From: Verrucomicrobiota bacterium
GTDB lineage: Bacteria; Verrucomicrobiota; Lentisphaeria; JABSQK01; JAJFLO01
Direction: 5' to 3'
Assembly (NCBI GenBank): GCA_021772615.1
Contig: JAJFLQ010000134.1
Span: 2,039-66,038, forward strand
DNA: 64,000 bases
Shown here piece after piece: positions 1 to 64,000 of this stretch. The notes beneath the pieces were generated by a model. The model saw nothing but the letters and a program-made list of their open reading frames with translations, was not told the DNA's origin and searched no databases. The first letter of the stretch is position 1; the number at the start of each line of letters is the position of its first letter. A program made the position numbers and the translations under genes.

Positions 1-590
1 TGGTCATGAACCATCGCGGGCCGATCCGTATCGGCGAACTGGTCAGGTCAAGTCCGGGTGCGATAGCCGGCTGTACGTTGCGAGCCCGGCGCGGTTCGAT
101 AGTCTCTGTAGTTGTCAATGATCCATCACAATTCATCACGACCGCGACGCTGACTGCTACAGCTGACATTCCGCCACTGGCAGACATACACTATTTCCTC
201 ACCAACGATGGCGGTGATGCCTGGTTTCGCATAGAGTCCGGCAAGGCATTCGACTTCCCGAAATCAGGTAGCCAACTGCGATGGCGTGCCGATATGTACG
301 CAGTGTCGCCGGCAACATCGCCCATCTTGCGGTCGATCATGATTACCGATGGCTCATCGCTACTGGACCGTCCTGAGAGCAGGAGAATCGGTATGCGCCT
401 CGTCCTCGTCATGGTTATCGTAATTGTCGCTGCGATAGCCTTCTCCGCCGGCTTTGGGACGAGACGCGCGATCCGAACGTTCGCAAGACACAGTTTGATT
501 GGAATGCCGATTGTGTCGCCCAAAATCAGTTGCCGACGATTCAGAAGCCGACTGATCAGCCGGAGATTGCGCTGCGCAGGTAGGGTGTGA
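1..590 (+). CDS. possible 3' end of a CDS entering from upstream (C-terminal hydrophobic segment); weak
   Basis: ORF 6..590 reads as plausible protein (..DGGDAWFRIESGKAFDFPKSG.. then TM-like MRLVLVMVIVIVAAIAFSAGF); no start context visible; overlaps next gene by 35 bp. Confidence 0.2.
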   Translation, partial: VMNHRGPIRIGELVRSSPGAIAGCTLRARRGSIVSVVVNDPSQFITTATLTATADIPPLADIHYFLTNDGGDAWFRIESGKAFDFPKSGSQLRWRADMYAVSPATSPILRSIMITDGSSLLDRPESRRIGMRLVLVMVIVIVAAIAFSAGFGTRRAIRTFARHSLIGMPIVSPKISCRRFRSRLISRRLRCAGRV

Positions 591-1299
591 TTTTTTCCCG
601 TACGGGCAATATTTTGAACAATCGCGAATCTGCGTATCTCTTGTGGGAACGTTGTGCCTCCCGAAGAACCTGGAGCCTCGCGGTCTTCGTCAATGCCGTG
701 TGCCGCCGCTGCTTCCATTCAAAGGTGTACGTCTCGAGATCGGCAAGGCTGCGTGCATCGATTCCAAATTCCTGCGCCACGGATATGATCAGCGGATTAT
801 GGCCTGTTCCTACAATCACTTCCTTCGAAATCGTGGACTGCAACAATTCCCAGGACCCGAATGCAGACGGCCCCACATGTACCTGCATCCCGAGGCGAGT
901 CCAGTCCATCGTTGTTCTGGAGCGGTCCGGCAAAGTTGGATCTAATATAACGCGCGTGAGGTAGGCCGGCGCCTGAATATCAAAATGGTGAATGACCAGG
1001 TCTATGCTGCTTTCTGTCATCGGCGGCGGCCCTTCCGGTAGCTGAGATATCACCGTCTCGTCGTGCCTGTCTTCGTCGGCTACCAGATCCGACACGGCAG
1101 GCTCACGAGCGAGAATGGCATCGTAGCCCCACGCAGTGTCGGAAGAATAACCCGATGTTTTTCGAAATTGATTTCGATCGTGATGGTGAATCGCGGAAAT
1201 GATGTCAACCAGCAGGTATGCTGCACAACCAGCGGATATCAGGACACCAAGGCATGAGAATATTCTAAAAACACTTCTCTCTGAAACGGTTATATTCAT
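556..1299 (-). CDS. putative histidine-phosphatase superfamily protein (SixA/PGM-like) with N-terminal signal/TM
   Basis: ORF 556..1329 trimmed to ATG at 1299 preceded by GGAAGAGGAG RBS; C-terminal VIVGTGHNPLIISVAQEF resembles the second His motif of the histidine phosphatase clade; N-terminal hydrophobic segment. Confidence 0.35.
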   Translation of the reverse strand: MNITVSERSVFRIFSCLGVLISAGCAAYLLVDIISAIHHHDRNQFRKTSGYSSDTAWGYDAILAREPAVSDLVADEDRHDETVISQLPEGPPPMTESSIDLVIHHFDIQAPAYLTRVILDPTLPDRSRTTMDWTRLGMQVHVGPSAFGSWELLQSTISKEVIVGTGHNPLIISVAQEFGIDARSLADLETYTFEWKQRRHTALTKTARLQVLREAQRSHKRYADSRLFKILPVREKITPYLRSAISG

Positions 1300-1729
1300 T
1301 TCAAATGCTCCTCTTCCAGTCCGGCACACCGCACGCGGCGTTGATTATTCAATTCCGAATTCACTTACCACCGTGTGTTGGAGCAAATCGGATGCCAAAC
1401 GATTTTGAAAGAAGAGCTATTCGAGAAGGGTAAGGGAGGGACGTCTTTCCCTTACCTACCAGGTTGTGAAACCAGAAGTCAGTCCTCATATGGGACTGGA
1501 CATATTGCGTAAGTCGCTATATTGCAATGCGCTAATCGAAATATCGACAGATATGAAGAGACAAAGATGGGCATTGCCGCTGACGGTGGCGACGTCGTCC
1601 GCGGCCATTCGTCAGGTTGCCGACGGCGGCGACGTCTTAAGGACGGATTGACGGCGGTTGTTATCTCGCAACACATCCTCTTCATTGCCGCGACCTCCGG
1701 CTCGGGTTTGCCAATAACCGGACAATGAA

Positions 1730-3415
1730 TTACGTAACCGTTGTGTCCGCAACCACGGTTCCTAATCCTGCCGACCGCCCGCACAGCGGCACTTTGATCG
1801 AAAATGTCGTGCCGACGCCGACGGTGCTGTCACAGGTGATCGTCCCGCCGAGTTTCTGCACGATCAGGTTGTAGATGATGTGCAGCCCCAAACCGCTGCC
1901 GCCGGATCCCCGGCGAGTAGTGAAGAACGGATCAAAGATACGTGACAGATTGGCCACTTCGATTCCCTTGCCGTTATCTGAAAACGTGATATGCAAGTCC
2001 GTGTCATCCGCAGTAGCGCGGATGGTAATGGTCCCGGGTTCAGCTTCGGGATCAAACGCATGAATCAATGCATTAAGCACCAGATTCGTAAAAATCTGCG
2101 AAAACACGCCGGGATAGCTATCGAGCTGAATATCCGTTTCGCACTCAATGACTACCGAGTGCGCCGTCTTCTTCAATTTCGGCCCAAGGCTGAGAATAAT
2201 TTCGTTGATGTATTCCCTGAGTTGGAAGGTCCGAATTTCTTCGCTGGACTGGTCGACTGCCACCTGCTTGAAACTCTGAATCAGCTCTGACGCCCGCTCA
2301 AGATTGGTCAATATCATTTGACTGCTCTGGATGCTGGTTTCAACAAACTCCTCGAGATCGGACTTTTTCATCTTTTGCTGGCGAAACAGGTCGCGGAAGT
2401 CCTCGGCATCGCCGGCCAGCACGGACGCAGCCGTAACGCCGACGCCGACGGGCGTGTTTATTTCATGGGCGATCCCGGCAACAAGTCCGCCGAGCGATGC
2501 CATTTTTTCTGCCTCGACAAGTTGTTTCTGCGTCGTTTTCAAATTGTCCAACGCCTCCGAGAGTTCCCGGGTTCGTTCCTCGACCTTCTGCTCAAGGTTT
2601 TGACTGTAATCCTTCAATTTCTTGGACATGTCGATAAATGCAGAGGCAAGAACGCCGACCTCGTTTCGGTCATGGATCTCCAGATGCTCGGCCGCCGCAA
2701 AATTTCCGCCGGCCAGCTCATCCGCGGACTCGGTCAGCTTTATCAGAGGGCTGGATAGTCGGGTGGAAACATAAAGAACGATTCCGGCGCCGATCATGAT
2801 AAATATGATCGATGTGATTGTGGAATTGAGAATCATCCCTCGTATCTGGGTCCGGATGTCGCCGCGTGACGTGATGATTTCCTGATTTAGGGCATCCAAA
2901 GAAAAACCGAGTCGCAGACATCCCCAGCGGCGTATGCCGACGGTTATGGGCCGGATAAATTCCAGGTAGGCAATGTTTTCTCCGGTGTACTCGTTGACGA
3001 CCGGTTTTGTCTGTGCGGCAGCAAAGTCATCCTCTGCTGCCGTCAGGCGCTCGCGGGTTAGGTCGGGTTGTAGGGTGTGAATAAACGCGACATGCTCCGC
3101 ATCCATGATAATGCCGTAGGAAAGGTCACGATTGTCCCTTACCGCGTCATGAACGGCTTCGGTCAGGTTGGAAAAATTCAGGGCCGCGATGTCGTTTTCC
3201 GCCTGCCCTCCCAGATTCTCGGCCAAAGTGGTGCCGCGTTCGACCAGAATTTCCTTCATCAAACCGATCCGGCGCTCAAGATCTGTTTCCATAAGGCGCT
3301 TCTGGGCGGTGATCTGCAATGTGGTGAGAGTGGCCAGCAGGCACACGATCAGGCCAATCATGGTCGTGAGTAAACTTCGACGTATACCGTGCTTTACCTG
3401 AGCCGGCCGAATCAT
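1730..3415 (-). CDS. sensor histidine kinase (TM - periplasmic sensor - TM - HAMP - HisKA - HATPase_c)
   Basis: H-box VAGIAHEINTPVGV; G-boxes DNGKGI.. and GSGLGLHIIYNLIVQKLGGTI; two hydrophobic segments flanking a ~170-aa extracytoplasmic domain. Confidence 0.85.
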   Translation of the reverse strand: MIRPAQVKHGIRRSLLTTMIGLIVCLLATLTTLQITAQKRLMETDLERRIGLMKEILVERGTTLAENLGGQAENDIAALNFSNLTEAVHDAVRDNRDLSYGIIMDAEHVAFIHTLQPDLTRERLTAAEDDFAAAQTKPVVNEYTGENIAYLEFIRPITVGIRRWGCLRLGFSLDALNQEIITSRGDIRTQIRGMILNSTITSIIFIMIGAGIVLYVSTRLSSPLIKLTESADELAGGNFAAAEHLEIHDRNEVGVLASAFIDMSKKLKDYSQNLEQKVEERTRELSEALDNLKTTQKQLVEAEKMASLGGLVAGIAHEINTPVGVGVTAASVLAGDAEDFRDLFRQQKMKKSDLEEFVETSIQSSQMILTNLERASELIQSFKQVAVDQSSEEIRTFQLREYINEIILSLGPKLKKTAHSVVIECETDIQLDSYPGVFSQIFTNLVLNALIHAFDPEAEPGTITIRATADDTDLHITFSDNGKGIEVANLSRIFDPFFTTRRGSGGSGLGLHIIYNLIVQKLGGTITCDSTVGVGTTFSIKVPLCGRSAGLGTVVADTTVT

Positions 3416-3440
3416 AGTGTGTTACCTTCCCGCAGCGGGG

Positions 3441-4373
3441 TTATTCGATAATACGATTCACGGAACCAAGGGCACTGAAATTGATCTTCACGTCGTACGC
3501 TTCGACCTTACGCAGATTCACGGTAATTTCGGTCCCGACAGGGTCCTGAAATCCGGGCGTGGAGGCTTTGTTATTGATAAGATCGTTCACCAGGCCGGCC
3601 GCCTGGCGACCGATCGTAGGAATGTCCGCCGAGACCACCAACATCGCGCCAAGTTCGGCGTAGATCGGATCGTGGGCGAAGACCGGTAACCTCGCCGCAT
3701 CGGCTTTCGAGTAAATATGCAGGATCTGTTCCTTAGAGGAAAACACCACCGGGTCCGGCGTCAACCAAAGTGCATCCACCCGACCTGGCAGGGACTCAAG
3801 TGCCTTGTGGACGTCCTTGACGCGTGCGACGTCGAAACCGACAATCTCAAGATCACGGTCACGTCCGTTTGCAACCGCGACATCCAGCCACTCCTTGTTA
3901 TATTGTTTGCTGTAGATCACGCCGATTCGCCGAACGTCTGGAAACAGATAACGCACCATCGTGAGCTGAAGACTGGCCGGAACCTCGTTGGCGATTCCGT
4001 GGGTTCTCCCGGATAGCGGAAACCGTTTCCAGTTGATCACCGATGAAACCACCAGATACCGCCCGCTCGGAGTCGACGCGGCCAACTGGTATGCCGTCGA
4101 TCCAATGCAGTAGAGCGCCCGAGGATTCGCGGATGTGATCTCCCGCGCCAGTCTGGCGGAGTCGACTCGATCAGCCTCAATGTCCAGGAGCACCAGGGGA
4201 CGCCGTATTTCGTTCACGAACGCTTCTTGTGCCTTCGTGTACTTACCGATAGCGGCATTGGTGTTCATGACGAGGACGCCGTCCGCCCTTGCCGTACCGT
4301 CGCCGACAGCGAGAAGCGTCGTAACGGCAAGAAGGAACACCGTGCTCTCAATGGTTTTCATGAAACAGGTCAT
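3441..4373 (-). CDS. periplasmic substrate-binding protein (ABC_sub_bind/COG2984-like), often partnered with sensor kinases
   Basis: signal peptide MKTIESTVFLLAVTTLLAVGDGTARA; overall fold-family resemblance; 4-bp overlap with the upstream gene. Confidence 0.5.
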   Translation of the reverse strand: MTCFMKTIESTVFLLAVTTLLAVGDGTARADGVLVMNTNAAIGKYTKAQEAFVNEIRRPLVLLDIEADRVDSARLAREITSANPRALYCIGSTAYQLAASTPSGRYLVVSSVINWKRFPLSGRTHGIANEVPASLQLTMVRYLFPDVRRIGVIYSKQYNKEWLDVAVANGRDRDLEIVGFDVARVKDVHKALESLPGRVDALWLTPDPVVFSSKEQILHIYSKADAARLPVFAHDPIYAELGAMLVVSADIPTIGRQAAGLVNDLINNKASTPGFQDPVGTEITVNLRKVEAYDVKINFSALGSVNRIIE

Positions 4374-5179
4374 GGCGCCAAAAGCCCATTTTCGAGGTCG
4401 CCTATTTTTTTCATGCTCTCCAGATTGATCATGCTCAATCGACGCTTTCCGGCCAATTTGTCGCCCATTTTTTCGACCACGTCCACCAGCTGTCTGGCAT
4501 TGTCGTCGGCCGGTTCAAACACGGCGACAATGGGAAGCAGGATTTCCTCACTGGCGCCCAGGACATGGAGCACGCGATAATCCTTGGGGCTGACAACCGC
4601 AAGCGTTTCAAAATTCGATTCGGTGGTCAGGGCAAATTTCACGACGCCAAATCCTATGGCCATCAATCCATCGATATCTTTGGGGACTTTGAGAATTTCA
4701 ACGGAATCGACGATGTCCTGCTGCGCCGCTCCGAGGATCTGCGCCAACATTTCGCGCGTATATTCTTCACTTCCGGCCGACGCGAGCTTCTGGTTCATCA
4801 GCGATGCCGCCGATGTAATGGATTTTTCGGCACACAGGATTCTCCGCTGTGTCGTGCGGCCCTGTACCGTGCCGACCAATACCGGTTCCAGAGCGAAATT
4901 ACTCTGAAGCTGCCGGTAGTGCCAACTGGAGATCAGCAATAACCCGGGAGGCCTCTTCAATAAAAACGTCTCGAAATTCTGGCGATCACTGAACGGTTGG
5001 AATTCGTACGCGCCAAATGTCGAAAGATAGCTATCCAATTCCCCCTTGAGTGAACTGAAATTATTAATGCTGGTTTCCGTGTTGTAGAAAAAAATGGTAT
5101 ACGGCGCCGCGGCGGCCGGCGATGCCGCCAACGCCATAATCACCAGCAGTGGTGCAGTTATTGTTCGGAAATATGCCAT
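4370..5179 (-). CDS. periplasmic PhnD/SsuA-like substrate-binding protein (putative)
   Basis: ORF 4370..5308 trimmed to MAYFRTITAPLLVIMALAASPAAAA signal peptide; periplasmic binding-protein-like composition. Confidence 0.4.
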   Translation of the reverse strand: MAYFRTITAPLLVIMALAASPAAAAPYTIFFYNTETSINNFSSLKGELDSYLSTFGAYEFQPFSDRQNFETFLLKRPPGLLLISSWHYRQLQSNFALEPVLVGTVQGRTTQRRILCAEKSITSAASLMNQKLASAGSEEYTREMLAQILGAAQQDIVDSVEILKVPKDIDGLMAIGFGVVKFALTTESNFETLAVVSPKDYRVLHVLGASEEILLPIVAVFEPADDNARQLVDVVEKMGDKLAGKRRLSMINLESMKKIGDLENGLLAP

Positions 5180-5376
5180 TCGACGACCGTGTTTTCTGAT
5201 TGCGCCACGTTTTTCGGGACCGGATGATATCCGTCGTAACAGTATCGAATCTTCGGTTTTTAACAAATGGAAATCCGGCCTCAATCGTAATTGTTTTTGC
5301 CGCCGCAACTTGTAGGTGACTCTCTGGTGCGATTTATTACGGTATTTGCAATCCCAACATTCTTCGACGGAGACCT

Positions 5377-7560
5377 ATGATGACTGGTAGCGAGAAAATC
5401 CTTTTCCGCGGCGGTTCGATTTTTTTACTAGTCGCCATAAGCTGTCAAATGGCGCTGGCAGAAGAGTCGACGCCGCCGGAACCGAGCGGCATATTGGACT
5501 CACTGGATGACGACATCGAATGGATTCAGGCCGAGGCCGTAATCTTCAGCGCGTCGAAGAAGGAAGAAAAGCTCTTCACAACTTCGGCGGCGGCCTATGT
5601 CGTCACCTCCGAAGACATCCGGCGGTCCGGCGTGACCAGTATTCCCGACGCACTACGGATGGTGCCCGGCGTGAACGTTGCCCAGATAGATGCCAGTAAA
5701 TGGGCCGTGTCCATCCGCGGATTTAACGACCGCTTTGCCAACAAGCTCCTGGTTCTGATCGACGGCAGAAGCATCTATACGCCGGCCTTCAGCGGGGTGT
5801 ACTGGGAAATTCACGATGTCATTCTGGAGGATGTAGACCGAATTGAAGTGATCCGCGGTCCCGGAGCGACGCTGTGGGGCGCCAATGCCGTCAACGGTGT
5901 CATAAACATCATTACCAGGAAAACCGGTACGACACAGGGAGTGTTTGTCGAAGCCGGCGGCGGAAATCAGCAACAGGGATTCGGAAGTTTCCGGTACGGC
6001 GGCAAACTCGGCGATAACGCGACGTATCGCCTTTATGGTAAGTACGTCGACCGGGATAGCAACCACGACGATTCCGTCGTCGATACAGAAGACGACTGGC
6101 GTCTGGCTATGGGTGGATTCAGGATGGATTGGGACATAACCAGCGAGGACCGGCTGATGCTGCAGGCCGGCATGAACACTGTCACAGCCGGCACGTCGCA
6201 GAACCAGGTGAATTTGGCGGTGAACAGCTTCGCATCCAGCCTCACCAAGCCGTTGGAGATCACCACAAACGATGATTTCGAATTCGATACTTTTCATACA
6301 CTGGCCCGATGGGAACACCAGATCGCCGAAAACGAGAGTTTCAGTCTGCAACTATTCTACGATCGCTACGTGCGGCACGATGCGTTGCAGCAATTCCAGG
6401 AAACCATCGACACCATAGATCTGGAGTTTCAACACAACTTTCCACTTCTCGATGTCCATGAAATCACCTGGGGCGCCGGCTACCGGACGGTTTTCAGCGA
6501 TGTCGACAACTCGGCCTTCCTCAATACGACCGATCCGGAGCGAAACGTCGACTTGGTGAATGCGTTTGTCCAGGACCGTTTTACACTGATTCCGGATCGC
6601 CTGTTTCTCACCGCCGGTTCCAAGTTCGAGTATAACGATTTTACCGGGTTCGAAATGCAGCCGGGCATCCGACTTGCATGGACGCCTGGTCCGAAACACA
6701 CGGCATGGGCGTCGGTAACACGAGCCGTTCGCACGCCGTCCCTGCTGGATGACGGCCTCACCGTAGTATCGTCGCTCGATCGCTTTCAGGTGATGGCTCC
6801 GGTGCCCGACCCGTCCGCGCCGCAGAATACCGTTCTCGGGACCGTTCAAGGGATCAATACCACGATTCTCCTCGGCAATGATGATTTTGAAAGTGAGGAG
6901 TTGGTCGCCTACGAAGTAGGCTATCGGCATCAGTTCAACGAGGCGTTGACCGTTGATGTCGCAGCATTCTATAACGATTATTCAGATTTGCGCACCGCCG
7001 ACATCATCCAGGGGGCTCCGACGCTGACCGGCGTTGCCGGCATAAATCCGGTTGTTTACGATGCCATGGCGCAAACGACGATACTATTTAACAATGACAT
7101 GACGGGCGAAACCTACGGCGCCGAGGTTGCGGCGAACTGGCAGGTCACGGATATCTGGCGTTTGGCGGCGACCTATTCCTACGTCGAGATTCAGCTCCAC
7201 AACCGTGCCCAAAGTCCTAACGGCATTATCGAGACCGATGAAGGTCGGACACCTGAAAATCAGGCCAGCCTGCGGTCCCATCTTGACCTGCCGTGGAATC
7301 TCGAATTCGATACCGGGCTGTACTACGCCGACACCATAATCGGCGGCGCGGCAGGCAGGCTTGAACCTGGACCAGGCGTACCTGCGTACCTGCGGCTCGA
7401 TGCAAGAATCGGCTGGCGACCGCGTGAGAATCTGGAATTCAGCGTCGTGGCCCAGAATCTCGGCGACAATCAGCACCGCGAATTCAGCAGTACCCCTGAC
7501 AACGTCAATTCTTCGGAAGTAAAGCGTAGCGTGTACGCGGTTGTCCAGTGCCGGTTCTAA
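5377..7560 (+). CDS. TonB-dependent outer-membrane receptor
   Basis: signal peptide; plug-domain motifs (DIRRSGVTSIPDALRMVPGVNV, IEVIRGPGATLWGANAVNGVINIIT); beta-barrel-like C-terminus ending in aromatic ..VVQCRF. Confidence 0.85.
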   Translation: MMTGSEKILFRGGSIFLLVAISCQMALAEESTPPEPSGILDSLDDDIEWIQAEAVIFSASKKEEKLFTTSAAAYVVTSEDIRRSGVTSIPDALRMVPGVNVAQIDASKWAVSIRGFNDRFANKLLVLIDGRSIYTPAFSGVYWEIHDVILEDVDRIEVIRGPGATLWGANAVNGVINIITRKTGTTQGVFVEAGGGNQQQGFGSFRYGGKLGDNATYRLYGKYVDRDSNHDDSVVDTEDDWRLAMGGFRMDWDITSEDRLMLQAGMNTVTAGTSQNQVNLAVNSFASSLTKPLEITTNDDFEFDTFHTLARWEHQIAENESFSLQLFYDRYVRHDALQQFQETIDTIDLEFQHNFPLLDVHEITWGAGYRTVFSDVDNSAFLNTTDPERNVDLVNAFVQDRFTLIPDRLFLTAGSKFEYNDFTGFEMQPGIRLAWTPGPKHTAWASVTRAVRTPSLLDDGLTVVSSLDRFQVMAPVPDPSAPQNTVLGTVQGINTTILLGNDDFESEELVAYEVGYRHQFNEALTVDVAAFYNDYSDLRTADIIQGAPTLTGVAGINPVVYDAMAQTTILFNNDMTGETYGAEVAANWQVTDIWRLAATYSYVEIQLHNRAQSPNGIIETDEGRTPENQASLRSHLDLPWNLEFDTGLYYADTIIGGAAGRLEPGPGVPAYLRLDARIGWRPRENLEFSVVAQNLGDNQHREFSSTPDNVNSSEVKRSVYAVVQCRF

Positions 7561-7613
7561 CAGGATTCGGACCTTCGGCCGGCCACCATAGACGTTGTCC
7601 GATCGAACCGCTG

Positions 7614-8615
7614 TCAGCCGTTGATGAGATGGGCGTTCTCAAACGCCAATTGCACATTACGGCAAAACAGATCGATCAATTCCTTCTCGTTGTCCCGTAA
7701 CTTACTGCCGCCCTCCAGATATATCAGATTCTCACACGCGTCGTTTGCACGGATAAAAATTACCATGTAATCGTCAGTGTAAAGATTTGTCCGGGAGGAT
7801 ACTGCCCGCTTCAGGCTCTCCTGTACACGTGCAGGCACGACATCGAAGACATTCTGTTGAATCTTGTTTTGGTAGATGCCGGTGCCCGCCAGAATCGAAA
7901 AATCACCGCCGGCAACCTGGGTGACAAAACCGGTGGCCTGACAATACAGCGAGTTTTCCCCAAGATTCAGGAGCGATACCATCTGCGTCAACACGCCGTT
8001 AATAAAATTCTCCAGAGACTGGACCTTGAACAGCGAGAACGACGATTCCACAATCTGACGCAAGCCGATACGACTTTGTTCGATGGATGCAATGTGTTTG
8101 TATGCACGCAACGACGCCACGACAGTGGTAAACAGCCGCTGCTTGGTCAGCTCGGTCTTGGCCTTGTAGTCGTTGATATCATAATCGACGATGACTTTTT
8201 CTTCCGGAGCCTGCCCCGGTTGGCCGGTCCTTAGAATGATCTGAATACTTCGGTTCTGCAGTTCTTCTCGTATGTATTTTGCCAGCTGCAGACCAGCATC
8301 CTCTTCTTCCATGACGACGTCCAGGAGCACCAACGCGGTATCCGAATTTTCAGCGACACATTTCCTGCCCTCGGCGCCGGAGTACGCATGGATAAACGCA
8401 ATGGACTTGTCCTGATACGTGAACTTTCGCAGCGCCAGTTCCGTCACATTGTGAATTTCTTTCTCATCGTCAACGATGAGCACCTTCCAGTGACTCTGCA
8501 GCGCCTTGTCTTCCGCGGACGGTGCGTCTTCAAAAAACAGCAATTCATCGTTGAGGTCCTGGTCATCCGGAGTCACAGTCGGCCTCCTGCAGGTCCGCCC
8601 TGTGTCCCCATGCAT
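7614..8615 (-). CDS. response regulator: REC domain + DUF3369-like C-terminal domain, no recognizable output domain
   Basis: KVLIVDDEKEIH..LLDVVM..ILRTGQPG (REC) then DYDINDYKAKTELTKQ (DUF3369-like); ORF 7614..8726 trimmed to an internal Met so it does not overlap the upstream paralog. Confidence 0.65.
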   Translation of the reverse strand: MHGDTGRTCRRPTVTPDDQDLNDELLFFEDAPSAEDKALQSHWKVLIVDDEKEIHNVTELALRKFTYQDKSIAFIHAYSGAEGRKCVAENSDTALVLLDVVMEEEDAGLQLAKYIREELQNRSIQIILRTGQPGQAPEEKVIVDYDINDYKAKTELTKQRLFTTVVASLRAYKHIASIEQSRIGLRQIVESSFSLFKVQSLENFINGVLTQMVSLLNLGENSLYCQATGFVTQVAGGDFSILAGTGIYQNKIQQNVFDVVPARVQESLKRAVSSRTNLYTDDYMVIFIRANDACENLIYLEGGSKLRDNEKELIDLFCRNVQLAFENAHLING

Positions 8616-8658
8616 CCTGCTATCATAAGTGGCCTTTGTGATGTGCCGTTGACTTCCA

Positions 8659-11049
8659 TTATTTGCTCTCCATATCCCAGACGCCGTCCCAGCCATCTCC
8701 GGGAGGATTCGCAGCGAAGTAGTCACACCGGGTACGATATATGTTGGGAAGTCTATCGCCGGGATTCAACTCGCTGCAGGTATCGAAACAACGCCGGGCA
8801 TCGCCCCAACACCGTTTGAGATAGTATTCGCGTCCCTGTTCAAACGACGCGATGCTGTCAGATAGATTTGGAAACGTGGTTTCATCGTGAAAATCGAGCA
8901 CGTCATACACCAGTACCGGATGGTTCTTGCCTTTGACGCGAATATAATCCGCCGGCCGGCATTGGTACGACCGATTTAATTTCCGGAACGTAAATTCGCT
9001 GATCAATATGCTGCTGCTGTAAAACTTTGTGGCACTTTCAAGTCGCGCGGCAAGATTCACCCCGTCGCCGATCATGGTGTAGTCCATTCGTTTCATCGAT
9101 CCGATATTTCCAGCCAGTATTTCCGCCGTATTGATGCCGAGTCCAATATCCAGGGGATCCTTGCCAATGCGAACACGAGCGGCGTTATGCAGCCTCAATG
9201 CACGCATCATGTCTATGGCCGCGATTACGGATCTGTCAGCGTCGTCATCGGCGGGAAACGGAATGCCGAATGCCGCCATGATGGCGTCGCCGATGTATTT
9301 ATCCAGAATGCCCTTGTTCTCGAAAATAATATCGACCATGATCGTAAAGTAGTCGTTCAGCATCGACACGGTTTCCTGGGCGCCAAGGGCTTCGCTGATT
9401 GTTGTAAAACTTCGGATATCGGAAAACAGTACCGATGCCTCCTGAATCTTTCCCCCCAGAAAATCGTCCTGCGATTCCATAAGCTGCTCGGCAACTTCTT
9501 TGGTCATGTAACGCGCCAGTGTTCCCATCAATCGCTTTTCCATCGTGATGTCTTCCAGGATGAGAAGGAGTCCCAGGCGCTCGTTCTTGACCGTCGTCAA
9601 CGGGACGACTGTCAGATTCACCTGAACCGAGTTTTTGGAATCGATGATCAGGGGAACATCCGCATTGTAGTCAGGCAGCCCGCCGGCCGCGACCCGGTTG
9701 ATGCTGTCCAGAATCCAGGAATTGCGGTTCTGAAAACAGTCGGCGGCCGTACGGCCGATTAGCTCATTCTCCGGTTGCCGAAAAAAAATCAGGGCAGCTT
9801 CGTTGCACTTGGTGATCCGATGGTCTACGTCCAGTGAAACGACGCCGTTACTGAGGCTTTTGAGAATGCTTTCGTCGTAATTCTTCAGATTGAGCACCTC
9901 TTCGAACAGCTTTTCCTTCTCTTCCAGTAAGACGACGTTGCACACCGCCACCGCAGCCTGCGAGGCCAAAGATTTAACCAGACTTTCATCGGCTGGGGAG
10001 AAGGATGTCACGGCGCCCGAGTCCGGGTCCATCGCATTCATCAACTGAATGACGCCAACGGTGATGTTGGCGTCGTTCTTCATCGGCACAACCAGCATCG
10101 ATTGGGATCGATAACCATGTAGTTCGTCGAACTTCTTGGGCCCGGTAAAGTCGAACAGCGCGGAGTGATAGACGTCGGCGATGTTGACGCAGTCGCCTTT
10201 GATAGCCACGTAGGCAGAAACGTTGGTTTCCGCAAGCTCGACGGGAGCGAATGTGATTGCATCACCGGACTCCCCGCCCATGTGGATGTCGAGGCTGTCG
10301 TTCTGGATGATCACGAATTCGAGAGCCTGATCTTTCAGCAAATACAAGGTGCCGGCATCGGCGTTGGTGATGTTGCGGGCATTGGAAAGGATTAATTCCA
10401 GAAGCTTTCCGAAATTGGATTCTGCCGACAGGGCGGTACCGATATGAGTCATCTTGTCGACGACGCTTTCAAGTCGCGCATTTACCTGTACGATTTCACG
10501 GGTACGTTCAGTTACCTTGGCTTCCAGCGACTCATTGAGTTTGAACACCGCCGAAACCAGATCGTAAGACCTCAGGGACGCAACGACCGCCGTAAAGAGT
10601 TTCTGTTTGGTCAGCTCGGTCTTGGACTTATAATCATTGATGTCATAGTCAATGATGATGCTTTCCTCGGGGGCGATGCCGGGCTGCCCGGTTCGTAGGA
10701 TGATTCGCACCTGATCGTTACGCAAGATCTCACGGACATGCCGAATCACGTCCAAGCCGGAATGGTCGTGTTCCATGACGACGTCCAGCAGCATCAGGGC
10801 AATATCGGGATTCGCTTCGACCACGGCTTTCGCTTCGGCGCCCGAGTAGGCGTCGAGGAACTGCAATCGCCGATCGAGGTATTCGAATTTGCGCAAAGCC
10901 AGGTGGGTAACGTTGTGAACCTCCGGTTCATCGTCTACGATCAACACTTTCCACGGAATCGTGGACACGTCCTGGACGTTGGTGTCTTCATCCTGGAAAA
11001 AAATATCTTCGTCTTCGCCCACATCAGTAACGGAATTCACGACATCCAC
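8659..11049 (-). CDS. multidomain signalling protein: REC - DUF3369-like - GAF - PAS - class III adenylate/guanylate cyclase
   Basis: N-terminal ~190 aa paralogous to 7614..8615; C-terminal cyclase motifs FSDIRSFTTISE...YIGDAIMAAFG...GINTAEILAGNIGS..YTMIGDGVNLAARLES. Confidence 0.85.
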   Translation of the reverse strand: MDVVNSVTDVGEDEDIFFQDEDTNVQDVSTIPWKVLIVDDEPEVHNVTHLALRKFEYLDRRLQFLDAYSGAEAKAVVEANPDIALMLLDVVMEHDHSGLDVIRHVREILRNDQVRIILRTGQPGIAPEESIIIDYDINDYKSKTELTKQKLFTAVVASLRSYDLVSAVFKLNESLEAKVTERTREIVQVNARLESVVDKMTHIGTALSAESNFGKLLELILSNARNITNADAGTLYLLKDQALEFVIIQNDSLDIHMGGESGDAITFAPVELAETNVSAYVAIKGDCVNIADVYHSALFDFTGPKKFDELHGYRSQSMLVVPMKNDANITVGVIQLMNAMDPDSGAVTSFSPADESLVKSLASQAAVAVCNVVLLEEKEKLFEEVLNLKNYDESILKSLSNGVVSLDVDHRITKCNEAALIFFRQPENELIGRTAADCFQNRNSWILDSINRVAAGGLPDYNADVPLIIDSKNSVQVNLTVVPLTTVKNERLGLLLILEDITMEKRLMGTLARYMTKEVAEQLMESQDDFLGGKIQEASVLFSDIRSFTTISEALGAQETVSMLNDYFTIMVDIIFENKGILDKYIGDAIMAAFGIPFPADDDADRSVIAAIDMMRALRLHNAARVRIGKDPLDIGLGINTAEILAGNIGSMKRMDYTMIGDGVNLAARLESATKFYSSSILISEFTFRKLNRSYQCRPADYIRVKGKNHPVLVYDVLDFHDETTFPNLSDSIASFEQGREYYLKRCWGDARRCFDTCSELNPGDRLPNIYRTRCDYFAANPPGDGWDGVWDMESK

Positions 11050-11194
11050 TCCCGGAAAACAGCTCCAACCTACGGAAAAGCACTAACCCAAACAATACCC
11101 AGTAAACCTACGTTTACCAAACATTGATCGGCGAATCGGGCTATTTGAGATCGTCTTCAACCGGCAAGCGAAATCCGGGTAGGCGTTCGTTGCA

Positions 11195-11875
11195 CTACGT
11201 CGCGGACAACAGCCCGTCTTCGAGCTGTAACGTACGATTGGCATATTGCGTGAGTGCAGGCTGATGCGTCACCATCAGGATCGTCTTACCCGCGGTATCC
11301 CTAAGGCCTGCCAGAATGCGCATGATATCCTCGCCGCTGCGTTGATCGAGGTTGCCGGTGGGCTCGTCTGCGAGGATGAGATCGGGGTCGTTGACGAGGG
11401 CGCGCGCAATCGCGACACGCTGTTGTTCGCCGCCTGACAATTCGTGGGGATGGTGGTGGAGCCGATGATCCATCCCCAGCTTGGTAAGTAAATCGAGTGC
11501 ATGCCGACGGAGATCCGCCATGCGACTCTTGTTCAGTCGTCCCGGCAGCATGACATTTTCGATGACATCGAGGTCCGGCAGCAGCAGATACGACTGAAAC
11601 ACAAAGCCTATACGGCGGCGGCGCAGCCGGGCGCGGGCAAGACCTCGCATGCCCGACACATTCTCGCCAAAGCAGGAAATGTTGCCGGAGCTGGGTTCGT
11701 CCAACGTTCCGGCGAGCCGCAGCAATGTCGTCTTGCCGCAACCGGACTTACCCGTGAGCATCACCCAGGAACCGGGCTCGACTATAAGATCCACGCCGCG
11801 CAGCACATGAATCGTCTGGGCCTTGTGCTGGTATGATTTTCGTAGCGCCTGAATATGTAATGCCGGCAGGGTCAT
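11195..11875 (-). CDS. lolD: ABC transporter ATP-binding protein, LolD/FtsE-like
   Basis: Walker [10 protein letters not shown]; signature [15 protein letters not shown]; Walker [13 protein letters not shown]. Confidence 0.75.
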
Positions 11876-11883
11876 TTATGTAC

Positions 11884-13161
11884 CTATACTTCGTTATGCA
11901 GCGCCCGCGCAGGTGTAAGCGATGCCGCGTAGATAGCCGGCATGAGTGCACCAAGAACGCAGATGATCATCGCGCTTCCAGTAATGATCAGCACGTCGGA
12001 GGTTTGTACCAGGGCAGGTATCTGGCTGAGATGGTAGAGGTCTTTGGGAAATATTTCAGTACCTGTGACAGTCGCCAGAATGCCGGCTATTGCATTGCGC
12101 CGGTCCACAACAGCGAGACCCAGGGCGACTCCCAGGATGGTCCCCGTCACACCGACGACTGAACCTTTTAGCACAAAAATACCCATAATCGTGAATGGCG
12201 TGGCGCCAAGCGCCTTGAGTATGCCGATCTCTCGTGTCTTCTGTATGACGACGGTGATCAACGTCGCCGCTATGCCAAACGCAGCGACGATCATAATAAA
12301 GATCAGGAGAAAAAACATCAGGTTCTTTTCCACCTGCAGTGCACCGAACAGGCGTTTGTTCGAATGCTGCCATGTTACCGGAAACAACGCCTTGAGATCA
12401 GGGTGTTCACGGATCTTGGCGACCGCGGGATCGAGGTCGAAAGGGTCATCGGCGCAGACCTGGATACTGGTTGCAACACCCCACTCTAGCCCGAATAATT
12501 CATCCGCCTTGTCGAGGTGAAGCACGATAATTTCCGAGTCGTATTCAAACATTCCGAGCGAGAACACTCCGGCAACTGTGACCTCTTCGGGCACGTAAAC
12601 CTCGCTTGAGGACGATTCCACCATGGCGCCGTCCTCGCCGAATTGCACCATTCGGTTCAGTTTCTCGGGTGAGTGAATCAGGAACCGATCGCCAATGTCG
12701 AGGCCGCATTGGAAGGCCAGTTCTTTACCGATCAGGACCTCGTCTTCTGCAATGTCAAATGTGCCGCCGACCATACTGCGGTGAATATCTGTAACATGCT
12801 TCTCAAGGTCGGGTACGATCCCTTTCACGTACTTGGCAAGAATCCGTTGCGACGTCTGGATAAGCACTGGCCCGTCTACGACCGGTGCGGCGCGCACGCC
12901 GATATCGTTCAGTGCGGTCAGTGCAGCGTCTGTATCTGCGATCGGCCGGCCCATGTGCGGACGCAACTGGATGTGTGCCTGCATGCCGAGTATTTTTTCG
13001 CGTATGTCACGATTAAAACCGGCCATGACGGCGAGGACAATAATCAAAACTGCCACACCCAGAATCGGGCCAAGAACAGACAGGAACGTAATTACAGAGA
13101 GCAGCGACCGTTTCGGTTTCAGATACCGTAGCGCCAGAAACGCGCTTGCATTGCGCATCAT
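11884..13161 (-). CDS. LolC/E-family ABC permease (MacB-like periplasmic core + FtsX domain)
   Basis: N-terminal LALRYLKPKRSLLSVITFLSVLGPILGVAV typical of LolC/E; four TM segments with large periplasmic loop; 425 aa. Confidence 0.7.
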   Translation of the reverse strand: MMRNASAFLALRYLKPKRSLLSVITFLSVLGPILGVAVLIIVLAVMAGFNRDIREKILGMQAHIQLRPHMGRPIADTDAALTALNDIGVRAAPVVDGPVLIQTSQRILAKYVKGIVPDLEKHVTDIHRSMVGGTFDIAEDEVLIGKELAFQCGLDIGDRFLIHSPEKLNRMVQFGEDGAMVESSSSEVYVPEEVTVAGVFSLGMFEYDSEIIVLHLDKADELFGLEWGVATSIQVCADDPFDLDPAVAKIREHPDLKALFPVTWQHSNKRLFGALQVEKNLMFFLLIFIMIVAAFGIAATLITVVIQKTREIGILKALGATPFTIMGIFVLKGSVVGVTGTILGVALGLAVVDRRNAIAGILATVTGTEIFPKDLYHLSQIPALVQTSDVLIITGSAMIICVLGALMPAIYAASLTPARALHNEV

Positions 13162-13163
13162 GG

Positions 13164-14531
13164 TCAGGTCCGCAGTTGTCGGGAGAGCTGCCCGACCGCA
13201 TGCCGGAAGGTCTCGTCGACCTGCATTTTCTTCTCTATTTTGCCTACCGCGTGCAGGATCGTCGCATGGTTGCGATTGAACGCGTCGCCGATTGCAGGGA
13301 AGGAAAAATTGGTGAGATTACGCGACAGGTACATAGCGACCATACGCGGCATGGCGATATTCTGCGGCCGCTTCTTCGATGTCATATCAGCGACTCTGAT
13401 GTCATAATACTCCGCCACACGTCGCTGAATGGCCTCGATCGAGAGGAGTTTGCTGGATTCGCTTTCGAATTTATCCACAAGCAGTTCCTCTGCGCGATCA
13501 ATGGTCATCGTTGAACCGAATGCGGAAATATTCATGATCAGCTTGGTAAGGGCGCTCTCGAGATTGCGGATGTTTGAGCGAATACGCTTTGCGATGAGAA
13601 ACAGGATATCGTCGCTGAACTTGATACTTTGCTTTTCCTGCTTCTTCTTCAATATCGCGACCCGTGTCTCAAGATCCGGCGGAAGGATCTCTGCCGACAA
13701 TCCCCACTCGAAGCGGGATACCAGACGTTGCTCCAGGCCGCTCATGTCCTGTGGATTCCGATCGGACGCGACCACGATCTGTTTGTGCGTGTTGTGCATT
13801 GTGTTGAACGTGTGAAAAAATTCCTCTGACGAACCGACCTTTCCTTCGAAAAACTGCACGTCGTCAATGATCAACACATCCAGGCTGCGAAGCCGCCGCC
13901 GAAAAGCCGGAAGCGATTTCTTCTGCATCGCCTCTACGTAAAGATTTACGAACTCTTCACTGGTGAGGTATCTGATACGCGCACACTTGCTTCGACGGAT
14001 GACATCATTGGCGATCGCCTGCAGCAGGTGTGTCTTGCCGAGACCGACGCCACCGTAAACAAATAGCGGATTGTAGGCCTTCCCGGGATCCTTGCTTACG
14101 GCGATCGCAGCGGCGTGGCAGATGCGATTGTTGTTGCCAATGACAAAGGTATCGAAGGAAAAGTCCGGCCGGTATGTAAAAATGGCATCTTCATCGGCAC
14201 TGCGCGGCTTGCGACGGTCTGGTTGGGGCTGCGTCTCGATAGTCGGAGCCACGGCTGATGAAATATCCGCTGCAGCGCGCGTGTGGCCGGATTCGAAAAG
14301 GACTGTGATGCTGGTGCCGAGCACCGCAGACAATACCTCGGCAATGATCGTCTTGTAGTTTGAGTCCAGCCACAACGCCACGAAATCATTTAGAACACCA
14401 AGCGTGAACGCATCGCTTTCCATGTCGAGTGACAGCGGTACGACACCGACCAGATATCGGTTATACGTGTCGGCATCCAGCTTTGCGATAAGCTCCGTCT
14501 GGACCGACGCCCATACCGTTTCACAATTCAT
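13164..14531 (-). CDS. dnaA: chromosomal replication initiator DnaA
   Basis: AAA+ Walker A GGVGLGKTHLL, Walker B IIDDVQFF, C-terminal DnaA-box-binding domain ..LTNFSFPAIGDAFNRNHATILHA; start set at ATG 14531 with GGAGAT RBS (the ORF also allows GTG at 14558). Confidence 0.9.
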   Translation of the reverse strand: MNCETVWASVQTELIAKLDADTYNRYLVGVVPLSLDMESDAFTLGVLNDFVALWLDSNYKTIIAEVLSAVLGTSITVLFESGHTRAAADISSAVAPTIETQPQPDRRKPRSADEDAIFTYRPDFSFDTFVIGNNNRICHAAAIAVSKDPGKAYNPLFVYGGVGLGKTHLLQAIANDVIRRSKCARIRYLTSEEFVNLYVEAMQKKSLPAFRRRLRSLDVLIIDDVQFFEGKVGSSEEFFHTFNTMHNTHKQIVVASDRNPQDMSGLEQRLVSRFEWGLSAEILPPDLETRVAILKKKQEKQSIKFSDDILFLIAKRIRSNIRNLESALTKLIMNISAFGSTMTIDRAEELLVDKFESESSKLLSIEAIQRRVAEYYDIRVADMTSKKRPQNIAMPRMVAMYLSRNLTNFSFPAIGDAFNRNHATILHAVGKIEKKMQVDETFRHAVGQLSRQLRT

Positions 14532-14558
14532 ATTTCTATCTCCATACACCCATGGCAC

Positions 14559-14760
14559 TTAGGTAGTAACTAACATACTATTAACAAGTTATTAACAGGG
14601 GTACCTTCTTGTTCTCCTGATTCAGCTGCGCCAATCTAACAAAGTATAAAAAGCATATCAAGCCAAAAAATATTAATAAAACATTCATATTTCGCGCCGC
14701 ATTTTATAACTCATTCGGGTGAGATTATATAGCCATTTTTCCAAGCCGAATTTTTATCAC
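14559..14760. promoter_or_regulatory. putative oriC / dnaA upstream region (AT-rich unwinding-element candidate)
   Basis: AT-rich stretch directly upstream of dnaA (ttattaacaagttattaaca, aaagtataaaaagcatatcaagccaaaaaatattaataaaacattcatattt) in an otherwise GC-rich window; only degenerate DnaA-box-like words (tttttatcac) seen. Confidence 0.3.
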
Positions 14761-15089
14761 CGTAGCGCGATCAATGGACCGCGTGCGGGCTCGGAACATG
14801 TACCGCAAAACGGAATCGCGGCAGGATCCCGACGGATCTGTTCGGCTGTTTCCTGGGCCCCTTGACGTGCCGGCATATCCCGCCTCATCGCAACGCATTA
14901 TGTGGCATCCTGTCGGCGTGGCAGGCACGCGCTCGCAACAGAGCGTCAGGCGATCTCTTCAATCGCAGAACGTCGATAACCCATTGCACTGCGGTATGCT
15001 AGGAAGCCCCGCGACAAGGTCGCGCGGAGAGTTCGGGCGAAGGCGTTGTCGGCGCGGAAAAACGACGGGCGCAGGTGAATGCCGGAGCG

Positions 15090-16034
15090 TTATTTCGCGA
15101 GAAAAGCACCGGCCTTGTTCGCAGACCAGGTGTCGAGATCCCAGAAGTCGACGATATTGCCATCCGACAACGCGTAAATTCGAGGCGGCGCGTTTCCGAT
15201 ATAGTCAAAAAAATGCATTTCGTCGGGGATGATGTAAGGGAAGTTGGTGTTGGTTTCGAGAAAGAAATCTGCAACAAGGGCTTCGTCGCCATAGAATACG
15301 AAATAGATATTGGCCGAAGCTCGTTCGGCGAGTATCCCGAGTTCTCCAGCCACTTCTTTGCAGTGATCGCATTCCAAACTCAGAAAGGCGGCGAGACATC
15401 GCCCGTTTGTGAAGGTGATGTCGGAGCCGACCGGTACACTTGCATTGAAGATCGCAAATCGGCTCTTATTTGCGACAAGCCGCGGTGCGTCGGCATCAGA
15501 TGCGGCAGGCGACACGTCCTTCTGCCCGATCACACGGACGGGGTAAGCGATACAAATCGCCGTGATAATGAGTGCTAGCATCCCACCGGGAACCCACCAT
15601 CGCCCGGGCGGATCTGCCTTCGAAAAACGATAGGCCAAAGCGATCATGCCGAGAATCACGAGGTTCTTTACGATGGACTCGACGGGCGTCATTTGTATCA
15701 GATCCCCGAAACACCCGCAATCCGTATTATCCGTAAACAGAGCCAGGTAGCCGAGGTAACCGGTAAAAAAGATGGTAATGCTGAATGTCGACGGCAGAAA
15801 GATCCGGCGGGAATACCACGGCAGCAGCAAGCACAGCCCGAGCCACAACTCAATGATAACCAGGGCCCGTGCGCCGTATGCAGCAACCATTCGGTTTTCG
15901 ACCAGTTTCTGCTGAATGATAGTGATTTCGAATTGACCGAGCGATGCCAATTTTGATACCGCCGAGAAAATGAATATGAGGGCGACTAAGACCTTGAATG
16001 CCCACGCGCATCTGGACTTGTTGGAAGCTGACAT
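15090..16034 (-). CDS. membrane protein: MauE/DoxX-like TM domain fused to thioredoxin-like CxxC domain
   Basis: four N-terminal TM helices; C-terminal soluble domain with ECDHCKE CxxC motif and thioredoxin-like spacing. Confidence 0.4.
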   Translation of the reverse strand: MSASNKSRCAWAFKVLVALIFIFSAVSKLASLGQFEITIIQQKLVENRMVAAYGARALVIIELWLGLCLLLPWYSRRIFLPSTFSITIFFTGYLGYLALFTDNTDCGCFGDLIQMTPVESIVKNLVILGMIALAYRFSKADPPGRWWVPGGMLALIITAICIAYPVRVIGQKDVSPAASDADAPRLVANKSRFAIFNASVPVGSDITFTNGRCLAAFLSLECDHCKEVAGELGILAERASANIYFVFYGDEALVADFFLETNTNFPYIIPDEMHFFDYIGNAPPRIYALSDGNIVDFWDLDTWSANKAGAFLAK

Positions 16035-16356
16035 GTGTTATACTCGAAAATTGTGTGGATGGACAATTAACATTGAAAACTGATTCATGAGACACCGGCC
16101 GTTTTCAGGAGTGGCGGATACAGACGTATTTTTCTGCTAAAAAAAAATTACACGGGGAACAATTCGGTTGTTGTTATTTCCGGAATCCGCGCTAGTGTGT
16201 GATTTACCAGTTGGTTACGTGGTAAAAAGCTTACTCTTCCAACAACATGAATATGGACATCGCCGAAGACGGCGAGACGTGAAAAACACCCCTTGATGTC
16301 GCGGCATACACTTGTCCCCGACTCCTGGAATACATTCGAACGATGGAGATTTTTTG

Positions 16357-17265
16357 ATGTCGGGACCCAAGAAAACCGTGCAGGCGCCACTCGCCGCCTC
16401 AAAGACAGTGACGCTGGAGGCGACGGTGATCGAACACCTTAATAAATTTCGGCCTCATTACAAGCAGGCCGGCATCGGAATCGCATGTGTCGCGGCGTTG
16501 GGAATATGCCTGGCGCTGGTAGCGGCCGGAAAGCGCAACAAGATTGCTGACGCCTATGCGCTGCTGCGTGAAGCCACGTCGCTGGACCTGATGGCAACGG
16601 ACCTCAGTGCCGAACAGCGGACGACGCGGGAGGCAGAAAAGCGCGAGAAACTCGATACGGTGATAAGTGACTATGCATCGACGCCTGCAGCGGTTGACGC
16701 TAAATTTCAATTGGCAAAGCTGGCGTTCGATGCTGGAGCATACAGTCAGGCAGCCGAGGCGTTCAAGTCCTTTTATACCGAGTATCCCGACACACCACCT
16801 TTAACGACGATGGCGTATTTCGGCGAGGCCAACAGCTTCATGAGTCAGAACGATTTTACGGGCGCTATCAGTAAATTTCAGGCGCTCGCCGCCAATGAAA
16901 AGCTGCAGAAGCGCGATCCGCAAGCGGTCCAGCAGGCCAAATACCAGATCGCGCTTGCGGGTTTCGTGAGCGGCAATTACGATCAAGCAAAATCTGTGCT
17001 TACAGAGATTCTACCTTCGACTACCAACGAGCAGTTGACCGAAAAAGTACAGTCGCTCCTTGGAAAGTTAAAAATCATCCCGCCGGAGGATGTGAAGTTG
17101 GCACTGAACAAGGCGACATCACGTAGTGCTCAGGGCATAACGGTTGGGTCCGCAGTCCCAGCCGCCGCCCCGGCCCCGGTATCCACCACCGAACCGAAGA
17201 GCGAAGGCAGTGCTTCGGGAGAAACGGAAGGCAGCGGCACTGCCGAGGGCAGCACGACGAAGTGA
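16357..17265 (+). CDS. TPR-repeat protein with N-terminal membrane anchor and Ala/Pro/Ser/Gly/Glu-rich low-complexity tail
   Basis: ORF 16312..17265 trimmed to ATG with GGAGA RBS; TM helix IGIACVAALGICLALVAAG; TPR-like AYSQAAEAFKSFYTEYPD..., C-terminal ..PAAAPAPVSTTEPKSEGSASGETEGSGTAEGSTTK. Confidence 0.5.
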   Translation: MSGPKKTVQAPLAASKTVTLEATVIEHLNKFRPHYKQAGIGIACVAALGICLALVAAGKRNKIADAYALLREATSLDLMATDLSAEQRTTREAEKREKLDTVISDYASTPAAVDAKFQLAKLAFDAGAYSQAAEAFKSFYTEYPDTPPLTTMAYFGEANSFMSQNDFTGAISKFQALAANEKLQKRDPQAVQQAKYQIALAGFVSGNYDQAKSVLTEILPSTTNEQLTEKVQSLLGKLKIIPPEDVKLALNKATSRSAQGITVGSAVPAAAPAPVSTTEPKSEGSASGETEGSGTAEGSTTK

Positions 17266-17417
17266 CCACTGCTGCGAGGTTGATTCAATCCCACCTTTGG
17301 TCTTGATTATCCGATCCCAAGCTCATCGTTACCCGCACGTACTTCGCAGGGCATAGCGGTGATTACTCTGAGTTCCGAACCTGCCTGCCGACGTTCGTTT
17401 CGACGCCGAACCGGACC

Positions 17418-18770
17418 TCAAAGGCCTGCCGCAGCCGGCACGGTTGGCGGCGATGCATATGGCAACGGGGCAACCGTATCCACGGGCCCCCAACGGCGCG
17501 TGAACGGCCAGTACACAAAGACAGCGCGTCCAATGATGTTGCGGCGTGGCACGACTCCCCAGTAACGGCTATCCTGACTGTTCTCGCTATTGTCGCCGAG
17601 CAGAAAATATTCATCCTCGTCGAGCGTGAACGTATCCCCTTCCTCACATAGAAATTGACAACTTTCATGTTGCGGATTGCTGTAGCCGCGGTAGCCGCCG
17701 TGGAAACTATAAATGCGATCAAACGCCTTGTGAAATCCCGCGTCGACGAGAGCGAATTGCTGCTCGCCCGGTCGTTTCACATACAACCTGCGCCCGGCGA
17801 TGCGCAGCTCATCCTTTGGTAGTCCGACGAGGCGCTTGATGTAAAATCGACCGCGCAACGCCTGCCCGTTCTTGTCTCGGATACCGTCGGTCGTGAATAC
17901 GGTAACATCGCCGCGTTTTGGCTCGACGAAATTCAGCGATACCCGGTCGACAAACAAGTGGTCGCCCAATTCGAGGTAGCCCCGCGCCAATGTCTCTCCA
18001 CGGCGGAAGAAATTCGATCCGTGCTGCCGCGAGTTGATACCGGTATAATCCAGAACCTTGCCCGGTTCTCCCGGCAACTTGTACTCCGTGTCGCCTATTT
18101 TCAGTTTGGTGTAAGGAAAGAAAAAGAAGGGATTGTGTCGCGACAGCGACGTTACGGCACCGTCCTGTTCTATCTCCGCATCAACGTAACGCCACGAGTG
18201 ATTTACATAGCGGTGCAGCCGTTGCAGCGGGTTGATATACGCCGCGGCATCATCATGCTCAAAATTTATACCGTTCAGCGTCGGCTGCATGCTCCCGGTA
18301 GGAATCTTGAATGGTTGAAGAAACAACGCACGAGCGCCCATCACTACGCCAAATACGACGATCAACAGTTCAAGCCACTCTTTTACAAAGCCAAGATTAC
18401 CCGGAACCGACGTCTTATGCAGGGCCTTTACATCCTCATTGAGGTCATGGATTTCCTTGTCCACTTCTTCGAGGTCGTTGCGGTCGCGCACGCCGACAAG
18501 CAGCGCGGAAATCTGCTCCTGCATCGTCTCGACTCGCGCGACCTGCTTCGGGGTGAGAATATCACGATCCCAACAACGGCGATGTTCAATCTGTCGCCGA
18601 AGTATCTTCAATTCCTTGATCCGCTTGCCGGGACGCATATAGAAACGTTCGACGAGTCCGAAGCTGGGCAGGCGCAACGTGAGCCACAGAGATTCCAGTA
18701 TCTCAAGCGACAGCCGGACGACAAAGACGATAAGGAAAAGATCAAACAATACGATCGCAAATTGTGTCAT
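17418..18770 (-). CDS. lepB: signal peptidase I (S26) with long N-terminal extension
   Basis: box B IPTGSMQPTL, box D/E GDHLFVDRVS..YFLLGDNSENSQDSRYWG; immediately downstream of lepA. Confidence 0.85.
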   Translation of the reverse strand: MTQFAIVLFDLFLIVFVVRLSLEILESLWLTLRLPSFGLVERFYMRPGKRIKELKILRRQIEHRRCWDRDILTPKQVARVETMQEQISALLVGVRDRNDLEEVDKEIHDLNEDVKALHKTSVPGNLGFVKEWLELLIVVFGVVMGARALFLQPFKIPTGSMQPTLNGINFEHDDAAAYINPLQRLHRYVNHSWRYVDAEIEQDGAVTSLSRHNPFFFFPYTKLKIGDTEYKLPGEPGKVLDYTGINSRQHGSNFFRRGETLARGYLELGDHLFVDRVSLNFVEPKRGDVTVFTTDGIRDKNGQALRGRFYIKRLVGLPKDELRIAGRRLYVKRPGEQQFALVDAGFHKAFDRIYSFHGGYRGYSNPQHESCQFLCEEGDTFTLDEDEYFLLGDNSENSQDSRYWGVVPRRNIIGRAVFVYWPFTRRWGPVDTVAPLPYASPPTVPAAAGL

Positions 18771-18783
18771 ACGGTACGTCCGT

Positions 18784-20637
18784 TCAATTCGACTTTGTTT
18801 GCAGAACCTTTACAAACGCGTCCTGGGGTATACTGACCTTGCCGACCTGCTTCATTCGTTTCTTTCCCTCTTTTTGCTTCTCCAGCAATTTGCGTTTCCG
18901 CGTGATATCGCCGCCATAGCATTTTGCCGTCACATCCTTCCGCATTGCGCCTACGGTTTCGCGAGCGACGACTTTTCCGCCCACGAAGGCCTGAATGGCG
19001 ATTTTGAAGAGGTGCCGCGGAATGATCTCCTTAAGCTTCTCGGCGAGCAGTTTTCCGCGCGTGTGGGCATAGTCCCGATGGACAATGGACGTAAACGCGT
19101 CCACGGGCTCGTCGTTCACGCGGATTTCCATCTTGACAAGCGGTGCAACCTGGTGCCCGGCCGGCTCGTAGTCCATGCTGGCATACCCTCGTGAAATCGA
19201 CTTGAGCTTGTCGTAAAAGTCGATCACGATTTCGTGCAACGGCAATTCGGCATCCATCATCACATGATTCTGATCGACCGTAACCGTTTGCAAACAGATC
19301 CCGCGCTTCTCCATAATCAGGTTCATGATGCTGCCAATGTACACCGACGGCGAAATAATACTGGCGTGGACCAGAGGTTCCTCAATGCGATCGATCGTTG
19401 ACGGGTCCGGCAAGTACAGTGGGTTGTCGATCTCGACCTGTTCACCTGATTTCTGAAAGACACGATATATGACACTCGGGTAGGTCGTGATGATGTCCAT
19501 GCCGTATTCGCGTCGCAGCCGTTCCTGCACGATCTCCATATGAAGCAGTCCGAGGAAGCCGCAGCGGAAACCAAAGCCAAGTGCCACCGACGTTTCCGCC
19601 TGAAATACGAATGCCGAGTCATTGAGGCACAATTTTGACATACTTTGCTTCAACGTTTCGTAGTCGCCGGTGTCTATGGGATAAATACCGCTGTAGACCA
19701 TCGGGCGAACGTCTTTGAAGCCGGGTAGTGGTTCCGTGCACGGATTGTGTTTGCTTGTAATGGTGTCGCCGATTCGCGAATCCTCCGGTGTCTTTACGTT
19801 AGGAATGACGTAGCCGACACTACCAGTGGCGAGCTCGTCGGCCGGCGTCATGGCAGGCCGAAATAACCCGACCTCCTTGATTTCGGATGAGAGCCCATTG
19901 CTGCAGTATTTTATCTGATCGCCGCGTTTGATCGAACCGGATCGGACGCGCACAAAATTTACGACACCGCGGAATGCGTCATACACAGAGTCGAATACGA
20001 GCGCCTGCACCTGCGAATGCGCCGGCTCCGACGGCGCCGGAATGCGATCGACGATAGCCTCCAGAATATCGTCGATCCCGATGCCATCCTTCGCGCTCGC
20101 GAGTATCGCTTCTTCAGCAGGAATCGCGAGGACTTCCTCGAGCTGTTCGAGGCATAGGTCCACATCGGCCGCCGGCAGATCAATCTTATTGATTACGGGA
20201 ATGATCGTCAGTTTTTCGCGTATTGCCAAATTTACGTTGGCGATAGTCTGCGCCTGTACGCCCTGGGCTGCATCAATCAACAGCAATGCCCCTTCACACG
20301 CAGCCAGGCTGCGGCTTACCTCGTAGCTGAAGTCTACATGCCCGGGAGTGTCGATGAGATTCAGCACATAGTCTTCACCGTTGCGGGCTGCATATCGAAT
20401 GGCAACCGGGTGGGATTTTATCGTGATGCCGCGTTCGCGCTCAAGGTCCATATTATCGAGCAGCTGGTCCTGAAATCGTCGTTCATCAATGCTCTTGGTG
20501 TGTTGCAGGAATCGATCGGCCAGTGTCGACTTGCCGTGGTCGATATGTGCGATGATAGAAAAATTGCGTATATGTGTAATCAAAAGCGACCTGCAGGGGT
20601 TTGGGGTGTGGCAGCGGCGAAACGGTGACTTCGGCAC
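18784..20637 (-). CDS. lepA: elongation factor 4 (LepA)
   Basis: IRNFSIIAHIDHGKSTLADR G1 motif, DTPGHVDF, NKIDL; conserved LepA C-terminal domain ..GGDITRKRKLLEKQKEGKKRMK. Confidence 0.95.
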   Translation of the reverse strand: MPKSPFRRCHTPNPCRSLLITHIRNFSIIAHIDHGKSTLADRFLQHTKSIDERRFQDQLLDNMDLERERGITIKSHPVAIRYAARNGEDYVLNLIDTPGHVDFSYEVSRSLAACEGALLLIDAAQGVQAQTIANVNLAIREKLTIIPVINKIDLPAADVDLCLEQLEEVLAIPAEEAILASAKDGIGIDDILEAIVDRIPAPSEPAHSQVQALVFDSVYDAFRGVVNFVRVRSGSIKRGDQIKYCSNGLSSEIKEVGLFRPAMTPADELATGSVGYVIPNVKTPEDSRIGDTITSKHNPCTEPLPGFKDVRPMVYSGIYPIDTGDYETLKQSMSKLCLNDSAFVFQAETSVALGFGFRCGFLGLLHMEIVQERLRREYGMDIITTYPSVIYRVFQKSGEQVEIDNPLYLPDPSTIDRIEEPLVHASIISPSVYIGSIMNLIMEKRGICLQTVTVDQNHVMMDAELPLHEIVIDFYDKLKSISRGYASMDYEPAGHQVAPLVKMEIRVNDEPVDAFTSIVHRDYAHTRGKLLAEKLKEIIPRHLFKIAIQAFVGGKVVARETVGAMRKDVTAKCYGGDITRKRKLLEKQKEGKKRMKQVGKVSIPQDAFVKVLQTKSN

Positions 20638-20662
20638 AAAGGCCAGTACTCTACATCACGTT

Positions 20663-21262
20663 TCAGTTCGCGCAATCGCCGGATCTGGCTATGTGGCATC
20701 GCCGGCAGTCGACGTCTCGCTCCGCAAGTTCGGGATAGGCCGACAAATAGTCGCGAACACGGTCCCAATAGAAATCGTTGTCCTGCCGGCCGTTACAGGT
20801 CGGGCACAGCGGCAATAGTTTGTGAAGTAAATCGATGCGGTCGAGCGCAATACTCAAATCAGTCTTGACCTGGCGAAACTCAGCGTCGAACTGCCTGCGA
20901 TACAACGCGATTTCTATAGCTGCCTTGATCTCGGCGGCGTCGAACGGTTTGGCGATATACCCGTACGGCTTAGCCTCCTTCATTTTCGACAGCGTGTCCG
21001 GATCGGTATGCGCGGTAATGAATATCACCGGAATCTGGTAGGCCGATGCGATGTCGCCGGCGACATCGATTCCGGTCTGGCGACCGTTCAGCATCACGTC
21101 CATTAACACCAAGTCCGGACGTTTGTCGACGATCGACTGCAACGCGTCATCACCGTTCGTAGCGATATCGACGACATCGTGGCCCATGCGTGATACAATG
21201 GATTCGATATCACGGGCGATAATAATTTCATCTTCGACGATCACAATGCATGCAGGCGTCAT
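20663..21262 (-). CDS. single-domain response regulator with C-terminal Cys-rich (CxxC...CxxC) extension
   Basis: REC motifs IVIVEDE, LVLMDVML, KPFD; C-terminus LLPLCPTCNGRQDNDFYW...DCRRCHIA; ORF begins at TTG 21385, trimmed to ATG 21262 (MTPACIVIVEDE). Confidence 0.6.
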   Translation of the reverse strand: MTPACIVIVEDEIIIARDIESIVSRMGHDVVDIATNGDDALQSIVDKRPDLVLMDVMLNGRQTGIDVAGDIASAYQIPVIFITAHTDPDTLSKMKEAKPYGYIAKPFDAAEIKAAIEIALYRRQFDAEFRQVKTDLSIALDRIDLLHKLLPLCPTCNGRQDNDFYWDRVRDYLSAYPELAERDVDCRRCHIARSGDCAN

Positions 21263-21427
21263 CAGGGTCTCTCGCAGTTTCTGCACGCGGCCTAAGGCCG
21301 GCAAAATCTGCACCAGGCGGTTACTACAGGTTTCGCCCAATGCTCCCAGGTCGCGTCGCGTCTGTTGCACCAATGCCGAAATCAATGGCCCCGCCGCACG
21401 CAGCAGGGTATGTCGCCAGAATGACCA

Positions 21428-22615
21428 TCAAGCAGGGTCGTCCTCGACCGCCGGTCGAAGCCAGATGCGGAATGTGGCGCCACCGCTCCGAATCAATTCC
21501 ATGCGACCGCATAATTTATGTGCCACCAGGTCAGAAACAATTTGTAATCCCAGTGTCTTGGTATTCCCCGGCACGACGTGTTCAGGAATCCCGACACCGT
21601 TATCGCGGATCTCAAGCAACAGCTCGTCCTTCTCGGTCGGAACCAGCTGTACGTGGATGTCGCCCGAACGTTGATCCGGAAATCCGTATGTCAATGAATT
21701 GGTAACAATTTCATTGATGATCATTCCGCAGGAAATGGCAGCCCCAAGATCGATCAGTACGTCGGCGATATCCGTGGTCAGCCCGACACGCCGCGGGTCA
21801 ATGGAGTAGGATTTATACAGATCCTGTATGAGGTCCTCGACATAACTCTTGAAATTCACGTGCGAAAGATCATCCGACTGATACAGCTTCTCGTGAATCA
21901 GTGCCATTGACTTCACGCGATTTTCGCATTCGGTAAATATAGATTGGTCGTGGGTGTCAGTGATCCCGTTGCGCTGAATACGGAGAAGGCTGATAATGAT
22001 CTGTAAATTGTTTTTTACACGATGGTGGATTTCTCGAAGCAACGCTTCCTTTTCCCGCAATGCCTTCTTGATATGCACCTCGGCCACACGGCGCTCGTCT
22101 ACTTCGGCGGCGAGACGGCCGTTGATTTGCTGAATTTCCGCCGTCCGCGTATTCACCAGGTCTTCGAGCTGGTCCTGGTGCAACCGCATCTGTTCTTCGG
22201 CATGTTTGCGTTCCGTGATATCGCGAAGAATCCCGGAGAAACACGTTTCATTGCCGACCTTCCACACGGCAAGCGACAGTTCCACCGGAATCTCTTCGCC
22301 GGACTTGTGCAGTCCGCGCAGCTCCGTCGTCCTGCCGATGAGCTTGGCCTCACCGGAACGCAACATACGTTCGAGCCCGGCCTTATGCGCCTCGCGGAAG
22401 CGCTCGGGGATGATAATGGTCAACGGGCGACCAAGTGCCTCATCCTCGTGATACCCGAACATCCTGCAGGCGCACTGGTTCCAGAAGGTGATGTTGCCGT
22501 TGCTGTCGGCAGCGATGATCGCGTCGTTGGCGGACTGTGCCACCGCACGAAAGCGCTCCTCACTCTGGGCCGCGAAGATGTCGCGCGACGATGCGGGTTG
22601 GTCATGACTGTCCAT
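21428..22615 (-). CDS. PAS-domain sensor histidine kinase (HisKA_2-type dimerization/H-box)
   Basis: PAS: ITFWNQCACRMFGY..GRPL; H-box EIHHRVKNNLQIIISLLRIQ; HATPase: IRDNGVGIP...GLGLQIV. Confidence 0.8.
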   Translation of the reverse strand: MDSHDQPASSRDIFAAQSEERFRAVAQSANDAIIAADSNGNITFWNQCACRMFGYHEDEALGRPLTIIIPERFREAHKAGLERMLRSGEAKLIGRTTELRGLHKSGEEIPVELSLAVWKVGNETCFSGILRDITERKHAEEQMRLHQDQLEDLVNTRTAEIQQINGRLAAEVDERRVAEVHIKKALREKEALLREIHHRVKNNLQIIISLLRIQRNGITDTHDQSIFTECENRVKSMALIHEKLYQSDDLSHVNFKSYVEDLIQDLYKSYSIDPRRVGLTTDIADVLIDLGAAISCGMIINEIVTNSLTYGFPDQRSGDIHVQLVPTEKDELLLEIRDNGVGIPEHVVPGNTKTLGLQIVSDLVAHKLCGRMELIRSGGATFRIWLRPAVEDDPA

Positions 22616-25349
22616 TGACGTCCTCTGTCGCCTCCGCGGCAGCCGCGGCCAATTGCTGATGGATCATGTGAATGAGCAGAAAAAGTATACCGTGCACAAT
22701 CGTGAGAATCGAAAACAGGCCCGGTGGTTTCAGCGTTTTGCCAAGAATTGCAAACGTGATCACCGCAGCAACGCACCACGACAGGCTGAGGCCGAATGCC
22801 GTTGGCTTGCGCCAGTCGCCGTGAGCGCGCCAGAAGTCGATGCCGCACCATAGCAGACCGACGACCGTTCCCTTCATGAGACCGCCGTTCAGAAAAGAAT
22901 TGCCGAGAACCAAGCCGATTGCGCCGCCGAAGATAGTGAAAACAGCGTAGGAAAATGGCGAGATGATTAGTAGTAGACAATAGATCAAAACGAGCTTGCT
23001 CGGCAGAACATCGCTGCTATTCTCGAATTTTTTGAGGAATCTGCGGTTCTTGATACGCCACGCCACGGCGACGAATCCTACAAACTGCAGACTGATCGGG
23101 ATAAGAAACTTGGCCAGTAACGGAAGATCTTTGGCAAAATCTTTCCAGTCCATGACCAGTGTTCGGATGGTGCTGATACCGGTAAATCCCCAGAGAACAA
23201 AGAGGACGATGAGCGTGCGCAAGATCAACTGGTTTCGTTTCTTTGTGACAAACCCGCGATGGCGATCGATGTAGGCACTCGCGTACTGACGCTGTTGCGG
23301 AGCGCAGAGGTCCTGTGGTACCGCCAGGAAATGCCGCCACGCCTCTCGGGCCTGAGCAAACTTACGGTGCTTTTCAAGATCCAGCCCGGCATTGTAACGC
23401 GTGGTCGTTTCTTTCTTGATCCGTTTCTTCTGCGCTTCGATCTTGTTGGCGGACATAATCTCGGTTTTCTGTGCCAAATCCATGGTCCGCTGCAGGTCTT
23501 CCCACTTATTATCTTCGATCCAGACCTTGAACACCTCGTCGATCTTGCTGCTCAGCGATGTATGCAGATCACTGACCTGCTTGTCAAAGTCGGTGTCGGC
23601 AGGCGACGGGTGCACCGTTGTCAATCTCTCGGACGTGCGATAGCCGACCAGCTTCTTGTAAGACTTGATTGCCTCCGCAAAATTCGCATTGCCCAGTTGC
23701 ACCTTCAGCAGTCGCAGGGTGTTGTTTCGGTCCTGCAGCATCTCGTGGCACTTCGCCTTGGCTGCATCAAGGCGGTCGTCGCCATCGGGCCCAACTGATC
23801 GCCATTGTTCTGCGGCGTTAAGCATATCCATACACTGCGAAAGACAATTTACCGACATCGCCATGCTGGCCTGAAAAATCGCCTCGCCAAGATCCTTGTT
23901 TATTACCTCCAGCTCTTCGTTCGCCAGCGAGTACTTCTCGCGGCCGAACGCTGCAATCAGCGTCTCGACCGCTTCGATCGCCCGATCGAGATGCAATTCC
24001 TGCCGCGCAGTATCGAGTCGTTGTTCCATGGCAATCCGAAATTTCTCCAGCAGGTCCTGGAGGCGTTTCGGCAATCTATCGTTCGAGAATGTGCGTGCGA
24101 ACTCGTTACACTTTTCCACGATCTCCATGGCGGCGGTGATGTCCTGCCTGTGCACCGCGTCCTCCAGCTGATCGGACAACGCGTCATTCTCACGAAACAT
24201 GATACGCTTCTTTTCGAGTACATCGCCGCCGCAGTGTGAGCAAAAACCCGCGCCAATAAGCAAATCGCCGTTGCAGATCGGACACGCTTCGTAGCCTGAT
24301 ACCCCGCAGCCGACGCATTTCTTATCTGCAATGGTGTTGGTGCGGCCGCAAGCACAGTCCCAACTGTCTGGTTCGTCCTCGGTGGAGGAAATGCCGGCGA
24401 CCGCAATTCCCGTGGCCTTGGTTATCGCGATGTTCAGCTCCCGCCCTGACTGATAACGGTCGTCGGGATTTTTCGCCATCAAACGATTGATAATCAGGCA
24501 AACGCCCTCGGAGATGTCCGGATTGATCTCATTCGGCATCGGCGGTTCAGCCTCCAGATGCCGCGTCGCTATCTCAATCGGTGAATTGCCCGTGAACGGA
24601 AATTCGCCGGTTACGATGTGAAATAATGTCGCGCCCAGACTATAAAGATCGCTACGATTGTCAAGCGGGTTTCCCAGCAGTGTCTCCGGGCATATGTAAT
24701 ACGGCGTGCCCATGATGACGTCCTCATCGGCAGAGTCGTCGGTCATATCGCTGGTGAGTTGCGCCAGCCCGAGGTCGGCAAGTTTGGCGATGCCGTCGAT
24801 GGTCATCATGATGTTGTCCGGCTTGATGTCGCGATGCACCATCTTTTGCTTATTCCAGGCGAAATCCAACGCATCTGCGATCTGGATGATGATTTCCAGC
24901 GCGAGTTCACAGGGCATCTTTTTCTGTTTTGCCAGAATCTCCTGTATCGATTTTCCTTCCACGAATTCCATCGCGAAAAAGTGGAAGCCATTTTCTTCGC
25001 CGACAGCATAAGCCTGGACAATATTGGTGTGGTTAAGCTTGGCTGCAGCCCGCGCTTCCTTTACAAAATTCGTCACGTAACTCTGATGGCGGGAGAATTT
25101 GTCCATCAGAATCTTGAGCGCCACGTCGCGATCGAGGGTGACCTGATGCGCCAGATAGACCGTACCCATGCCGCCTTTTGCGATCTCATGCTTGATCACG
25201 AAATCATTGATCACGACACGAGGCGCCAGTAGCGCGCCCGGAACGTACGTGTTCCGTCCACAATGACTACAGCGTATTTCCCGCGTAAATTCGGATTCGG
25301 GATCGGTGGATACGAGCGTACCGTCGCAATTTGCGCAGAGAAACTTCAC
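22602..25349 (-). CDS. Ser/Thr protein kinase with N-terminal and internal zinc ribbons, coiled-coil region and C-terminal polytopic membrane domain
   Basis: CANCDG..CSHCG; kinase subdomains GGMGTVYLA, VALKIL, HRDIKPDNIMM, DLGLA, GTPYYICPE; CACGRT..CVGCG..CPICNG..CSHCGG; ~6 C-terminal TM helices. Confidence 0.85.
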   Translation of the reverse strand: MKFLCANCDGTLVSTDPESEFTREIRCSHCGRNTYVPGALLAPRVVINDFVIKHEIAKGGMGTVYLAHQVTLDRDVALKILMDKFSRHQSYVTNFVKEARAAAKLNHTNIVQAYAVGEENGFHFFAMEFVEGKSIQEILAKQKKMPCELALEIIIQIADALDFAWNKQKMVHRDIKPDNIMMTIDGIAKLADLGLAQLTSDMTDDSADEDVIMGTPYYICPETLLGNPLDNRSDLYSLGATLFHIVTGEFPFTGNSPIEIATRHLEAEPPMPNEINPDISEGVCLIINRLMAKNPDDRYQSGRELNIAITKATGIAVAGISSTEDEPDSWDCACGRTNTIADKKCVGCGVSGYEACPICNGDLLIGAGFCSHCGGDVLEKKRIMFRENDALSDQLEDAVHRQDITAAMEIVEKCNEFARTFSNDRLPKRLQDLLEKFRIAMEQRLDTARQELHLDRAIEAVETLIAAFGREKYSLANEELEVINKDLGEAIFQASMAMSVNCLSQCMDMLNAAEQWRSVGPDGDDRLDAAKAKCHEMLQDRNNTLRLLKVQLGNANFAEAIKSYKKLVGYRTSERLTTVHPSPADTDFDKQVSDLHTSLSSKIDEVFKVWIEDNKWEDLQRTMDLAQKTEIMSANKIEAQKKRIKKETTTRYNAGLDLEKHRKFAQAREAWRHFLAVPQDLCAPQQRQYASAYIDRHRGFVTKKRNQLILRTLIVLFVLWGFTGISTIRTLVMDWKDFAKDLPLLAKFLIPISLQFVGFVAVAWRIKNRRFLKKFENSSDVLPSKLVLIYCLLLIISPFSYAVFTIFGGAIGLVLGNSFLNGGLMKGTVVGLLWCGIDFWRAHGDWRKPTAFGLSLSWCVAAVITFAILGKTLKPPGLFSILTIVHGILFLLIHMIHQQLAAAAAEATEDVNGQS

Positions 25350-25613
25350 GGATTGAGGCCCTCAGGGTAGAAAAGGCGAAACAGGAATGTGTTGTGATGC
25401 AATCGAAGCAGTGAGCCGGGCACACTGCATTACCAGACAACATACGCAATCCGCGGCGGGAATTCAATCAGCCGGAACAAAGTTCTGGCGCTCTCACGTC
25501 GGCGCTTTCACACTGCGGTAGAACGACCGCCGCACCGACCGTGAACCATGTTGCCGCCACGCCGACAATACCGTCCGCAGCTCACGAAGTTCGCCCCGAC
25601 TCCGGCGATTTTA

Positions 25614-25856
<243 letters not shown>

Positions 25857-25979
25857 TCATCCACGCAACATGGGTATTTAACCCAAGGTTTGAGGGGGAA
25901 TGTACCGATCGAGTCTTCCTCGCAGTCGATTTGCCCATCGCTCACCGAGCCGCCGATAGCTCGCCTCAACGTTCTTGAG

Positions 25980-27506
25980 ATGATCATTCGGGCAGCGGCA
26001 GCCGCAGCGTTGCCGCTGGCCATAGTTGCTGTGTGTCGATTCACATCCATCCCGCCACAAAGCGAAAACGCCTTCGACAGCTTTTACCATGTCGCCATGG
26101 CCGACGGATTTCCGGCACGGTGCCTGAGTCGTACGTTTCCGTATACCACCATGTCTATATGGGAACAGCATTTCTATGATAAGGAATTGTTGTTCCACGC
26201 CGGTATCGCTGCAGTGCGCTCCCTGTCCCGTGCGATCGGCATGTCCGCCGCCCCGCCATTCCATCTTCCCGCACTCGCCTTCGTCGGCGCCTTTTTCTGG
26301 GTGTTCAATCTCGTATCGATACGCCGCAGGCTGCCTCTAACGATCGTATGGACAGCCTTGCTGGTGATCCTGTCGCCGGCGCTGTTCGATCGCCTCGGTG
26401 TCCTGAGACCACACCTGCTTGGCATGACCATGATGGTTGCCGGCAGCCACATTCTCGCGTCGATCAGCCGCTCCACGCAGCTCTGGCAGGCGGCAGCTCT
26501 CGGATATGTGATGGTTTTTTCGTATTCACAACCCCACTTTGTGCTGATCCCCGCCATCATAGCAGCACTCCACTGGGCCGCCGCGCATCGCACACGGTTC
26601 GGTGTGCAGATCGTCATGCTCACAGTCTTCGGGCTAGTGGCGGGGATGATCATCCATCCACAATTTCCCAACACCGTGATGTTGTGGAAAATCCAATGTG
26701 TTGACGTCGTCGCCGGCATTATCAGCGGAGAAACCACCGTCGCCCTTGGACAAGAGCTCGCCGCACCGTCACCGGGGTGGCTGATGCAGAACGGTTTGGT
26801 TTTTATACTGGCTGTGCTAAATTTCGTGCTGATGTATCAAACCGGGGGATATCGGATATTGTACCGATGCTCCCGCGACACCGTGATTTTCACGGGCACC
26901 CAGGCGGTGTTTACTGCCGGGCTTTTTTTGTCAATGCGATGCATCGAATATGCGGCGCCGTTCGGCATTTTGGCACTTGGTGCGATCGTTCGTGACCGGC
27001 TGACGAAGATGGCAGTAAGGAGTCCGCGTACCACAAAAATCCAACGTCGGATGGTCGCGAGCGGCGTTGTCGTCGCATTGGCGATCGCGGCAACGTATTA
27101 TACATCGAGTCATTACCGCCGGGGAGCGGTGACTATCGGGTCCTTTGGCAACTGGGCGGGGCAAAACATTCCGCCGGGAACCAAGATCGCCAATCCGTAC
27201 TGGTCAGATTTTCCGATGCTGTTCTATTCGGGTGTAAGGTATCGATATTCCTGGGGCCTCGATCCGATGTTCGGGTACCGCCGGGATCCGGAAGCAGCCT
27301 CGAAAATGGCCTTGTTCGCCAACGGGAAGTGGACGCCGTCGGTTGACGAGATGAGACACGTTACAGGCGCACGATATATGTTCATTTCGAGCTACGGAAA
27401 ACCGCGTGTTGACGCCCTGCCCTGGGCTGGAGCGCGGTGCGTTTATCACGGAAGTGACGGCTGGCTGTTTGATCTCCGGGACGACAACCAGAAATCGGAC
27501 CGATGA
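25980..27506 (+). CDS. polytopic integral membrane protein of unknown function (possibly glycosyltransferase-like)
   Basis: ORF 25548..27506 trimmed to first ATG clear of the tRNA; >=10 predicted TM helices; soluble C-terminal ~120 aa. Confidence 0.45.
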   Translation: MIIRAAAAAALPLAIVAVCRFTSIPPQSENAFDSFYHVAMADGFPARCLSRTFPYTTMSIWEQHFYDKELLFHAGIAAVRSLSRAIGMSAAPPFHLPALAFVGAFFWVFNLVSIRRRLPLTIVWTALLVILSPALFDRLGVLRPHLLGMTMMVAGSHILASISRSTQLWQAAALGYVMVFSYSQPHFVLIPAIIAALHWAAAHRTRFGVQIVMLTVFGLVAGMIIHPQFPNTVMLWKIQCVDVVAGIISGETTVALGQELAAPSPGWLMQNGLVFILAVLNFVLMYQTGGYRILYRCSRDTVIFTGTQAVFTAGLFLSMRCIEYAAPFGILALGAIVRDRLTKMAVRSPRTTKIQRRMVASGVVVALAIAATYYTSSHYRRGAVTIGSFGNWAGQNIPPGTKIANPYWSDFPMLFYSGVRYRYSWGLDPMFGYRRDPEAASKMALFANGKWTPSVDEMRHVTGARYMFISSYGKPRVDALPWAGARCVYHGSDGWLFDLRDDNQKSDR

Positions 27507-27510
27507 TGCG

Positions 27511-29655
27511 ATGAGCAACGAATCACAAGCACCGCCAATCGATCCCATGTTCGGAGCGGGTATCCCTTCGTCGCCGAAACTGGGGCCGATTCTGGTCGTC
27601 CCGCAACTACTATTCCTCAGCGATTATCTCGTGTGCACGGACGTGATTTCGCAAGAATACGATTCCGATCTGGCCCGTTCCATGCCCGACAAGTCGAGTC
27701 TCGGCCTCTCTCCTGCAGAAATCTCGGATTACCTGGAAACCCCCGCGTACGCAACATCGCCCTCCCCTTCCGGTTCGCCGTCGTTTTCCCGCGGCCGCGG
27801 GAAATTATCGAAAGCAATGGCGCAGAAGAAGGCAGCGGTTACGCTGGGGGTCGCTCAAGCACTCTACGATACGGCGCCACATTTATTTGCCACCGACTGG
27901 GACGGTGACTTTGTGCGGCTGATCATTGATGAAGCCAACCGCGCTCAAGTTGTAGACAACATTTCGGTGCTGGATCACGTACATCCACGTATGACCGTAC
28001 CGGCACGACGGGACATACCGGCCAAGTCGACGTTGAAGGACTTCGAATGGCAGCAGTGGCTGCTGGAGGGTATACGCCGTGAACGTTTCCGTACATTAAT
28101 TCAGCTCGATGCCGATGCTGCCCATTTCAAACGAATCCAGAAGCTGCTGCACGAGCGGTTGTGGCAGAACGCGATGTTTCAACAGTTTCTGAATCGCTGG
28201 CTCTTCCCCAACGATTTCAAGGAAATGCTTCGCGAGTTGACCATTTCACAACCGCATGAGTTTATCAGCCGTTTCTGGGCCGAATACTACGCACCATCAT
28301 TGAATCCCGATGGTGTCGTTATTCATAGCGGCGGAGGACTTTTCAGGCGGTTGCTGCATGCCGTCACCGTAAGGCGCTATGCATCCGCACTCAGGAAAAC
28401 GCGCACCGCTGTACGGGAAACCGTGTTGTCGATTGAACCAGGCGGCAGCATTTTCGCCTTTCTTGACGATCATTTCGCCCAGGCCGGCGACGTTGCAGAG
28501 AAGGACATCCTGGCCATTCGGGGCCACCATCGTGCGGCGATCGCGCTGGGTCTATCTCCTATCGATACCGACGACCTGGCGCACTCCGCTGCGACCGAGA
28601 CAGCCGTATTCGCCGCTGTTCTCGATTCCAACGATCCCAAATACGCCGATGATTCGGACGATCCCGAAGAGATGGCGACACAGGACGGGCTGCTTCCGGT
28701 CGACGAGCCGGAGGACGGGATGGACACGCAGGATCCGTTTGTGCTGGACGACGCTGATGCCGACGACCTCGACTTCGATGCGGTACCGACGATGATGGAC
28801 AGCAACACCGTGCCGCTCGAGCCGGCTACAGCGCCTGTCGCTGTGGAAAAAGCACCGGCACCCCCAACCAATCCCTACCGGCAAGTAAAGGAACATGCCA
28901 TACACCTGCTCGGCGACGATGTAGAACATATCAGGATGGCCGATCTCACCAGAATCAAGGTCGGATCGTTCGTTCAGTTCCATATCAACTACAAAGATTT
29001 TTACTACACGCTGGAGAAGGTCTCGGAACGTACGTTTCGAATGTGGTCAAAGAAGTCCGACTGCGCGCAATCCGGCCGTCCTTCGGAGTTGATAGAGTTC
29101 GACGACAGCGGCACGTTGGCCATAGGCCAGTCACTGACACTGGCGAAACCCGAGCCGGATCGCGAATTGGAGCAGGATCGTTGGCCTACCAACGGTATTC
29201 CTCCTTTTGTCACGATGATCCGCTGTTTTTCCAAGGATGTCCTGAAGAACGCACGACGCAAGTCCGCGCCGGTCGATAAGTTAGCAAAGCAGCCGCGCCT
29301 GTTTTTTCTCTCCAAGCAAATGTGTCGATTTGCGATCGACGGAACCGGGCTCACCGTGGGCACGCTCGACAGGGTTTGGCATTTCAGTGACGTAACCGAA
29401 GGCAAGCGCATTCTGCTCGGCCGAATGCCAAATAACGATATCCACCTCAAAGGTGTCGGCGGCATATCCAGACGCCACTGCGCGATCGTGCCGGAAGGCG
29501 GCCAGTGGTTTCTCGCTGACCTGGATTCAACAAACGGCTGCTTCTACGCCGGTCAGCAACTCAAATCCGGCACCAAGAACAAGCGCAACTGGATAAAACT
29601 TCCCGAAGGCTCCCGCCAGCAGGATAACAAAATCGTCGGCAAACGCATGACGTAA
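27511..29655 (+). CDS. FHA-domain protein with long acidic/low-complexity N-terminal region
   Basis: C-terminal FHA: ILLGRMPNNDIHLKGVGGISRRHCAIVPEGGQWFLADLDSTNGCFYAG; acidic tract DDSDDPEEMATQDGLLPVDEPEDGMDTQDPFVLDDADADDLDFD; start MSNESQ 5 nt after upstream stop. Confidence 0.75.
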   Translation: MSNESQAPPIDPMFGAGIPSSPKLGPILVVPQLLFLSDYLVCTDVISQEYDSDLARSMPDKSSLGLSPAEISDYLETPAYATSPSPSGSPSFSRGRGKLSKAMAQKKAAVTLGVAQALYDTAPHLFATDWDGDFVRLIIDEANRAQVVDNISVLDHVHPRMTVPARRDIPAKSTLKDFEWQQWLLEGIRRERFRTLIQLDADAAHFKRIQKLLHERLWQNAMFQQFLNRWLFPNDFKEMLRELTISQPHEFISRFWAEYYAPSLNPDGVVIHSGGGLFRRLLHAVTVRRYASALRKTRTAVRETVLSIEPGGSIFAFLDDHFAQAGDVAEKDILAIRGHHRAAIALGLSPIDTDDLAHSAATETAVFAAVLDSNDPKYADDSDDPEEMATQDGLLPVDEPEDGMDTQDPFVLDDADADDLDFDAVPTMMDSNTVPLEPATAPVAVEKAPAPPTNPYRQVKEHAIHLLGDDVEHIRMADLTRIKVGSFVQFHINYKDFYYTLEKVSERTFRMWSKKSDCAQSGRPSELIEFDDSGTLAIGQSLTLAKPEPDRELEQDRWPTNGIPPFVTMIRCFSKDVLKNARRKSAPVDKLAKQPRLFFLSKQMCRFAIDGTGLTVGTLDRVWHFSDVTEGKRILLGRMPNNDIHLKGVGGISRRHCAIVPEGGQWFLADLDSTNGCFYAGQQLKSGTKNKRNWIKLPEGSRQQDNKIVGKRMT

Positions 29656-29680
29656 CGCGAGGCCGGATTCGGCAATTGCC

Positions 29681-29938
29681 ATGACCTTCGTATTCTTGAC
29701 CGTGCTTGTGGGTATCGTCGGCGGCGTTGTATGGGCTGTCGACCGATTCTCTGAAGACCGTCCCCGCGTGACGACTCTGCTTATCGGATCGATTCTCTTT
29801 TTCGCGGCTGTGATTGTCGCGAAAGAAGCCAGATATGCTCCACGGTTTCTGGCGATGATAGTCAGTAGCGTGCAGGTCAGCGGACTGGTTTTGTGTATTG
29901 TCGGTGTCGTCCGCTTACTGCGGAAGCCGGAAGATTGA
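29681..29938 (+). CDS. small (85 aa) three-helix membrane protein
   Basis: MTFVFLTVLVGIVGGVVWAV...LLIGSILFFAAVIVA...MIVSSVQVSGLVLCIVGVV; weak RBS. Confidence 0.3.
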   Translation: MTFVFLTVLVGIVGGVVWAVDRFSEDRPRVTTLLIGSILFFAAVIVAKEARYAPRFLAMIVSSVQVSGLVLCIVGVVRLLRKPED

Positions 29939-30035
29939 CGCGGCAGCTCCGGCCGAAACGTGCCGATCGGGAAAATCTCCACATCGCAATACCAACATCT
30001 CGAAATTGATTCAAGACCAAGGGTGCGTGGCGTCA

Positions 30036-33000
30036 ATGGCCGTCAAAACATTAAAGATGCGGATTCTTATCAGCCTGGTTTCGGCCTTGCTTCCCGCAAC
30101 AGTGTTCGCGCAATCGTTCACCGGTGAGCGACATGTGACGGATGCCGTGACCGACGGCGCCCGACCGTGTTACATCGTTGGCGCCGATGTCGAGGTGACC
30201 TTGTCGCTGACATTCGATGTTCCGGGCGGCAACGTCGGAGTATGGGGCATTAGCGAACGGATTCCGGCCGGTTGGGCCTTTGTCTCCGCAAACAACAATG
30301 GGGAGTACGACGCTCCAGGCAAGCGGGTTAGCGGGACGGCAACGGGAAATCCACCGCCTGAAGTGAGCTATATCCTGACACCGACATCCGTTGGGGACAC
30401 GACGTTTTCCACCATAGAAATGGGCTTGTTCGCCGGGATGCTCATCACCGGCACAATGGATGACACGATTCTACCGGAATGTGCTGACGACGACGTTGCG
30501 CCCGAGTCGTCCGTAATAACCAGCGGCATCCACGGCCCGCAGACGTGGAGCGGCGTCATACATGGGACGGCATCGGACGACACCAGTGGCGTCGCCTCGG
30601 TGATAGTGACCATCCAGCGTCTGTCAGACGGGCGGTCGTGGAACGGGGAGTTATGGACAGTCGGATTTTTCTCGCGCCCCGTGAGTCGTGGTACGACGAC
30701 ATGGGAGTACGACTTGCCCCTGGCTGCGCTTGAAGAGGCTGGATCCGGCGTTGGCTACGTGGTGGTGAGCCGTGCAACGGACGCTGTCGGAAACGTGCAA
30801 AACGAGCCAGGTTCGAATACCTTTAGTTTTGACTCCGCGCCGCCGACAGGTGTGTATTTCATTGGGTCAGGCGACCCCACCTATACAACGTTGCTGAACG
30901 TCACTCTCGACGTCGTCGTCGCCGGCGCCACCGAGATGCGATTTCGCAACGTATCGGGGATGTTTCCCGAGTCGTGGACAAGCATTGCCGGCACATTCGA
31001 TTTTCCGCTCGACGGAGGAGATGGCACAACAACAGTTTTTGCAGAGTTTCGCGATGCGGCGCTGAACGTGCTGGAATTGAGTGACGATATCATAGTCGAC
31101 ACCACACCACCGATGTCAGCAGTATCGACGTCTGGTGTTTTTGGCCCCGCGACGTGGCCGGGCTCGATCGCCGGTTCCGCCTCCGACAATGTGAGCGGCG
31201 TGTCAAATGTTCATCTTCGACTACACCGCAGCGACGATGATATGTATTGGAACGGAGCTGCGTGGGGCAGTGATTCAACCACCTTCATTTCGGCATCCGG
31301 CGATACAACGTGGTCATCAATCATCCCTGTTGCCGCCTTGTCCGACGGTCACAGTTACGCCGTCGACAGTCGTGCACTCGATGCGGCCGGCAACGCCGAG
31401 AGCAACCTGGGCAATGGATTCTTTCAATTCGACGCGTCGGCACCGGTTGGTTCCTTCTCTATCGGAATGGGCGATCCGCCATTCGTGATCTCGCCGAATG
31501 TAACGTTGGCCGTAGCCGTGAGCGGTGCGACAGAAATGAGATTTCGCAACGCATCGGGGATTTTTCCGGAGTCGTGGTCAAGTGTTGCCGCACCTTTCGG
31601 TTTTGCGCTCGACGGCGGAGACGGCATGAAAACAGTGTTCGCCGAGTTTCGGGATACAGCGCGAAACGTGCTGGCACTCACCGACGATGTCGTACTCGAC
31701 GCGACGGATCCGATCTCGACCGTGTTGACGGCGGGAACAGTTGGTCCCAACACCTGGTCGGGCCCGATTGCGACAGTCGGGGGAACGGCGTCGGACTCGA
31801 CCAGTGGTGTGGACCAGGTAACCGTGACGATCCAACGTCTTGCCGACGGACGGTCATGGGACGGCGATACCTGGCAGTTCGGATTCTTCCCGCTGGGTGT
31901 CAGCCGCGGGACGACAGAGTGGGAATACGATTTGCCGTTTACAGCCTTAGCGGAAGCAGGAAATGGTGTCGGCTACGTAGTCGTCAGCCGCGCGACGGAT
32001 GTCGCCGGAAACGAGCAATCGGAGCCGGGTTCAAATTCGTTTACCTTCGACTCCGAGCCGCCCACGGGCCTGTTTACCATCGGGACAGGCGACCCGTCCT
32101 ACACCACCTCTCCAGAGGTCACGCTGGGCGTTGCCGTCACCGGCGCCACCGAGATGCGATTTCGCAACGCCTCGGGAAACTTTCCGGAGGCGTGGACAAG
32201 CGTTGCCGGCACGCTCGACTTTGCACTTGCTCAGGGAGACGGTACGAAAACGGTATTCGCCCAATTCCGCGATGCGGCACTGAACGTGCTGGCGGTCAGC
32301 GACAGTATCGTCCTCGACGCGACGATGCCGGTATCGGCAGTTTCGACATCTGGTGCATTCGGACCCAGTACATGGCCTGACTCCATTGTGACTACGGCGT
32401 CGGATAATCTGAGCGGCATTTCCGCTGTTCACATTCGGCTGCAGCGATCAAGCGATGATAGATATTGGAACGGCAGTGAATGGGGCGATGAATCGGAGAC
32501 ATTTCTGGCTGCCTCGGGTGACGGCGTCTGGTCGTTGTCCGTTTCTGCCGGCGCACTGACGAACGGCGTCAACTATGGGGTAAACAGCCGCGCAACCGAC
32601 CTTGCCGGCAATATCGAGGCGGATTTTGGGAGCAGCACATTCCAGTACGACGCATCACCGCCGGCCGGTGCCTTTTTTATTGTCGACGACATGACTGTCT
32701 ACACCAATACGCCGACCGTTGTACTCAATAATAGGATAACCGGCGCAGACGAAATGCGTATCCGTAACGCCGGTGCCGCATTTCCCAATGTCTGGTTAAT
32801 TTTTGATTCGGCTCCTGTGTGGCTCCTGGACACAACCGCAGACGATGGCGCACAAATGGTTGAAATCGAATTCCGCGATTTTGCCGGCAATGTGTTGCAC
32901 CTGTCTGATACGATTATTCTCGATCGCGTCGATCCTGATACGTCATTGCAGCCACCGGACGTGTTCGGCCCACTTACGTGGCCTGGCGAAATTACGGGGT

Positions 33001-34214
33001 CGGCAACAGAGCAGACGTCCGGCGTCGCTGCAGTCGACGTGCGGTTGCGCAATGACGATGACGGCACCTTCTGGAACGGCGCTTCCTGGCAGCAAAACGA
33101 GATCTGGATCGCGGCGACAGCGGATCTTCCCGCATGGTCCTTATCCGTATCCAGCGCGGCGCTTACACATGACACGACGTACTCGGTGAGCGCACGGGCG
33201 AATGACGCTGCCGGTAACGTTGACAACACACCGGCGACATCGTCATTTTCCTACGACGCCGTCGCGCCGGATATTGCCGTTGTCGAGGTATTGATCAACG
33301 TGCCGTTCGATAGTGGTTCGGTCGACATTGCCGCAGGCGTAGCGGCAACAGACGCCCATCTGGGAGTGATATCGACTCCGGACGTGCACGTTTCACCTGA
33401 TGCGATTGACAGTACTATCATCGGCGAAACACGTATTAGCTACAGCGCAGCAGACGCAGCGGGTAATACATCGAATGCATTTCGTGATTATCGCGTCGGC
33501 TTTCAAATTTCCGGAAATATCACATATGACAAGGCGACGGCGTCCACGCCGCTGATTGACGTTACTTCTCATGGCCAGGAAACCGATAGCATCGACGCGT
33601 CTGTTGCCGGCAACGGACCGTGGACATTTACATTGTTCATCGTCGGTGAGTCCGGAACATACGACCTGGCAGCGGTACTTGACACATCAGCCGACGGCGA
33701 GCCCGATGCCGAAGAGCCGGGCGACCGGTATGCCAACCGCAATGTGACCATTACGGACAATCTTGCGGACATCAATTTTCACGTCGCAGAATGGGAAGAT
33801 CTTGTGAGCTACGACGCCGGATGGAATTTCGTTGCGTTTCCGGGCCAACCGTTTTTCTCGGCTCCACATCAATTGATCGCAGGTGCACGGCCGGAATTAT
33901 GGGAAATCGATAACAGCAACAGTGGTTACCGACCGGCTTCGGAATTTTCTGCACTAAGCGGCCAATGGGTTTACCTCGACGTTCCTGCCCGCAATGTGCT
34001 TGTGCGCGGCAACTACCTGCCAGATTCGACTCAGACCATACCTGCCGGATGGCGGGCGATCGGCGTCAGGAACAGTCTGGTAAAACCTAATCTTCTGGGC
34101 CCGGTTTGGGAGTGGCGTGCGAATCGCTATCTTCTCGTCCCTCCGGGGAGTACGCTTCAGCGGTATTGTGGATATGTCGTTTTCGCCGCTGCGACAGTAA
34201 TATTCGTTTATTGA
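30036..34214 (+). CDS. giant secreted repeat protein (~1393 aa): signal peptide, 5 tandem ~200-aa repeats, HYR/Ig-like C-terminal region
   Basis: signal peptide MAVKTLKMRILISLVSALLPATVFAQS; repeated modules ..TxPPxSxVxTSGxFGPxTWxGxIxGxAxDxxSGVxxV..YWNG..SRAxDxAGNxE..FxFDxxPPxGxFxIGxGDP..NVTLxVxVxGATEMRFRNxSGxFPExW..GDGxKTVFAEFRDxAxNVL; C-terminal ..RISYSAADAAGNTSNAF. Confidence 0.8.
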   Translation: MAVKTLKMRILISLVSALLPATVFAQSFTGERHVTDAVTDGARPCYIVGADVEVTLSLTFDVPGGNVGVWGISERIPAGWAFVSANNNGEYDAPGKRVSGTATGNPPPEVSYILTPTSVGDTTFSTIEMGLFAGMLITGTMDDTILPECADDDVAPESSVITSGIHGPQTWSGVIHGTASDDTSGVASVIVTIQRLSDGRSWNGELWTVGFFSRPVSRGTTTWEYDLPLAALEEAGSGVGYVVVSRATDAVGNVQNEPGSNTFSFDSAPPTGVYFIGSGDPTYTTLLNVTLDVVVAGATEMRFRNVSGMFPESWTSIAGTFDFPLDGGDGTTTVFAEFRDAALNVLELSDDIIVDTTPPMSAVSTSGVFGPATWPGSIAGSASDNVSGVSNVHLRLHRSDDDMYWNGAAWGSDSTTFISASGDTTWSSIIPVAALSDGHSYAVDSRALDAAGNAESNLGNGFFQFDASAPVGSFSIGMGDPPFVISPNVTLAVAVSGATEMRFRNASGIFPESWSSVAAPFGFALDGGDGMKTVFAEFRDTARNVLALTDDVVLDATDPISTVLTAGTVGPNTWSGPIATVGGTASDSTSGVDQVTVTIQRLADGRSWDGDTWQFGFFPLGVSRGTTEWEYDLPFTALAEAGNGVGYVVVSRATDVAGNEQSEPGSNSFTFDSEPPTGLFTIGTGDPSYTTSPEVTLGVAVTGATEMRFRNASGNFPEAWTSVAGTLDFALAQGDGTKTVFAQFRDAALNVLAVSDSIVLDATMPVSAVSTSGAFGPSTWPDSIVTTASDNLSGISAVHIRLQRSSDDRYWNGSEWGDESETFLAASGDGVWSLSVSAGALTNGVNYGVNSRATDLAGNIEADFGSSTFQYDASPPAGAFFIVDDMTVYTNTPTVVLNNRITGADEMRIRNAGAAFPNVWLIFDSAPVWLLDTTADDGAQMVEIEFRDFAGNVLHLSDTIILDRVDPDTSLQPPDVFGPLTWPGEITGSATEQTSGVAAVDVRLRNDDDGTFWNGASWQQNEIWIAATADLPAWSLSVSSAALTHDTTYSVSARANDAAGNVDNTPATSSFSYDAVAPDIAVVEVLINVPFDSGSVDIAAGVAATDAHLGVISTPDVHVSPDAIDSTIIGETRISYSAADAAGNTSNAFRDYRVGFQISGNITYDKATASTPLIDVTSHGQETDSIDASVAGNGPWTFTLFIVGESGTYDLAAVLDTSADGEPDAEEPGDRYANRNVTITDNLADINFHVAEWEDLVSYDAGWNFVAFPGQPFFSAPHQLIAGARPELWEIDNSNSGYRPASEFSALSGQWVYLDVPARNVLVRGNYLPDSTQTIPAGWRAIGVRNSLVKPNLLGPVWEWRANRYLLVPPGSTLQRYCGYVVFAAATVIFVY
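30825..33300 (+). repeat. five intragenic tandem repeats, ~600-615 bp period, recognisable at nucleotide level
   Basis: recurring gagatgcgatttcgcaacg (30931, 31536, 32150; diverged at 32750) and FDSxPP junctions near 30825, 31425, 32042, 32640, 33245. Confidence 0.8.
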
Positions 34215-34267
34215 TTACAACTGCCGTCGGCATTGAGTTCCCCGGGACAATGCCATTGAATTAGGCA

Positions 34268-34307
34268 TTTTCGTTGGCATTCACATTCCCGGGAATGTGA
34301 ACGCTCC
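34268..34307 (+). repeat. dispersed repeat type X copy 1 with perfect 18-bp palindrome (cacattcccgggaatgtg), preceded by a second hairpin at 34230..34255
   Basis: ttttcgttggcattcacattcccgggaatgtgaacgctcc; related to 49112..49160. Confidence 0.55.
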
Positions 34308-34437
34308 GTTTGCGAGACGCCGAAAAGCCACATCAAAAGCCGTGAACAACGAAGTGCGTAAGATATTGCCGATTCACGCCGTGGATTATGTTTCGATGGT
34401 TGGCGAATACACGGAATGAAGGCCCGACAGGTATCGC

Positions 34438-35469
34438 ATGACACCACCACCGCCGATCGCCCCTCCGGTATCTGAGCAGGATGCCGACCACCGGTGTGTA
34501 CTGCACATTGGCTTGCCGAAAACCGGATCGAAGCTGCTTCAATGGCACCTGTTTGCGCGCCACAGCGAAGTCGATTTTCTTGGTCTGTATATCGGCGATG
34601 TTGCACGGCCCTACCAACAGTTCGGCAATTGCCGAACGGCTGCGGTTGAAAGCGTGATGCAGGAACTGCTGTGGAAAAACGTAGGCAATCCCGATATCGA
34701 ACGCTGCCGGGAGATTATTAAGGCATCGATCCTTCCGGCATTTGACAACGGAAAGATCCCTGTCTGGTCGTGGGAGTCACTCGCCACGGACAATCTCAAG
34801 GTTCGGCGAATGCGGGCCAGGAATCTATACAACGCCTTTGGTTCGTGCAAGATCATTGCTGCGGTCCGACATCCGTTTGACCTTCTCGAGTCCGCGTATT
34901 TCCAGATGCTGAAACGAGAAAATCTCTCCGTGCCTTTTCGTCGCCTTGACGGCGGCCGAGCCGCATACTGCATCGGAATTAAAAAATGGCTGGAAGATCA
35001 CTTTGGCGACGTCGTTATGGAGCATCTTGACTATGCCAAAACGATCAACATCTATAGCGAACTTTTCGGCAAAAACGCCGTGGCCGTCTTTCTTTACGAA
35101 GATTTGCGGGAAAATACGCCCGTGCATATAGAGAATGTGTGCCGTTTCATCGGCATCAATGCAGCCGAGGGCGTGACCTTAACCGATGGAAAGCAGGTGA
35201 ATTTACGATGGACTCAAAAGCAATTTGAAAATTTGAAACACATTCAGGCTTCGATGCTCAGGTCCCTGCTATTTCGGTTCACCTACAACACAAAACGACA
35301 TCGGGTTCTCGGATTCAGGTCGAACCCGGGACTGCGCGTTGGCCCCCCGGCTCGCGTCGCGATTCCCAAGGTATGGAAACGAAAAATCAGCGATGTAACC
35401 CGAAACGGGAATCGGTGGCTGGAGCAGGAATGGGGACTGCCGCTTCAGCGCTACGGCTATCCACTCTAG
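34438..35469 (+). CDS. sulfotransferase-family protein (intact PAPS-binding motifs)
   Basis: 5'-PSB-like HIGLPKTGSKLLQ; 3'-PB-like VRHPFDLLESAYFQ (RxPxDxxxSxY). Confidence 0.7.
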   Translation: MTPPPPIAPPVSEQDADHRCVLHIGLPKTGSKLLQWHLFARHSEVDFLGLYIGDVARPYQQFGNCRTAAVESVMQELLWKNVGNPDIERCREIIKASILPAFDNGKIPVWSWESLATDNLKVRRMRARNLYNAFGSCKIIAAVRHPFDLLESAYFQMLKRENLSVPFRRLDGGRAAYCIGIKKWLEDHFGDVVMEHLDYAKTINIYSELFGKNAVAVFLYEDLRENTPVHIENVCRFIGINAAEGVTLTDGKQVNLRWTQKQFENLKHIQASMLRSLLFRFTYNTKRHRVLGFRSNPGLRVGPPARVAIPKVWKRKISDVTRNGNRWLEQEWGLPLQRYGYPL

Positions 35470-35713
35470 AGGATTTCGAGCAAGAAATTCCAATTCATAA
35501 GCATCAAATGGCAAATAAACCACAATCTCGAATTAGCGAAATTGGCGATTCTGGAAAAAGTTTAAAGGAGGACTTGTCGGGACTCAGAAGTTTTCGTGTG
35601 AGCCGGCTCCGAATCATTTTTCGACAGTCTTCTGCAAACACGATCGACCTTATCTCGGTTGGCCCGAGAGCCAGGATATATGAAGAAACATATCAAATCA
35701 TACGCAAGCGGCG

Positions 35714-36757
35714 TTGAATCACCATCCGATGATCACCGATCGCAACATGGAGCCGGGCATCAGCTTTGCAGCGGAAGACAAACGCACCGGCGGCGGCGAC
35801 AACTGCGCCTGTATTCACATTGGCCTGCCCGGCGCCGACGCCCGTCTCCTGCAGGCGCATCTGTTCCCGACTCACAGTGAGGTATACTATCTTGGCCGCC
35901 ATGCTAACGAGGACTGTTTGTGGCGGAACCGTACCGTTCAGCAATTCGTCGCGGAGCTGCAGCGCCCGGGAATATCCCGTACCGAACTGTCGTCTTGTCG
36001 GGAGCTCGCAAACGAACTTATTACCACTGCATCCACTTCACTGCAACAATTGGTATTCTCATGGGAACGCCTGAGTACGGGCACGCGGGACAATCGATCT
36101 GCATGGCCGGAGTTGCTGCAGTCTATATTCGGAAATTGTAAGATTCTTGTTGTGCTCATGCACCCGGTCGCATTGATTGAATCCGCCTACTTCCGAATGT
36201 TGACGCGGCAATATGTCGGCGCCAATGCCCGCTGCGGGCGACTCGCCGATTTCGAAACCATCGAGGACTGGATTTCTCGGACTAATATCCTGCAACGCAA
36301 CGATGGATTGTTGGATTACCAGGAAACGGTGGCATCCTATGCCATTCTTTTTGGCAACGATGCCGTCAACGTCTTCCCCGCCGAAGCGATGGAAGAGCAA
36401 CGGGATTCTTATACACGGACGTTGTGCCGCTTTATCGGCATAGGCGCTGACGAAGACGTTACAGCATGTGAGCAATTTGAAGGTGCAAAACATCGCTGGA
36501 CATCGGCACAGGTCGAACGTTTGCAGAATGTTCAGCGCAACTTCTGGCAAGCTCTCAGATTTCGATTCGCGGACCGACGGATGCGCCGCATTCTTCTGGG
36601 CATGCACAAGGGGGATCCTGCTTTTGCAGCGCCGCCGGCCCGTGCGGCCATCTCCGACCGACATCGTGAGATCATCCAAGACCGAACACGAGAAGGCAAC
36701 CGATGGATTGCAGAGACGTGGCACGTACCGCTCGAAGAATATGGTTATCCACTGTAG
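35714..36757 (+). CDS. sulfotransferase paralog with degenerate PAPS-binding motifs (likely non-catalytic)
   Basis: same overall architecture as 34438..35469 (C-terminal ..NRWxxxxWxxPLxxYGYPL shared) but HIGLPGADARLLQ and MHPVALIESAYF replace the PKTGS and RxPxD motifs. Confidence 0.6.
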   Translation: MNHHPMITDRNMEPGISFAAEDKRTGGGDNCACIHIGLPGADARLLQAHLFPTHSEVYYLGRHANEDCLWRNRTVQQFVAELQRPGISRTELSSCRELANELITTASTSLQQLVFSWERLSTGTRDNRSAWPELLQSIFGNCKILVVLMHPVALIESAYFRMLTRQYVGANARCGRLADFETIEDWISRTNILQRNDGLLDYQETVASYAILFGNDAVNVFPAEAMEEQRDSYTRTLCRFIGIGADEDVTACEQFEGAKHRWTSAQVERLQNVQRNFWQALRFRFADRRMRRILLGMHKGDPAFAAPPARAAISDRHREIIQDRTREGNRWIAETWHVPLEEYGYPL

Positions 36758-36952
36758 CCACCCGTAGTTCAAAAAGGCCTGCAATATAGCGCACTGCAAC
36801 GCGTGATCGGTGCAGCATCCGGGACAGACGACTCAGCCCCCCCCGCATGGCGGCGGTTTAGGCTACTTTGTAGCTGTGAATCCAGCGTTTCGGAGACCTT
36901 TTCGAAAGGGCTGGCGAATGCGAACGATAGCAAGAAACAGAAGGGGTTGACA

Positions 36953-38095
36953 ATGCGAGGCGTCAAGTATATCGGCCCGGTTTTTGATGGAAGCGGGTAC
37001 GCGGAAGCGGCGCGGAACAACGTGCTCGCAATGGCGAGACAGGGATGTCCAGTGACGCTGGCACCGGTATCGTTTGACAGTATTCGGCCGGACCTGGGCG
37101 AGAACGGTGCGGTCTTGCGTCGCCTCGTCGACAAAGACATCCCCTACGACATCGTTATTATTCATTGCACCCCGGACATCTGGCGATTTTACGCCCAACA
37201 CGAAACAGATAAATACGTCATTGGTTGCACGATTTGGGAAACTACACGGCTGCATCCGGTATGGACAGCGGCATGCAACCGGATGCATGAAGTATGGGTG
37301 CCGACCCGCTGGAATAGTGATGTGTTCAGGGCATCCGGCGTCACGGTGCCATTGTACGACATTCCGTATTGCATGGACGTACCTGATGCAAATACGATAG
37401 AAACGATGCAAATACCTGGGGTGTCGGGCGATGACTTCGTATTTTATGCCATCTTTCAATGGCAGGAACGCAAGAATCCGCTCGGCCTGATCGCGACGTA
37501 CCTATCGGCTTTCACGGGAAACCGGAAGGTCGCCCTGGTTCTGAAATCTTACCTGAGCGACTATGAAACCGATCAGGACGCTATAAAAAAAATTATTAAT
37601 GCATTCAAGGCAGAGATGAATCTCGCGCACTATCCTAAAATCATCGTGTTGTCTGAAAATTTCAGCCGACACGAGCTGCTTTCTCTGCATCGGCGAGGCG
37701 ACTGTTTTGCGCTGCTGCAACGTTCGGAAGGCTGGGGCCTTCCGCATTTCGAGGCGGCAGCCTGCGGAAATCCCGTCGTGACGCCCCGATACGGCGCGCA
37801 GACAGAATTCCTAAACGATCACAACGCCTACCTGGTCGATTATTCGCTGCGGCCCGTGACCGGCATGTCGTGGTCGCCATATTATACCTCGACACAACTG
37901 TGGTGTGAACCCGACCAGGAACATGCAATGACCCTGCTGCGGTACGTGTATGAAAATCGTGATGAGGCCAATGCAAAAGGTCGTCTGGCAAGAGCTTTTG
38001 TTGAACAGCATTTCACCCCGGAACACGTGGGACAACGCATCGAGTCGCGATTGAACGCCATTCAACTCCCATTCCCGGATGTCGACGGCAATTGA
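36953..38095 (+). CDS. GT4-family (group 1) glycosyltransferase
   Basis: ORF 36803..38095 trimmed to ATG with AAGGGG RBS; C-terminal E..E motif region SEGWGLPHFEAAACGNPVVTPRYG. Confidence 0.8.
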   Translation: MRGVKYIGPVFDGSGYAEAARNNVLAMARQGCPVTLAPVSFDSIRPDLGENGAVLRRLVDKDIPYDIVIIHCTPDIWRFYAQHETDKYVIGCTIWETTRLHPVWTAACNRMHEVWVPTRWNSDVFRASGVTVPLYDIPYCMDVPDANTIETMQIPGVSGDDFVFYAIFQWQERKNPLGLIATYLSAFTGNRKVALVLKSYLSDYETDQDAIKKIINAFKAEMNLAHYPKIIVLSENFSRHELLSLHRRGDCFALLQRSEGWGLPHFEAAACGNPVVTPRYGAQTEFLNDHNAYLVDYSLRPVTGMSWSPYYTSTQLWCEPDQEHAMTLLRYVYENRDEANAKGRLARAFVEQHFTPEHVGQRIESRLNAIQLPFPDVDGN

Positions 38096-38115
38096 TATTA
38101 TCCAAATTTCGAGTC

Positions 38116-38182
38116 TGAGGTAAAGCCCTGTAAAGATGAACGTCCATTGGGGGGGACATCCGTTCGACGATGCGGTCGCCGC
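38116..38182 (+). repeat. dispersed intergenic repeat, type Y, copy 1 (carries small ORF 38136..38288)
   Basis: tgaggtaaagccctgtaaagatgaacgtccattgggggggacatccgttcgacgatgcggtcgccgc, ~75% identical to 48964..49035. Confidence 0.6.
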
Positions 38183-38232
38183 AGCACGGAAGAAGCAGGG
38201 CGTTCAAATGAATAGTATTACCGAGCGCTGGT

Positions 38233-39357
38233 TCACCGGAATCGCACGGGCACCATGCCGTTGTCCAGTTCATCGAGGCACTCAATGACCCGATCAATAG
38301 CCCGCTGCCACGTGTATTCCTTGCGGACACTATCGGCGGCGGTCGCCGCTTTCTTCGCCAGGTCGACCGCGTTCGCGTTGTAAGCGTCTACAAGGAAATC
38401 CACCAGCGTATCCACCGGTGTCTCACAGAAGTCAACGCCATCAAGGTCTTCCTCGAATCCCAGCGTGTTGAATGCAAACCGGCGATTGACCGGCAGAGCA
38501 ATCCGTTTAACCGGCAACATGAACGCGTTGGACGGCGTACAATAATCTCTGCACGCACCAAAGTTCGGGACAATCGGCGGAGTGCCGGTTGCCAGCGCTT
38601 CAAGTATCGGTGATGCAAAACCCTCCGCGCGGTACGGAAAAACAGCAACATCGCAACGCCTGTAGAGCGACGCGAGATCAGCGGCTTCAAGGTACGCATT
38701 GATGTAGATGATTTCCGGTGCATCGCGGTCGCGCGACACCCGATGGATCTGGTCTTTATAGGAAATGTTCGAATAAAACACATCACCGGAATGGTCTTTG
38801 ATAACCAGGGCAACGTCATCGTCACGGGAAAAAGCTCGGGTGTACGCGTCCAGCAGGATATCGATACCCTTGCGCTTGACCGCAGCGCCGACAAACAGGA
38901 ATACGAAGCGTTTTGGGGACGGCAGACGGTATCGAGGACCTTCGCGCCGGAATACGGCATGGTCAAATGCGAGCGGTATCACCCGGACCCGGTCCGCTGC
39001 AATACCGGAATTTACCGCCTGCTCGCAAACCCACCTGCTGTAAACCCACAGTTGATCACATTGCGCGTTTATGATATCGACCCACGCTGGCGGGTAAGGT
39101 CCGAAATCCCAGGTCCTCACAGCGACGAATTTGCCGTGCTCCGGAGGCTTAATCTCGCCAAATCGATCTTCGAAATCATGATGAATGACGACAGTGGCGG
39201 TCCGGCCAACGCCGGCAGAATCGGCATCTGTGATCACGCGATAACCGCGTTTGCGCAGGCCGGCGACCCACATCCGGTTCACAAGTGAATAGGCGCTTTT
39301 TTTCGTCGTGCTGCCGCGCAAGACAATGCAAGGACGATGGTCTTTCGGAGCTTCCAT
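38233..39357 (-). CDS. GT4-family (group 1) glycosyltransferase
   Basis: ORF 38233..39570 trimmed to MEAPKDHRPCIVLRG (avoids overlap with upstream gene); AEGFASPILEALATGTPPIVPNFGACRDY. Confidence 0.8.
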   Translation of the reverse strand: MEAPKDHRPCIVLRGSTTKKSAYSLVNRMWVAGLRKRGYRVITDADSAGVGRTATVVIHHDFEDRFGEIKPPEHGKFVAVRTWDFGPYPPAWVDIINAQCDQLWVYSRWVCEQAVNSGIAADRVRVIPLAFDHAVFRREGPRYRLPSPKRFVFLFVGAAVKRKGIDILLDAYTRAFSRDDDVALVIKDHSGDVFYSNISYKDQIHRVSRDRDAPEIIYINAYLEAADLASLYRRCDVAVFPYRAEGFASPILEALATGTPPIVPNFGACRDYCTPSNAFMLPVKRIALPVNRRFAFNTLGFEEDLDGVDFCETPVDTLVDFLVDAYNANAVDLAKKAATAADSVRKEYTWQRAIDRVIECLDELDNGMVPVRFR

Positions 39358-39532
39358 ATTGGTCGTGTTTTGGTTATCGATGCGTTTTGTTCGCTGCCCA
39401 CGTTTCACAATCAGCTGTAAGTTGATCACCTGCGCATGACCAGGCGGCTCGCGGGGCCGCCCGCCCTCCCCCAAGAGCGCTACCGATACGGGTTTGGAGG
39501 GGGAGCGGCACCGCGAGCCGATCCCTGCTGAT

Positions 39533-41704
39533 TTATGGTGCTTTGCTCTGCAAGAATTCAGCCAGCGCATCCAGATCCTGCAGATTTCTGCTGAGCGTTA
39601 GATCGAATACCTGCGTGGAGGCGGTCAAATCCCGGATAAACTGGTCAAACGCATCGCGATCCCCTGAATCAAAAAACCGATAGCGTTCGTGGATAACTTC
39701 GGTGATTCGAGCAAACGCGTCGTCACTGGTAATCGGCGTGATTTCGAATACATCGCCGATATGCGGAAAGAAAATGCGATCGAGCCCCCGGTCCTCATAG
39801 GGAGCGGCTGTGACATGATCGCTTAGTCTGATCTCCTTCTTTTTCACCCCGGCGAAATCTTTCCACTCGCAATCGATTTTTTCCGGAAAAAAGTGCTTTT
39901 CCGTCGCGGCAGTCACCCGCATTTTTCCATCGCAGCCGGAAATAAAGAACTGCCCTTCCTTACGTCGAAGAACAACGTGATCTTCCGCCAGGACCACCGC
40001 GCCGGCCTGGCCAAGGCGCAGGCTCATGGTTGATTTGCCCGAGCCATTGTGGCCAAAAAACATGTTCGTAGTCGCCCCCATCTGAATCCCTGCAGCATGA
40101 AGGTGAATGCGCCGGAAGCAGTACAGCAATCGGTACATTACGACCATGACGCTGTGCAGGATATAGTCACGGCTCTCACCTCGCGACATGATCGGCATGA
40201 CTATGATTGTGTGTTGTTCCCGCCGAAAAATGTGCGCAGCGACGGCATCATAGTAAATAATCGTGACATCTTCCAATTCCCGCCGTATGAAAATCGGCTT
40301 AAAGCCGTCGGAGTGATTCCTGCGTATAACCCACGGATCGTTACGTATCGTTTCGTCGTCAACGTCCAGGATGCAAAGCCGAATGTCCGGCGGATTCTTG
40401 CTGCCTGCGTCGGAGCAGCGGTGAAATTCGAGGCGAAACAAATCCTCGATCATGTCGATGTACGTCTCGTTCTCATATATAATGTGCGCAGACAGACTGC
40501 CAAAACGGAACCGCCCTTCCCGGTACGGCATAGCGTCGTCTGTCAATCGAAGGGGATTGCGAAGGAGGTAGTCGACGTTCCAGTCACGATGGGCGGATTG
40601 TGCACCCGAACGTCCCCCCAGCCTCCTAGTCAGGCCCCGAAAGAACGTCTTGTGATAAATCACGAGCCAGACGGGTAGACCGGCGATCCACCACACTTTT
40701 GCCGTTGCCGTACCGCAGGCATATTGCTGGAACGCCCACCGCTTTTTCTCCGCCAGAGTACTGTTTCCCAGCAAATGAAAATACTTCAGGCGGTCTGCGC
40801 GCAGACGCCATAATTGCTCGTGCTTCTTCACTGTCGCGGTGAGTGCCGGGAATTCGCCGTCGCACTCGAAAACAATCAGAAACATTGCCAGTACATTGGC
40901 CGCAATTGCTAGACACCCTTCGTGATCGCGCTCCGAGAAAAAATCGTCCCACGACAAAGAATCGTGAATTTTCCTGAGGATCATATAGAGATCGACGAAC
41001 GGACGGACCGTTATCGTTCCCAGGCTGATATCCTGATGAATTGTCAGGATCTGGGTGACAAGACAATACGTATCTGCAAGGCCGAGAAACGAATGGCTAT
41101 TTAAGGCAATCGTACATTTGCTGGCCCATATTCTATCGTAATCGAGGCGCAGCGCGATGTGCGTCCGCAGTTGATGGTGCAGGTCTAGCGGAATGCCGTC
41201 GTTGTGGAATTCGACATGATGCACAAAGCGAAACAGCAGATGCGATGTCAGCGTGACGCCCGACTCGGGTGCGAACCCCAGCTCGCGCAGCAGGCGTCTG
41301 CTGTGGTCGAAATCCCGAGGTCGCACCATCAAGTCGATGTCATGCGCCTCGCGGCGGTCGATATTGCCGTAAAATCGGCTGGCTAGATGGGGGCCCTTGA
41401 GAACAAGGAACTCGATGCCGGCAGACTCGAATCGTGTTGAGATCCGCCCCAGCTCCTGCACGAATTTCTCGTTGCGCTGCCATTGCATGAAATAACGATA
41501 CTTGAAGCGCGACCGGACATCACCGGGAAATATCGCCCGTTCGTGATCGCTCTTCAGGCATGTGTAAACAAAGCCGGCAAGTTGATTTTCCTGGCAGAAA
41601 TCAAAAAAACGATGCGGATCCGACTGTGCGAGCTGGTATCGAGCCAACTCGAATTCAGGCTTGACGATCGCTTTCAGTATTAAAAAGCCATGGAGGTCTG
41701 TCAT
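39533..41704 (-). CDS. fusion protein: N-terminal uncharacterised nucleotidyltransferase (NTP_transf_5-like) + C-terminal HprK-related P-loop kinase domain
   Basis: N-term FLVLKGPHLASRFYGNIDRREAHDIDLMVRP (NTP_transf_5-like); C-term LHAAGIQMGATTNMFFGHNGSGKSTMSLRLGQAGAVVLAEDHVVL (HprK-like P-loop). Confidence 0.65.
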   Translation of the reverse strand: MTDLHGFLILKAIVKPEFELARYQLAQSDPHRFFDFCQENQLAGFVYTCLKSDHERAIFPGDVRSRFKYRYFMQWQRNEKFVQELGRISTRFESAGIEFLVLKGPHLASRFYGNIDRREAHDIDLMVRPRDFDHSRRLLRELGFAPESGVTLTSHLLFRFVHHVEFHNDGIPLDLHHQLRTHIALRLDYDRIWASKCTIALNSHSFLGLADTYCLVTQILTIHQDISLGTITVRPFVDLYMILRKIHDSLSWDDFFSERDHEGCLAIAANVLAMFLIVFECDGEFPALTATVKKHEQLWRLRADRLKYFHLLGNSTLAEKKRWAFQQYACGTATAKVWWIAGLPVWLVIYHKTFFRGLTRRLGGRSGAQSAHRDWNVDYLLRNPLRLTDDAMPYREGRFRFGSLSAHIIYENETYIDMIEDLFRLEFHRCSDAGSKNPPDIRLCILDVDDETIRNDPWVIRRNHSDGFKPIFIRRELEDVTIIYYDAVAAHIFRREQHTIIVMPIMSRGESRDYILHSVMVVMYRLLYCFRRIHLHAAGIQMGATTNMFFGHNGSGKSTMSLRLGQAGAVVLAEDHVVLRRKEGQFFISGCDGKMRVTAATEKHFFPEKIDCEWKDFAGVKKKEIRLSDHVTAAPYEDRGLDRIFFPHIGDVFEITPITSDDAFARITEVIHERYRFFDSGDRDAFDQFIRDLTASTQVFDLTLSRNLQDLDALAEFLQSKAP

Positions 41705-41707
41705 GCG

Positions 41708-42184
41708 CTAAACCGATCGCACCCTGCGTCGACCGCCAAAGCCCGGCACCATTGTGATCAACCAGCGCCACCACGACCGCAGCAAATTAAATCTGGTGGC
41801 CCGCCGCCAGGCGAGGTCGTTTTCTGTTAACCACATGTCGTTGCGCCGACGTGCGGTAACCTTACCAAGAATCTCACTGAAGCTCACGTGATACTCCAGT
41901 GCGTGATCCATGCTGTCGCCTTTTATGATCACATATTGTTTTGGCCGATTTACGAAAATAACACGACGGGTCGGAAACTTGTCATCAAAACGATAGGTGA
42001 TAATATCTCCACATGAAATCCCCGAACCTTGGACAGCGCGGACAACCAGCTGATCGCCTTCCATCAGCAGCGGCAGCATGGTTTCGCCGTGAAAATACAC
42101 CGGGCGACGCGAGCTCGACGCGAGCAATTGCAGCTCCTTTGCGATGATGTGGCGATGTTCATGGTCCATGGTACTGTCACTCAC
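41708..42184 (-). CDS. S24/S26-like peptidase-fold protein with non-canonical catalytic positions
   Basis: HGETMLPLLMEGDQLVV / GDIITYRF / TRRVIFV resemble signal-peptidase boxes B/C/D but with Thr and Arg where Ser and Lys are expected; by-eye alignment only. Confidence 0.4.
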   Translation of the reverse strand: MSDSTMDHEHRHIIAKELQLLASSSRRPVYFHGETMLPLLMEGDQLVVRAVQGSGISCGDIITYRFDDKFPTRRVIFVNRPKQYVIIKGDSMDHALEYHVSFSEILGKVTARRRNDMWLTENDLAWRRATRFNLLRSWWRWLITMVPGFGGRRRVRSV

Positions 42185-42255
42185 GGAGCTACCTGAGTTG
42201 GTCTGAGGTCAATTATTCTCAATACCATTCTATAATCAGAAATGAAAGGTGAGCC

Positions 42256-42669
42256 ATGGAAAGTCGGTTTTCAGTGAACAGTGAGAATGCGGCGTGGCGA
42301 ATGGTAGAGGGCGAGGTGGTTATATTAAATGCCGAAACAACATACTACTACAGCCTGAACCCCACCGGCACCATCATATGGAAGCTGTTGCTTGACGATT
42401 TTTCCACGGTGCCAATAATCGCCACGTTCCTTGTCGGCATTACAAATCAATCACAGGACGTACTGGAACGCGTCGTCAAGGACTTTCTCGACCAGCTCGA
42501 AGACGAACAGTTGATTTTGAGCGATTTTGCCGAAGAACGCAACGACATCCAGCCGGATCCGGAATTGATTATGGCCGATATCTCAGCCGGTTTCGATGAG
42601 ACGGAGTATGAGGCGCCGGTGCTGCTGAAACATGACTCCCTCCAGCAACTGATTGTCAGCGCAGAGTAG
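42256..42669 (+). CDS. PqqD-family protein (RiPP-recognition-element-like peptide chaperone) with ~45-aa acidic C-terminal extension
   Basis: WRMVEGEVVILNAETTYYYSLNPTGTIIWKLL..VVKDFLDQLEDEQLIL matches the PqqD fold signature; RBS AAAGGTGAG. Confidence 0.75.
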   Translation: MESRFSVNSENAAWRMVEGEVVILNAETTYYYSLNPTGTIIWKLLLDDFSTVPIIATFLVGITNQSQDVLERVVKDFLDQLEDEQLILSDFAEERNDIQPDPELIMADISAGFDETEYEAPVLLKHDSLQQLIVSAE

Positions 42670-42832
42670 TGGGCGCCACCGACATTGAACCGCATGTCAC
42701 GGCGGGCATCGCGCCGGGGCGATAGTCGCGGACCGTGGAGCGACTGGCCGAGAAGGTATCGCAGAGTTTTTGCGTACTGTATCGCTACGGGACGGAGCCG
42801 GGTACAACGTTGAAAAACCGCCAATGGTTTGA

Positions 42833-44068
42833 TTGATCATGACCTCTACAAAATCCGACATCGTCATCGTGGGCGCGGGTGCGGCCGGCCTAATGGCGGC
42901 AATCTGGGCCGGCCGAACCGATTCCCGACGATCGATCATCCTGCTTGATGGCGCGCGAAAGTTGGGAGCCAAGATCCTCGTGGCCGGAGGCGGCCGCTGC
43001 AACGTAACGCACTACCACGTTGACCCGAAACGTTACGCCGGCTCGACCACACCGGCGATCGCGCGGGTGCTACGCCGTTTCGATGTCGCCGAAACGACAC
43101 GCTTTTTCAAAGAAATGGGAATATCGCTGAAACGCGAATCGACGGGAAAACTGTTCCCGACCTCAGATAAGGCCCGCGATGTCCTCAATGCGTTGCTCAC
43201 TGCGGCGAACGACGCGAATGTCGATATTCGCAACCCGTGCCGTGTCGACAATGTGAGTCGTACACCAGACGGTTATGCCGTCGACGGCGAATGGGGGCAT
43301 CTGACGTGTGAGAAACTCGTGTTGGCGACCGGCGGCTACAGCCTGCCAAAGTCGGGGTCCGACGGTAAGGGATTCGAATTCGTGAGTGCTCTGGGCCACT
43401 CGCCGACACGCACCTTCCCGGCTCTGGTTCCGTTGACACTGCCTGGCGATGATCAGATTTGTCAATTGAGCGGTATCACCTTACCCGCCTGTATTCGGCT
43501 TCATTCCGCAACCGGTAAGCGGATCGCAGCATTTACGGATTCGACACTTTGCACGCATTTTGGACTTTCTGGCCCGGCAATCCTCGACATCAGCAGGTAC
43601 TATCTGGATGCGGTCAGCAAGGATCCGGCTTCATACTTGACGATCAACTGGCTCCCCGCCATGTCGACTGACAACGTCGACGACGGCCTGCAGGCGCTCG
43701 GTCGTCGATCCGTGCAGGCGTATTTGCGGAAATGCGGATTGCCGGAGCGGCTGTCGGCGATGCTCTGCCGGTGTGCCGGTATCCCCGAAGGAACCAGGGG
43801 CGATCAACTCTTGCGTCGTCAACGACTGGACTTGTCGACAGCCGCTACAGCGATGCGGCTCGCCATTACCGGCGATCGCGGTTACACATTCGCCGAGGTC
43901 ACTGCGGGCGGCATTCCGTTAAATGAAATCACCCTGAAAAGCATGGAATCGCGTTGTTGCCCGGGGCTCTACCTGTGCGGTGAGCTATGCGCTGTCGACG
44001 GCCCGATCGGTGGTTTGAACTTTCAATGGGCCTGGGCCAGCGGCTATGTCGCCGGTGTATCGATCTGA
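42833..44068 (+). CDS. HI0933/BaiN-like FAD-dependent flavoprotein
   Basis: DIVIVGAGAAGLMAAIWAG...ILVAGGGRCNVTH..., C-terminal GELCAVDGPIGGLNFQWAWASG typical of this family. Confidence 0.8.
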   Translation: MIMTSTKSDIVIVGAGAAGLMAAIWAGRTDSRRSIILLDGARKLGAKILVAGGGRCNVTHYHVDPKRYAGSTTPAIARVLRRFDVAETTRFFKEMGISLKRESTGKLFPTSDKARDVLNALLTAANDANVDIRNPCRVDNVSRTPDGYAVDGEWGHLTCEKLVLATGGYSLPKSGSDGKGFEFVSALGHSPTRTFPALVPLTLPGDDQICQLSGITLPACIRLHSATGKRIAAFTDSTLCTHFGLSGPAILDISRYYLDAVSKDPASYLTINWLPAMSTDNVDDGLQALGRRSVQAYLRKCGLPERLSAMLCRCAGIPEGTRGDQLLRRQRLDLSTAATAMRLAITGDRGYTFAEVTAGGIPLNEITLKSMESRCCPGLYLCGELCAVDGPIGGLNFQWAWASGYVAGVSI

Positions 44069-44218
44069 ATCATTCATGCGATATTCAAACCAGGGTTCGA
44101 CGGGCGCAGCAGAGGGTGTACGAATTATTAAGGTTAGATGAGTCGTAACATATGCGAGCGACAGCGAGTGTATGATATTGCTCTCACTCTTTTGTTCTGT
44201 GGCCATTATTGCCTTCGC

Positions 44219-44674
44219 TCACGCGTTGGTTTGTTCATGCCAGTCAACCGGGAGGATCTGAATAATCGCGTCGACCGTACAGCGCCCCGAGAACTTCCCA
44301 TCACTACACGTTGCCTTCCAGAAAAACAGCGGAGTCTCGGAATCGAGCGACTCGAAATTTCTGACCCATTCCTCCATTATTGGGATCGTCTTCTTGTTCC
44401 TCTCCATAAACTCACGCCGCCGCCCGCGCCAAGCTCCAAGCTGGTCGTCAGCCAGTGCAAGTTTCCCTTGCTCCAATAGTTTCGACCCCCTGAGTCGACC
44501 TCGCCAAATGTCGAGTTGATGGTCACGAGGATAAAATGGCTCGCCGTGTCTGTCTCTGTCTACACGGCATTCCTCAATCTCGACGATGGATACGTCAGTA
44601 TATCCGGCTTTCGCCAGCTCTCTTGTCAGGTCATTTTTATTCATTTTAAACTGCAACAGAACGGCGACAATCAC
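44219..44674 (-). CDS. hypothetical protein
   Basis: 151-aa ORF with no recognisable motifs; coding status uncertain. Confidence 0.25.
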   Translation of the reverse strand: MIVAVLLQFKMNKNDLTRELAKAGYTDVSIVEIEECRVDRDRHGEPFYPRDHQLDIWRGRLRGSKLLEQGKLALADDQLGAWRGRRREFMERNKKTIPIMEEWVRNFESLDSETPLFFWKATCSDGKFSGRCTVDAIIQILPVDWHEQTNA

Positions 44675-44974
44675 CGCGCCGGAACGAATGGTTTAAACAT
44701 TGAACAACGCTGAGATTTCCCTTTTCGTTTCGCCCTGTTCTTTGAAGCAGCTGAGTACTATGGCCACATAATCCCGTTGGATCCACCTGAGATCGACTGC
44801 ATAGGCGGAAAGTAGCTCGGGTATTCATGAAACGCTTTTTCCAGAATTCCAATTTTGGGATTGATCACAGGCACATGATTTTCTTGGCCAACGGGACGCT
44901 CACCACGGGGAAGCCGCCGCAGCGCATTCCCCGTTAGCGTGAAGCGACTTTATCGGGGGAAATCCGACAACTTA

Positions 44975-47710
44975 TCATGATTCGGAGATTTTGATCTGCA
45001 TACTTTTAAGCGTTTGCCTGGCCAGTTCGCAAACTTGTACGGAAATAGTCTTACGAGACGACTCGATGGCTTCCAATATGGGAACGCCTTTCGGATCTCC
45101 ACAGTGGCCTAATGCTTCGACAACCTCGGTTATTAACGCATTCTTCTTACGCCTTGGTATTTCGGCAATTACTTGCCACACGCTCGCATCTTTGCGATAG
45201 GTTAGTCCGACAGCCGCAATTAACCTGGTTTCCTGCTCGTCAGATTCAAGAGACTTCTTCAGTAATTCAAGTCCGTGAGCGGTGCCGATTAACGCCATTC
45301 CTCGCGCTGCCTTTGAGCGAAGATGAATGCGTACATCGTCATCCTGAAAAGTTGGCAGTCGCGGAGAAATGTAGGTCGATGGATCCAGGAAAAGAGTCTG
45401 CAAGATCTCCATCGCCGTAACATCACCTATTGTTCCGAGTGTCTTCGCAGCGGCGACTTGGACAGTCCAGATTGGATCACGTAGAGCTTGGATCAAAGGT
45501 CGAACGGCCTGTTGGTCGCCGACGTGTCCCAAAGAATTGGCTGCAGAGCAGCGTAGTGAATCAGACGGCGAACCAAGCGCCTTTATGAGGGCTGGAGAAA
45601 CACGAGAATCTCTGGTGTAACGCAACCCGTACGCAGCTGCGCTACCACAGTCATCCTTCTTAAGTCGAGACAGCAAACCGGATACAGAAGCACGTGTGTT
45701 AATGCGACCTAGCGCCTGCGCTGCGCTGCAGGTAATCATGGAATACTGGCCTGGCGTGCCCTCACCGGCCGTCAGTTCATATGTTTTGCCGTCTAGACTC
45801 CGCAACAACGGCCTAATCGCACGAGGATCTCCCATTTTTCCGAGCGCAATCGCTGCTGCTTTCCTGAACGGCCGTATGCCGCCCCCATCCCGCCAGGCCC
45901 GTGGTGAACAACAATCCAACAACGGCGCCGATCAGGCACCGATGTAGAAGTGTGCGCCTGCGGTTTCGCCGACTCTGTTCGATCCTGCTCGCGGCGATGA
46001 GGCGTTGCTCATGCGGCATTAACACACCCAGCCCCATTGCACCCTGTTCTACGACCAGCAAATCCGGTCCGTCGAGGATCGCACCGTGATGGTCGTTGGC
46101 CCACTCCACAGCGCGATTTTTCAGTATCCGTCGAGCGCGTGGCCCAGGAAGATCCGACTCGTCGAATTTGTGTCGTATCGGCAAGGCCAAGGTGTCGTGG
46201 GCCAAGCGCGTCGTTCTCTTCGCGCTGTTGCCTTTTGAGCCAGATTCGAACAGTAGATAAAGGTTCTTGCATTCCTCCAGGAGTCCGGAAAGCTCCTGCT
46301 TGTGATTATTGTACATCTTCATCAGGTCATCTCGACACCGCTCAGCCGCTGTCATTTGTGGTGTGGTATGATACACCAACAGGTCAAGCACAAACCCGGA
46401 CGACACCAAATCTGGATAGACTCCCGCCAACTGCGCGAGCTGGCGATCTACAAAGTCGTCCAGGAGCAGACCCTGCTTTTTGATTCGTAGGTAAAGGGAT
46501 TCGGTAAATGCTGGCGTGGCGCTACTCAACTCCGCGGCTTCTTCCCACATCTTTGTCAACAAGATTTGCAGTGCCGGCGCCGTCGGGGAGTCGCGATCGT
46601 TAAGCAGGTCATCGGCAATCTGTTCCGGAACATGGGTTTCTATGGTAAGGCCATATTGCTTTTGCAATCGTGCCGTGCTCACCAGCCCGTTCACAATTTC
46701 AATAACGGCGTCTCGATCCAATGCCTCAAGGAATACTCTTCCAAAGCTTACCGCGTTCAGATCGAATATTTTCTGGACCTCCGGGAACCACTCCTTACGA
46801 AATGACACGAGTATCTTTCCCTGAAAATCGCGACCGTCGACCGTGAATATTTCACTGAGCGCCTGCGCCAATTCAGCCAATTCATTGGGCCGGTCCGCGT
46901 TCGGATGCGTAAACACTTCCTCTACCTGATCCAATAGAATGATGAGCGGCTTGCCGACCGCGACCTCGGCGGTCCGCCATGCCACCCTCAAGGGGGTTCC
47001 AACTGTGGAATGCCCCGGGCCATCGCTCCCGTCCTGATCGTCGGCCAAATGGATTAAGGCCTTTTGAATCGTGATCGTAAGACTGTCCTTCTGGTCCCGG
47101 CGAATGTACAGGATCTCGTAATCCCTCTTCAATCGCGGCAGGAGGCCGGCAGCCAGGAATGACGATTTTCCCACTCCAGTTTGCCCATAGAGCATTGTGA
47201 TCGGTGCGGCGGCGGCGCTGGTGATCCGCTGGTACAAACTCTTCAGTTCCCGATTGCGACCGAAAAATATTTCGGCATCTGTTTCGACGAAATACTGTAA
47301 TTAACGGAACGGCTTCGCCGGCAGATCGCGCCGGGGCAGACCAGGCAAACCCCAGCAAGGGTCTGGAATCGGCAAGATATCGGCGCATCGTTCCGTAACA
47401 GTCGCGATTGGCGCAGGTCCGCCAGCGGCAACGGACGAACAGGCAACGGAGTCACACATTCAAGCAACGCCCAATCTTCATGCTGATCATGAAATGCGCC
47501 GTAAATTACGGCTTCGGTCGTGTGCTCCGGAAATTTCAGCGTGATTGTGCCGGGGGCAGGAACGGGTGGGGTTTGGAAACGATCTGCGACTACATGCAAC
47601 GCAGTGAGCATCAGCCGCTCGGACACCAGGCATCCGGTTCCGCGACTGATATTCGTGCCATCGTCGACGATATCAATGCGAGCGATGGCGTTTCGGACCA
47701 CAGAATCCAT
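44975..47710 (-). pseudogene. decayed paralog of the protease-NTPase-repeat gene: trypsin-like domain (internally deleted) - STAND-type NTPase - TM - HEAT repeats, split by nonsense and frameshift
   Basis: ORFs 47243..47710 (trypsin N-term, MDSVVRNAIARIDIVDDG..GTGCLV..LTALHVVAD), 45813..47237 (P-loop MLYGQTGVGKSSFLAAGLLPRL.., TM) and 44975..45922 (HEAT/PBS repeats LGKMGDPRAIRPLL..) are collinear with the intact 54580..58902 gene; in-frame TAA at 47301..47303 where the intact copy has Tyr (PFRY-LQYF); frame changes near 47375..47415 and in the overlap 45813..45922 containing a C5 tract (45881..45885). Confidence 0.55.
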
Positions 47711-48349
47711 GATAAAACCAACTCAGGGTTTATGTAATCGCAGAGCTTGGCTTCCGTGACGACGGTCTCGCGCCGACACGGGGATAGAATGTCATCAACG
47801 GCGACCAATGGCAAGTATACCACTTTTGCCGTGCTGCGTCATGTGCGGCTGATGTACCGCAAGGCTATCAACGTAAGTGTGCAAATACAAATTAATTATC
47901 GAAAGATAGACAATTGTTCTATCTCAAGCAAGCGATTACGTGGTTGCGGTGCATACTGTGTGGATGACTCTGTTTCGCGTCTCGAACGTCACGCAAAGCT
48001 CTGAAAACTGCCCCGATTGCTTCAACTGCTGATAGCTCGACAGCTGTTTTGATCCATCGGGCTTCTACAGCAAGGCTTTCAGTGCACCGAAGGCAGATGT
48101 GTAGGTATGTGCGCAGGCGGTGCAAAATGCGCCTTACAAATCGCTTACAAAGTTGCTTCGCTCTTCTGGGGCGGTGGCACGGATTCCCCGACCAGATGGC
48201 GTTCGCTGCGATCGAGAAACGTCCAACTTACCGCTCACCGACTTATGAGCCGATAGCCCCGACGAACGACCCGTTATCCCGGGAATCTCGCATGTGTGAC
48301 TCTTGAATGCATATGGGTATGATGTATTGTAATACCAAAAGGGGCTGAT

Positions 48350-48592
48350 ATGCCAACTGCAAAAATTGCGATAAGTATCGACGAATCTATACTTGGACGT
48401 TTAGATCGCCTAGTCCAGTCACACGTTTTCCCAAATCGTAGTAAGGCCGTTCAAAGGGCTATTGAAGAAAAGTTAAATCGGATAGATAAGACTCGTCTCG
48501 CCAGGGAGTGTGCAAAACTTGATCCCAAACTCGAACAATGCTTGGCGGAAGAGGGAATGGATTGGGAAGTCGACGAATGGCCAGAATACTAA
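48350..48592 (+). CDS. type II antitoxin (ribbon-helix-helix-like, MazE/PemI-type)
   Basis: 80 aa, [22 protein letters not shown]...[14 protein letters not shown]; overlaps the downstream toxin gene by 16 bp; locally low GC. Confidence 0.65.
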
Positions 48593-48915
48593 GGGGTGAC
48601 ATTATTTGGGCGGACTTTAGTCCTGTTCGCGGTCATGAACAGTCTGGCAAACGACCCGTATTGATTTTGAGTCACGATGTTTTCAATGAACGTTCCGGTA
48701 CCGTGATAGCAATGGCGTTGACAAGCCAACCGCAACGTGCAGGCTATCCCTTGACTTACCAAATCACCACTTCGGATATGCCTAAGTCGTCGTGGGTTAA
48801 GATCAGTCAAATAAGGACTATCTCGACTCAGAGACTGGGCCGAAAAGTAGGAAAATTGGCATCGGAAGAGCTGGAAATTATCATTGATGGGCTAAACGAA
48901 ATAATCGGAGGATGA
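48577..48915 (+). CDS. MazF/PemK-family toxin (mRNA interferase)
   Basis: [34 protein letters not shown]...VIAMALTSQ typical PemK/MazF N-terminus; start set at internal Met 14 of ORF 48538..48915. Confidence 0.8.
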
Positions 48916-48963
48916 CCAGATAGCCACGAGCCGAATGATGAATCTTAGCAGAGCTCGGCAGTT

Positions 48964-49035
48964 TGAGGTAAAAGCCCAGTAACGTTGAACGTCCATTTTG
49001 GGGATCATCAAATCGATGGTGCGGGCGACCACGTT
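48964..49035 (+). repeat. dispersed intergenic repeat, type Y, copy 2 (carries small ORF 48985..49089)
   Basis: tgaggtaaaagcccagtaacgttgaacgtccattttggggatcatcaaatcgatggtgcgggcgacca. Confidence 0.6.
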
Positions 49036-49111
49036 ACCGTTCCTGTCATGATATATCCAATGGCACGCCGGCTGCAATCTGTAGCGTGATCAATTGTCGT
49101 TGGATAAAGGC

Positions 49112-49160
49112 TTTCGTTGGCGTCCACATTCCCGCTGAGCGGTGGCTGTGAACGTCCAAC
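49112..49160 (+). repeat. dispersed repeat type X copy 2
   Basis: tttcgttggcgtccacattcccgctgagcggtggctgtgaacgtccaac. Confidence 0.55.
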
Positions 49161-49415
49161 CCGTGTCGACTTACATGTCTCTTGGAGAAAAATTCATAAT
49201 TTGAACCGTACAATGCGGAATTTTGATCCAGGTTTCGGCAGGTCGCCGCGTCGCGTTAATGAGCTGAAACGCATCGAAGACTGCCGTCCCGCAAAAATGC
49301 GGGAGCGGTACCAAAACAGATCGCTCGTTCCGCAAGGCTTGTCACTACGCAAGTTACAGATGGTTATGGGATTGCTATTTACGCCTAACCTATTCGAGAG
49401 CACGTGCTTTGAGAC

Positions 49416-50825
49416 CTACTCGCTCCATTTCGAGGCATGCTCGGATTGCCGGCGGTAGAGGGCGGGATTGAAATATTTCTCGTAATATTCCAGTTCGATA
49501 TGGCATACCTGTACCCAGGTCCCCGGCGCGTAAAAGGCGTCGGTGTGCGCGGGAAAGCGACCATAGGTATCGAAGATATAGTTACAAATTTCCTTGGTGT
49601 ATTCTATGGTCTCCGGAGAATACTGCATACCGCTCGCTCGAAATCGCTCAACATCGCCTGCATCCCGGTACGAACGGCTGAAAATGGCGGTGTCCGCATA
49701 GGCTGCACGCTTGTCCTCAAGATGGCGATCGACGGCTTCGTCCATTGACGTCACATAAGGCGGACAGAGCCCCTCAAGAACACCATTAATTCCTACCGGA
49801 TTTGGCTGAGTCGACGGTAAAGGCGGCCAGCACGTCCATTCTTTTTTGGGGGTCTCCATGCGAAAACCAAGACCGTGTAATCCTTTCTCGTCGTCACGCT
49901 GAAAGATGTAAGGCGCCTGCGCGCAGGCATGCACCCAGCTGCCCAGCCCCAACGCCTGGGATACGAGCATCAGGTTTTGTTGTATGAAATAGGCTTCGTG
50001 ATCGGACAGCATCGTGCGAGCGAGACCGAGCGGGAACATAATTTTGGGATTCACGAACCCGCCTTTGACGCGGTCAACGCCCCCAATTGGCTGGTAAGGA
50101 ATATCTGGTATGAGTCCCAGATGATCGGCCGCCCAGGCCGCCCAGTCTTTGATATTGCGGGGATGGAAATGCTGCCAGTCATCGATGAACAAGGGGCGTT
50201 CGCCATCCGGACTCGCCAGCACATTCAGGATGCCGTTTATGTACATGCGCGTGGTATCGACAATCGGGAGAAACATGGTCGTGCCGGGGACATTGGAAAT
50301 TTGTCGATTCCACCCCATGTAATACGGGAATTTTCTCGGAAAATCGAGACGACGGTCCGAAATTCTGTGTTTTGCGGTATCCGCGACGTGCAGCCAATCC
50401 GCTTCTGCCCAGTCCTCCCAGCGCGCTGGAAGATCCTTGAGAAGATCAAGTCCTTCTTTTCCCTCCAACCGCCGAATTAACCACGTGCCGTCATCATTGG
50501 TCATGAATATCCGTGTCGGCTGGCTGTTATCCGGACTGCTTGCCGCCCTGCCGAGAATATTCATGAATGGTGTGGCCAGCTCTTTACCGTCGTCTTTGTA
50601 ATCGAGTGGACCATCGTGAGTAGTAATGGCCGTGAGCCCTGTCGAAGCAATGAGAATGGCTTCCTCAAGAGGGCGTAAAGGGGCCGGCGCGTTGGTGCTC
50701 TCGTGGCTCATCGCGCCGGAGTGAATCGAGGTGCCTTGGGCTACCCTCCGACTACGGCGATGGAGAATGGCGGACAGTAAGGGGTAGTCGAAGAGTTCTT
50801 TGAGGCCGCTTTTTTTATTTGGCAT
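49416..50825 (-). CDS. large (469-aa) nitroreductase-fold protein (SagB/ThcOx-like size), function unknown
   Basis: N-terminal LSAILHRRSRRV (RRSxR FMN-binding-type motif) and C-terminal NLMLVSQALGLGSWVHA (nitroreductase LGLGxxW motif); both by-eye. Confidence 0.4.
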   Translation of the reverse strand: MPNKKSGLKELFDYPLLSAILHRRSRRVAQGTSIHSGAMSHESTNAPAPLRPLEEAILIASTGLTAITTHDGPLDYKDDGKELATPFMNILGRAASSPDNSQPTRIFMTNDDGTWLIRRLEGKEGLDLLKDLPARWEDWAEADWLHVADTAKHRISDRRLDFPRKFPYYMGWNRQISNVPGTTMFLPIVDTTRMYINGILNVLASPDGERPLFIDDWQHFHPRNIKDWAAWAADHLGLIPDIPYQPIGGVDRVKGGFVNPKIMFPLGLARTMLSDHEAYFIQQNLMLVSQALGLGSWVHACAQAPYIFQRDDEKGLHGLGFRMETPKKEWTCWPPLPSTQPNPVGINGVLEGLCPPYVTSMDEAVDRHLEDKRAAYADTAIFSRSYRDAGDVERFRASGMQYSPETIEYTKEICNYIFDTYGRFPAHTDAFYAPGTWVQVCHIELEYYEKYFNPALYRRQSEHASKWSE

Positions 50826-50874
50826 GGTAACTCACTTTGTGATTTAAGATTAGTCTGATCAATTCCTTTCAGCC

Positions 50875-51098
50875 GTGCGGTCGCTGGGGACATCGACCCT
50901 CCACAAGACCGTAAAACGTGTCGTGCGGTCGGTGCGGACATCGACCCTCCACAAGACTGCAAAACGTGTGGTGCGGTCGCTGGGGACATCGACCCTCCAC
51001 AAGACTGCATAACGTGTGGTGCGGTCGCTGGGGACATCAACCCTCCACATGACTGCAGAACGTGTCGTGCGGTCGCTGGGGATCTGTGTCCTCTACGC
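50875..51098. repeat. 48-bp tandem repeat, ~4.6 copies (minisatellite)
   Basis: units gtgcggtcgctggggacatcgaccctccacaagactgcaaaacgtgtc at 50875, 50923, 50971, 51019 plus a partial at 51067; a few substitutions per unit; intergenic between two minus-strand genes. Confidence 0.85.
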
Positions 51099-51114
51099 TA
51101 CAATTAAATCCCCC

Positions 51115-54100
51115 TCAACTTCCCCGCTCCAGTTCTTCCACGATGATCGGAAAGACATCCCGATGGGCGTTTTTTCCGATCATACAGTCCAGATGAGCAT
51201 AATCCGGGATGACCCGCCGAGTGTACAGCTCTGTACCGTTGTTTTCGCGTAACCATAAGTAGGTTTTCTCGGAGCCGTCGGGGAAGAACATGGTATTTTT
51301 CGCACCGTGAATCAGGGAGATCGGTAAGGCGAGGCTTTTTACATTCGGCATATAAGTATCCTTGCCGTCCTTGTCCACGATGTACCCCTTCTGAAGGATC
51401 TTCAGGATCTGATGGAATACGTGAACGTTAAACGTCCCGAACATTTCCTGTATCGCATCATGCACTGCCGGATTCAGCTGGGCGTGCGTGTAGCAGTGTC
51501 CGAATATCGCGAAGATCCGGCGACAGACGGTACTGTTGCACTGCTCTTCCCTGGGGATTGGGTATAGCTTGACGATCTGATCAACAACATCGGCTCCGAG
51601 ACTTCCGCCGGGATCCGTTGTAAGCTCGTGTATGCCGAGATCCTCGCAAATAGTGGCCAGGCGTATGTCGGCTTTGAGTTTGCCATCGAGCTGGATGTCT
51701 GGATGAGGTGTAAATTGCGATGCAACAAACGAACGCACGCCTTTGAGCCCCGCGAGAAGAGCCATAAAACACGTTAGCGAGCCGACACAATGCGCCACCA
51801 CCTGTACGTCCTTACTCTTCGTTACCGAGCAGACCTCCCGCACCGCTGCCGGCCAGTCGCGCCTGGCGATATCGTCGAGCATAAACTGAGTACGTGAGAC
51901 CGGCAAATCCGGGCTTGCGCGGTAGTCCAATAACCACGTATCATACCCCTTTCCGCTAAGGTATTCAGCCAGATTCACCTCAACAGCGTCGAACGTGAAG
52001 CCATACGTTGAATTCCCGAAGCCGGGAGCGCAAATCACAGGCCCCTTCTCGCCTCCCTGAAAACGAATGAGCCGCAATTCAGCGCCGTCATCCGCAGTGA
52101 AATGGTGAATGTCCGGAGCCGGCGCGTTGAGCGGGCGTTTTTTACGCTGGAATCTCTCCCCCACCGTGCAACAGTCTGCGGTCACTCCTCCGTAACTCTG
52201 CCAGAGAGAGCCGGCAAAGAATTCGCCAAAGCGAGCCAGGGCACTGAGGCGTTGGGCCTCATTTTCGGCATTTGTAACGGCAATAGTCGTCATTTGCATC
52301 ATGAAATCCGCCGGCGCAATTTTGAGGATGCCTTTGCCGAGTACGGGCGCCTGTTCGTTCTCACCGTCATAAAGGGTGATGTACAGGGTTGTGGTTTGCG
52401 GCCATGCATTCAGCAGTGAACCATGGTTGATCACCTTATAGCCGTAGAAGTAGTAAACGCGCCCGTCTTCCGCGTGAAGTTTCATCTTGTAACGCATATT
52501 TCGCGTTTCGACTTCATCCTCATTGCTGATAAACAGGTTGAACGTCGCATCGCTTACGGTGAGCGACTGCGGCGAGAGCTCAGGAGCTGTGACGGTTCCG
52601 TGCATCTTCGCCTCATGCGCCGGATTATCGATAAGCTTATTGACGTCATCCGATACTACGCTGAGTACGAAATCGAGCATAGATCCGTCTTTCTCTCCCT
52701 GCTTCGCTGCTGCTGCAAAATCGTCTTTTACCTGGCACGAGAAGTAGCCTTTCATTTTCTCCGTAAATCGGATGCCGATCGTCTGCGCTACAGAGGGTTT
52801 TCGGGGTTTCGATCCGAATGTATAGTCGATCGACCATCCACGATCCTCCGCTATAATCGCGCAGCATCGCTCGGCCAGCGCCGAAATTGTCAGGAGAGGA
52901 TTCACGCCGACACTGGCAGGCAGGACAGCGCCGTCGCAAACGTAGAGCCCGTCATGGACCTCCTGTCCTTCATTACCGGAAAAAGCCTGTCCCTTGTGAT
53001 TGACGACGCCCGATTCTGCTCGATCGGCCATCACACAACCGCCCAATGGATGCACGGTGATCAGGCTTTTATGGAAGTGTTTGCTCCAGATAGGATTCTT
53101 GACATACTCACCATCCAACGCCTTTGTAGCCTCGTGCAAGCTTTCATTTATCGTTTCGAAGATGGGTTTTTTGCCTACATTCGGCCACGATATCCGAAGT
53201 CTATCATCCTGGAGCGTCATCTCGCCATCGCTATCATCATGGGCCATCACCAGATATGTCTGTGTATGTCTCGTCGCACCGAAGTATGCGCCGTGAAGCA
53301 GGCTTTCAGCGACTCTTGCAGTTCGTTCGATGCCTTCAAGAAAACCGACGTTCTTGTCGAGCCCCAGTGCGACCGCGGCCTCATTGAGTGCGCACGGCAG
53401 GATCCCTGCCATCGCACCAGGCATCACGCCTTCTTCGATGACATAACCGTCATGCACATTCGGCGTCTCACGATGATCGATGATGCCGGTTATGCAGGGT
53501 CCGGCAGGTGACGCGTGCCCGGGCCTGCGACGGCCCAACCCGATACCATTGATCTCGTCAGCGCAATTATAGCCAAAGCCGAGAACGTCCCCGTTGCCGG
53601 TAAAATTCCGGCCGAGCATATCCGGCAGGGACAAGCCTTTTTCCCGAGACCTCAGGAGGATTTGGGTTGAGCCAAGCGAGCCGGCAGCCACTATCACGAT
53701 ATCGCAGCTTACAAAGAGACTTTCAGCCTCGAATTTCTCGCGGCCTTCGCCAATAGTCTGGTAGAAAACCATCCATTTGCCATCGCGGCGTTCAACATTT
53801 CGAACGTTGATCTGCGTAAAGATCTCGGCGCCGTGATTCCATGCGTCCGGCAGGACATTCATTAACGTCGTGTTCTTTGCCGAATAATTACAACCGGAAA
53901 CACAATCGCCGCAACCGTTGCACGCCTTTTGCTCTACGCCCACAGGATTTGTCCCGTCCGCAAATGTGACATTGATCGGCGGACGATAAAACTCCCCCTC
54001 CAACCCCATACTTCGTGCTGATTTTTCCTGCGCCTTCAACTTTCCCAGTTCCGGAAAATCATCTGGATACGGCGTCGCTCCCAGGACCTTTTTCGCACGC

Positions 54101-54513
54101 TCATAGCCGTCCTTGATGCGTCCGTCCACATCGGCGCGAATTTCGTCCGGCCATCGCGGATCGTCCCATACTCGGGGATCCGCATGCAGCGACACATTCG
54201 CATTGATCAACGAGGTGCCGCCAAGTCCGCAGCCGACCAGCGCATTCATCTCTTCGTTGACATGGAACTCGAACATTCCCTCGTGGGAACCGACGTGGCC
54301 GGTTGGTGTATTGAGCTGGATCTCGGCCAACGCCTCCAATTCGGTATCCGGATATTCACCCGGGTGAATTTCGCGTCCGCGTTCCAGGACGCACACGTCT
54401 TGCCCCGCCCGCGACAATCGCGATGCCGCGATACCGCCGCCGTAGCCGGAACCAATGACGACAACCGTGTAGTGGTCCTTCATGTCGCTTGTTGGCGATG
54501 ATAAACGATTCAT
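51115..54513 (-). CDS. fusion protein: GMC-family FAD oxidoreductase (cholesterol-oxidase-like) + C-terminal alpha/beta-hydrolase domain
   Basis: N-term VVVIGSGYGGGIAASRLSRAGQDVCVLERG (FAD bab motif), GMC C-terminal active-site region HPLGGCVM...VCDGAVLPASVGVNP; C-term nucleophile elbow VVAHCVGSL; start MNRLSS with AAGGGGGG RBS (ORF 51115..54576 trimmed). Confidence 0.8.
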   Translation of the reverse strand: MNRLSSPTSDMKDHYTVVVIGSGYGGGIAASRLSRAGQDVCVLERGREIHPGEYPDTELEALAEIQLNTPTGHVGSHEGMFEFHVNEEMNALVGCGLGGTSLINANVSLHADPRVWDDPRWPDEIRADVDGRIKDGYERAKKVLGATPYPDDFPELGKLKAQEKSARSMGLEGEFYRPPINVTFADGTNPVGVEQKACNGCGDCVSGCNYSAKNTTLMNVLPDAWNHGAEIFTQINVRNVERRDGKWMVFYQTIGEGREKFEAESLFVSCDIVIVAAGSLGSTQILLRSREKGLSLPDMLGRNFTGNGDVLGFGYNCADEINGIGLGRRRPGHASPAGPCITGIIDHRETPNVHDGYVIEEGVMPGAMAGILPCALNEAAVALGLDKNVGFLEGIERTARVAESLLHGAYFGATRHTQTYLVMAHDDSDGEMTLQDDRLRISWPNVGKKPIFETINESLHEATKALDGEYVKNPIWSKHFHKSLITVHPLGGCVMADRAESGVVNHKGQAFSGNEGQEVHDGLYVCDGAVLPASVGVNPLLTISALAERCCAIIAEDRGWSIDYTFGSKPRKPSVAQTIGIRFTEKMKGYFSCQVKDDFAAAAKQGEKDGSMLDFVLSVVSDDVNKLIDNPAHEAKMHGTVTAPELSPQSLTVSDATFNLFISNEDEVETRNMRYKMKLHAEDGRVYYFYGYKVINHGSLLNAWPQTTTLYITLYDGENEQAPVLGKGILKIAPADFMMQMTTIAVTNAENEAQRLSALARFGEFFAGSLWQSYGGVTADCCTVGERFQRKKRPLNAPAPDIHHFTADDGAELRLIRFQGGEKGPVICAPGFGNSTYGFTFDAVEVNLAEYLSGKGYDTWLLDYRASPDLPVSRTQFMLDDIARRDWPAAVREVCSVTKSKDVQVVAHCVGSLTCFMALLAGLKGVRSFVASQFTPHPDIQLDGKLKADIRLATICEDLGIHELTTDPGGSLGADVVDQIVKLYPIPREEQCNSTVCRRIFAIFGHCYTHAQLNPAVHDAIQEMFGTFNVHVFHQILKILQKGYIVDKDGKDTYMPNVKSLALPISLIHGAKNTMFFPDGSEKTYLWLRENNGTELYTRRVIPDYAHLDCMIGKNAHRDVFPIIVEELERGS

Positions 54514-54579
54514 TATTCCCCCCTTTTGGTCTATCTTGTCGTTACCCGCTTTCACGGATCGGTTACGGCGGCGCATGGG

Positions 54580-57500
54580 TCAATCAACATGCCGTGCAAC
54601 TACGCTTTGCTGATCAATCGGCACAGTTTTCCACAGGCAGCGCTTACAAACCTTGGATGCGTCCCTCATCAACTGTGATTTCTCCGAACGATACTTGAAC
54701 TCGTACTGCAAGCGGTTACAGGCGATCTCAAGCCAATCGCGCCAATCCACGCGCCAGTGCCAAATCTGATTATCGGAGCTGCCGACAATGAGGTACTTAC
54801 CGTCTGCGCTGAAGGCCAGGGACGTGAATGTCGCCGCGCGGTAATCAGCAAGCACATCCGATATCAGCTCCATGCCACGGCCCCAGAGCCGCGCGACACC
54901 GTCTACTCCCGTGCTGGCAATCCTGCTGCCATCCGGACTGAATGCGAGAGCCGTTATGGGACCGTTATGCGCTCTCTTTTCACTCACCAGATTCGTGTTC
55001 GTGTCCAAATGCCACGAAAGAATAAATCCGTTTTCGGTACCGCTGAGAAGTATGTGTCCCGCCGGGTTGAAGGCCAGACTCGTTGGCGTGGAATACAGGT
55101 CCGATGTTGTTTGCAGAAGATTGCCGTCCAGATCCCACAATCGGACTGTGAGATCATCCGAGCACGTCGCGATACGATCTCCCTGCGGGTGGAAGGCAAC
55201 GGCTGTAATTACACCGCTATGCCCAACGAGATCACTCACGCATTGTCTCGTATCCACATCCCATAATCGCACCTGCTGATCAGCGCTGCCGCTGGCCACT
55301 AAATTGCCGTCCGGGCTGAACGCAATACAGGTTATCGGGGCGTAATGTCCCGACAACGGATCGCCGTCCGATTTACCTCCTGCCGTCCAAAACCTGAGAT
55401 ACTCATCGATCCCGCCGCTGACAAGGACGGTCCCGTCGGGATGTATGGCGAGGGACGATATGGAACCGGAACGGACTTCCACATTCCAGCCCGGCCGGTG
55501 TGTAGCCGCCGACCACCTGCGAATTGTGCCGCCCTGGCCGGCGCTGAAAAAGGCGTCGCCATCCGGGCTGTATGCCACCGCATTTACGGCAGCATCGTGA
55601 GCCTCAATCGGTTTCCCCACCATTATGCCCTCGGGATCAAGGAATTTAAGGGTTCCCTGATCGGTCCCGAATGCAATGAATGTGCCATTCGGATGGTAGC
55701 CTAGCGATTCCACGTTACCGACGTAACCCGTGAAGTCGGGGGCCACGTTGTTACCTTCGAAGTCGATAAAACGGATGGCACGGTCGTCGCCGGCACTGAC
55801 GATTCGCTCGCCATTCGAATGAACAACCAGGCTGGTGACCGCGCCGCCATGATGGGTAAACGGCTCTTTCGCCGCACTCCCGTCGAGATGCCACAACCGC
55901 ACCGTTCCATCGTCGCCACCGCTGACGAGCATGTCTCCTGCCGGATTGAACACAACGGCATTCACGCTCCCTGCGTGCCCGTCAATTGAGGTGAGCGATT
56001 CGTCTTCGAACTGAAATATGTGGATCTTGCCGTCACCGCTGGCGCTGGCAAAAGAAGTGCCGTCCGGGTTGAAAGAAATCTGATGGATGACCGCATGGTG
56101 TGCTTCTTTTGGCAATCGCAAGCTGGCGCCATTCGCGTCCCACAACTGTATCGACCCATCCCAGCAACCACTAAGTATTCTTGTACCATCAGAACTGATC
56201 GCCACTGCCGTAACATACTTGCGATTCGGTACGGGTTCACACCACACCTCGACACCCTCGGTAGTCCAAAAACACACTGTCCCGGCAGCACCGCCGCTGA
56301 CGATATGACAACCGTCCGGCGTGTAGACGACGGATTCAACACCTTCCTCATGCCCGGTAAAATTTTTATTAACAACCGTTCCATCCAACATTACCTGCTG
56401 GATAACAGGTTTGATTCCTCCGCATGCAACCGTGTGCCCATCCGGACTGAATGCGATCGAGTTGATGCCCCCCAACTTCGGAAACCAGATCGCATTCTTC
56501 TCCCGTGCGACTTCCACAGCACTGCTTAGTCCATGTTGTATGCCGTGCAGAACCCGATCGAACTGATCTTCGCTCTTGCCTACTAAAGCCACCGCGTTCG
56601 CCAGCGCCAACGCGGGTTCCTTTGAGAGCTTCTCGGGCATTTCGGCCGCTTCTTTTCGGATTAATGCTTCTTTGAATCGCCGTTGGGCCGTTTGTTTCTC
56701 CTCCTCCGCCTTCCTGCGTTCGGCCAACGCCGTGTTCTTATCGCGCTCAGCATCTACCTTTGCCTCTCTCGCCTCATGCGCCTTTTTTACCGCTTCATGC
56801 ATTCCGGTCCAGGCGAGTCCCGTCATAATCACCATTCCAACCACCGCCGCCGCCAGGCCCATATGCAACATCTGCCGAACACGATCTCTGCGTTTACGTT
56901 CAATCTTGCTGGCGGCCACGAGCCGTTTTTCATGCGGCATCAACACACCAAGGCCGCTTGCGCCGGCTTCGACAATCGCCAGGTCTGCCCTGTCCAGGAC
57001 GGCGCCAACTCGGTCGTCCTTCCATTCCATTGACCGATTCCCCAGGATACGACGAGCACGCGGACCCGGAAGATCCGATTCGTCGAAACGACAGCGAACC
57101 GGCAATGCGAGCGTATCGTGAGCCAGGCGAGTAACCTTCTTACCGGCCATCTGGTCATTCGACGAGTCGACGAGGAGGTATAGGCTCTTGCATCGCTCTA
57201 TCAAGGCGTCCAGATCATACCGGTGATTGCAATAGGTACGGTGAAGCTCATCTTCGCTGCGTGCCGCGGCAGTCATCATCGGTGTCGTGTGATAAACCAG
57301 GAGATTTAGCACGAAACCGGTATCCACCGCGTCACGGTGGTGTGCCGCCAGCTGACCCAGCTGACGATCCACAAAATCAGCCAGCAGCAGCCCGCATTTC
57401 TTGACGTCGTGATAGAGCTCGATCGTAAACGCCGGTGCCGAATTATTCGATTCCGTGGCTGCCTCCCACATCTTCGTCAGTAGGATTTGCAATGCAGGAG

Positions 57501-58902
57501 CGGTTGGCGACTCACGGTCTCTGAGGAGGTCATTGGCGACGAGCGCTGGTACCGCCGGATCTATGGTCAGCCCATAGTGTTGGCGAAGGCGCACGGTACT
57601 GTGCAGTCCGGCAACGATTTCGATGACGGCTTCATGATCGAGTGCTTCAAGAAAAACCTTGCCGAACCCCACGTCGCTCGATTCGAAAACCTTTTGTACT
57701 TCCGGGTACCACTCTTTGCGAAACGAGAAAATGATCCTGTTTCTGGACGACGGATTCCCGTTGGAGAACATGTGTTTCAGCACCTGAACAAGTTCGACGA
57801 GTTCATCTGGCTGGTTTTCGGTAGGTCGCGTAAAAACCTCCTCAACCTGGTCCAGTAAGATGACTATCGGTTTGCGAGCGTCGGTTTCCGCGGCACTCCA
57901 CACAGCAGGCAAGGGATCGGAAACAGAAGAATGCGGCTGCGAGTTAGCAGACGCGGGATCGGCTGTCAACTGAATCAATGCCCTGCGAATCGAACCGGAC
58001 AAGGTATCGTACTGGTCGCGGCGAACATAGAGAATTTCGTAGTGCCACGCCAGTCTGGGCAAGAGCCCGGCCGCGAGGAAGGATGACTTTCCTACTCCGG
58101 ACTGGCCATAGAGCAACGTGATCGGGGATGCGTCCTCGGCGATGACCCGTGAATACAAGGACCTGATCTCTCTATTCCTGCCAAAGAAAATTTCCGCGTC
58201 CTGCTCATCGAAATACTGTAGGTATCGAAAAGGTTTGACCGGTAATGGTCGACGCTGCAGACCGGGCAGTCCCCAACAGGGGTCGGGTATCGGCAGAAAG
58301 TCGGCGCATTTATCGATTATTGCAGCAATCGGACAGGCATACAACGTACCGGCCACAGCCTGATCATCCTTCATCAGAGCGAATCGCAACACACCCACGA
58401 TGGCGTTGTCTACGATCATCGGTGCGCCCGAGAGCCCTTTCACGGGTGCGCCTTCTCCTCCGGCAGCCTGCTTGCTGAACAATTGAATCGCGTCGATACC
58501 GTTGAGTAGTGCCTTGTGATTCTCCACCGTTCCCGTCTGGATCATGCCGTCAACCGGTTGGGAATCTGGAAATCCGTAGGTGACGAAATCGCCACCGGAC
58601 CTGCCGAGGTTGGCAAGGGGAATCGGCCGCGCCGAAACGGTATTCAGGCACGTTAACAACACCCAATCACTGTGGGGATCGAAGTATGAATCATAGATGG
58701 CTGCTTCGACGACGCCTTCGGGGAATTGCAGAAATATCGTGCCAGGGTGTGGCAGGGGCGGATTCTTTTCACGGTCGGCGACGACATGAAGAGCGGTAAG
58801 CACCAGACCGTCTGCAATCAGGCATCCGGTCCCACGACTCTTGCTTCTGCCTTCATCACCAACTTCGATGCGGGCGATAGCGTTTCGGACCAACGCGTCC
58901 AT
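54580..58902 (-). CDS. 1440-aa multidomain protein: trypsin-like serine protease - STAND-type P-loop NTPase - single TM - coiled coil - WD40 beta-propellers
   Basis: protease: GTGCLIADGLVLTALHVVAD..GLSGAPMIVDNAIVGVL; NTPase: ITLLYGQSGVGKSSFLAAGLLPRL, Walker B IVILLDQVEEVF; TM MGLAAAVVGMVIMTGLAWTG; Lys/Glu/Arg-rich coiled coil; >=12 WD repeats (..GHxxxVxxVAFSPDG..GSxDxTVRLWD..). Confidence 0.85.
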   Translation of the reverse strand: MDALVRNAIARIEVGDEGRSKSRGTGCLIADGLVLTALHVVADREKNPPLPHPGTIFLQFPEGVVEAAIYDSYFDPHSDWVLLTCLNTVSARPIPLANLGRSGGDFVTYGFPDSQPVDGMIQTGTVENHKALLNGIDAIQLFSKQAAGGEGAPVKGLSGAPMIVDNAIVGVLRFALMKDDQAVAGTLYACPIAAIIDKCADFLPIPDPCWGLPGLQRRPLPVKPFRYLQYFDEQDAEIFFGRNREIRSLYSRVIAEDASPITLLYGQSGVGKSSFLAAGLLPRLAWHYEILYVRRDQYDTLSGSIRRALIQLTADPASANSQPHSSVSDPLPAVWSAAETDARKPIVILLDQVEEVFTRPTENQPDELVELVQVLKHMFSNGNPSSRNRIIFSFRKEWYPEVQKVFESSDVGFGKVFLEALDHEAVIEIVAGLHSTVRLRQHYGLTIDPAVPALVANDLLRDRESPTAPALQILLTKMWEAATESNNSAPAFTIELYHDVKKCGLLLADFVDRQLGQLAAHHRDAVDTGFVLNLLVYHTTPMMTAAARSEDELHRTYCNHRYDLDALIERCKSLYLLVDSSNDQMAGKKVTRLAHDTLALPVRCRFDESDLPGPRARRILGNRSMEWKDDRVGAVLDRADLAIVEAGASGLGVLMPHEKRLVAASKIERKRRDRVRQMLHMGLAAAVVGMVIMTGLAWTGMHEAVKKAHEAREAKVDAERDKNTALAERRKAEEEKQTAQRRFKEALIRKEAAEMPEKLSKEPALALANAVALVGKSEDQFDRVLHGIQHGLSSAVEVAREKNAIWFPKLGGINSIAFSPDGHTVACGGIKPVIQQVMLDGTVVNKNFTGHEEGVESVVYTPDGCHIVSGGAAGTVCFWTTEGVEVWCEPVPNRKYVTAVAISSDGTRILSGCWDGSIQLWDANGASLRLPKEAHHAVIHQISFNPDGTSFASASGDGKIHIFQFEDESLTSIDGHAGSVNAVVFNPAGDMLVSGGDDGTVRLWHLDGSAAKEPFTHHGGAVTSLVVHSNGERIVSAGDDRAIRFIDFEGNNVAPDFTGYVGNVESLGYHPNGTFIAFGTDQGTLKFLDPEGIMVGKPIEAHDAAVNAVAYSPDGDAFFSAGQGGTIRRWSAATHRPGWNVEVRSGSISSLAIHPDGTVLVSGGIDEYLRFWTAGGKSDGDPLSGHYAPITCIAFSPDGNLVASGSADQQVRLWDVDTRQCVSDLVGHSGVITAVAFHPQGDRIATCSDDLTVRLWDLDGNLLQTTSDLYSTPTSLAFNPAGHILLSGTENGFILSWHLDTNTNLVSEKRAHNGPITALAFSPDGSRIASTGVDGVARLWGRGMELISDVLADYRAATFTSLAFSADGKYLIVGSSDNQIWHWRVDWRDWLEIACNRLQYEFKYRSEKSQLMRDASKVCKRCLWKTVPIDQQSVVARHVD

Positions 58903-59257
58903 GGTGAAACCAAATCAGGTTTTATATAATCGCATGGATTGGCTTCCGTGCCGGTAAGCGGATCTCAACGGCAACCAACGCATGGCACTGATTTTGCCAT
59001 GCTGCGACAATCGCGACCTGCGAATACGGTAAGGCTAACAGCGGAAGTGCCCGAATACAAATGAATTGTCGAAACGGCTCCAGATTCCCGCGCAGATCTT
59101 GCAATACAGCCACTGCACCGCTACAGTTTTATCGCAGAGCATACGTCAAGAACCGCGATCAAGCTGGATGTATCCGCGTACGGCTGGCTACCTTTAACCG
59201 AAGAATCGATTTTGCGATCGATTGCTTCATTTTCTCAACAAGGGGGAACGGTATCTC

Positions 59258-61105
59258 ATGCAAAAAGGCAAACTGAAAATACTGGCGGGCTCTGGGGCTT
59301 TGGTTCGTCTCATTGGACGAGCGGCGGAAACATACGATGTAACCGTCGATAAGGATGTTCTCGTGTGGACTCACAGCCCAAGCTCACCGAACGGCACGCT
59401 GGAGGGCAAACAAATTCAGTCGGTCACACGACACGGAGCGGCCTTCATCGTGAATCTCCTGGCGAATACCAACGGAATACCGGCGTTGACATTTGAAGCT
59501 TCATCTGTATCAGACGCAAAGAAATGGACCACTGCTATTGAGGGGATTATCGGAAAAGCGCAAACCTGTATCCCCGACGCAGTACCAGCTGGGGTGGCGG
59601 ACGCAACGCCGGTGAGTGTGACGTACCAGGTAGCGAATTCCAACGCGGTCACAAAAGACTGTGCGCTCCTGGTAATCGCTTGTGATCCCAGGAATCTGGA
59701 TGGCGTGATTGATTATACCTCAGAGGAATCGGACATTTTCAGCAAGCTGATCAATTTCACATTTCACACAACGCTAATGAATGTGGAGGTACAAGGGCCT
59801 CAATCGTACGGCGTCATTTTTGCGCCGGGTCCTCTGGACGATATGAATGGCAGCTTCTACGGTTTTCGAAACGAAACGGCCAAACAATTCGGCCTGGACG
59901 CCGCCAATAAATTGTCTCACAATCTGGTGACGGTATATCAACTCGCAGGTCCCAGAGACACACCCTGGACTGATGAAGAATTCCAAAAGCTCCTGAAGCA
60001 ACAGCTGAAGACCAGTGACTGGTGGCCTTACGGGGACAAGTACGATATTCGTAAGACGGTGACGACACCCTACTTTGATCATTTCTCACAAGCCGGATTA
60101 AAAGAACACCTGCCTTGGAAAATTCTTGATTTGCAGGGCCAAAAGAATACCCTGTTTGTCCATGCCTTCACGTGTTTTGAGTCGGTGTTGCATTGTTGGG
60201 GTTATGCCAATTTGATGCTGGACAATTATCCGTGTGCGAAACAGGCGCTACCCAGGGAACTTGATGCCCCCATAGTCATACTCGGGGCCGGCCCCAGCGG
60301 ACTTTTGTTCGCCACGGCGCTTAAGCAACGCGGCTACACCAATGTGCAGATTCTGGAGGTTACGGATCGATATGGTGGAAAAACGCATACCGTCCTTGAA
60401 GATGGGCCGTGTCCTCCTGGAGCAACCGAAAAAACAGTCTGCGAATTGGGCACCTGTTATCTGTCTCCGGCGTACGATCCAATGGTCACCGCACTCAAGG
60501 AGTTTCTTACTGGAAACAAACAAATCGACTTCACCGCCGACAATCCAAATTTTCGAGGAATCGTAACAACTGGCGAGTTGCCTCCTTCACCCGACCTCGA
60601 CACCGTGATTGATTATGGCGAATACGTAATTCTAAAGGCGGAAGAAGAACTCGATTTCCCAAATTCCAAATTGAACCGAATCCTGGCGACGCTGGATATC
60701 GCGCTCGACCTCGGTAAGTATTCGTTAATTCACGCGGAATACATGGGATGGACGTTGCCGATGCCCAGCAATCCGCCGGAGGCGCTCGATCAAAAATTTG
60801 GCAACCAGAAATTTATTGATTTCCTGCGGTACCATAAGTTGATGTCTCTTGCCGGAATGTTGGAGTACGGTTATGAAGTACAGGGCTACGGCAGACTCAC
60901 CTCGATTCCGGCCTACTACGGGTTGCTATGGATGACACCCGCCATTACCTGGACGATATTACTGGACCAGCTCAAGTTGGAAGACAAACCCGTCGTCACC
61001 GCATGGACAAAAGGTTGGGGAGATGTATGGGATCAGATCGTCCGGAAGCAAGGTATCAATATCACCCTAAATGCAAAAACAACCTCCATCACGCGAACGA
61101 GATGA
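59258..61105 (+). CDS. two-domain protein: N-terminal PH-like domain + C-terminal FAD-dependent amine-oxidase-like domain
   Basis: start MQKGKLKIL with AAGGGGGAAC RBS (ORF 59222..61105 trimmed); dinucleotide-binding motif IVILGAGPSGLLFATALKQRGYTNVQILEVTDRYGGK at ~aa 335. Confidence 0.5.
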   Translation: MQKGKLKILAGSGALVRLIGRAAETYDVTVDKDVLVWTHSPSSPNGTLEGKQIQSVTRHGAAFIVNLLANTNGIPALTFEASSVSDAKKWTTAIEGIIGKAQTCIPDAVPAGVADATPVSVTYQVANSNAVTKDCALLVIACDPRNLDGVIDYTSEESDIFSKLINFTFHTTLMNVEVQGPQSYGVIFAPGPLDDMNGSFYGFRNETAKQFGLDAANKLSHNLVTVYQLAGPRDTPWTDEEFQKLLKQQLKTSDWWPYGDKYDIRKTVTTPYFDHFSQAGLKEHLPWKILDLQGQKNTLFVHAFTCFESVLHCWGYANLMLDNYPCAKQALPRELDAPIVILGAGPSGLLFATALKQRGYTNVQILEVTDRYGGKTHTVLEDGPCPPGATEKTVCELGTCYLSPAYDPMVTALKEFLTGNKQIDFTADNPNFRGIVTTGELPPSPDLDTVIDYGEYVILKAEEELDFPNSKLNRILATLDIALDLGKYSLIHAEYMGWTLPMPSNPPEALDQKFGNQKFIDFLRYHKLMSLAGMLEYGYEVQGYGRLTSIPAYYGLLWMTPAITWTILLDQLKLEDKPVVTAWTKGWGDVWDQIVRKQGINITLNAKTTSITRTR

Positions 61106-61129
61106 ATCCATCTCGGGCAATGATTGATT

Positions 61130-61290
61130 CATTGCTGATGTTTGTAGTACTCGTCGGCCTGCCTGTCTTTCATAAGCGTGGATCGCAGCAGAGCGACAAC
61201 GGCATCGTCGATGATCATCGGCGCACCTGAAAGGCCTTTTACTGGAGCGCCCTCGCCTGCTGCCGCCTGTTTACCAGAGCTCGACTTATG
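61130..61290 (-). pseudogene. orphan 3' fragment of a trypsin-like protease domain
   Basis: minus-strand translation SSGKQAAAGEGAPVKGLSGAPMIIDDAVVALLRSTLMKDRQA matches the catalytic-Ser region of 54580..58902; preceded by in-frame stop. Confidence 0.5.
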
Positions 61291-61477
61291 TTGAGCTCAA
61301 CCGTCTGTAAAGTTGAATGCCATCATCCTTGCACCGTTTAGAAGGGACGCGGCGTGTTGATAAAGGACAACTATACAGCTCTGTCCAACTCTGGTTAACG
61401 TTTGCCGGGGGATTTTGCTTTCTTTTTTTCTTTGCGGCTTTGCGTCTCTGCGCGAGTTCAATTTCGTTACGGATTGA

Positions 61478-61557
61478 TGTAGCCACGGCTCTGTGAGCTG
61501 TGCCACGCAACGCGAAGCAACGTAAAGTACGGCACGTCTCACAGAGACGTGGCTACA
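61478..61557. repeat. long imperfect hairpin (20-bp arms, 1 mismatch, 40-nt loop with nested pairing)
   Basis: tgtagccacggctctgtgag ... ctcacagagacgtggctaca. Confidence 0.6.
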
Positions 61558-61624
61558 CGCTGCCGCTTCCACCAGCGTTTGGCGTACAGACTTTTGACGT
61601 GTAGCTGCAAACGACGTTGGTTTC

Positions 61625-61706
61625 GGGGTGTAGGCGACCGCTTTACAGTTACTCGGCCGGGCAACCACAAAATCTGCGCGAACTGTAAAGCGGTCGCCTA
61701 CACCCC
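61625..61706. repeat. perfect 26-bp inverted repeat with 30-bp spacer
   Basis: ggggtgtaggcgaccgctttacagtt ... aactgtaaagcggtcgcctacacccc. Confidence 0.7.
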
Positions 61707-61740
61707 GGACGCGGCATGTTTAAAAAATGGGCGTTCAACC

Positions 61741-62289
61741 TTACAGCTCTGTCGAACTCTGGAGAGCGAACCGCAGCACACCAACCACGGCGTTGTCCAT
61801 CAGCATTGGTGCGCCCGACAACCCCTTAACGGGCGCTCCGTCGCCGGCCGCCGCCTGCTTGCTGTATAGCTGAATGGCATGAATGCCGTTTAGCTGCCCG
61901 TGATGGTTCTCCACGGTTCCGGTCTGAATCATGCCGTCAACCGGTTGCGAATCGGGGAACCCGTAGGTAACGAACTCGCCGCCCGACTCGCGGAGGTCTG
62001 CAAGCGGGAGGGGCTGGATTGGGACCGATTCTTCGCACTTCAATATCGCCCAGTCGCCCTGGGGATCGTAATAGGTTTCATACAGCGTCGCTTCGACCTT
62101 ACATTCAGGAAAGGTGAGCGTGATTGTGCCGGGATAAGCGGCAGGGGGATTCTCGAACCGATTCGCGACGACGTGCAACGCCGTAAGCACCAGCCGATCG
62201 GCTACCAGGCAACCGGTACCGCGACTGAGATTTTTGCCGCCGTCGTTGACGTCGATTCGAGCGATAGCATTTCGGACCAACGCGTCCAT
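61741..62289 (-). CDS. stand-alone trypsin-like protease domain (third paralog, truncated after protease domain)
   Basis: MDALVRNAIARIDVNDGGKNLSRGTGCLVADRLVLTALHVVAN...GLSGAPMLMDNAVVGVLRFALQSSTEL*; high identity to N-terminus of 54580..58902 but stops where the intact gene continues into the NTPase. Confidence 0.55.
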   Translation of the reverse strand: MDALVRNAIARIDVNDGGKNLSRGTGCLVADRLVLTALHVVANRFENPPAAYPGTITLTFPECKVEATLYETYYDPQGDWAILKCEESVPIQPLPLADLRESGGEFVTYGFPDSQPVDGMIQTGTVENHHGQLNGIHAIQLYSKQAAAGDGAPVKGLSGAPMLMDNAVVGVLRFALQSSTEL

Positions 62290-62932
62290 GATGAAACCCA
62301 ATCTGTGCAAGCGCAATGTTTGCCTACGGCGACATCGATCTCTTGCCAGGTAGAGAACGAATGATGTCACAACTGGTGGCCGCTAAATGATTGTAACCAC
62401 CGCAGCGATGCGACACCAAAGAACATTACTGGCGTACACCGCAAGGCTAACCGCAGAAATATAAGAATGCAAACCAACTACGAATAGACCTCCCCCAACC
62501 TATCGACCATCGACATCATGTTTCGCGCCAGGACGCGTCTGCGCAACAACGTCTGGAGGGCGGATGGCCCCAGCCGCCGATTTAAACCAATCTTGCGCGC
62601 TCGCAAGCCGAGGGCGGTTCCAAGACTATATCGCACACCAACTTGTAGCGGGAAATCCGGCGAGATCGGCCCAGGAATCGGCAAAATATTGACATCTAAG
62701 TGTACGATTAATACCTTTTGTATAGCTAGATGTCAATCTAGGGAATCGTAATCTGTGATAATTCTTACGCACGCCTAGCCTCAGTAACGACATGGCGTAT
62801 AGTATGAGCTACTTTCGCGGGAAATGATGGATTTTGTAAGAAGGCAAAATCGTTAACCTCTCACATTTGCCTACTTCAACGTGAAGTATATTCGTATAAG
62901 AAACTTGTGTCATAGTAGAATTACTAACAAGA

Positions 62933-63769
62933 ATGGAGATTAGTATTATGATCGGATTTATTCCTAAAGAAATTCATATAGTATTCGTAGTCATTGGACT
63001 TATTTCATTGAATTCGGCTACCCTTTTTGCTGGTGGAATCACAAATGATTTCAGTTCCCTCGCTGGATTAACCATAGACAGCGGATCAACGGATAACGGT
63101 ATTGTTATTGGTGGTGGCGTTGGAGGATCAAATGCTTATTTTGGGGGTAGTTCGCCTACCCCTCCTGTTGGAGGAGGCTACTTCGGAAATGCTGCTACGT
63201 TCGTCGCACCCAATTTAACCTTTGATTTGGCCGCTGGAGATGTAACCATTTCAGCAGTAATGCGGAATAGCAGTTCAAGTACACTATTGAATGAGTCATA
63301 CTTGTGGTTTGGGCCAGAAGTGACTGTACTAGGCAACCCTCTTGCTGATTTCCCGACTGTAGAAAGAGAAGGAATCCTTTTTGGTGGAGCGTCGAACCTC
63401 GCCACTTATCAAGTTTGGGACTTGGGTGATTCTGTGACGAATGACCTACTATTGTTTTCCGATACACCGGGAATCCCACTGGATTCATGGTTCGATATAG
63501 AAGCGACGCTGGGGATCAATGCGAGTAGTGAACTTATCCTTACCACAGCAATCGACGGAGTGCCGACTGGTCCCTTTAATTTAGGATTGGCATCGAATTA
63601 CCCTTGGATAAACAATATGAGAGTTGGGTTAGGCGTAGATGATTTAGCCGACAGCTTTAGCGTTAATTCAGCCGTCCCTGAACCCTCCACCTACGCACTG
63701 ATCCTGACGGGTTTTCTTGGACTCGGCTGGATCAAACGCAAGCGCCAGAATGCGGTTTACGTCGCATAA
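62933..63769 (+). CDS. PEP-CTERM-anchored secreted protein (exosortase substrate)
   Basis: N-terminal signal/TM; C-terminus VPEPSTYALILTGFLGLGWIKRKRQ = PEP motif + hydrophobic helix + basic cluster; gene markedly AT-richer than surroundings. Confidence 0.8.
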   Translation: MEISIMIGFIPKEIHIVFVVIGLISLNSATLFAGGITNDFSSLAGLTIDSGSTDNGIVIGGGVGGSNAYFGGSSPTPPVGGGYFGNAATFVAPNLTFDLAAGDVTISAVMRNSSSSTLLNESYLWFGPEVTVLGNPLADFPTVEREGILFGGASNLATYQVWDLGDSVTNDLLLFSDTPGIPLDSWFDIEATLGINASSELILTTAIDGVPTGPFNLGLASNYPWINNMRVGLGVDDLADSFSVNSAVPEPSTYALILTGFLGLGWIKRKRQNAVYVA

Positions 63770-64000
63770 GACCCAGTATGTTTAATTGAATAACAAGCCC
63801 TCGATGCTCCGGTTTCGGGGGCTTGTTCTTGCTTCGATTTCGGAACAATTGGAAATTCCTGACGTCTATATCAGTAACGAACGGATTGACCCCCTGTCAA
63901 ATAAACGCATCAAGGCCAGCAAGGCCTTAACGTACTGACTATACAGTGGATGCATCATCCCGACGTTGCTTCATTTTTATCACGAGAGCAGGACAAGTTG

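Follow-up and report, generated by a model that had tools for sequence, protein, structure and literature searches.

A low-copy mosaic repeat of probable REP/BIME/MITE-like nature at the junction of two broken Trypsin_2-nSTAND1-WD40 paralogs

Introduction

In the stretch of DNA analysed here (64,000 nucleotides, hereafter called the window), a short ORF on the minus strand (61741..62289) encodes a trypsin-like protein that ends abruptly. Downstream from it lie two large hairpins, a pair of imperfect direct repeats and a second piece of protease coding sequence. What interrupted this gene, and what is the DNA now separating its two protease-derived flanks? An earlier note, made from the letters of the sequence alone, suggested either the insertion of a MITE-like or hairpin element or a rearrangement by replication slippage. 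We conclude, with a probability of about 0.7, that the junction of this paralog of a Trypsin_2-nSTAND1-WD40 conflict-system gene is occupied by a low-copy mosaic repeat of the REP/BIME/MITE-like type. The locus displays ordinary genome decay together with a lineage-specific REP/MITE-like repeat, and no new kind of system.

Truncation of the third protease paralog

The reference member of the gene family is an intact paralog on the minus strand (54580..58902; 1440 aa), with Trypsin_2, nSTAND1 and WD40 domains, identified on the basis of Pfam profiles, a match to the N-terminal part of PADLOC Avs1b and a structure model. A second, degraded paralog (45813..47710, minus strand; tblastn and Pfam) has kept nSTAND1, but its frame is split and its protease domain lacks approximately codons 103-189; HEAT repeats follow it, in ORF 44975-45922 (Pfam). 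The third paralog is represented by the called ORF at 61741..62289 (minus strand), the 182-aa translation of which ends in ...RFALQSSTEL*, as originally described. This ORF matches Trypsin_2 (2.7e-12, 48 bits) and Trypsin (1.9e-8, 35 bits) with scores above both Pfam cut-offs, the match spanning positions 27-198 of the 220 in the profile.

The domain had been described as complete and nearly identical to the N-terminus of the intact gene. Neither description holds: identity to the intact paralog is 70% for the amino-acid sequence (tblastn) and about 76% for the DNA, with saturated synonymous sites, and the protease sequence stops at codon 176. Homology to the intact paralog (58376-58627) ends at 61763, and codons 1-176 (61762-62289) are protease-derived, whereas the last six codons and the stop (QSSTEL*) are contributed by a repeat module, referred to below as module A. 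The edge of the repeat block abuts codon 176, and the ORF therefore reads six codons into module A, where it meets the stop codon of the element. In the alignment, the homologues all run on as ...LMKDxQxVAGTLYACP..., and the VAGTLYACP motif is missing from the truncated ORF. An AlphaFold model of the N-terminus of the intact paralog (pLDDT 83) is HtrA-like (TM ~0.7), with a final strand (residues 186-191) and a C-terminal helix (192-199) located past codon 176. As judged from this model, the S1C/HtrA-like two-barrel fold predicted for the ORF is incomplete, lacking its last strand and helix.

The catalytic triad (H39, D79 and S158) occupies near-invariant columns of the homologue alignment and is entirely conserved in the ORF. 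The region upstream from the third paralog is homologous to that upstream from the intact one, its promoter-proximal part matching other paralogs. The dN/dS ratio with respect to the intact paralog (~0.11) mostly reflects the history of the gene before truncation, and some residual function is possible. No NTPase or WD40 coding sequence was found in the 61105-61741 interval (ORF list and tblastn); nSTAND1 and the repeat sensor have been lost from this paralog. With neither an NTPase nor a repeat sensor, and with an unfinished protease fold, it cannot play the role of a STAND switch. A recently formed pseudogene, and not an active protease, is the most plausible reading of the ORF. The search for an uninterrupted allele was unsuccessful, the best non-self relatives being at most 57% identical.

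An orphan fragment from a fourth paralog

A further piece of protease coding sequence lies beyond the far end of the block (61156..61272, minus strand; tblastn and translation). The earlier note had recognised here a duplicated fragment of the protease C-terminus. The orphan fragment is real, but it corresponds to the region of the catalytic serine (codons 144-182) and not to the end of the protein. It has no start codon, an in-frame stop is present upstream, and homology ceases at about codon 185. Its tblastn identity is 77% with the intact paralog and 66% with the adjacent ORF. In the comparison with that ORF, 29 of 98 positions are mismatched, 22 of them at third codon positions (pS 0.74, pN 0.13; Fisher p = 7e-8), and divergence of the same coding type was obtained with both other copies (pS 0.74-0.77, pN 0.125-0.13). 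This bias towards third positions implies that the fragment came from a separate, once-functional paralog that evolved under selection, rather than from a slippage duplicate. Its pattern of coding divergence thus points firmly to an independent origin, as the relic of a fourth protease paralog. The block is bordered by segments of two different paralogs, one covering codons 1-176 and the other codons 144-185, which overlap in codon coverage.

Two other interpretations of the fragment were rejected. The copies do not form the VR/TR pair of a DGR, because the mismatches involve all four bases rather than being adenine-specific, with 22 of the 29 at third positions. An apparent extension of the homology into an upstream "LLNG...IQLY" stretch is better explained as an inverted repeat module, A'', described below.

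Organisation of the repeat block

The two flanks are separated by a non-coding block of 489 bp (61274..61762), lying between convergent genes and downstream from an ORF, with coding sequence abutting both its sides. Read on the minus strand, it consists of module A, hairpin 1 (HP1), hairpin 2 (HP2), an A-rich tail, module A' and the inverted module A''. Module A, the right-hand direct repeat (61707..61762, minus strand), constitutes the 5' end of the element, contains the stop codon of the ORF and can be aligned with the other A copies. Module A', the left-hand direct repeat (61344..61394, minus strand; nhmmer E = 7.8e-14), has the same orientation. The imperfect direct repeats of about 50 bp reported previously are genuine, with a 27-nt block 89% identical and a 20-nt block 85% identical on either side of a diverged middle containing indels.

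The third module, A'' (61274..61327, plus strand), which was absent from the earlier description, is inverted with respect to A and A'. It was detected with a module-A profile (nhmmer E = 0.043); its local alignment scored better than all 300 shuffles for two of the three A copies (p = 0.007 for the third), and the long form of the module is common to A'' and to the solo copies. Two such solo, diverged copies are present in the window. One, on the plus strand at 48948..49046 and including an HP1-arm-like sequence, lies just 3' of mazF (Pfam) and was found with nhmmer (E = 0.004 with the element as the query; 3.4e-18 with the module-A profile, which was partly built from this sequence). The other (38101..38180, plus strand) occupies an interval between convergent genes, immediately after the 3' end of a glycosyltransferase gene, and was identified in a repeat search of the window (family D7) and with nhmmer (E = 2.2e-14, again with a profile partly built from it). 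The derivation of module A from antisense protease sequence was considered and rejected, there being no significant similarity to protease genes.

Copies of the block in other genomes

Extra copies of the hairpin unit were sought, and the unit proved not to be unique to this locus. A 372-bp copy, 96% identical and with unrelated flanks, was found in the Nitrospinaceae MAG OFTM7 (contig L003), which belongs to the MAGs from an Oslofjord tunnel biofilm (PMC11995701). It differs from the window by 11 substitutions and one 4-nt indel, a deletion in the inter-hairpin spacer, and the contig stops at the first bases of A' (CCAG). This copy begins exactly at the 61763|61762 junction, its first position corresponding to 61762 and paralog homology ending at 61763; its upstream flank is unrelated. 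At the other end of the block, the limit of A'' (61274) is followed by the start of fragment homology at 61272. The sequences bordering the block (...GCTCT and TAAAC...) have nothing in common, and there is no target-site duplication. No protease gene was detected before the OFTM7 copy in a six-frame protease profile search, and in-register nucleotide identity there was 36/90 (40%). The idea of a decayed protease remnant at this position was set aside as unproven: 19 of 15,557 offsets reach 36/90, and the profile search was negative.

A third, diverged and partial copy, on another NCBI contig of 15,294 bp, is visible through a spurious ORF (P0020) and comprises the spacer, HP2, the tail and module A. 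It ends in ...NQSSTEL*, corresponding to module A after the tail, and the sequence upstream from its hairpins differs. In all, three copies are known, one of them partial and the other two full or near-full. The direct repeats, first thought to flank an insertion, are internal modules of the element rather than a target-site duplication, because the 96% match of the OFTM7 copy includes the left repeat and P0020 ends in the right repeat; the solo copies at 38101-38180 and 48948-49046 also bear on this point. The 4-nt indel between copies breaks a long ORF, the differences in the other frame are mostly non-synonymous and neither ORF was called as a gene; the block is therefore non-coding, and a small protein encoded by the element was rejected on the same grounds.

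Among GTDB representatives, the exact HP1 20-mer was found in the OFTM7 genome only, at a single locus. No further copies were found in JGI metagenomes, IMG/VR, plasmids or phages, and a search with the plus-frame pseudo-protein retrieved nothing. Several candidates were discarded: the JGI metagenome matches are single-arm chance matches in a conserved coding gene, a GTDB match (L004) is a chance 20-mer within a coding region, and the exhaustive search of representatives returned, in addition to P0020, three spurious matches, one of which, P0023 (a phage tandem repeat, L011), is unrelated at the DNA level. A Logan contig (L001) breaks off at 61734, after 29 nt of module A, as might be expected if a k=31 graph branched at a repeat; this break carries no weight, as other Logan contigs break at non-repeat positions.

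Structure and conservation of the hairpins

The two large hairpins reported in the earlier note were confirmed and are far beyond chance expectation. HP1 (61624..61707) has a perfect 27-bp stem (arms 61624-61650 and 61681-61707) with a 30-nt loop. HP2 (61478..61557) has 27-nt arms (61478-61504 and 61531-61557) that are 89% complementary, with a 26-nt loop. Each arm pattern is unique within the 64-kb window, with 0 matches expected from shuffles. When up to three mismatches were allowed, the HP2 arm pattern was found in this cluster only within the 64 kb, and in the homologous cluster only on L003. DNA folding yielded -37 to -40 kcal/mol for HP1 (z ~ -9.5) and -27 to -29 kcal/mol for HP2 (z ~ -5), and the hairpin region was far more stable than shuffles (z -6 to -9).

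HP2 consists of a pair of GTAG-tagged palindromes of 27 nt each, arranged as a REPIN-like inverted dimer with 26 nt between them; the REP unit is GTAGCCACGTCTCTGTGAGACGTGCC. A single HP2 arm forms a stem of 8 bp and a 3-nt loop, preceded by an unpaired GTAG (GTAGC + CACGTCTC-TGT-GAGACGTG). The HP1 arms are not palindromic, and no self-folding was found for single HP1 arms. The spacer between the hairpins (61558..61623, minus strand), as read from the sequence and the nhmmer alignment, carries a third GCTACAC motif. The A-rich tail (61395..61477, minus strand; T-rich on the plus strand) ends in ...GGCAAACGTTAA, lies inside the 96% match to L003 and is shorter in P0020.

In the nhmmer alignment of the window and OFTM7 copies, none of the 54 stem nucleotides of HP1 is changed, versus 3 of the 30 loop nucleotides; the HP2 stem has two changes, both of which keep or improve pairing. 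In P0020, translation shows the HP2 arms to be conserved, with a loop shorter by 6 nt. A minus-strand consensus scan revealed no intrinsic terminator at HP1 or HP2, and no U-tract follows either hairpin on the strand of the gene. On the plus strand, weak terminator candidates only were noted, in the T-rich tail. An Rfam scan of 60500-63000 (E ≤10) gave nothing above noise, with sub-threshold microRNA-type hairpin matches only, and there is no tRNA or tmRNA gene near the locus.

Origin of the junction

We interpret the block as a member of a low-copy interspersed repeat family restricted to the Nitrospinaceae lineage, the members of which normally lie just 3' of ORFs, in the manner of REP/REPIN/BIME and MITE-like elements. 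Copies of the element may have inserted in, or recombined between, two neighbouring paralogs, and the intervening DNA and the remainder of the downstream paralog would then have been deleted. Mobilisation of the element would occur in trans, the most plausible enzyme being a HUH transposase of the RAYT type, with a DDE transposase as another possibility; in the window ORFs covered by the Pfam scans, no RAYT (Y1 HUH), transposase, integrase, recombinase or reverse transcriptase was detected. The initial suggestion of a MITE-like or hairpin-element insertion is upheld to the extent that the block is a repeated, apparently mobile, non-coding sequence whose edge coincides with the break in the protease copy, but not for a MITE in the strict sense, given the lack of a target-site duplication and of a cognate transposase.

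A canonical MITE would be a 489-bp deletion derivative of an IS with a DDE transposase, inserted once into the protease gene, with A and A'' as its TIRs. The block is indeed small, non-coding and present in several contexts, and its ends are TIR-like (CCAGAG(T/C)TCGAC): CCAGAGTTCGAC and CCAGAGCTCGAC match in inverted orientation at 11 of 12 terminal bases, with weaker similarity over some 50 nt behind them, the A'' end being known from the window copy alone. We nevertheless consider this origin unlikely: in addition to the missing target-site duplication and the lack of a transposase in the window, module A is directly repeated inside the element and occurs as solo copies, and a single simple insertion cannot yield flanks that are overlapping parts of different paralogs. 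Replication slippage, or a local tandem duplication creating the direct repeats and the second fragment in situ, would account for repeats in direct orientation and for a far-side fragment overlapping codons 144-176. It is effectively refuted by the 22 third-position changes among the 29 mismatches in 98 positions, which are incompatible with a neutral local duplicate, and by the presence of the modules and hairpins at other loci and in other genomes. Alternatively, A and A' might be attL and attR, left by site-specific integration after the loss of internal genes: direct repeats of about 50 bp, with conserved outer blocks and a diverged centre, flank the block, and a target-gene fragment lies beyond the far repeat, as in integrative elements carrying a substitute gene end. 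Such a remnant is very improbable, as no recombinase was found, the whole unit, A included, is copied at 96% identity in an unrelated site, solo A-type modules follow unrelated genes, one A-type module is inverted, and the fragment overlaps the missing part of the ORF instead of complementing it.

The arrangement might also be functional, with a genuine stand-alone protease followed by a conserved structured 3' region that would terminate transcription, stabilise the mRNA or give a small RNA, and the element a duplicated regulatory module. In its favour are an uninterrupted ORF that retains the catalytic triad, homology of the promoter-proximal region to the other paralogs, conserved stems with variable loops and a fold far more stable than shuffles; REP-type hairpins 3' of ORFs are, in addition, known to stabilise transcripts (PMC3733652). 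This explanation appears improbable to us: the ORF stops before a conserved strand and helix of the fold, the hairpins are not followed by a U-tract on the gene's strand and have no Rfam match above noise, the profile search revealed no protease gene before the block on L003 (in-register nucleotide similarity of only 40%), and the sequence upstream differs in P0020. A bolder variant of our preferred interpretation, of a REP/BIME/MITE-like mosaic repeat, deserves mention as an outside chance. The 370-490-bp block might be an undescribed composite mobile element of Nitrospinaceae, in which copies of a module of about 55 nt enclose a GTAG-REP dimer, a second long hairpin and an A-rich tail that move as one unit; it would insert in coding sequence, bring its own stop and serve as a recombination substrate for the turnover of STAND conflict-gene paralogs, with transposition (RAYT-type or, given the A-rich tail, through an RNA intermediate) of a kind non-standard for REPs or MITEs.

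Relationship to known systems

For GTAG-tagged REPs, their inverted dimers (REPINs) and their clusters (BIMEs), mobilisation by RAYT/TnpA-REP HUH transposases has been proposed (Di Nocera et al. 2013, PMC3733652; Bertels & Rainey 2011, PMC3337134), and GTAG REPs, palindromes of 20-40 bp that carry an unpaired GTAG at one end, are located between convergent genes, 3' of ORFs (PMC3733652). HP2 conforms to this pattern, with two inverted units of about 27 nt, each having an unpaired GTAG, an 8-bp stem and a 3-nt loop, jointly forming a larger hairpin; the block is likewise non-coding, 3' of an ORF between convergent genes, and a modular mosaic with several palindrome types side by side. It differs in its apparently very low copy number (no other in 64 kb + 7.9 kb), typical REPs being high-copy, in the non-palindromic arms of HP1, which leave HP2 as the only GTAG palindrome, in the copying of the whole 370-490-bp mosaic as one unit, in the lack of a RAYT gene among scanned ORFs and in the coding sequence abutting both sides.

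The resemblance to other small repeats is also partial. MITEs and small non-autonomous repeats, such as the Correia elements (CREE) of Neisseria and the Rickettsia palindromic elements, land in genes and supply stops or in-frame insertions. The block shares with them its size (489 bp), non-coding nature, apparently TIR-like termini, strong structure, unrelated flanks and an ORF ending inside it, but differs in lacking a target-site duplication and an identified parent IS, in repeating its terminal module internally in direct orientation and in having few known copies. The BOX elements of Streptococcus pneumoniae have a modular boxA-boxB-boxC structure and more than 100 copies per genome. Here too, modules occur alone or combined, with stable hairpins, near gene ends, but sequence and lineage are unrelated and copy number is low. 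The gene itself belongs with the trypsin-like protease + nSTAND1 + WD40/HEAT NTPases of NTP-dependent conflict systems (PF20703; PADLOC Avs1b N-terminal protease): this is the exact architecture of 54580-58902, and the third paralog is homologous to its first 176 codons, differing in the lack of the fold end, NTPase and repeat sensor.

Implications

The significance of these findings is modest, and they open no long-standing question. Nitrospinaceae are marine nitrite oxidisers known mostly from MAGs; the block adds a REP/REPIN-like mosaic repeat from this family, where repeats of this type are also a cause of broken assemblies. Annotators should regard the 182-aa "trypsin-like peptidase" as the product of a truncated pseudogene and not as a stand-alone protease family. 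The locus provides a nucleotide-resolution view of the dismantling of fast-evolving STAND-type conflict-gene paralogs, with breakpoints coinciding with the edges of a palindromic interspersed repeat.

Truncation of the third protease paralog

The short protease ORF recognized by the ORF and Pfam scan (third paralog; 61741-62289, minus strand) is convergent with a flavin amine-oxidase-like gene (plus strand) ending at 61105, and the region of the hairpin block lies between the two. The intact paralog (54580-58902, minus strand) encodes 1440 aa with Trypsin_2, nSTAND1 and WD40 domains (Pfam), and its N-terminal part corresponds to the protease end of Avs1b in PADLOC. A second, degraded paralog (45813-47710, minus strand) lacks about codons 103-189 of the protease, has a split frame and continues into what appears to be a sensor part made up of HEAT repeats rather than WD40. 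Over 44975-47710 (minus strand), it is broken into at least three ORFs, corresponding to protease codons 1-102, nSTAND1 and the HEAT repeats, the last of which shares about 110 nt with the nSTAND1 ORF.

The third copy had been described in the earlier note as a complete trypsin-like domain nearly identical to that of the intact gene. Protein identity between the two is only 70% over 181 residues, without gaps, and, given the saturated pS (0.68) and a dN/dS of about 0.11, they are old paralogs. Nor is the domain complete: the third copy matches the family only up to codon 176, and then reads QSSTEL*, whereas all recovered homologues continue after ...GVLRFAL with LMKDxQxVAGTLYACP, followed by a PFRYL...FFGR linker into nSTAND1. 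Residues 1-215 of the intact paralog were modelled with AlphaFold (pLDDT 83, pTM 0.84); the model, aligned by Foldseek with HtrA/DegP/HtrA1 protease domains (200-219 columns, TM 0.65-0.71), has its final beta-strand at residues 186-191, followed by a helix (192-199). Although the His/Asp/Ser triad is retained in the third copy, this strand and helix, which close the protease fold, are missing, together with everything downstream. This ORF is a truncated paralog.

Origin of the orphan protease fragment

The orphan protease fragment reported previously is present at 61156-61272 (minus strand), and matches protease-domain codons 144-182. It overlaps codons 144-176 of the truncated ORF and extends slightly past the breakpoint of this ORF to about codon 185, where homology is lost; beyond lies a terminator-like hairpin of the convergent gene. 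Of 98 aligned bases, 29 differ between the fragment and the ORF, and 22 of the differing bases are third codon positions (pS 0.74, pN 0.13; Fisher p = 7e-8); the same pattern was obtained against the intact paralog. Replication slippage had been suggested as a source of this arrangement, but changes would be evenly spread in a neutral copy made by slippage, or in a target duplication, in contrast to the third-position bias found here. The fragment is therefore a remnant of a fourth paralog, one that was under selection at the protein level during most of its evolution.

Structure of the hairpin block

Both large hairpins were found as described. The first (HP1) is a perfect 27-bp inverted repeat (61624-61650/61681-61707) with a 30-nt loop, and the second (HP2) has 27-bp arms (61478-61504/61531-61557; 89% complementary) and a 26-nt loop. 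Their folding energies as single-stranded DNA are -37 to -40 kcal/mol for HP1 (z about -9.5) and -27 to -29 kcal/mol for HP2 (z about -5); folding of the 456-nt stretch as a whole gave z values of -6.4 (minus strand) and -8.9 (plus strand). Their arms have no other occurrence in the window at ≤3 mismatches (shuffles gave 0 matches). Taken singly, each arm of HP2 forms a small palindrome, with an unpaired GTAGC followed by an 8-bp stem (CACGTCTC/GAGACGTG) and a 3-nt loop, whereas the HP1 arms contain GTAG yet form no fold singly. The hairpin region has no match in Rfam, and a U-tract on the strand of the gene is absent at both hairpins.

The imperfect direct repeats noted at 61707-61762 (module A) and 61344-61394 (A') are present, as two blocks at 85-89% identity separated by a diverged, indel-bearing middle. 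An inverted copy, A'' (61274-61327, plus strand), was detected with a profile of A copies (E = 0.043); local alignments of three A copies to this stretch beat, or nearly beat, every shuffle, and A'' has the longer form also found in diverged solo copies of the module. These solo copies lie directly 3' of a glycosyltransferase gene (38101-38180) and directly 3' of mazF (48948-49046), the latter with an HP1-arm-like continuation. On the minus strand, the order of the block is thus A, HP1, spacer, HP2, A-rich tail, A' and inverted A'', which together occupy 489 bp, from 61762 down to 61274. At the tips, CCAGAGTTCGAC matches the complement of CCAGAGCTCGAC in 11 of 12 positions. No short duplication flanks the 489 bp, and the right tip adjoins 61272, where the homologous codons of the orphan fragment begin.

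Copies of the block elsewhere

A 20-mer of the HP1 arm, searched against one genome per GTDB species, matched in two places. One match (L004) sits inside a coding region and was rejected as a chance 20-mer match; the other lies at the end of a 7.9-kb contig (L003) of OFTM7, a Nitrospinaceae MAG from an Oslofjord subsea-tunnel biofilm (PMC11995701). This is a different assembly, since the window's own contig was absent from the matches. Positions 7532-7899 of L003 are 96% identical to 61762 down to 61391 of the window (11 substitutions and one 4-nt indel), taking in the right-hand direct repeat and ending with CCAG, the opening bases of the left-hand repeat. The match begins at the exact nucleotide where homology between the third and intact paralogs ends (61763), so the breakpoint of the truncated ORF is the edge of the repeat. 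Upstream of L003 7532, the flank is unrelated to the protease, and the protease profile was negative in every frame; a weak in-register nucleotide similarity (36/90) was not convincing as a protease remnant. L003 also encodes a 1358-aa WD40-repeat protein (1029-5105, minus strand) and a Ser/Thr kinase (5252-6334, plus strand), of the same general class of large signalling/conflict genes as those of the window.

A third, diverged copy was found by searching protein collections with a stop-free translation of the element. It is a spurious 142-aa ORF (P0020) on a 15-kb NCBI contig. It runs through spacer, HP2 and tail and closes with '...NQSSTEL*', a copy of module A ending the ORF after the tail. 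At the translated level, its HP2 arms are identical to those of the element, and both its loop (by 6 nt) and its tail are shorter. Searches of JGI metagenomes, IMG/VR, plasmids and phages yielded no further copies. With copies in both contigs, the block is a dispersed repeat.

Between the window and L003, none of the 54 stem positions of HP1 has changed, against three changes in its 30-nt loop, and the two changes in the HP2 stem convert C-G to T-G and a C.A mismatch to C-G. This pattern, with very few events, is consistent with selection on pairing.

Relationship to known repeats

The HP2 arm has the same anatomy as GTAG-tagged REPs (unpaired GTAGC, 8-bp stem, 3-nt loop), HP2 as a whole resembles a REPIN-type dimer of two such units in inverted orientation, and a position downstream of ORFs, between convergent genes, also fits (PMC3733652; PMC3337134). 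However, in the sequence available the block lacks the high copy number of a REP family, and the window ORFs that were scanned yielded no transposase, RAYT or integrase. As for the MITE-like element proposed earlier, the block has no target duplication and its TIR is only partly supported. The direct repeats were ruled out as a target duplication, as the same module lies within the L003 and P0020 copies. In working terms, the block is a REP/REPIN/BIME-like or MITE-like non-autonomous repeat at a pseudogene junction, and we file it as a new, low-copy palindromic interspersed repeat within this known general class.

Other features of the window

A 48-bp tandem repeat (50874-51082, to about 51114; 4.4 copies, 92% identity) lies directly 3' of a GMC-oxidoreductase/hydrolase gene (51115-54576, minus strand), and a Logan contig (L002) breaks within it. 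Its unit has the motifs GGGGACATC and GTGCGGTCGC in common with the solo module at 38101-38180; the 8-mer GCGGTCGC occurs 15 times in the window, versus 5.3 expected. A different 63-bp intergenic sequence is common to the window (35470-35532) and L003 (7247-7309; 87% identity), where the hairpin element follows about 220 bp downstream; this suggests that the lineage has a second family of small repeats. Where ORFs 38233-39570 and 39533-41704 (both minus strand) join, there is another long GC-rich inverted repeat (39445-39520), with a 26-nt loop between 25-nt arms that are 88% complementary; a weak inverted match to it lies at 53974-54010. The 1.7-kb gap on the upstream side of the degraded second paralog contains a type II toxin-antitoxin pair (48350-48915, plus strand; RHH/CopG antitoxin of 80 aa and PemK/MazF toxin), with a solo module A directly after it.

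The presence of dnaA (13164-14558, minus strand), with lepA and signal peptidase I (lepB) nearby (17418-20637), indicates that the window is chromosomal, and it is probably near the replication origin. A tRNA-Arg(CCG) (25761-25837, plus strand) lies within ORF 25548-27506 of the mechanical listing. Pfam gave no match to this ORF, whose 5' part, at least, is unlikely to be a gene. A 1438-aa secreted-looking protein (29898-34214, plus strand) is encoded with internal repeats of about 600 nt (69-70% identity).

Inferred history of the locus

Neighbouring paralogs may each have gained copies of the repeat or have lain next to them. The 3' part of the third paralog and most of the fourth would then have been lost through recombination or deletion, either between these copies or beside them, leaving codons 1-176 and codons 144-185 with the repeat block between them. 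The 96% identity of the block to the OFTM7 copy, set against the saturated divergence of the paralogs, suggests that the repeat arrived recently, which would account for the truncated ORF having stayed open.
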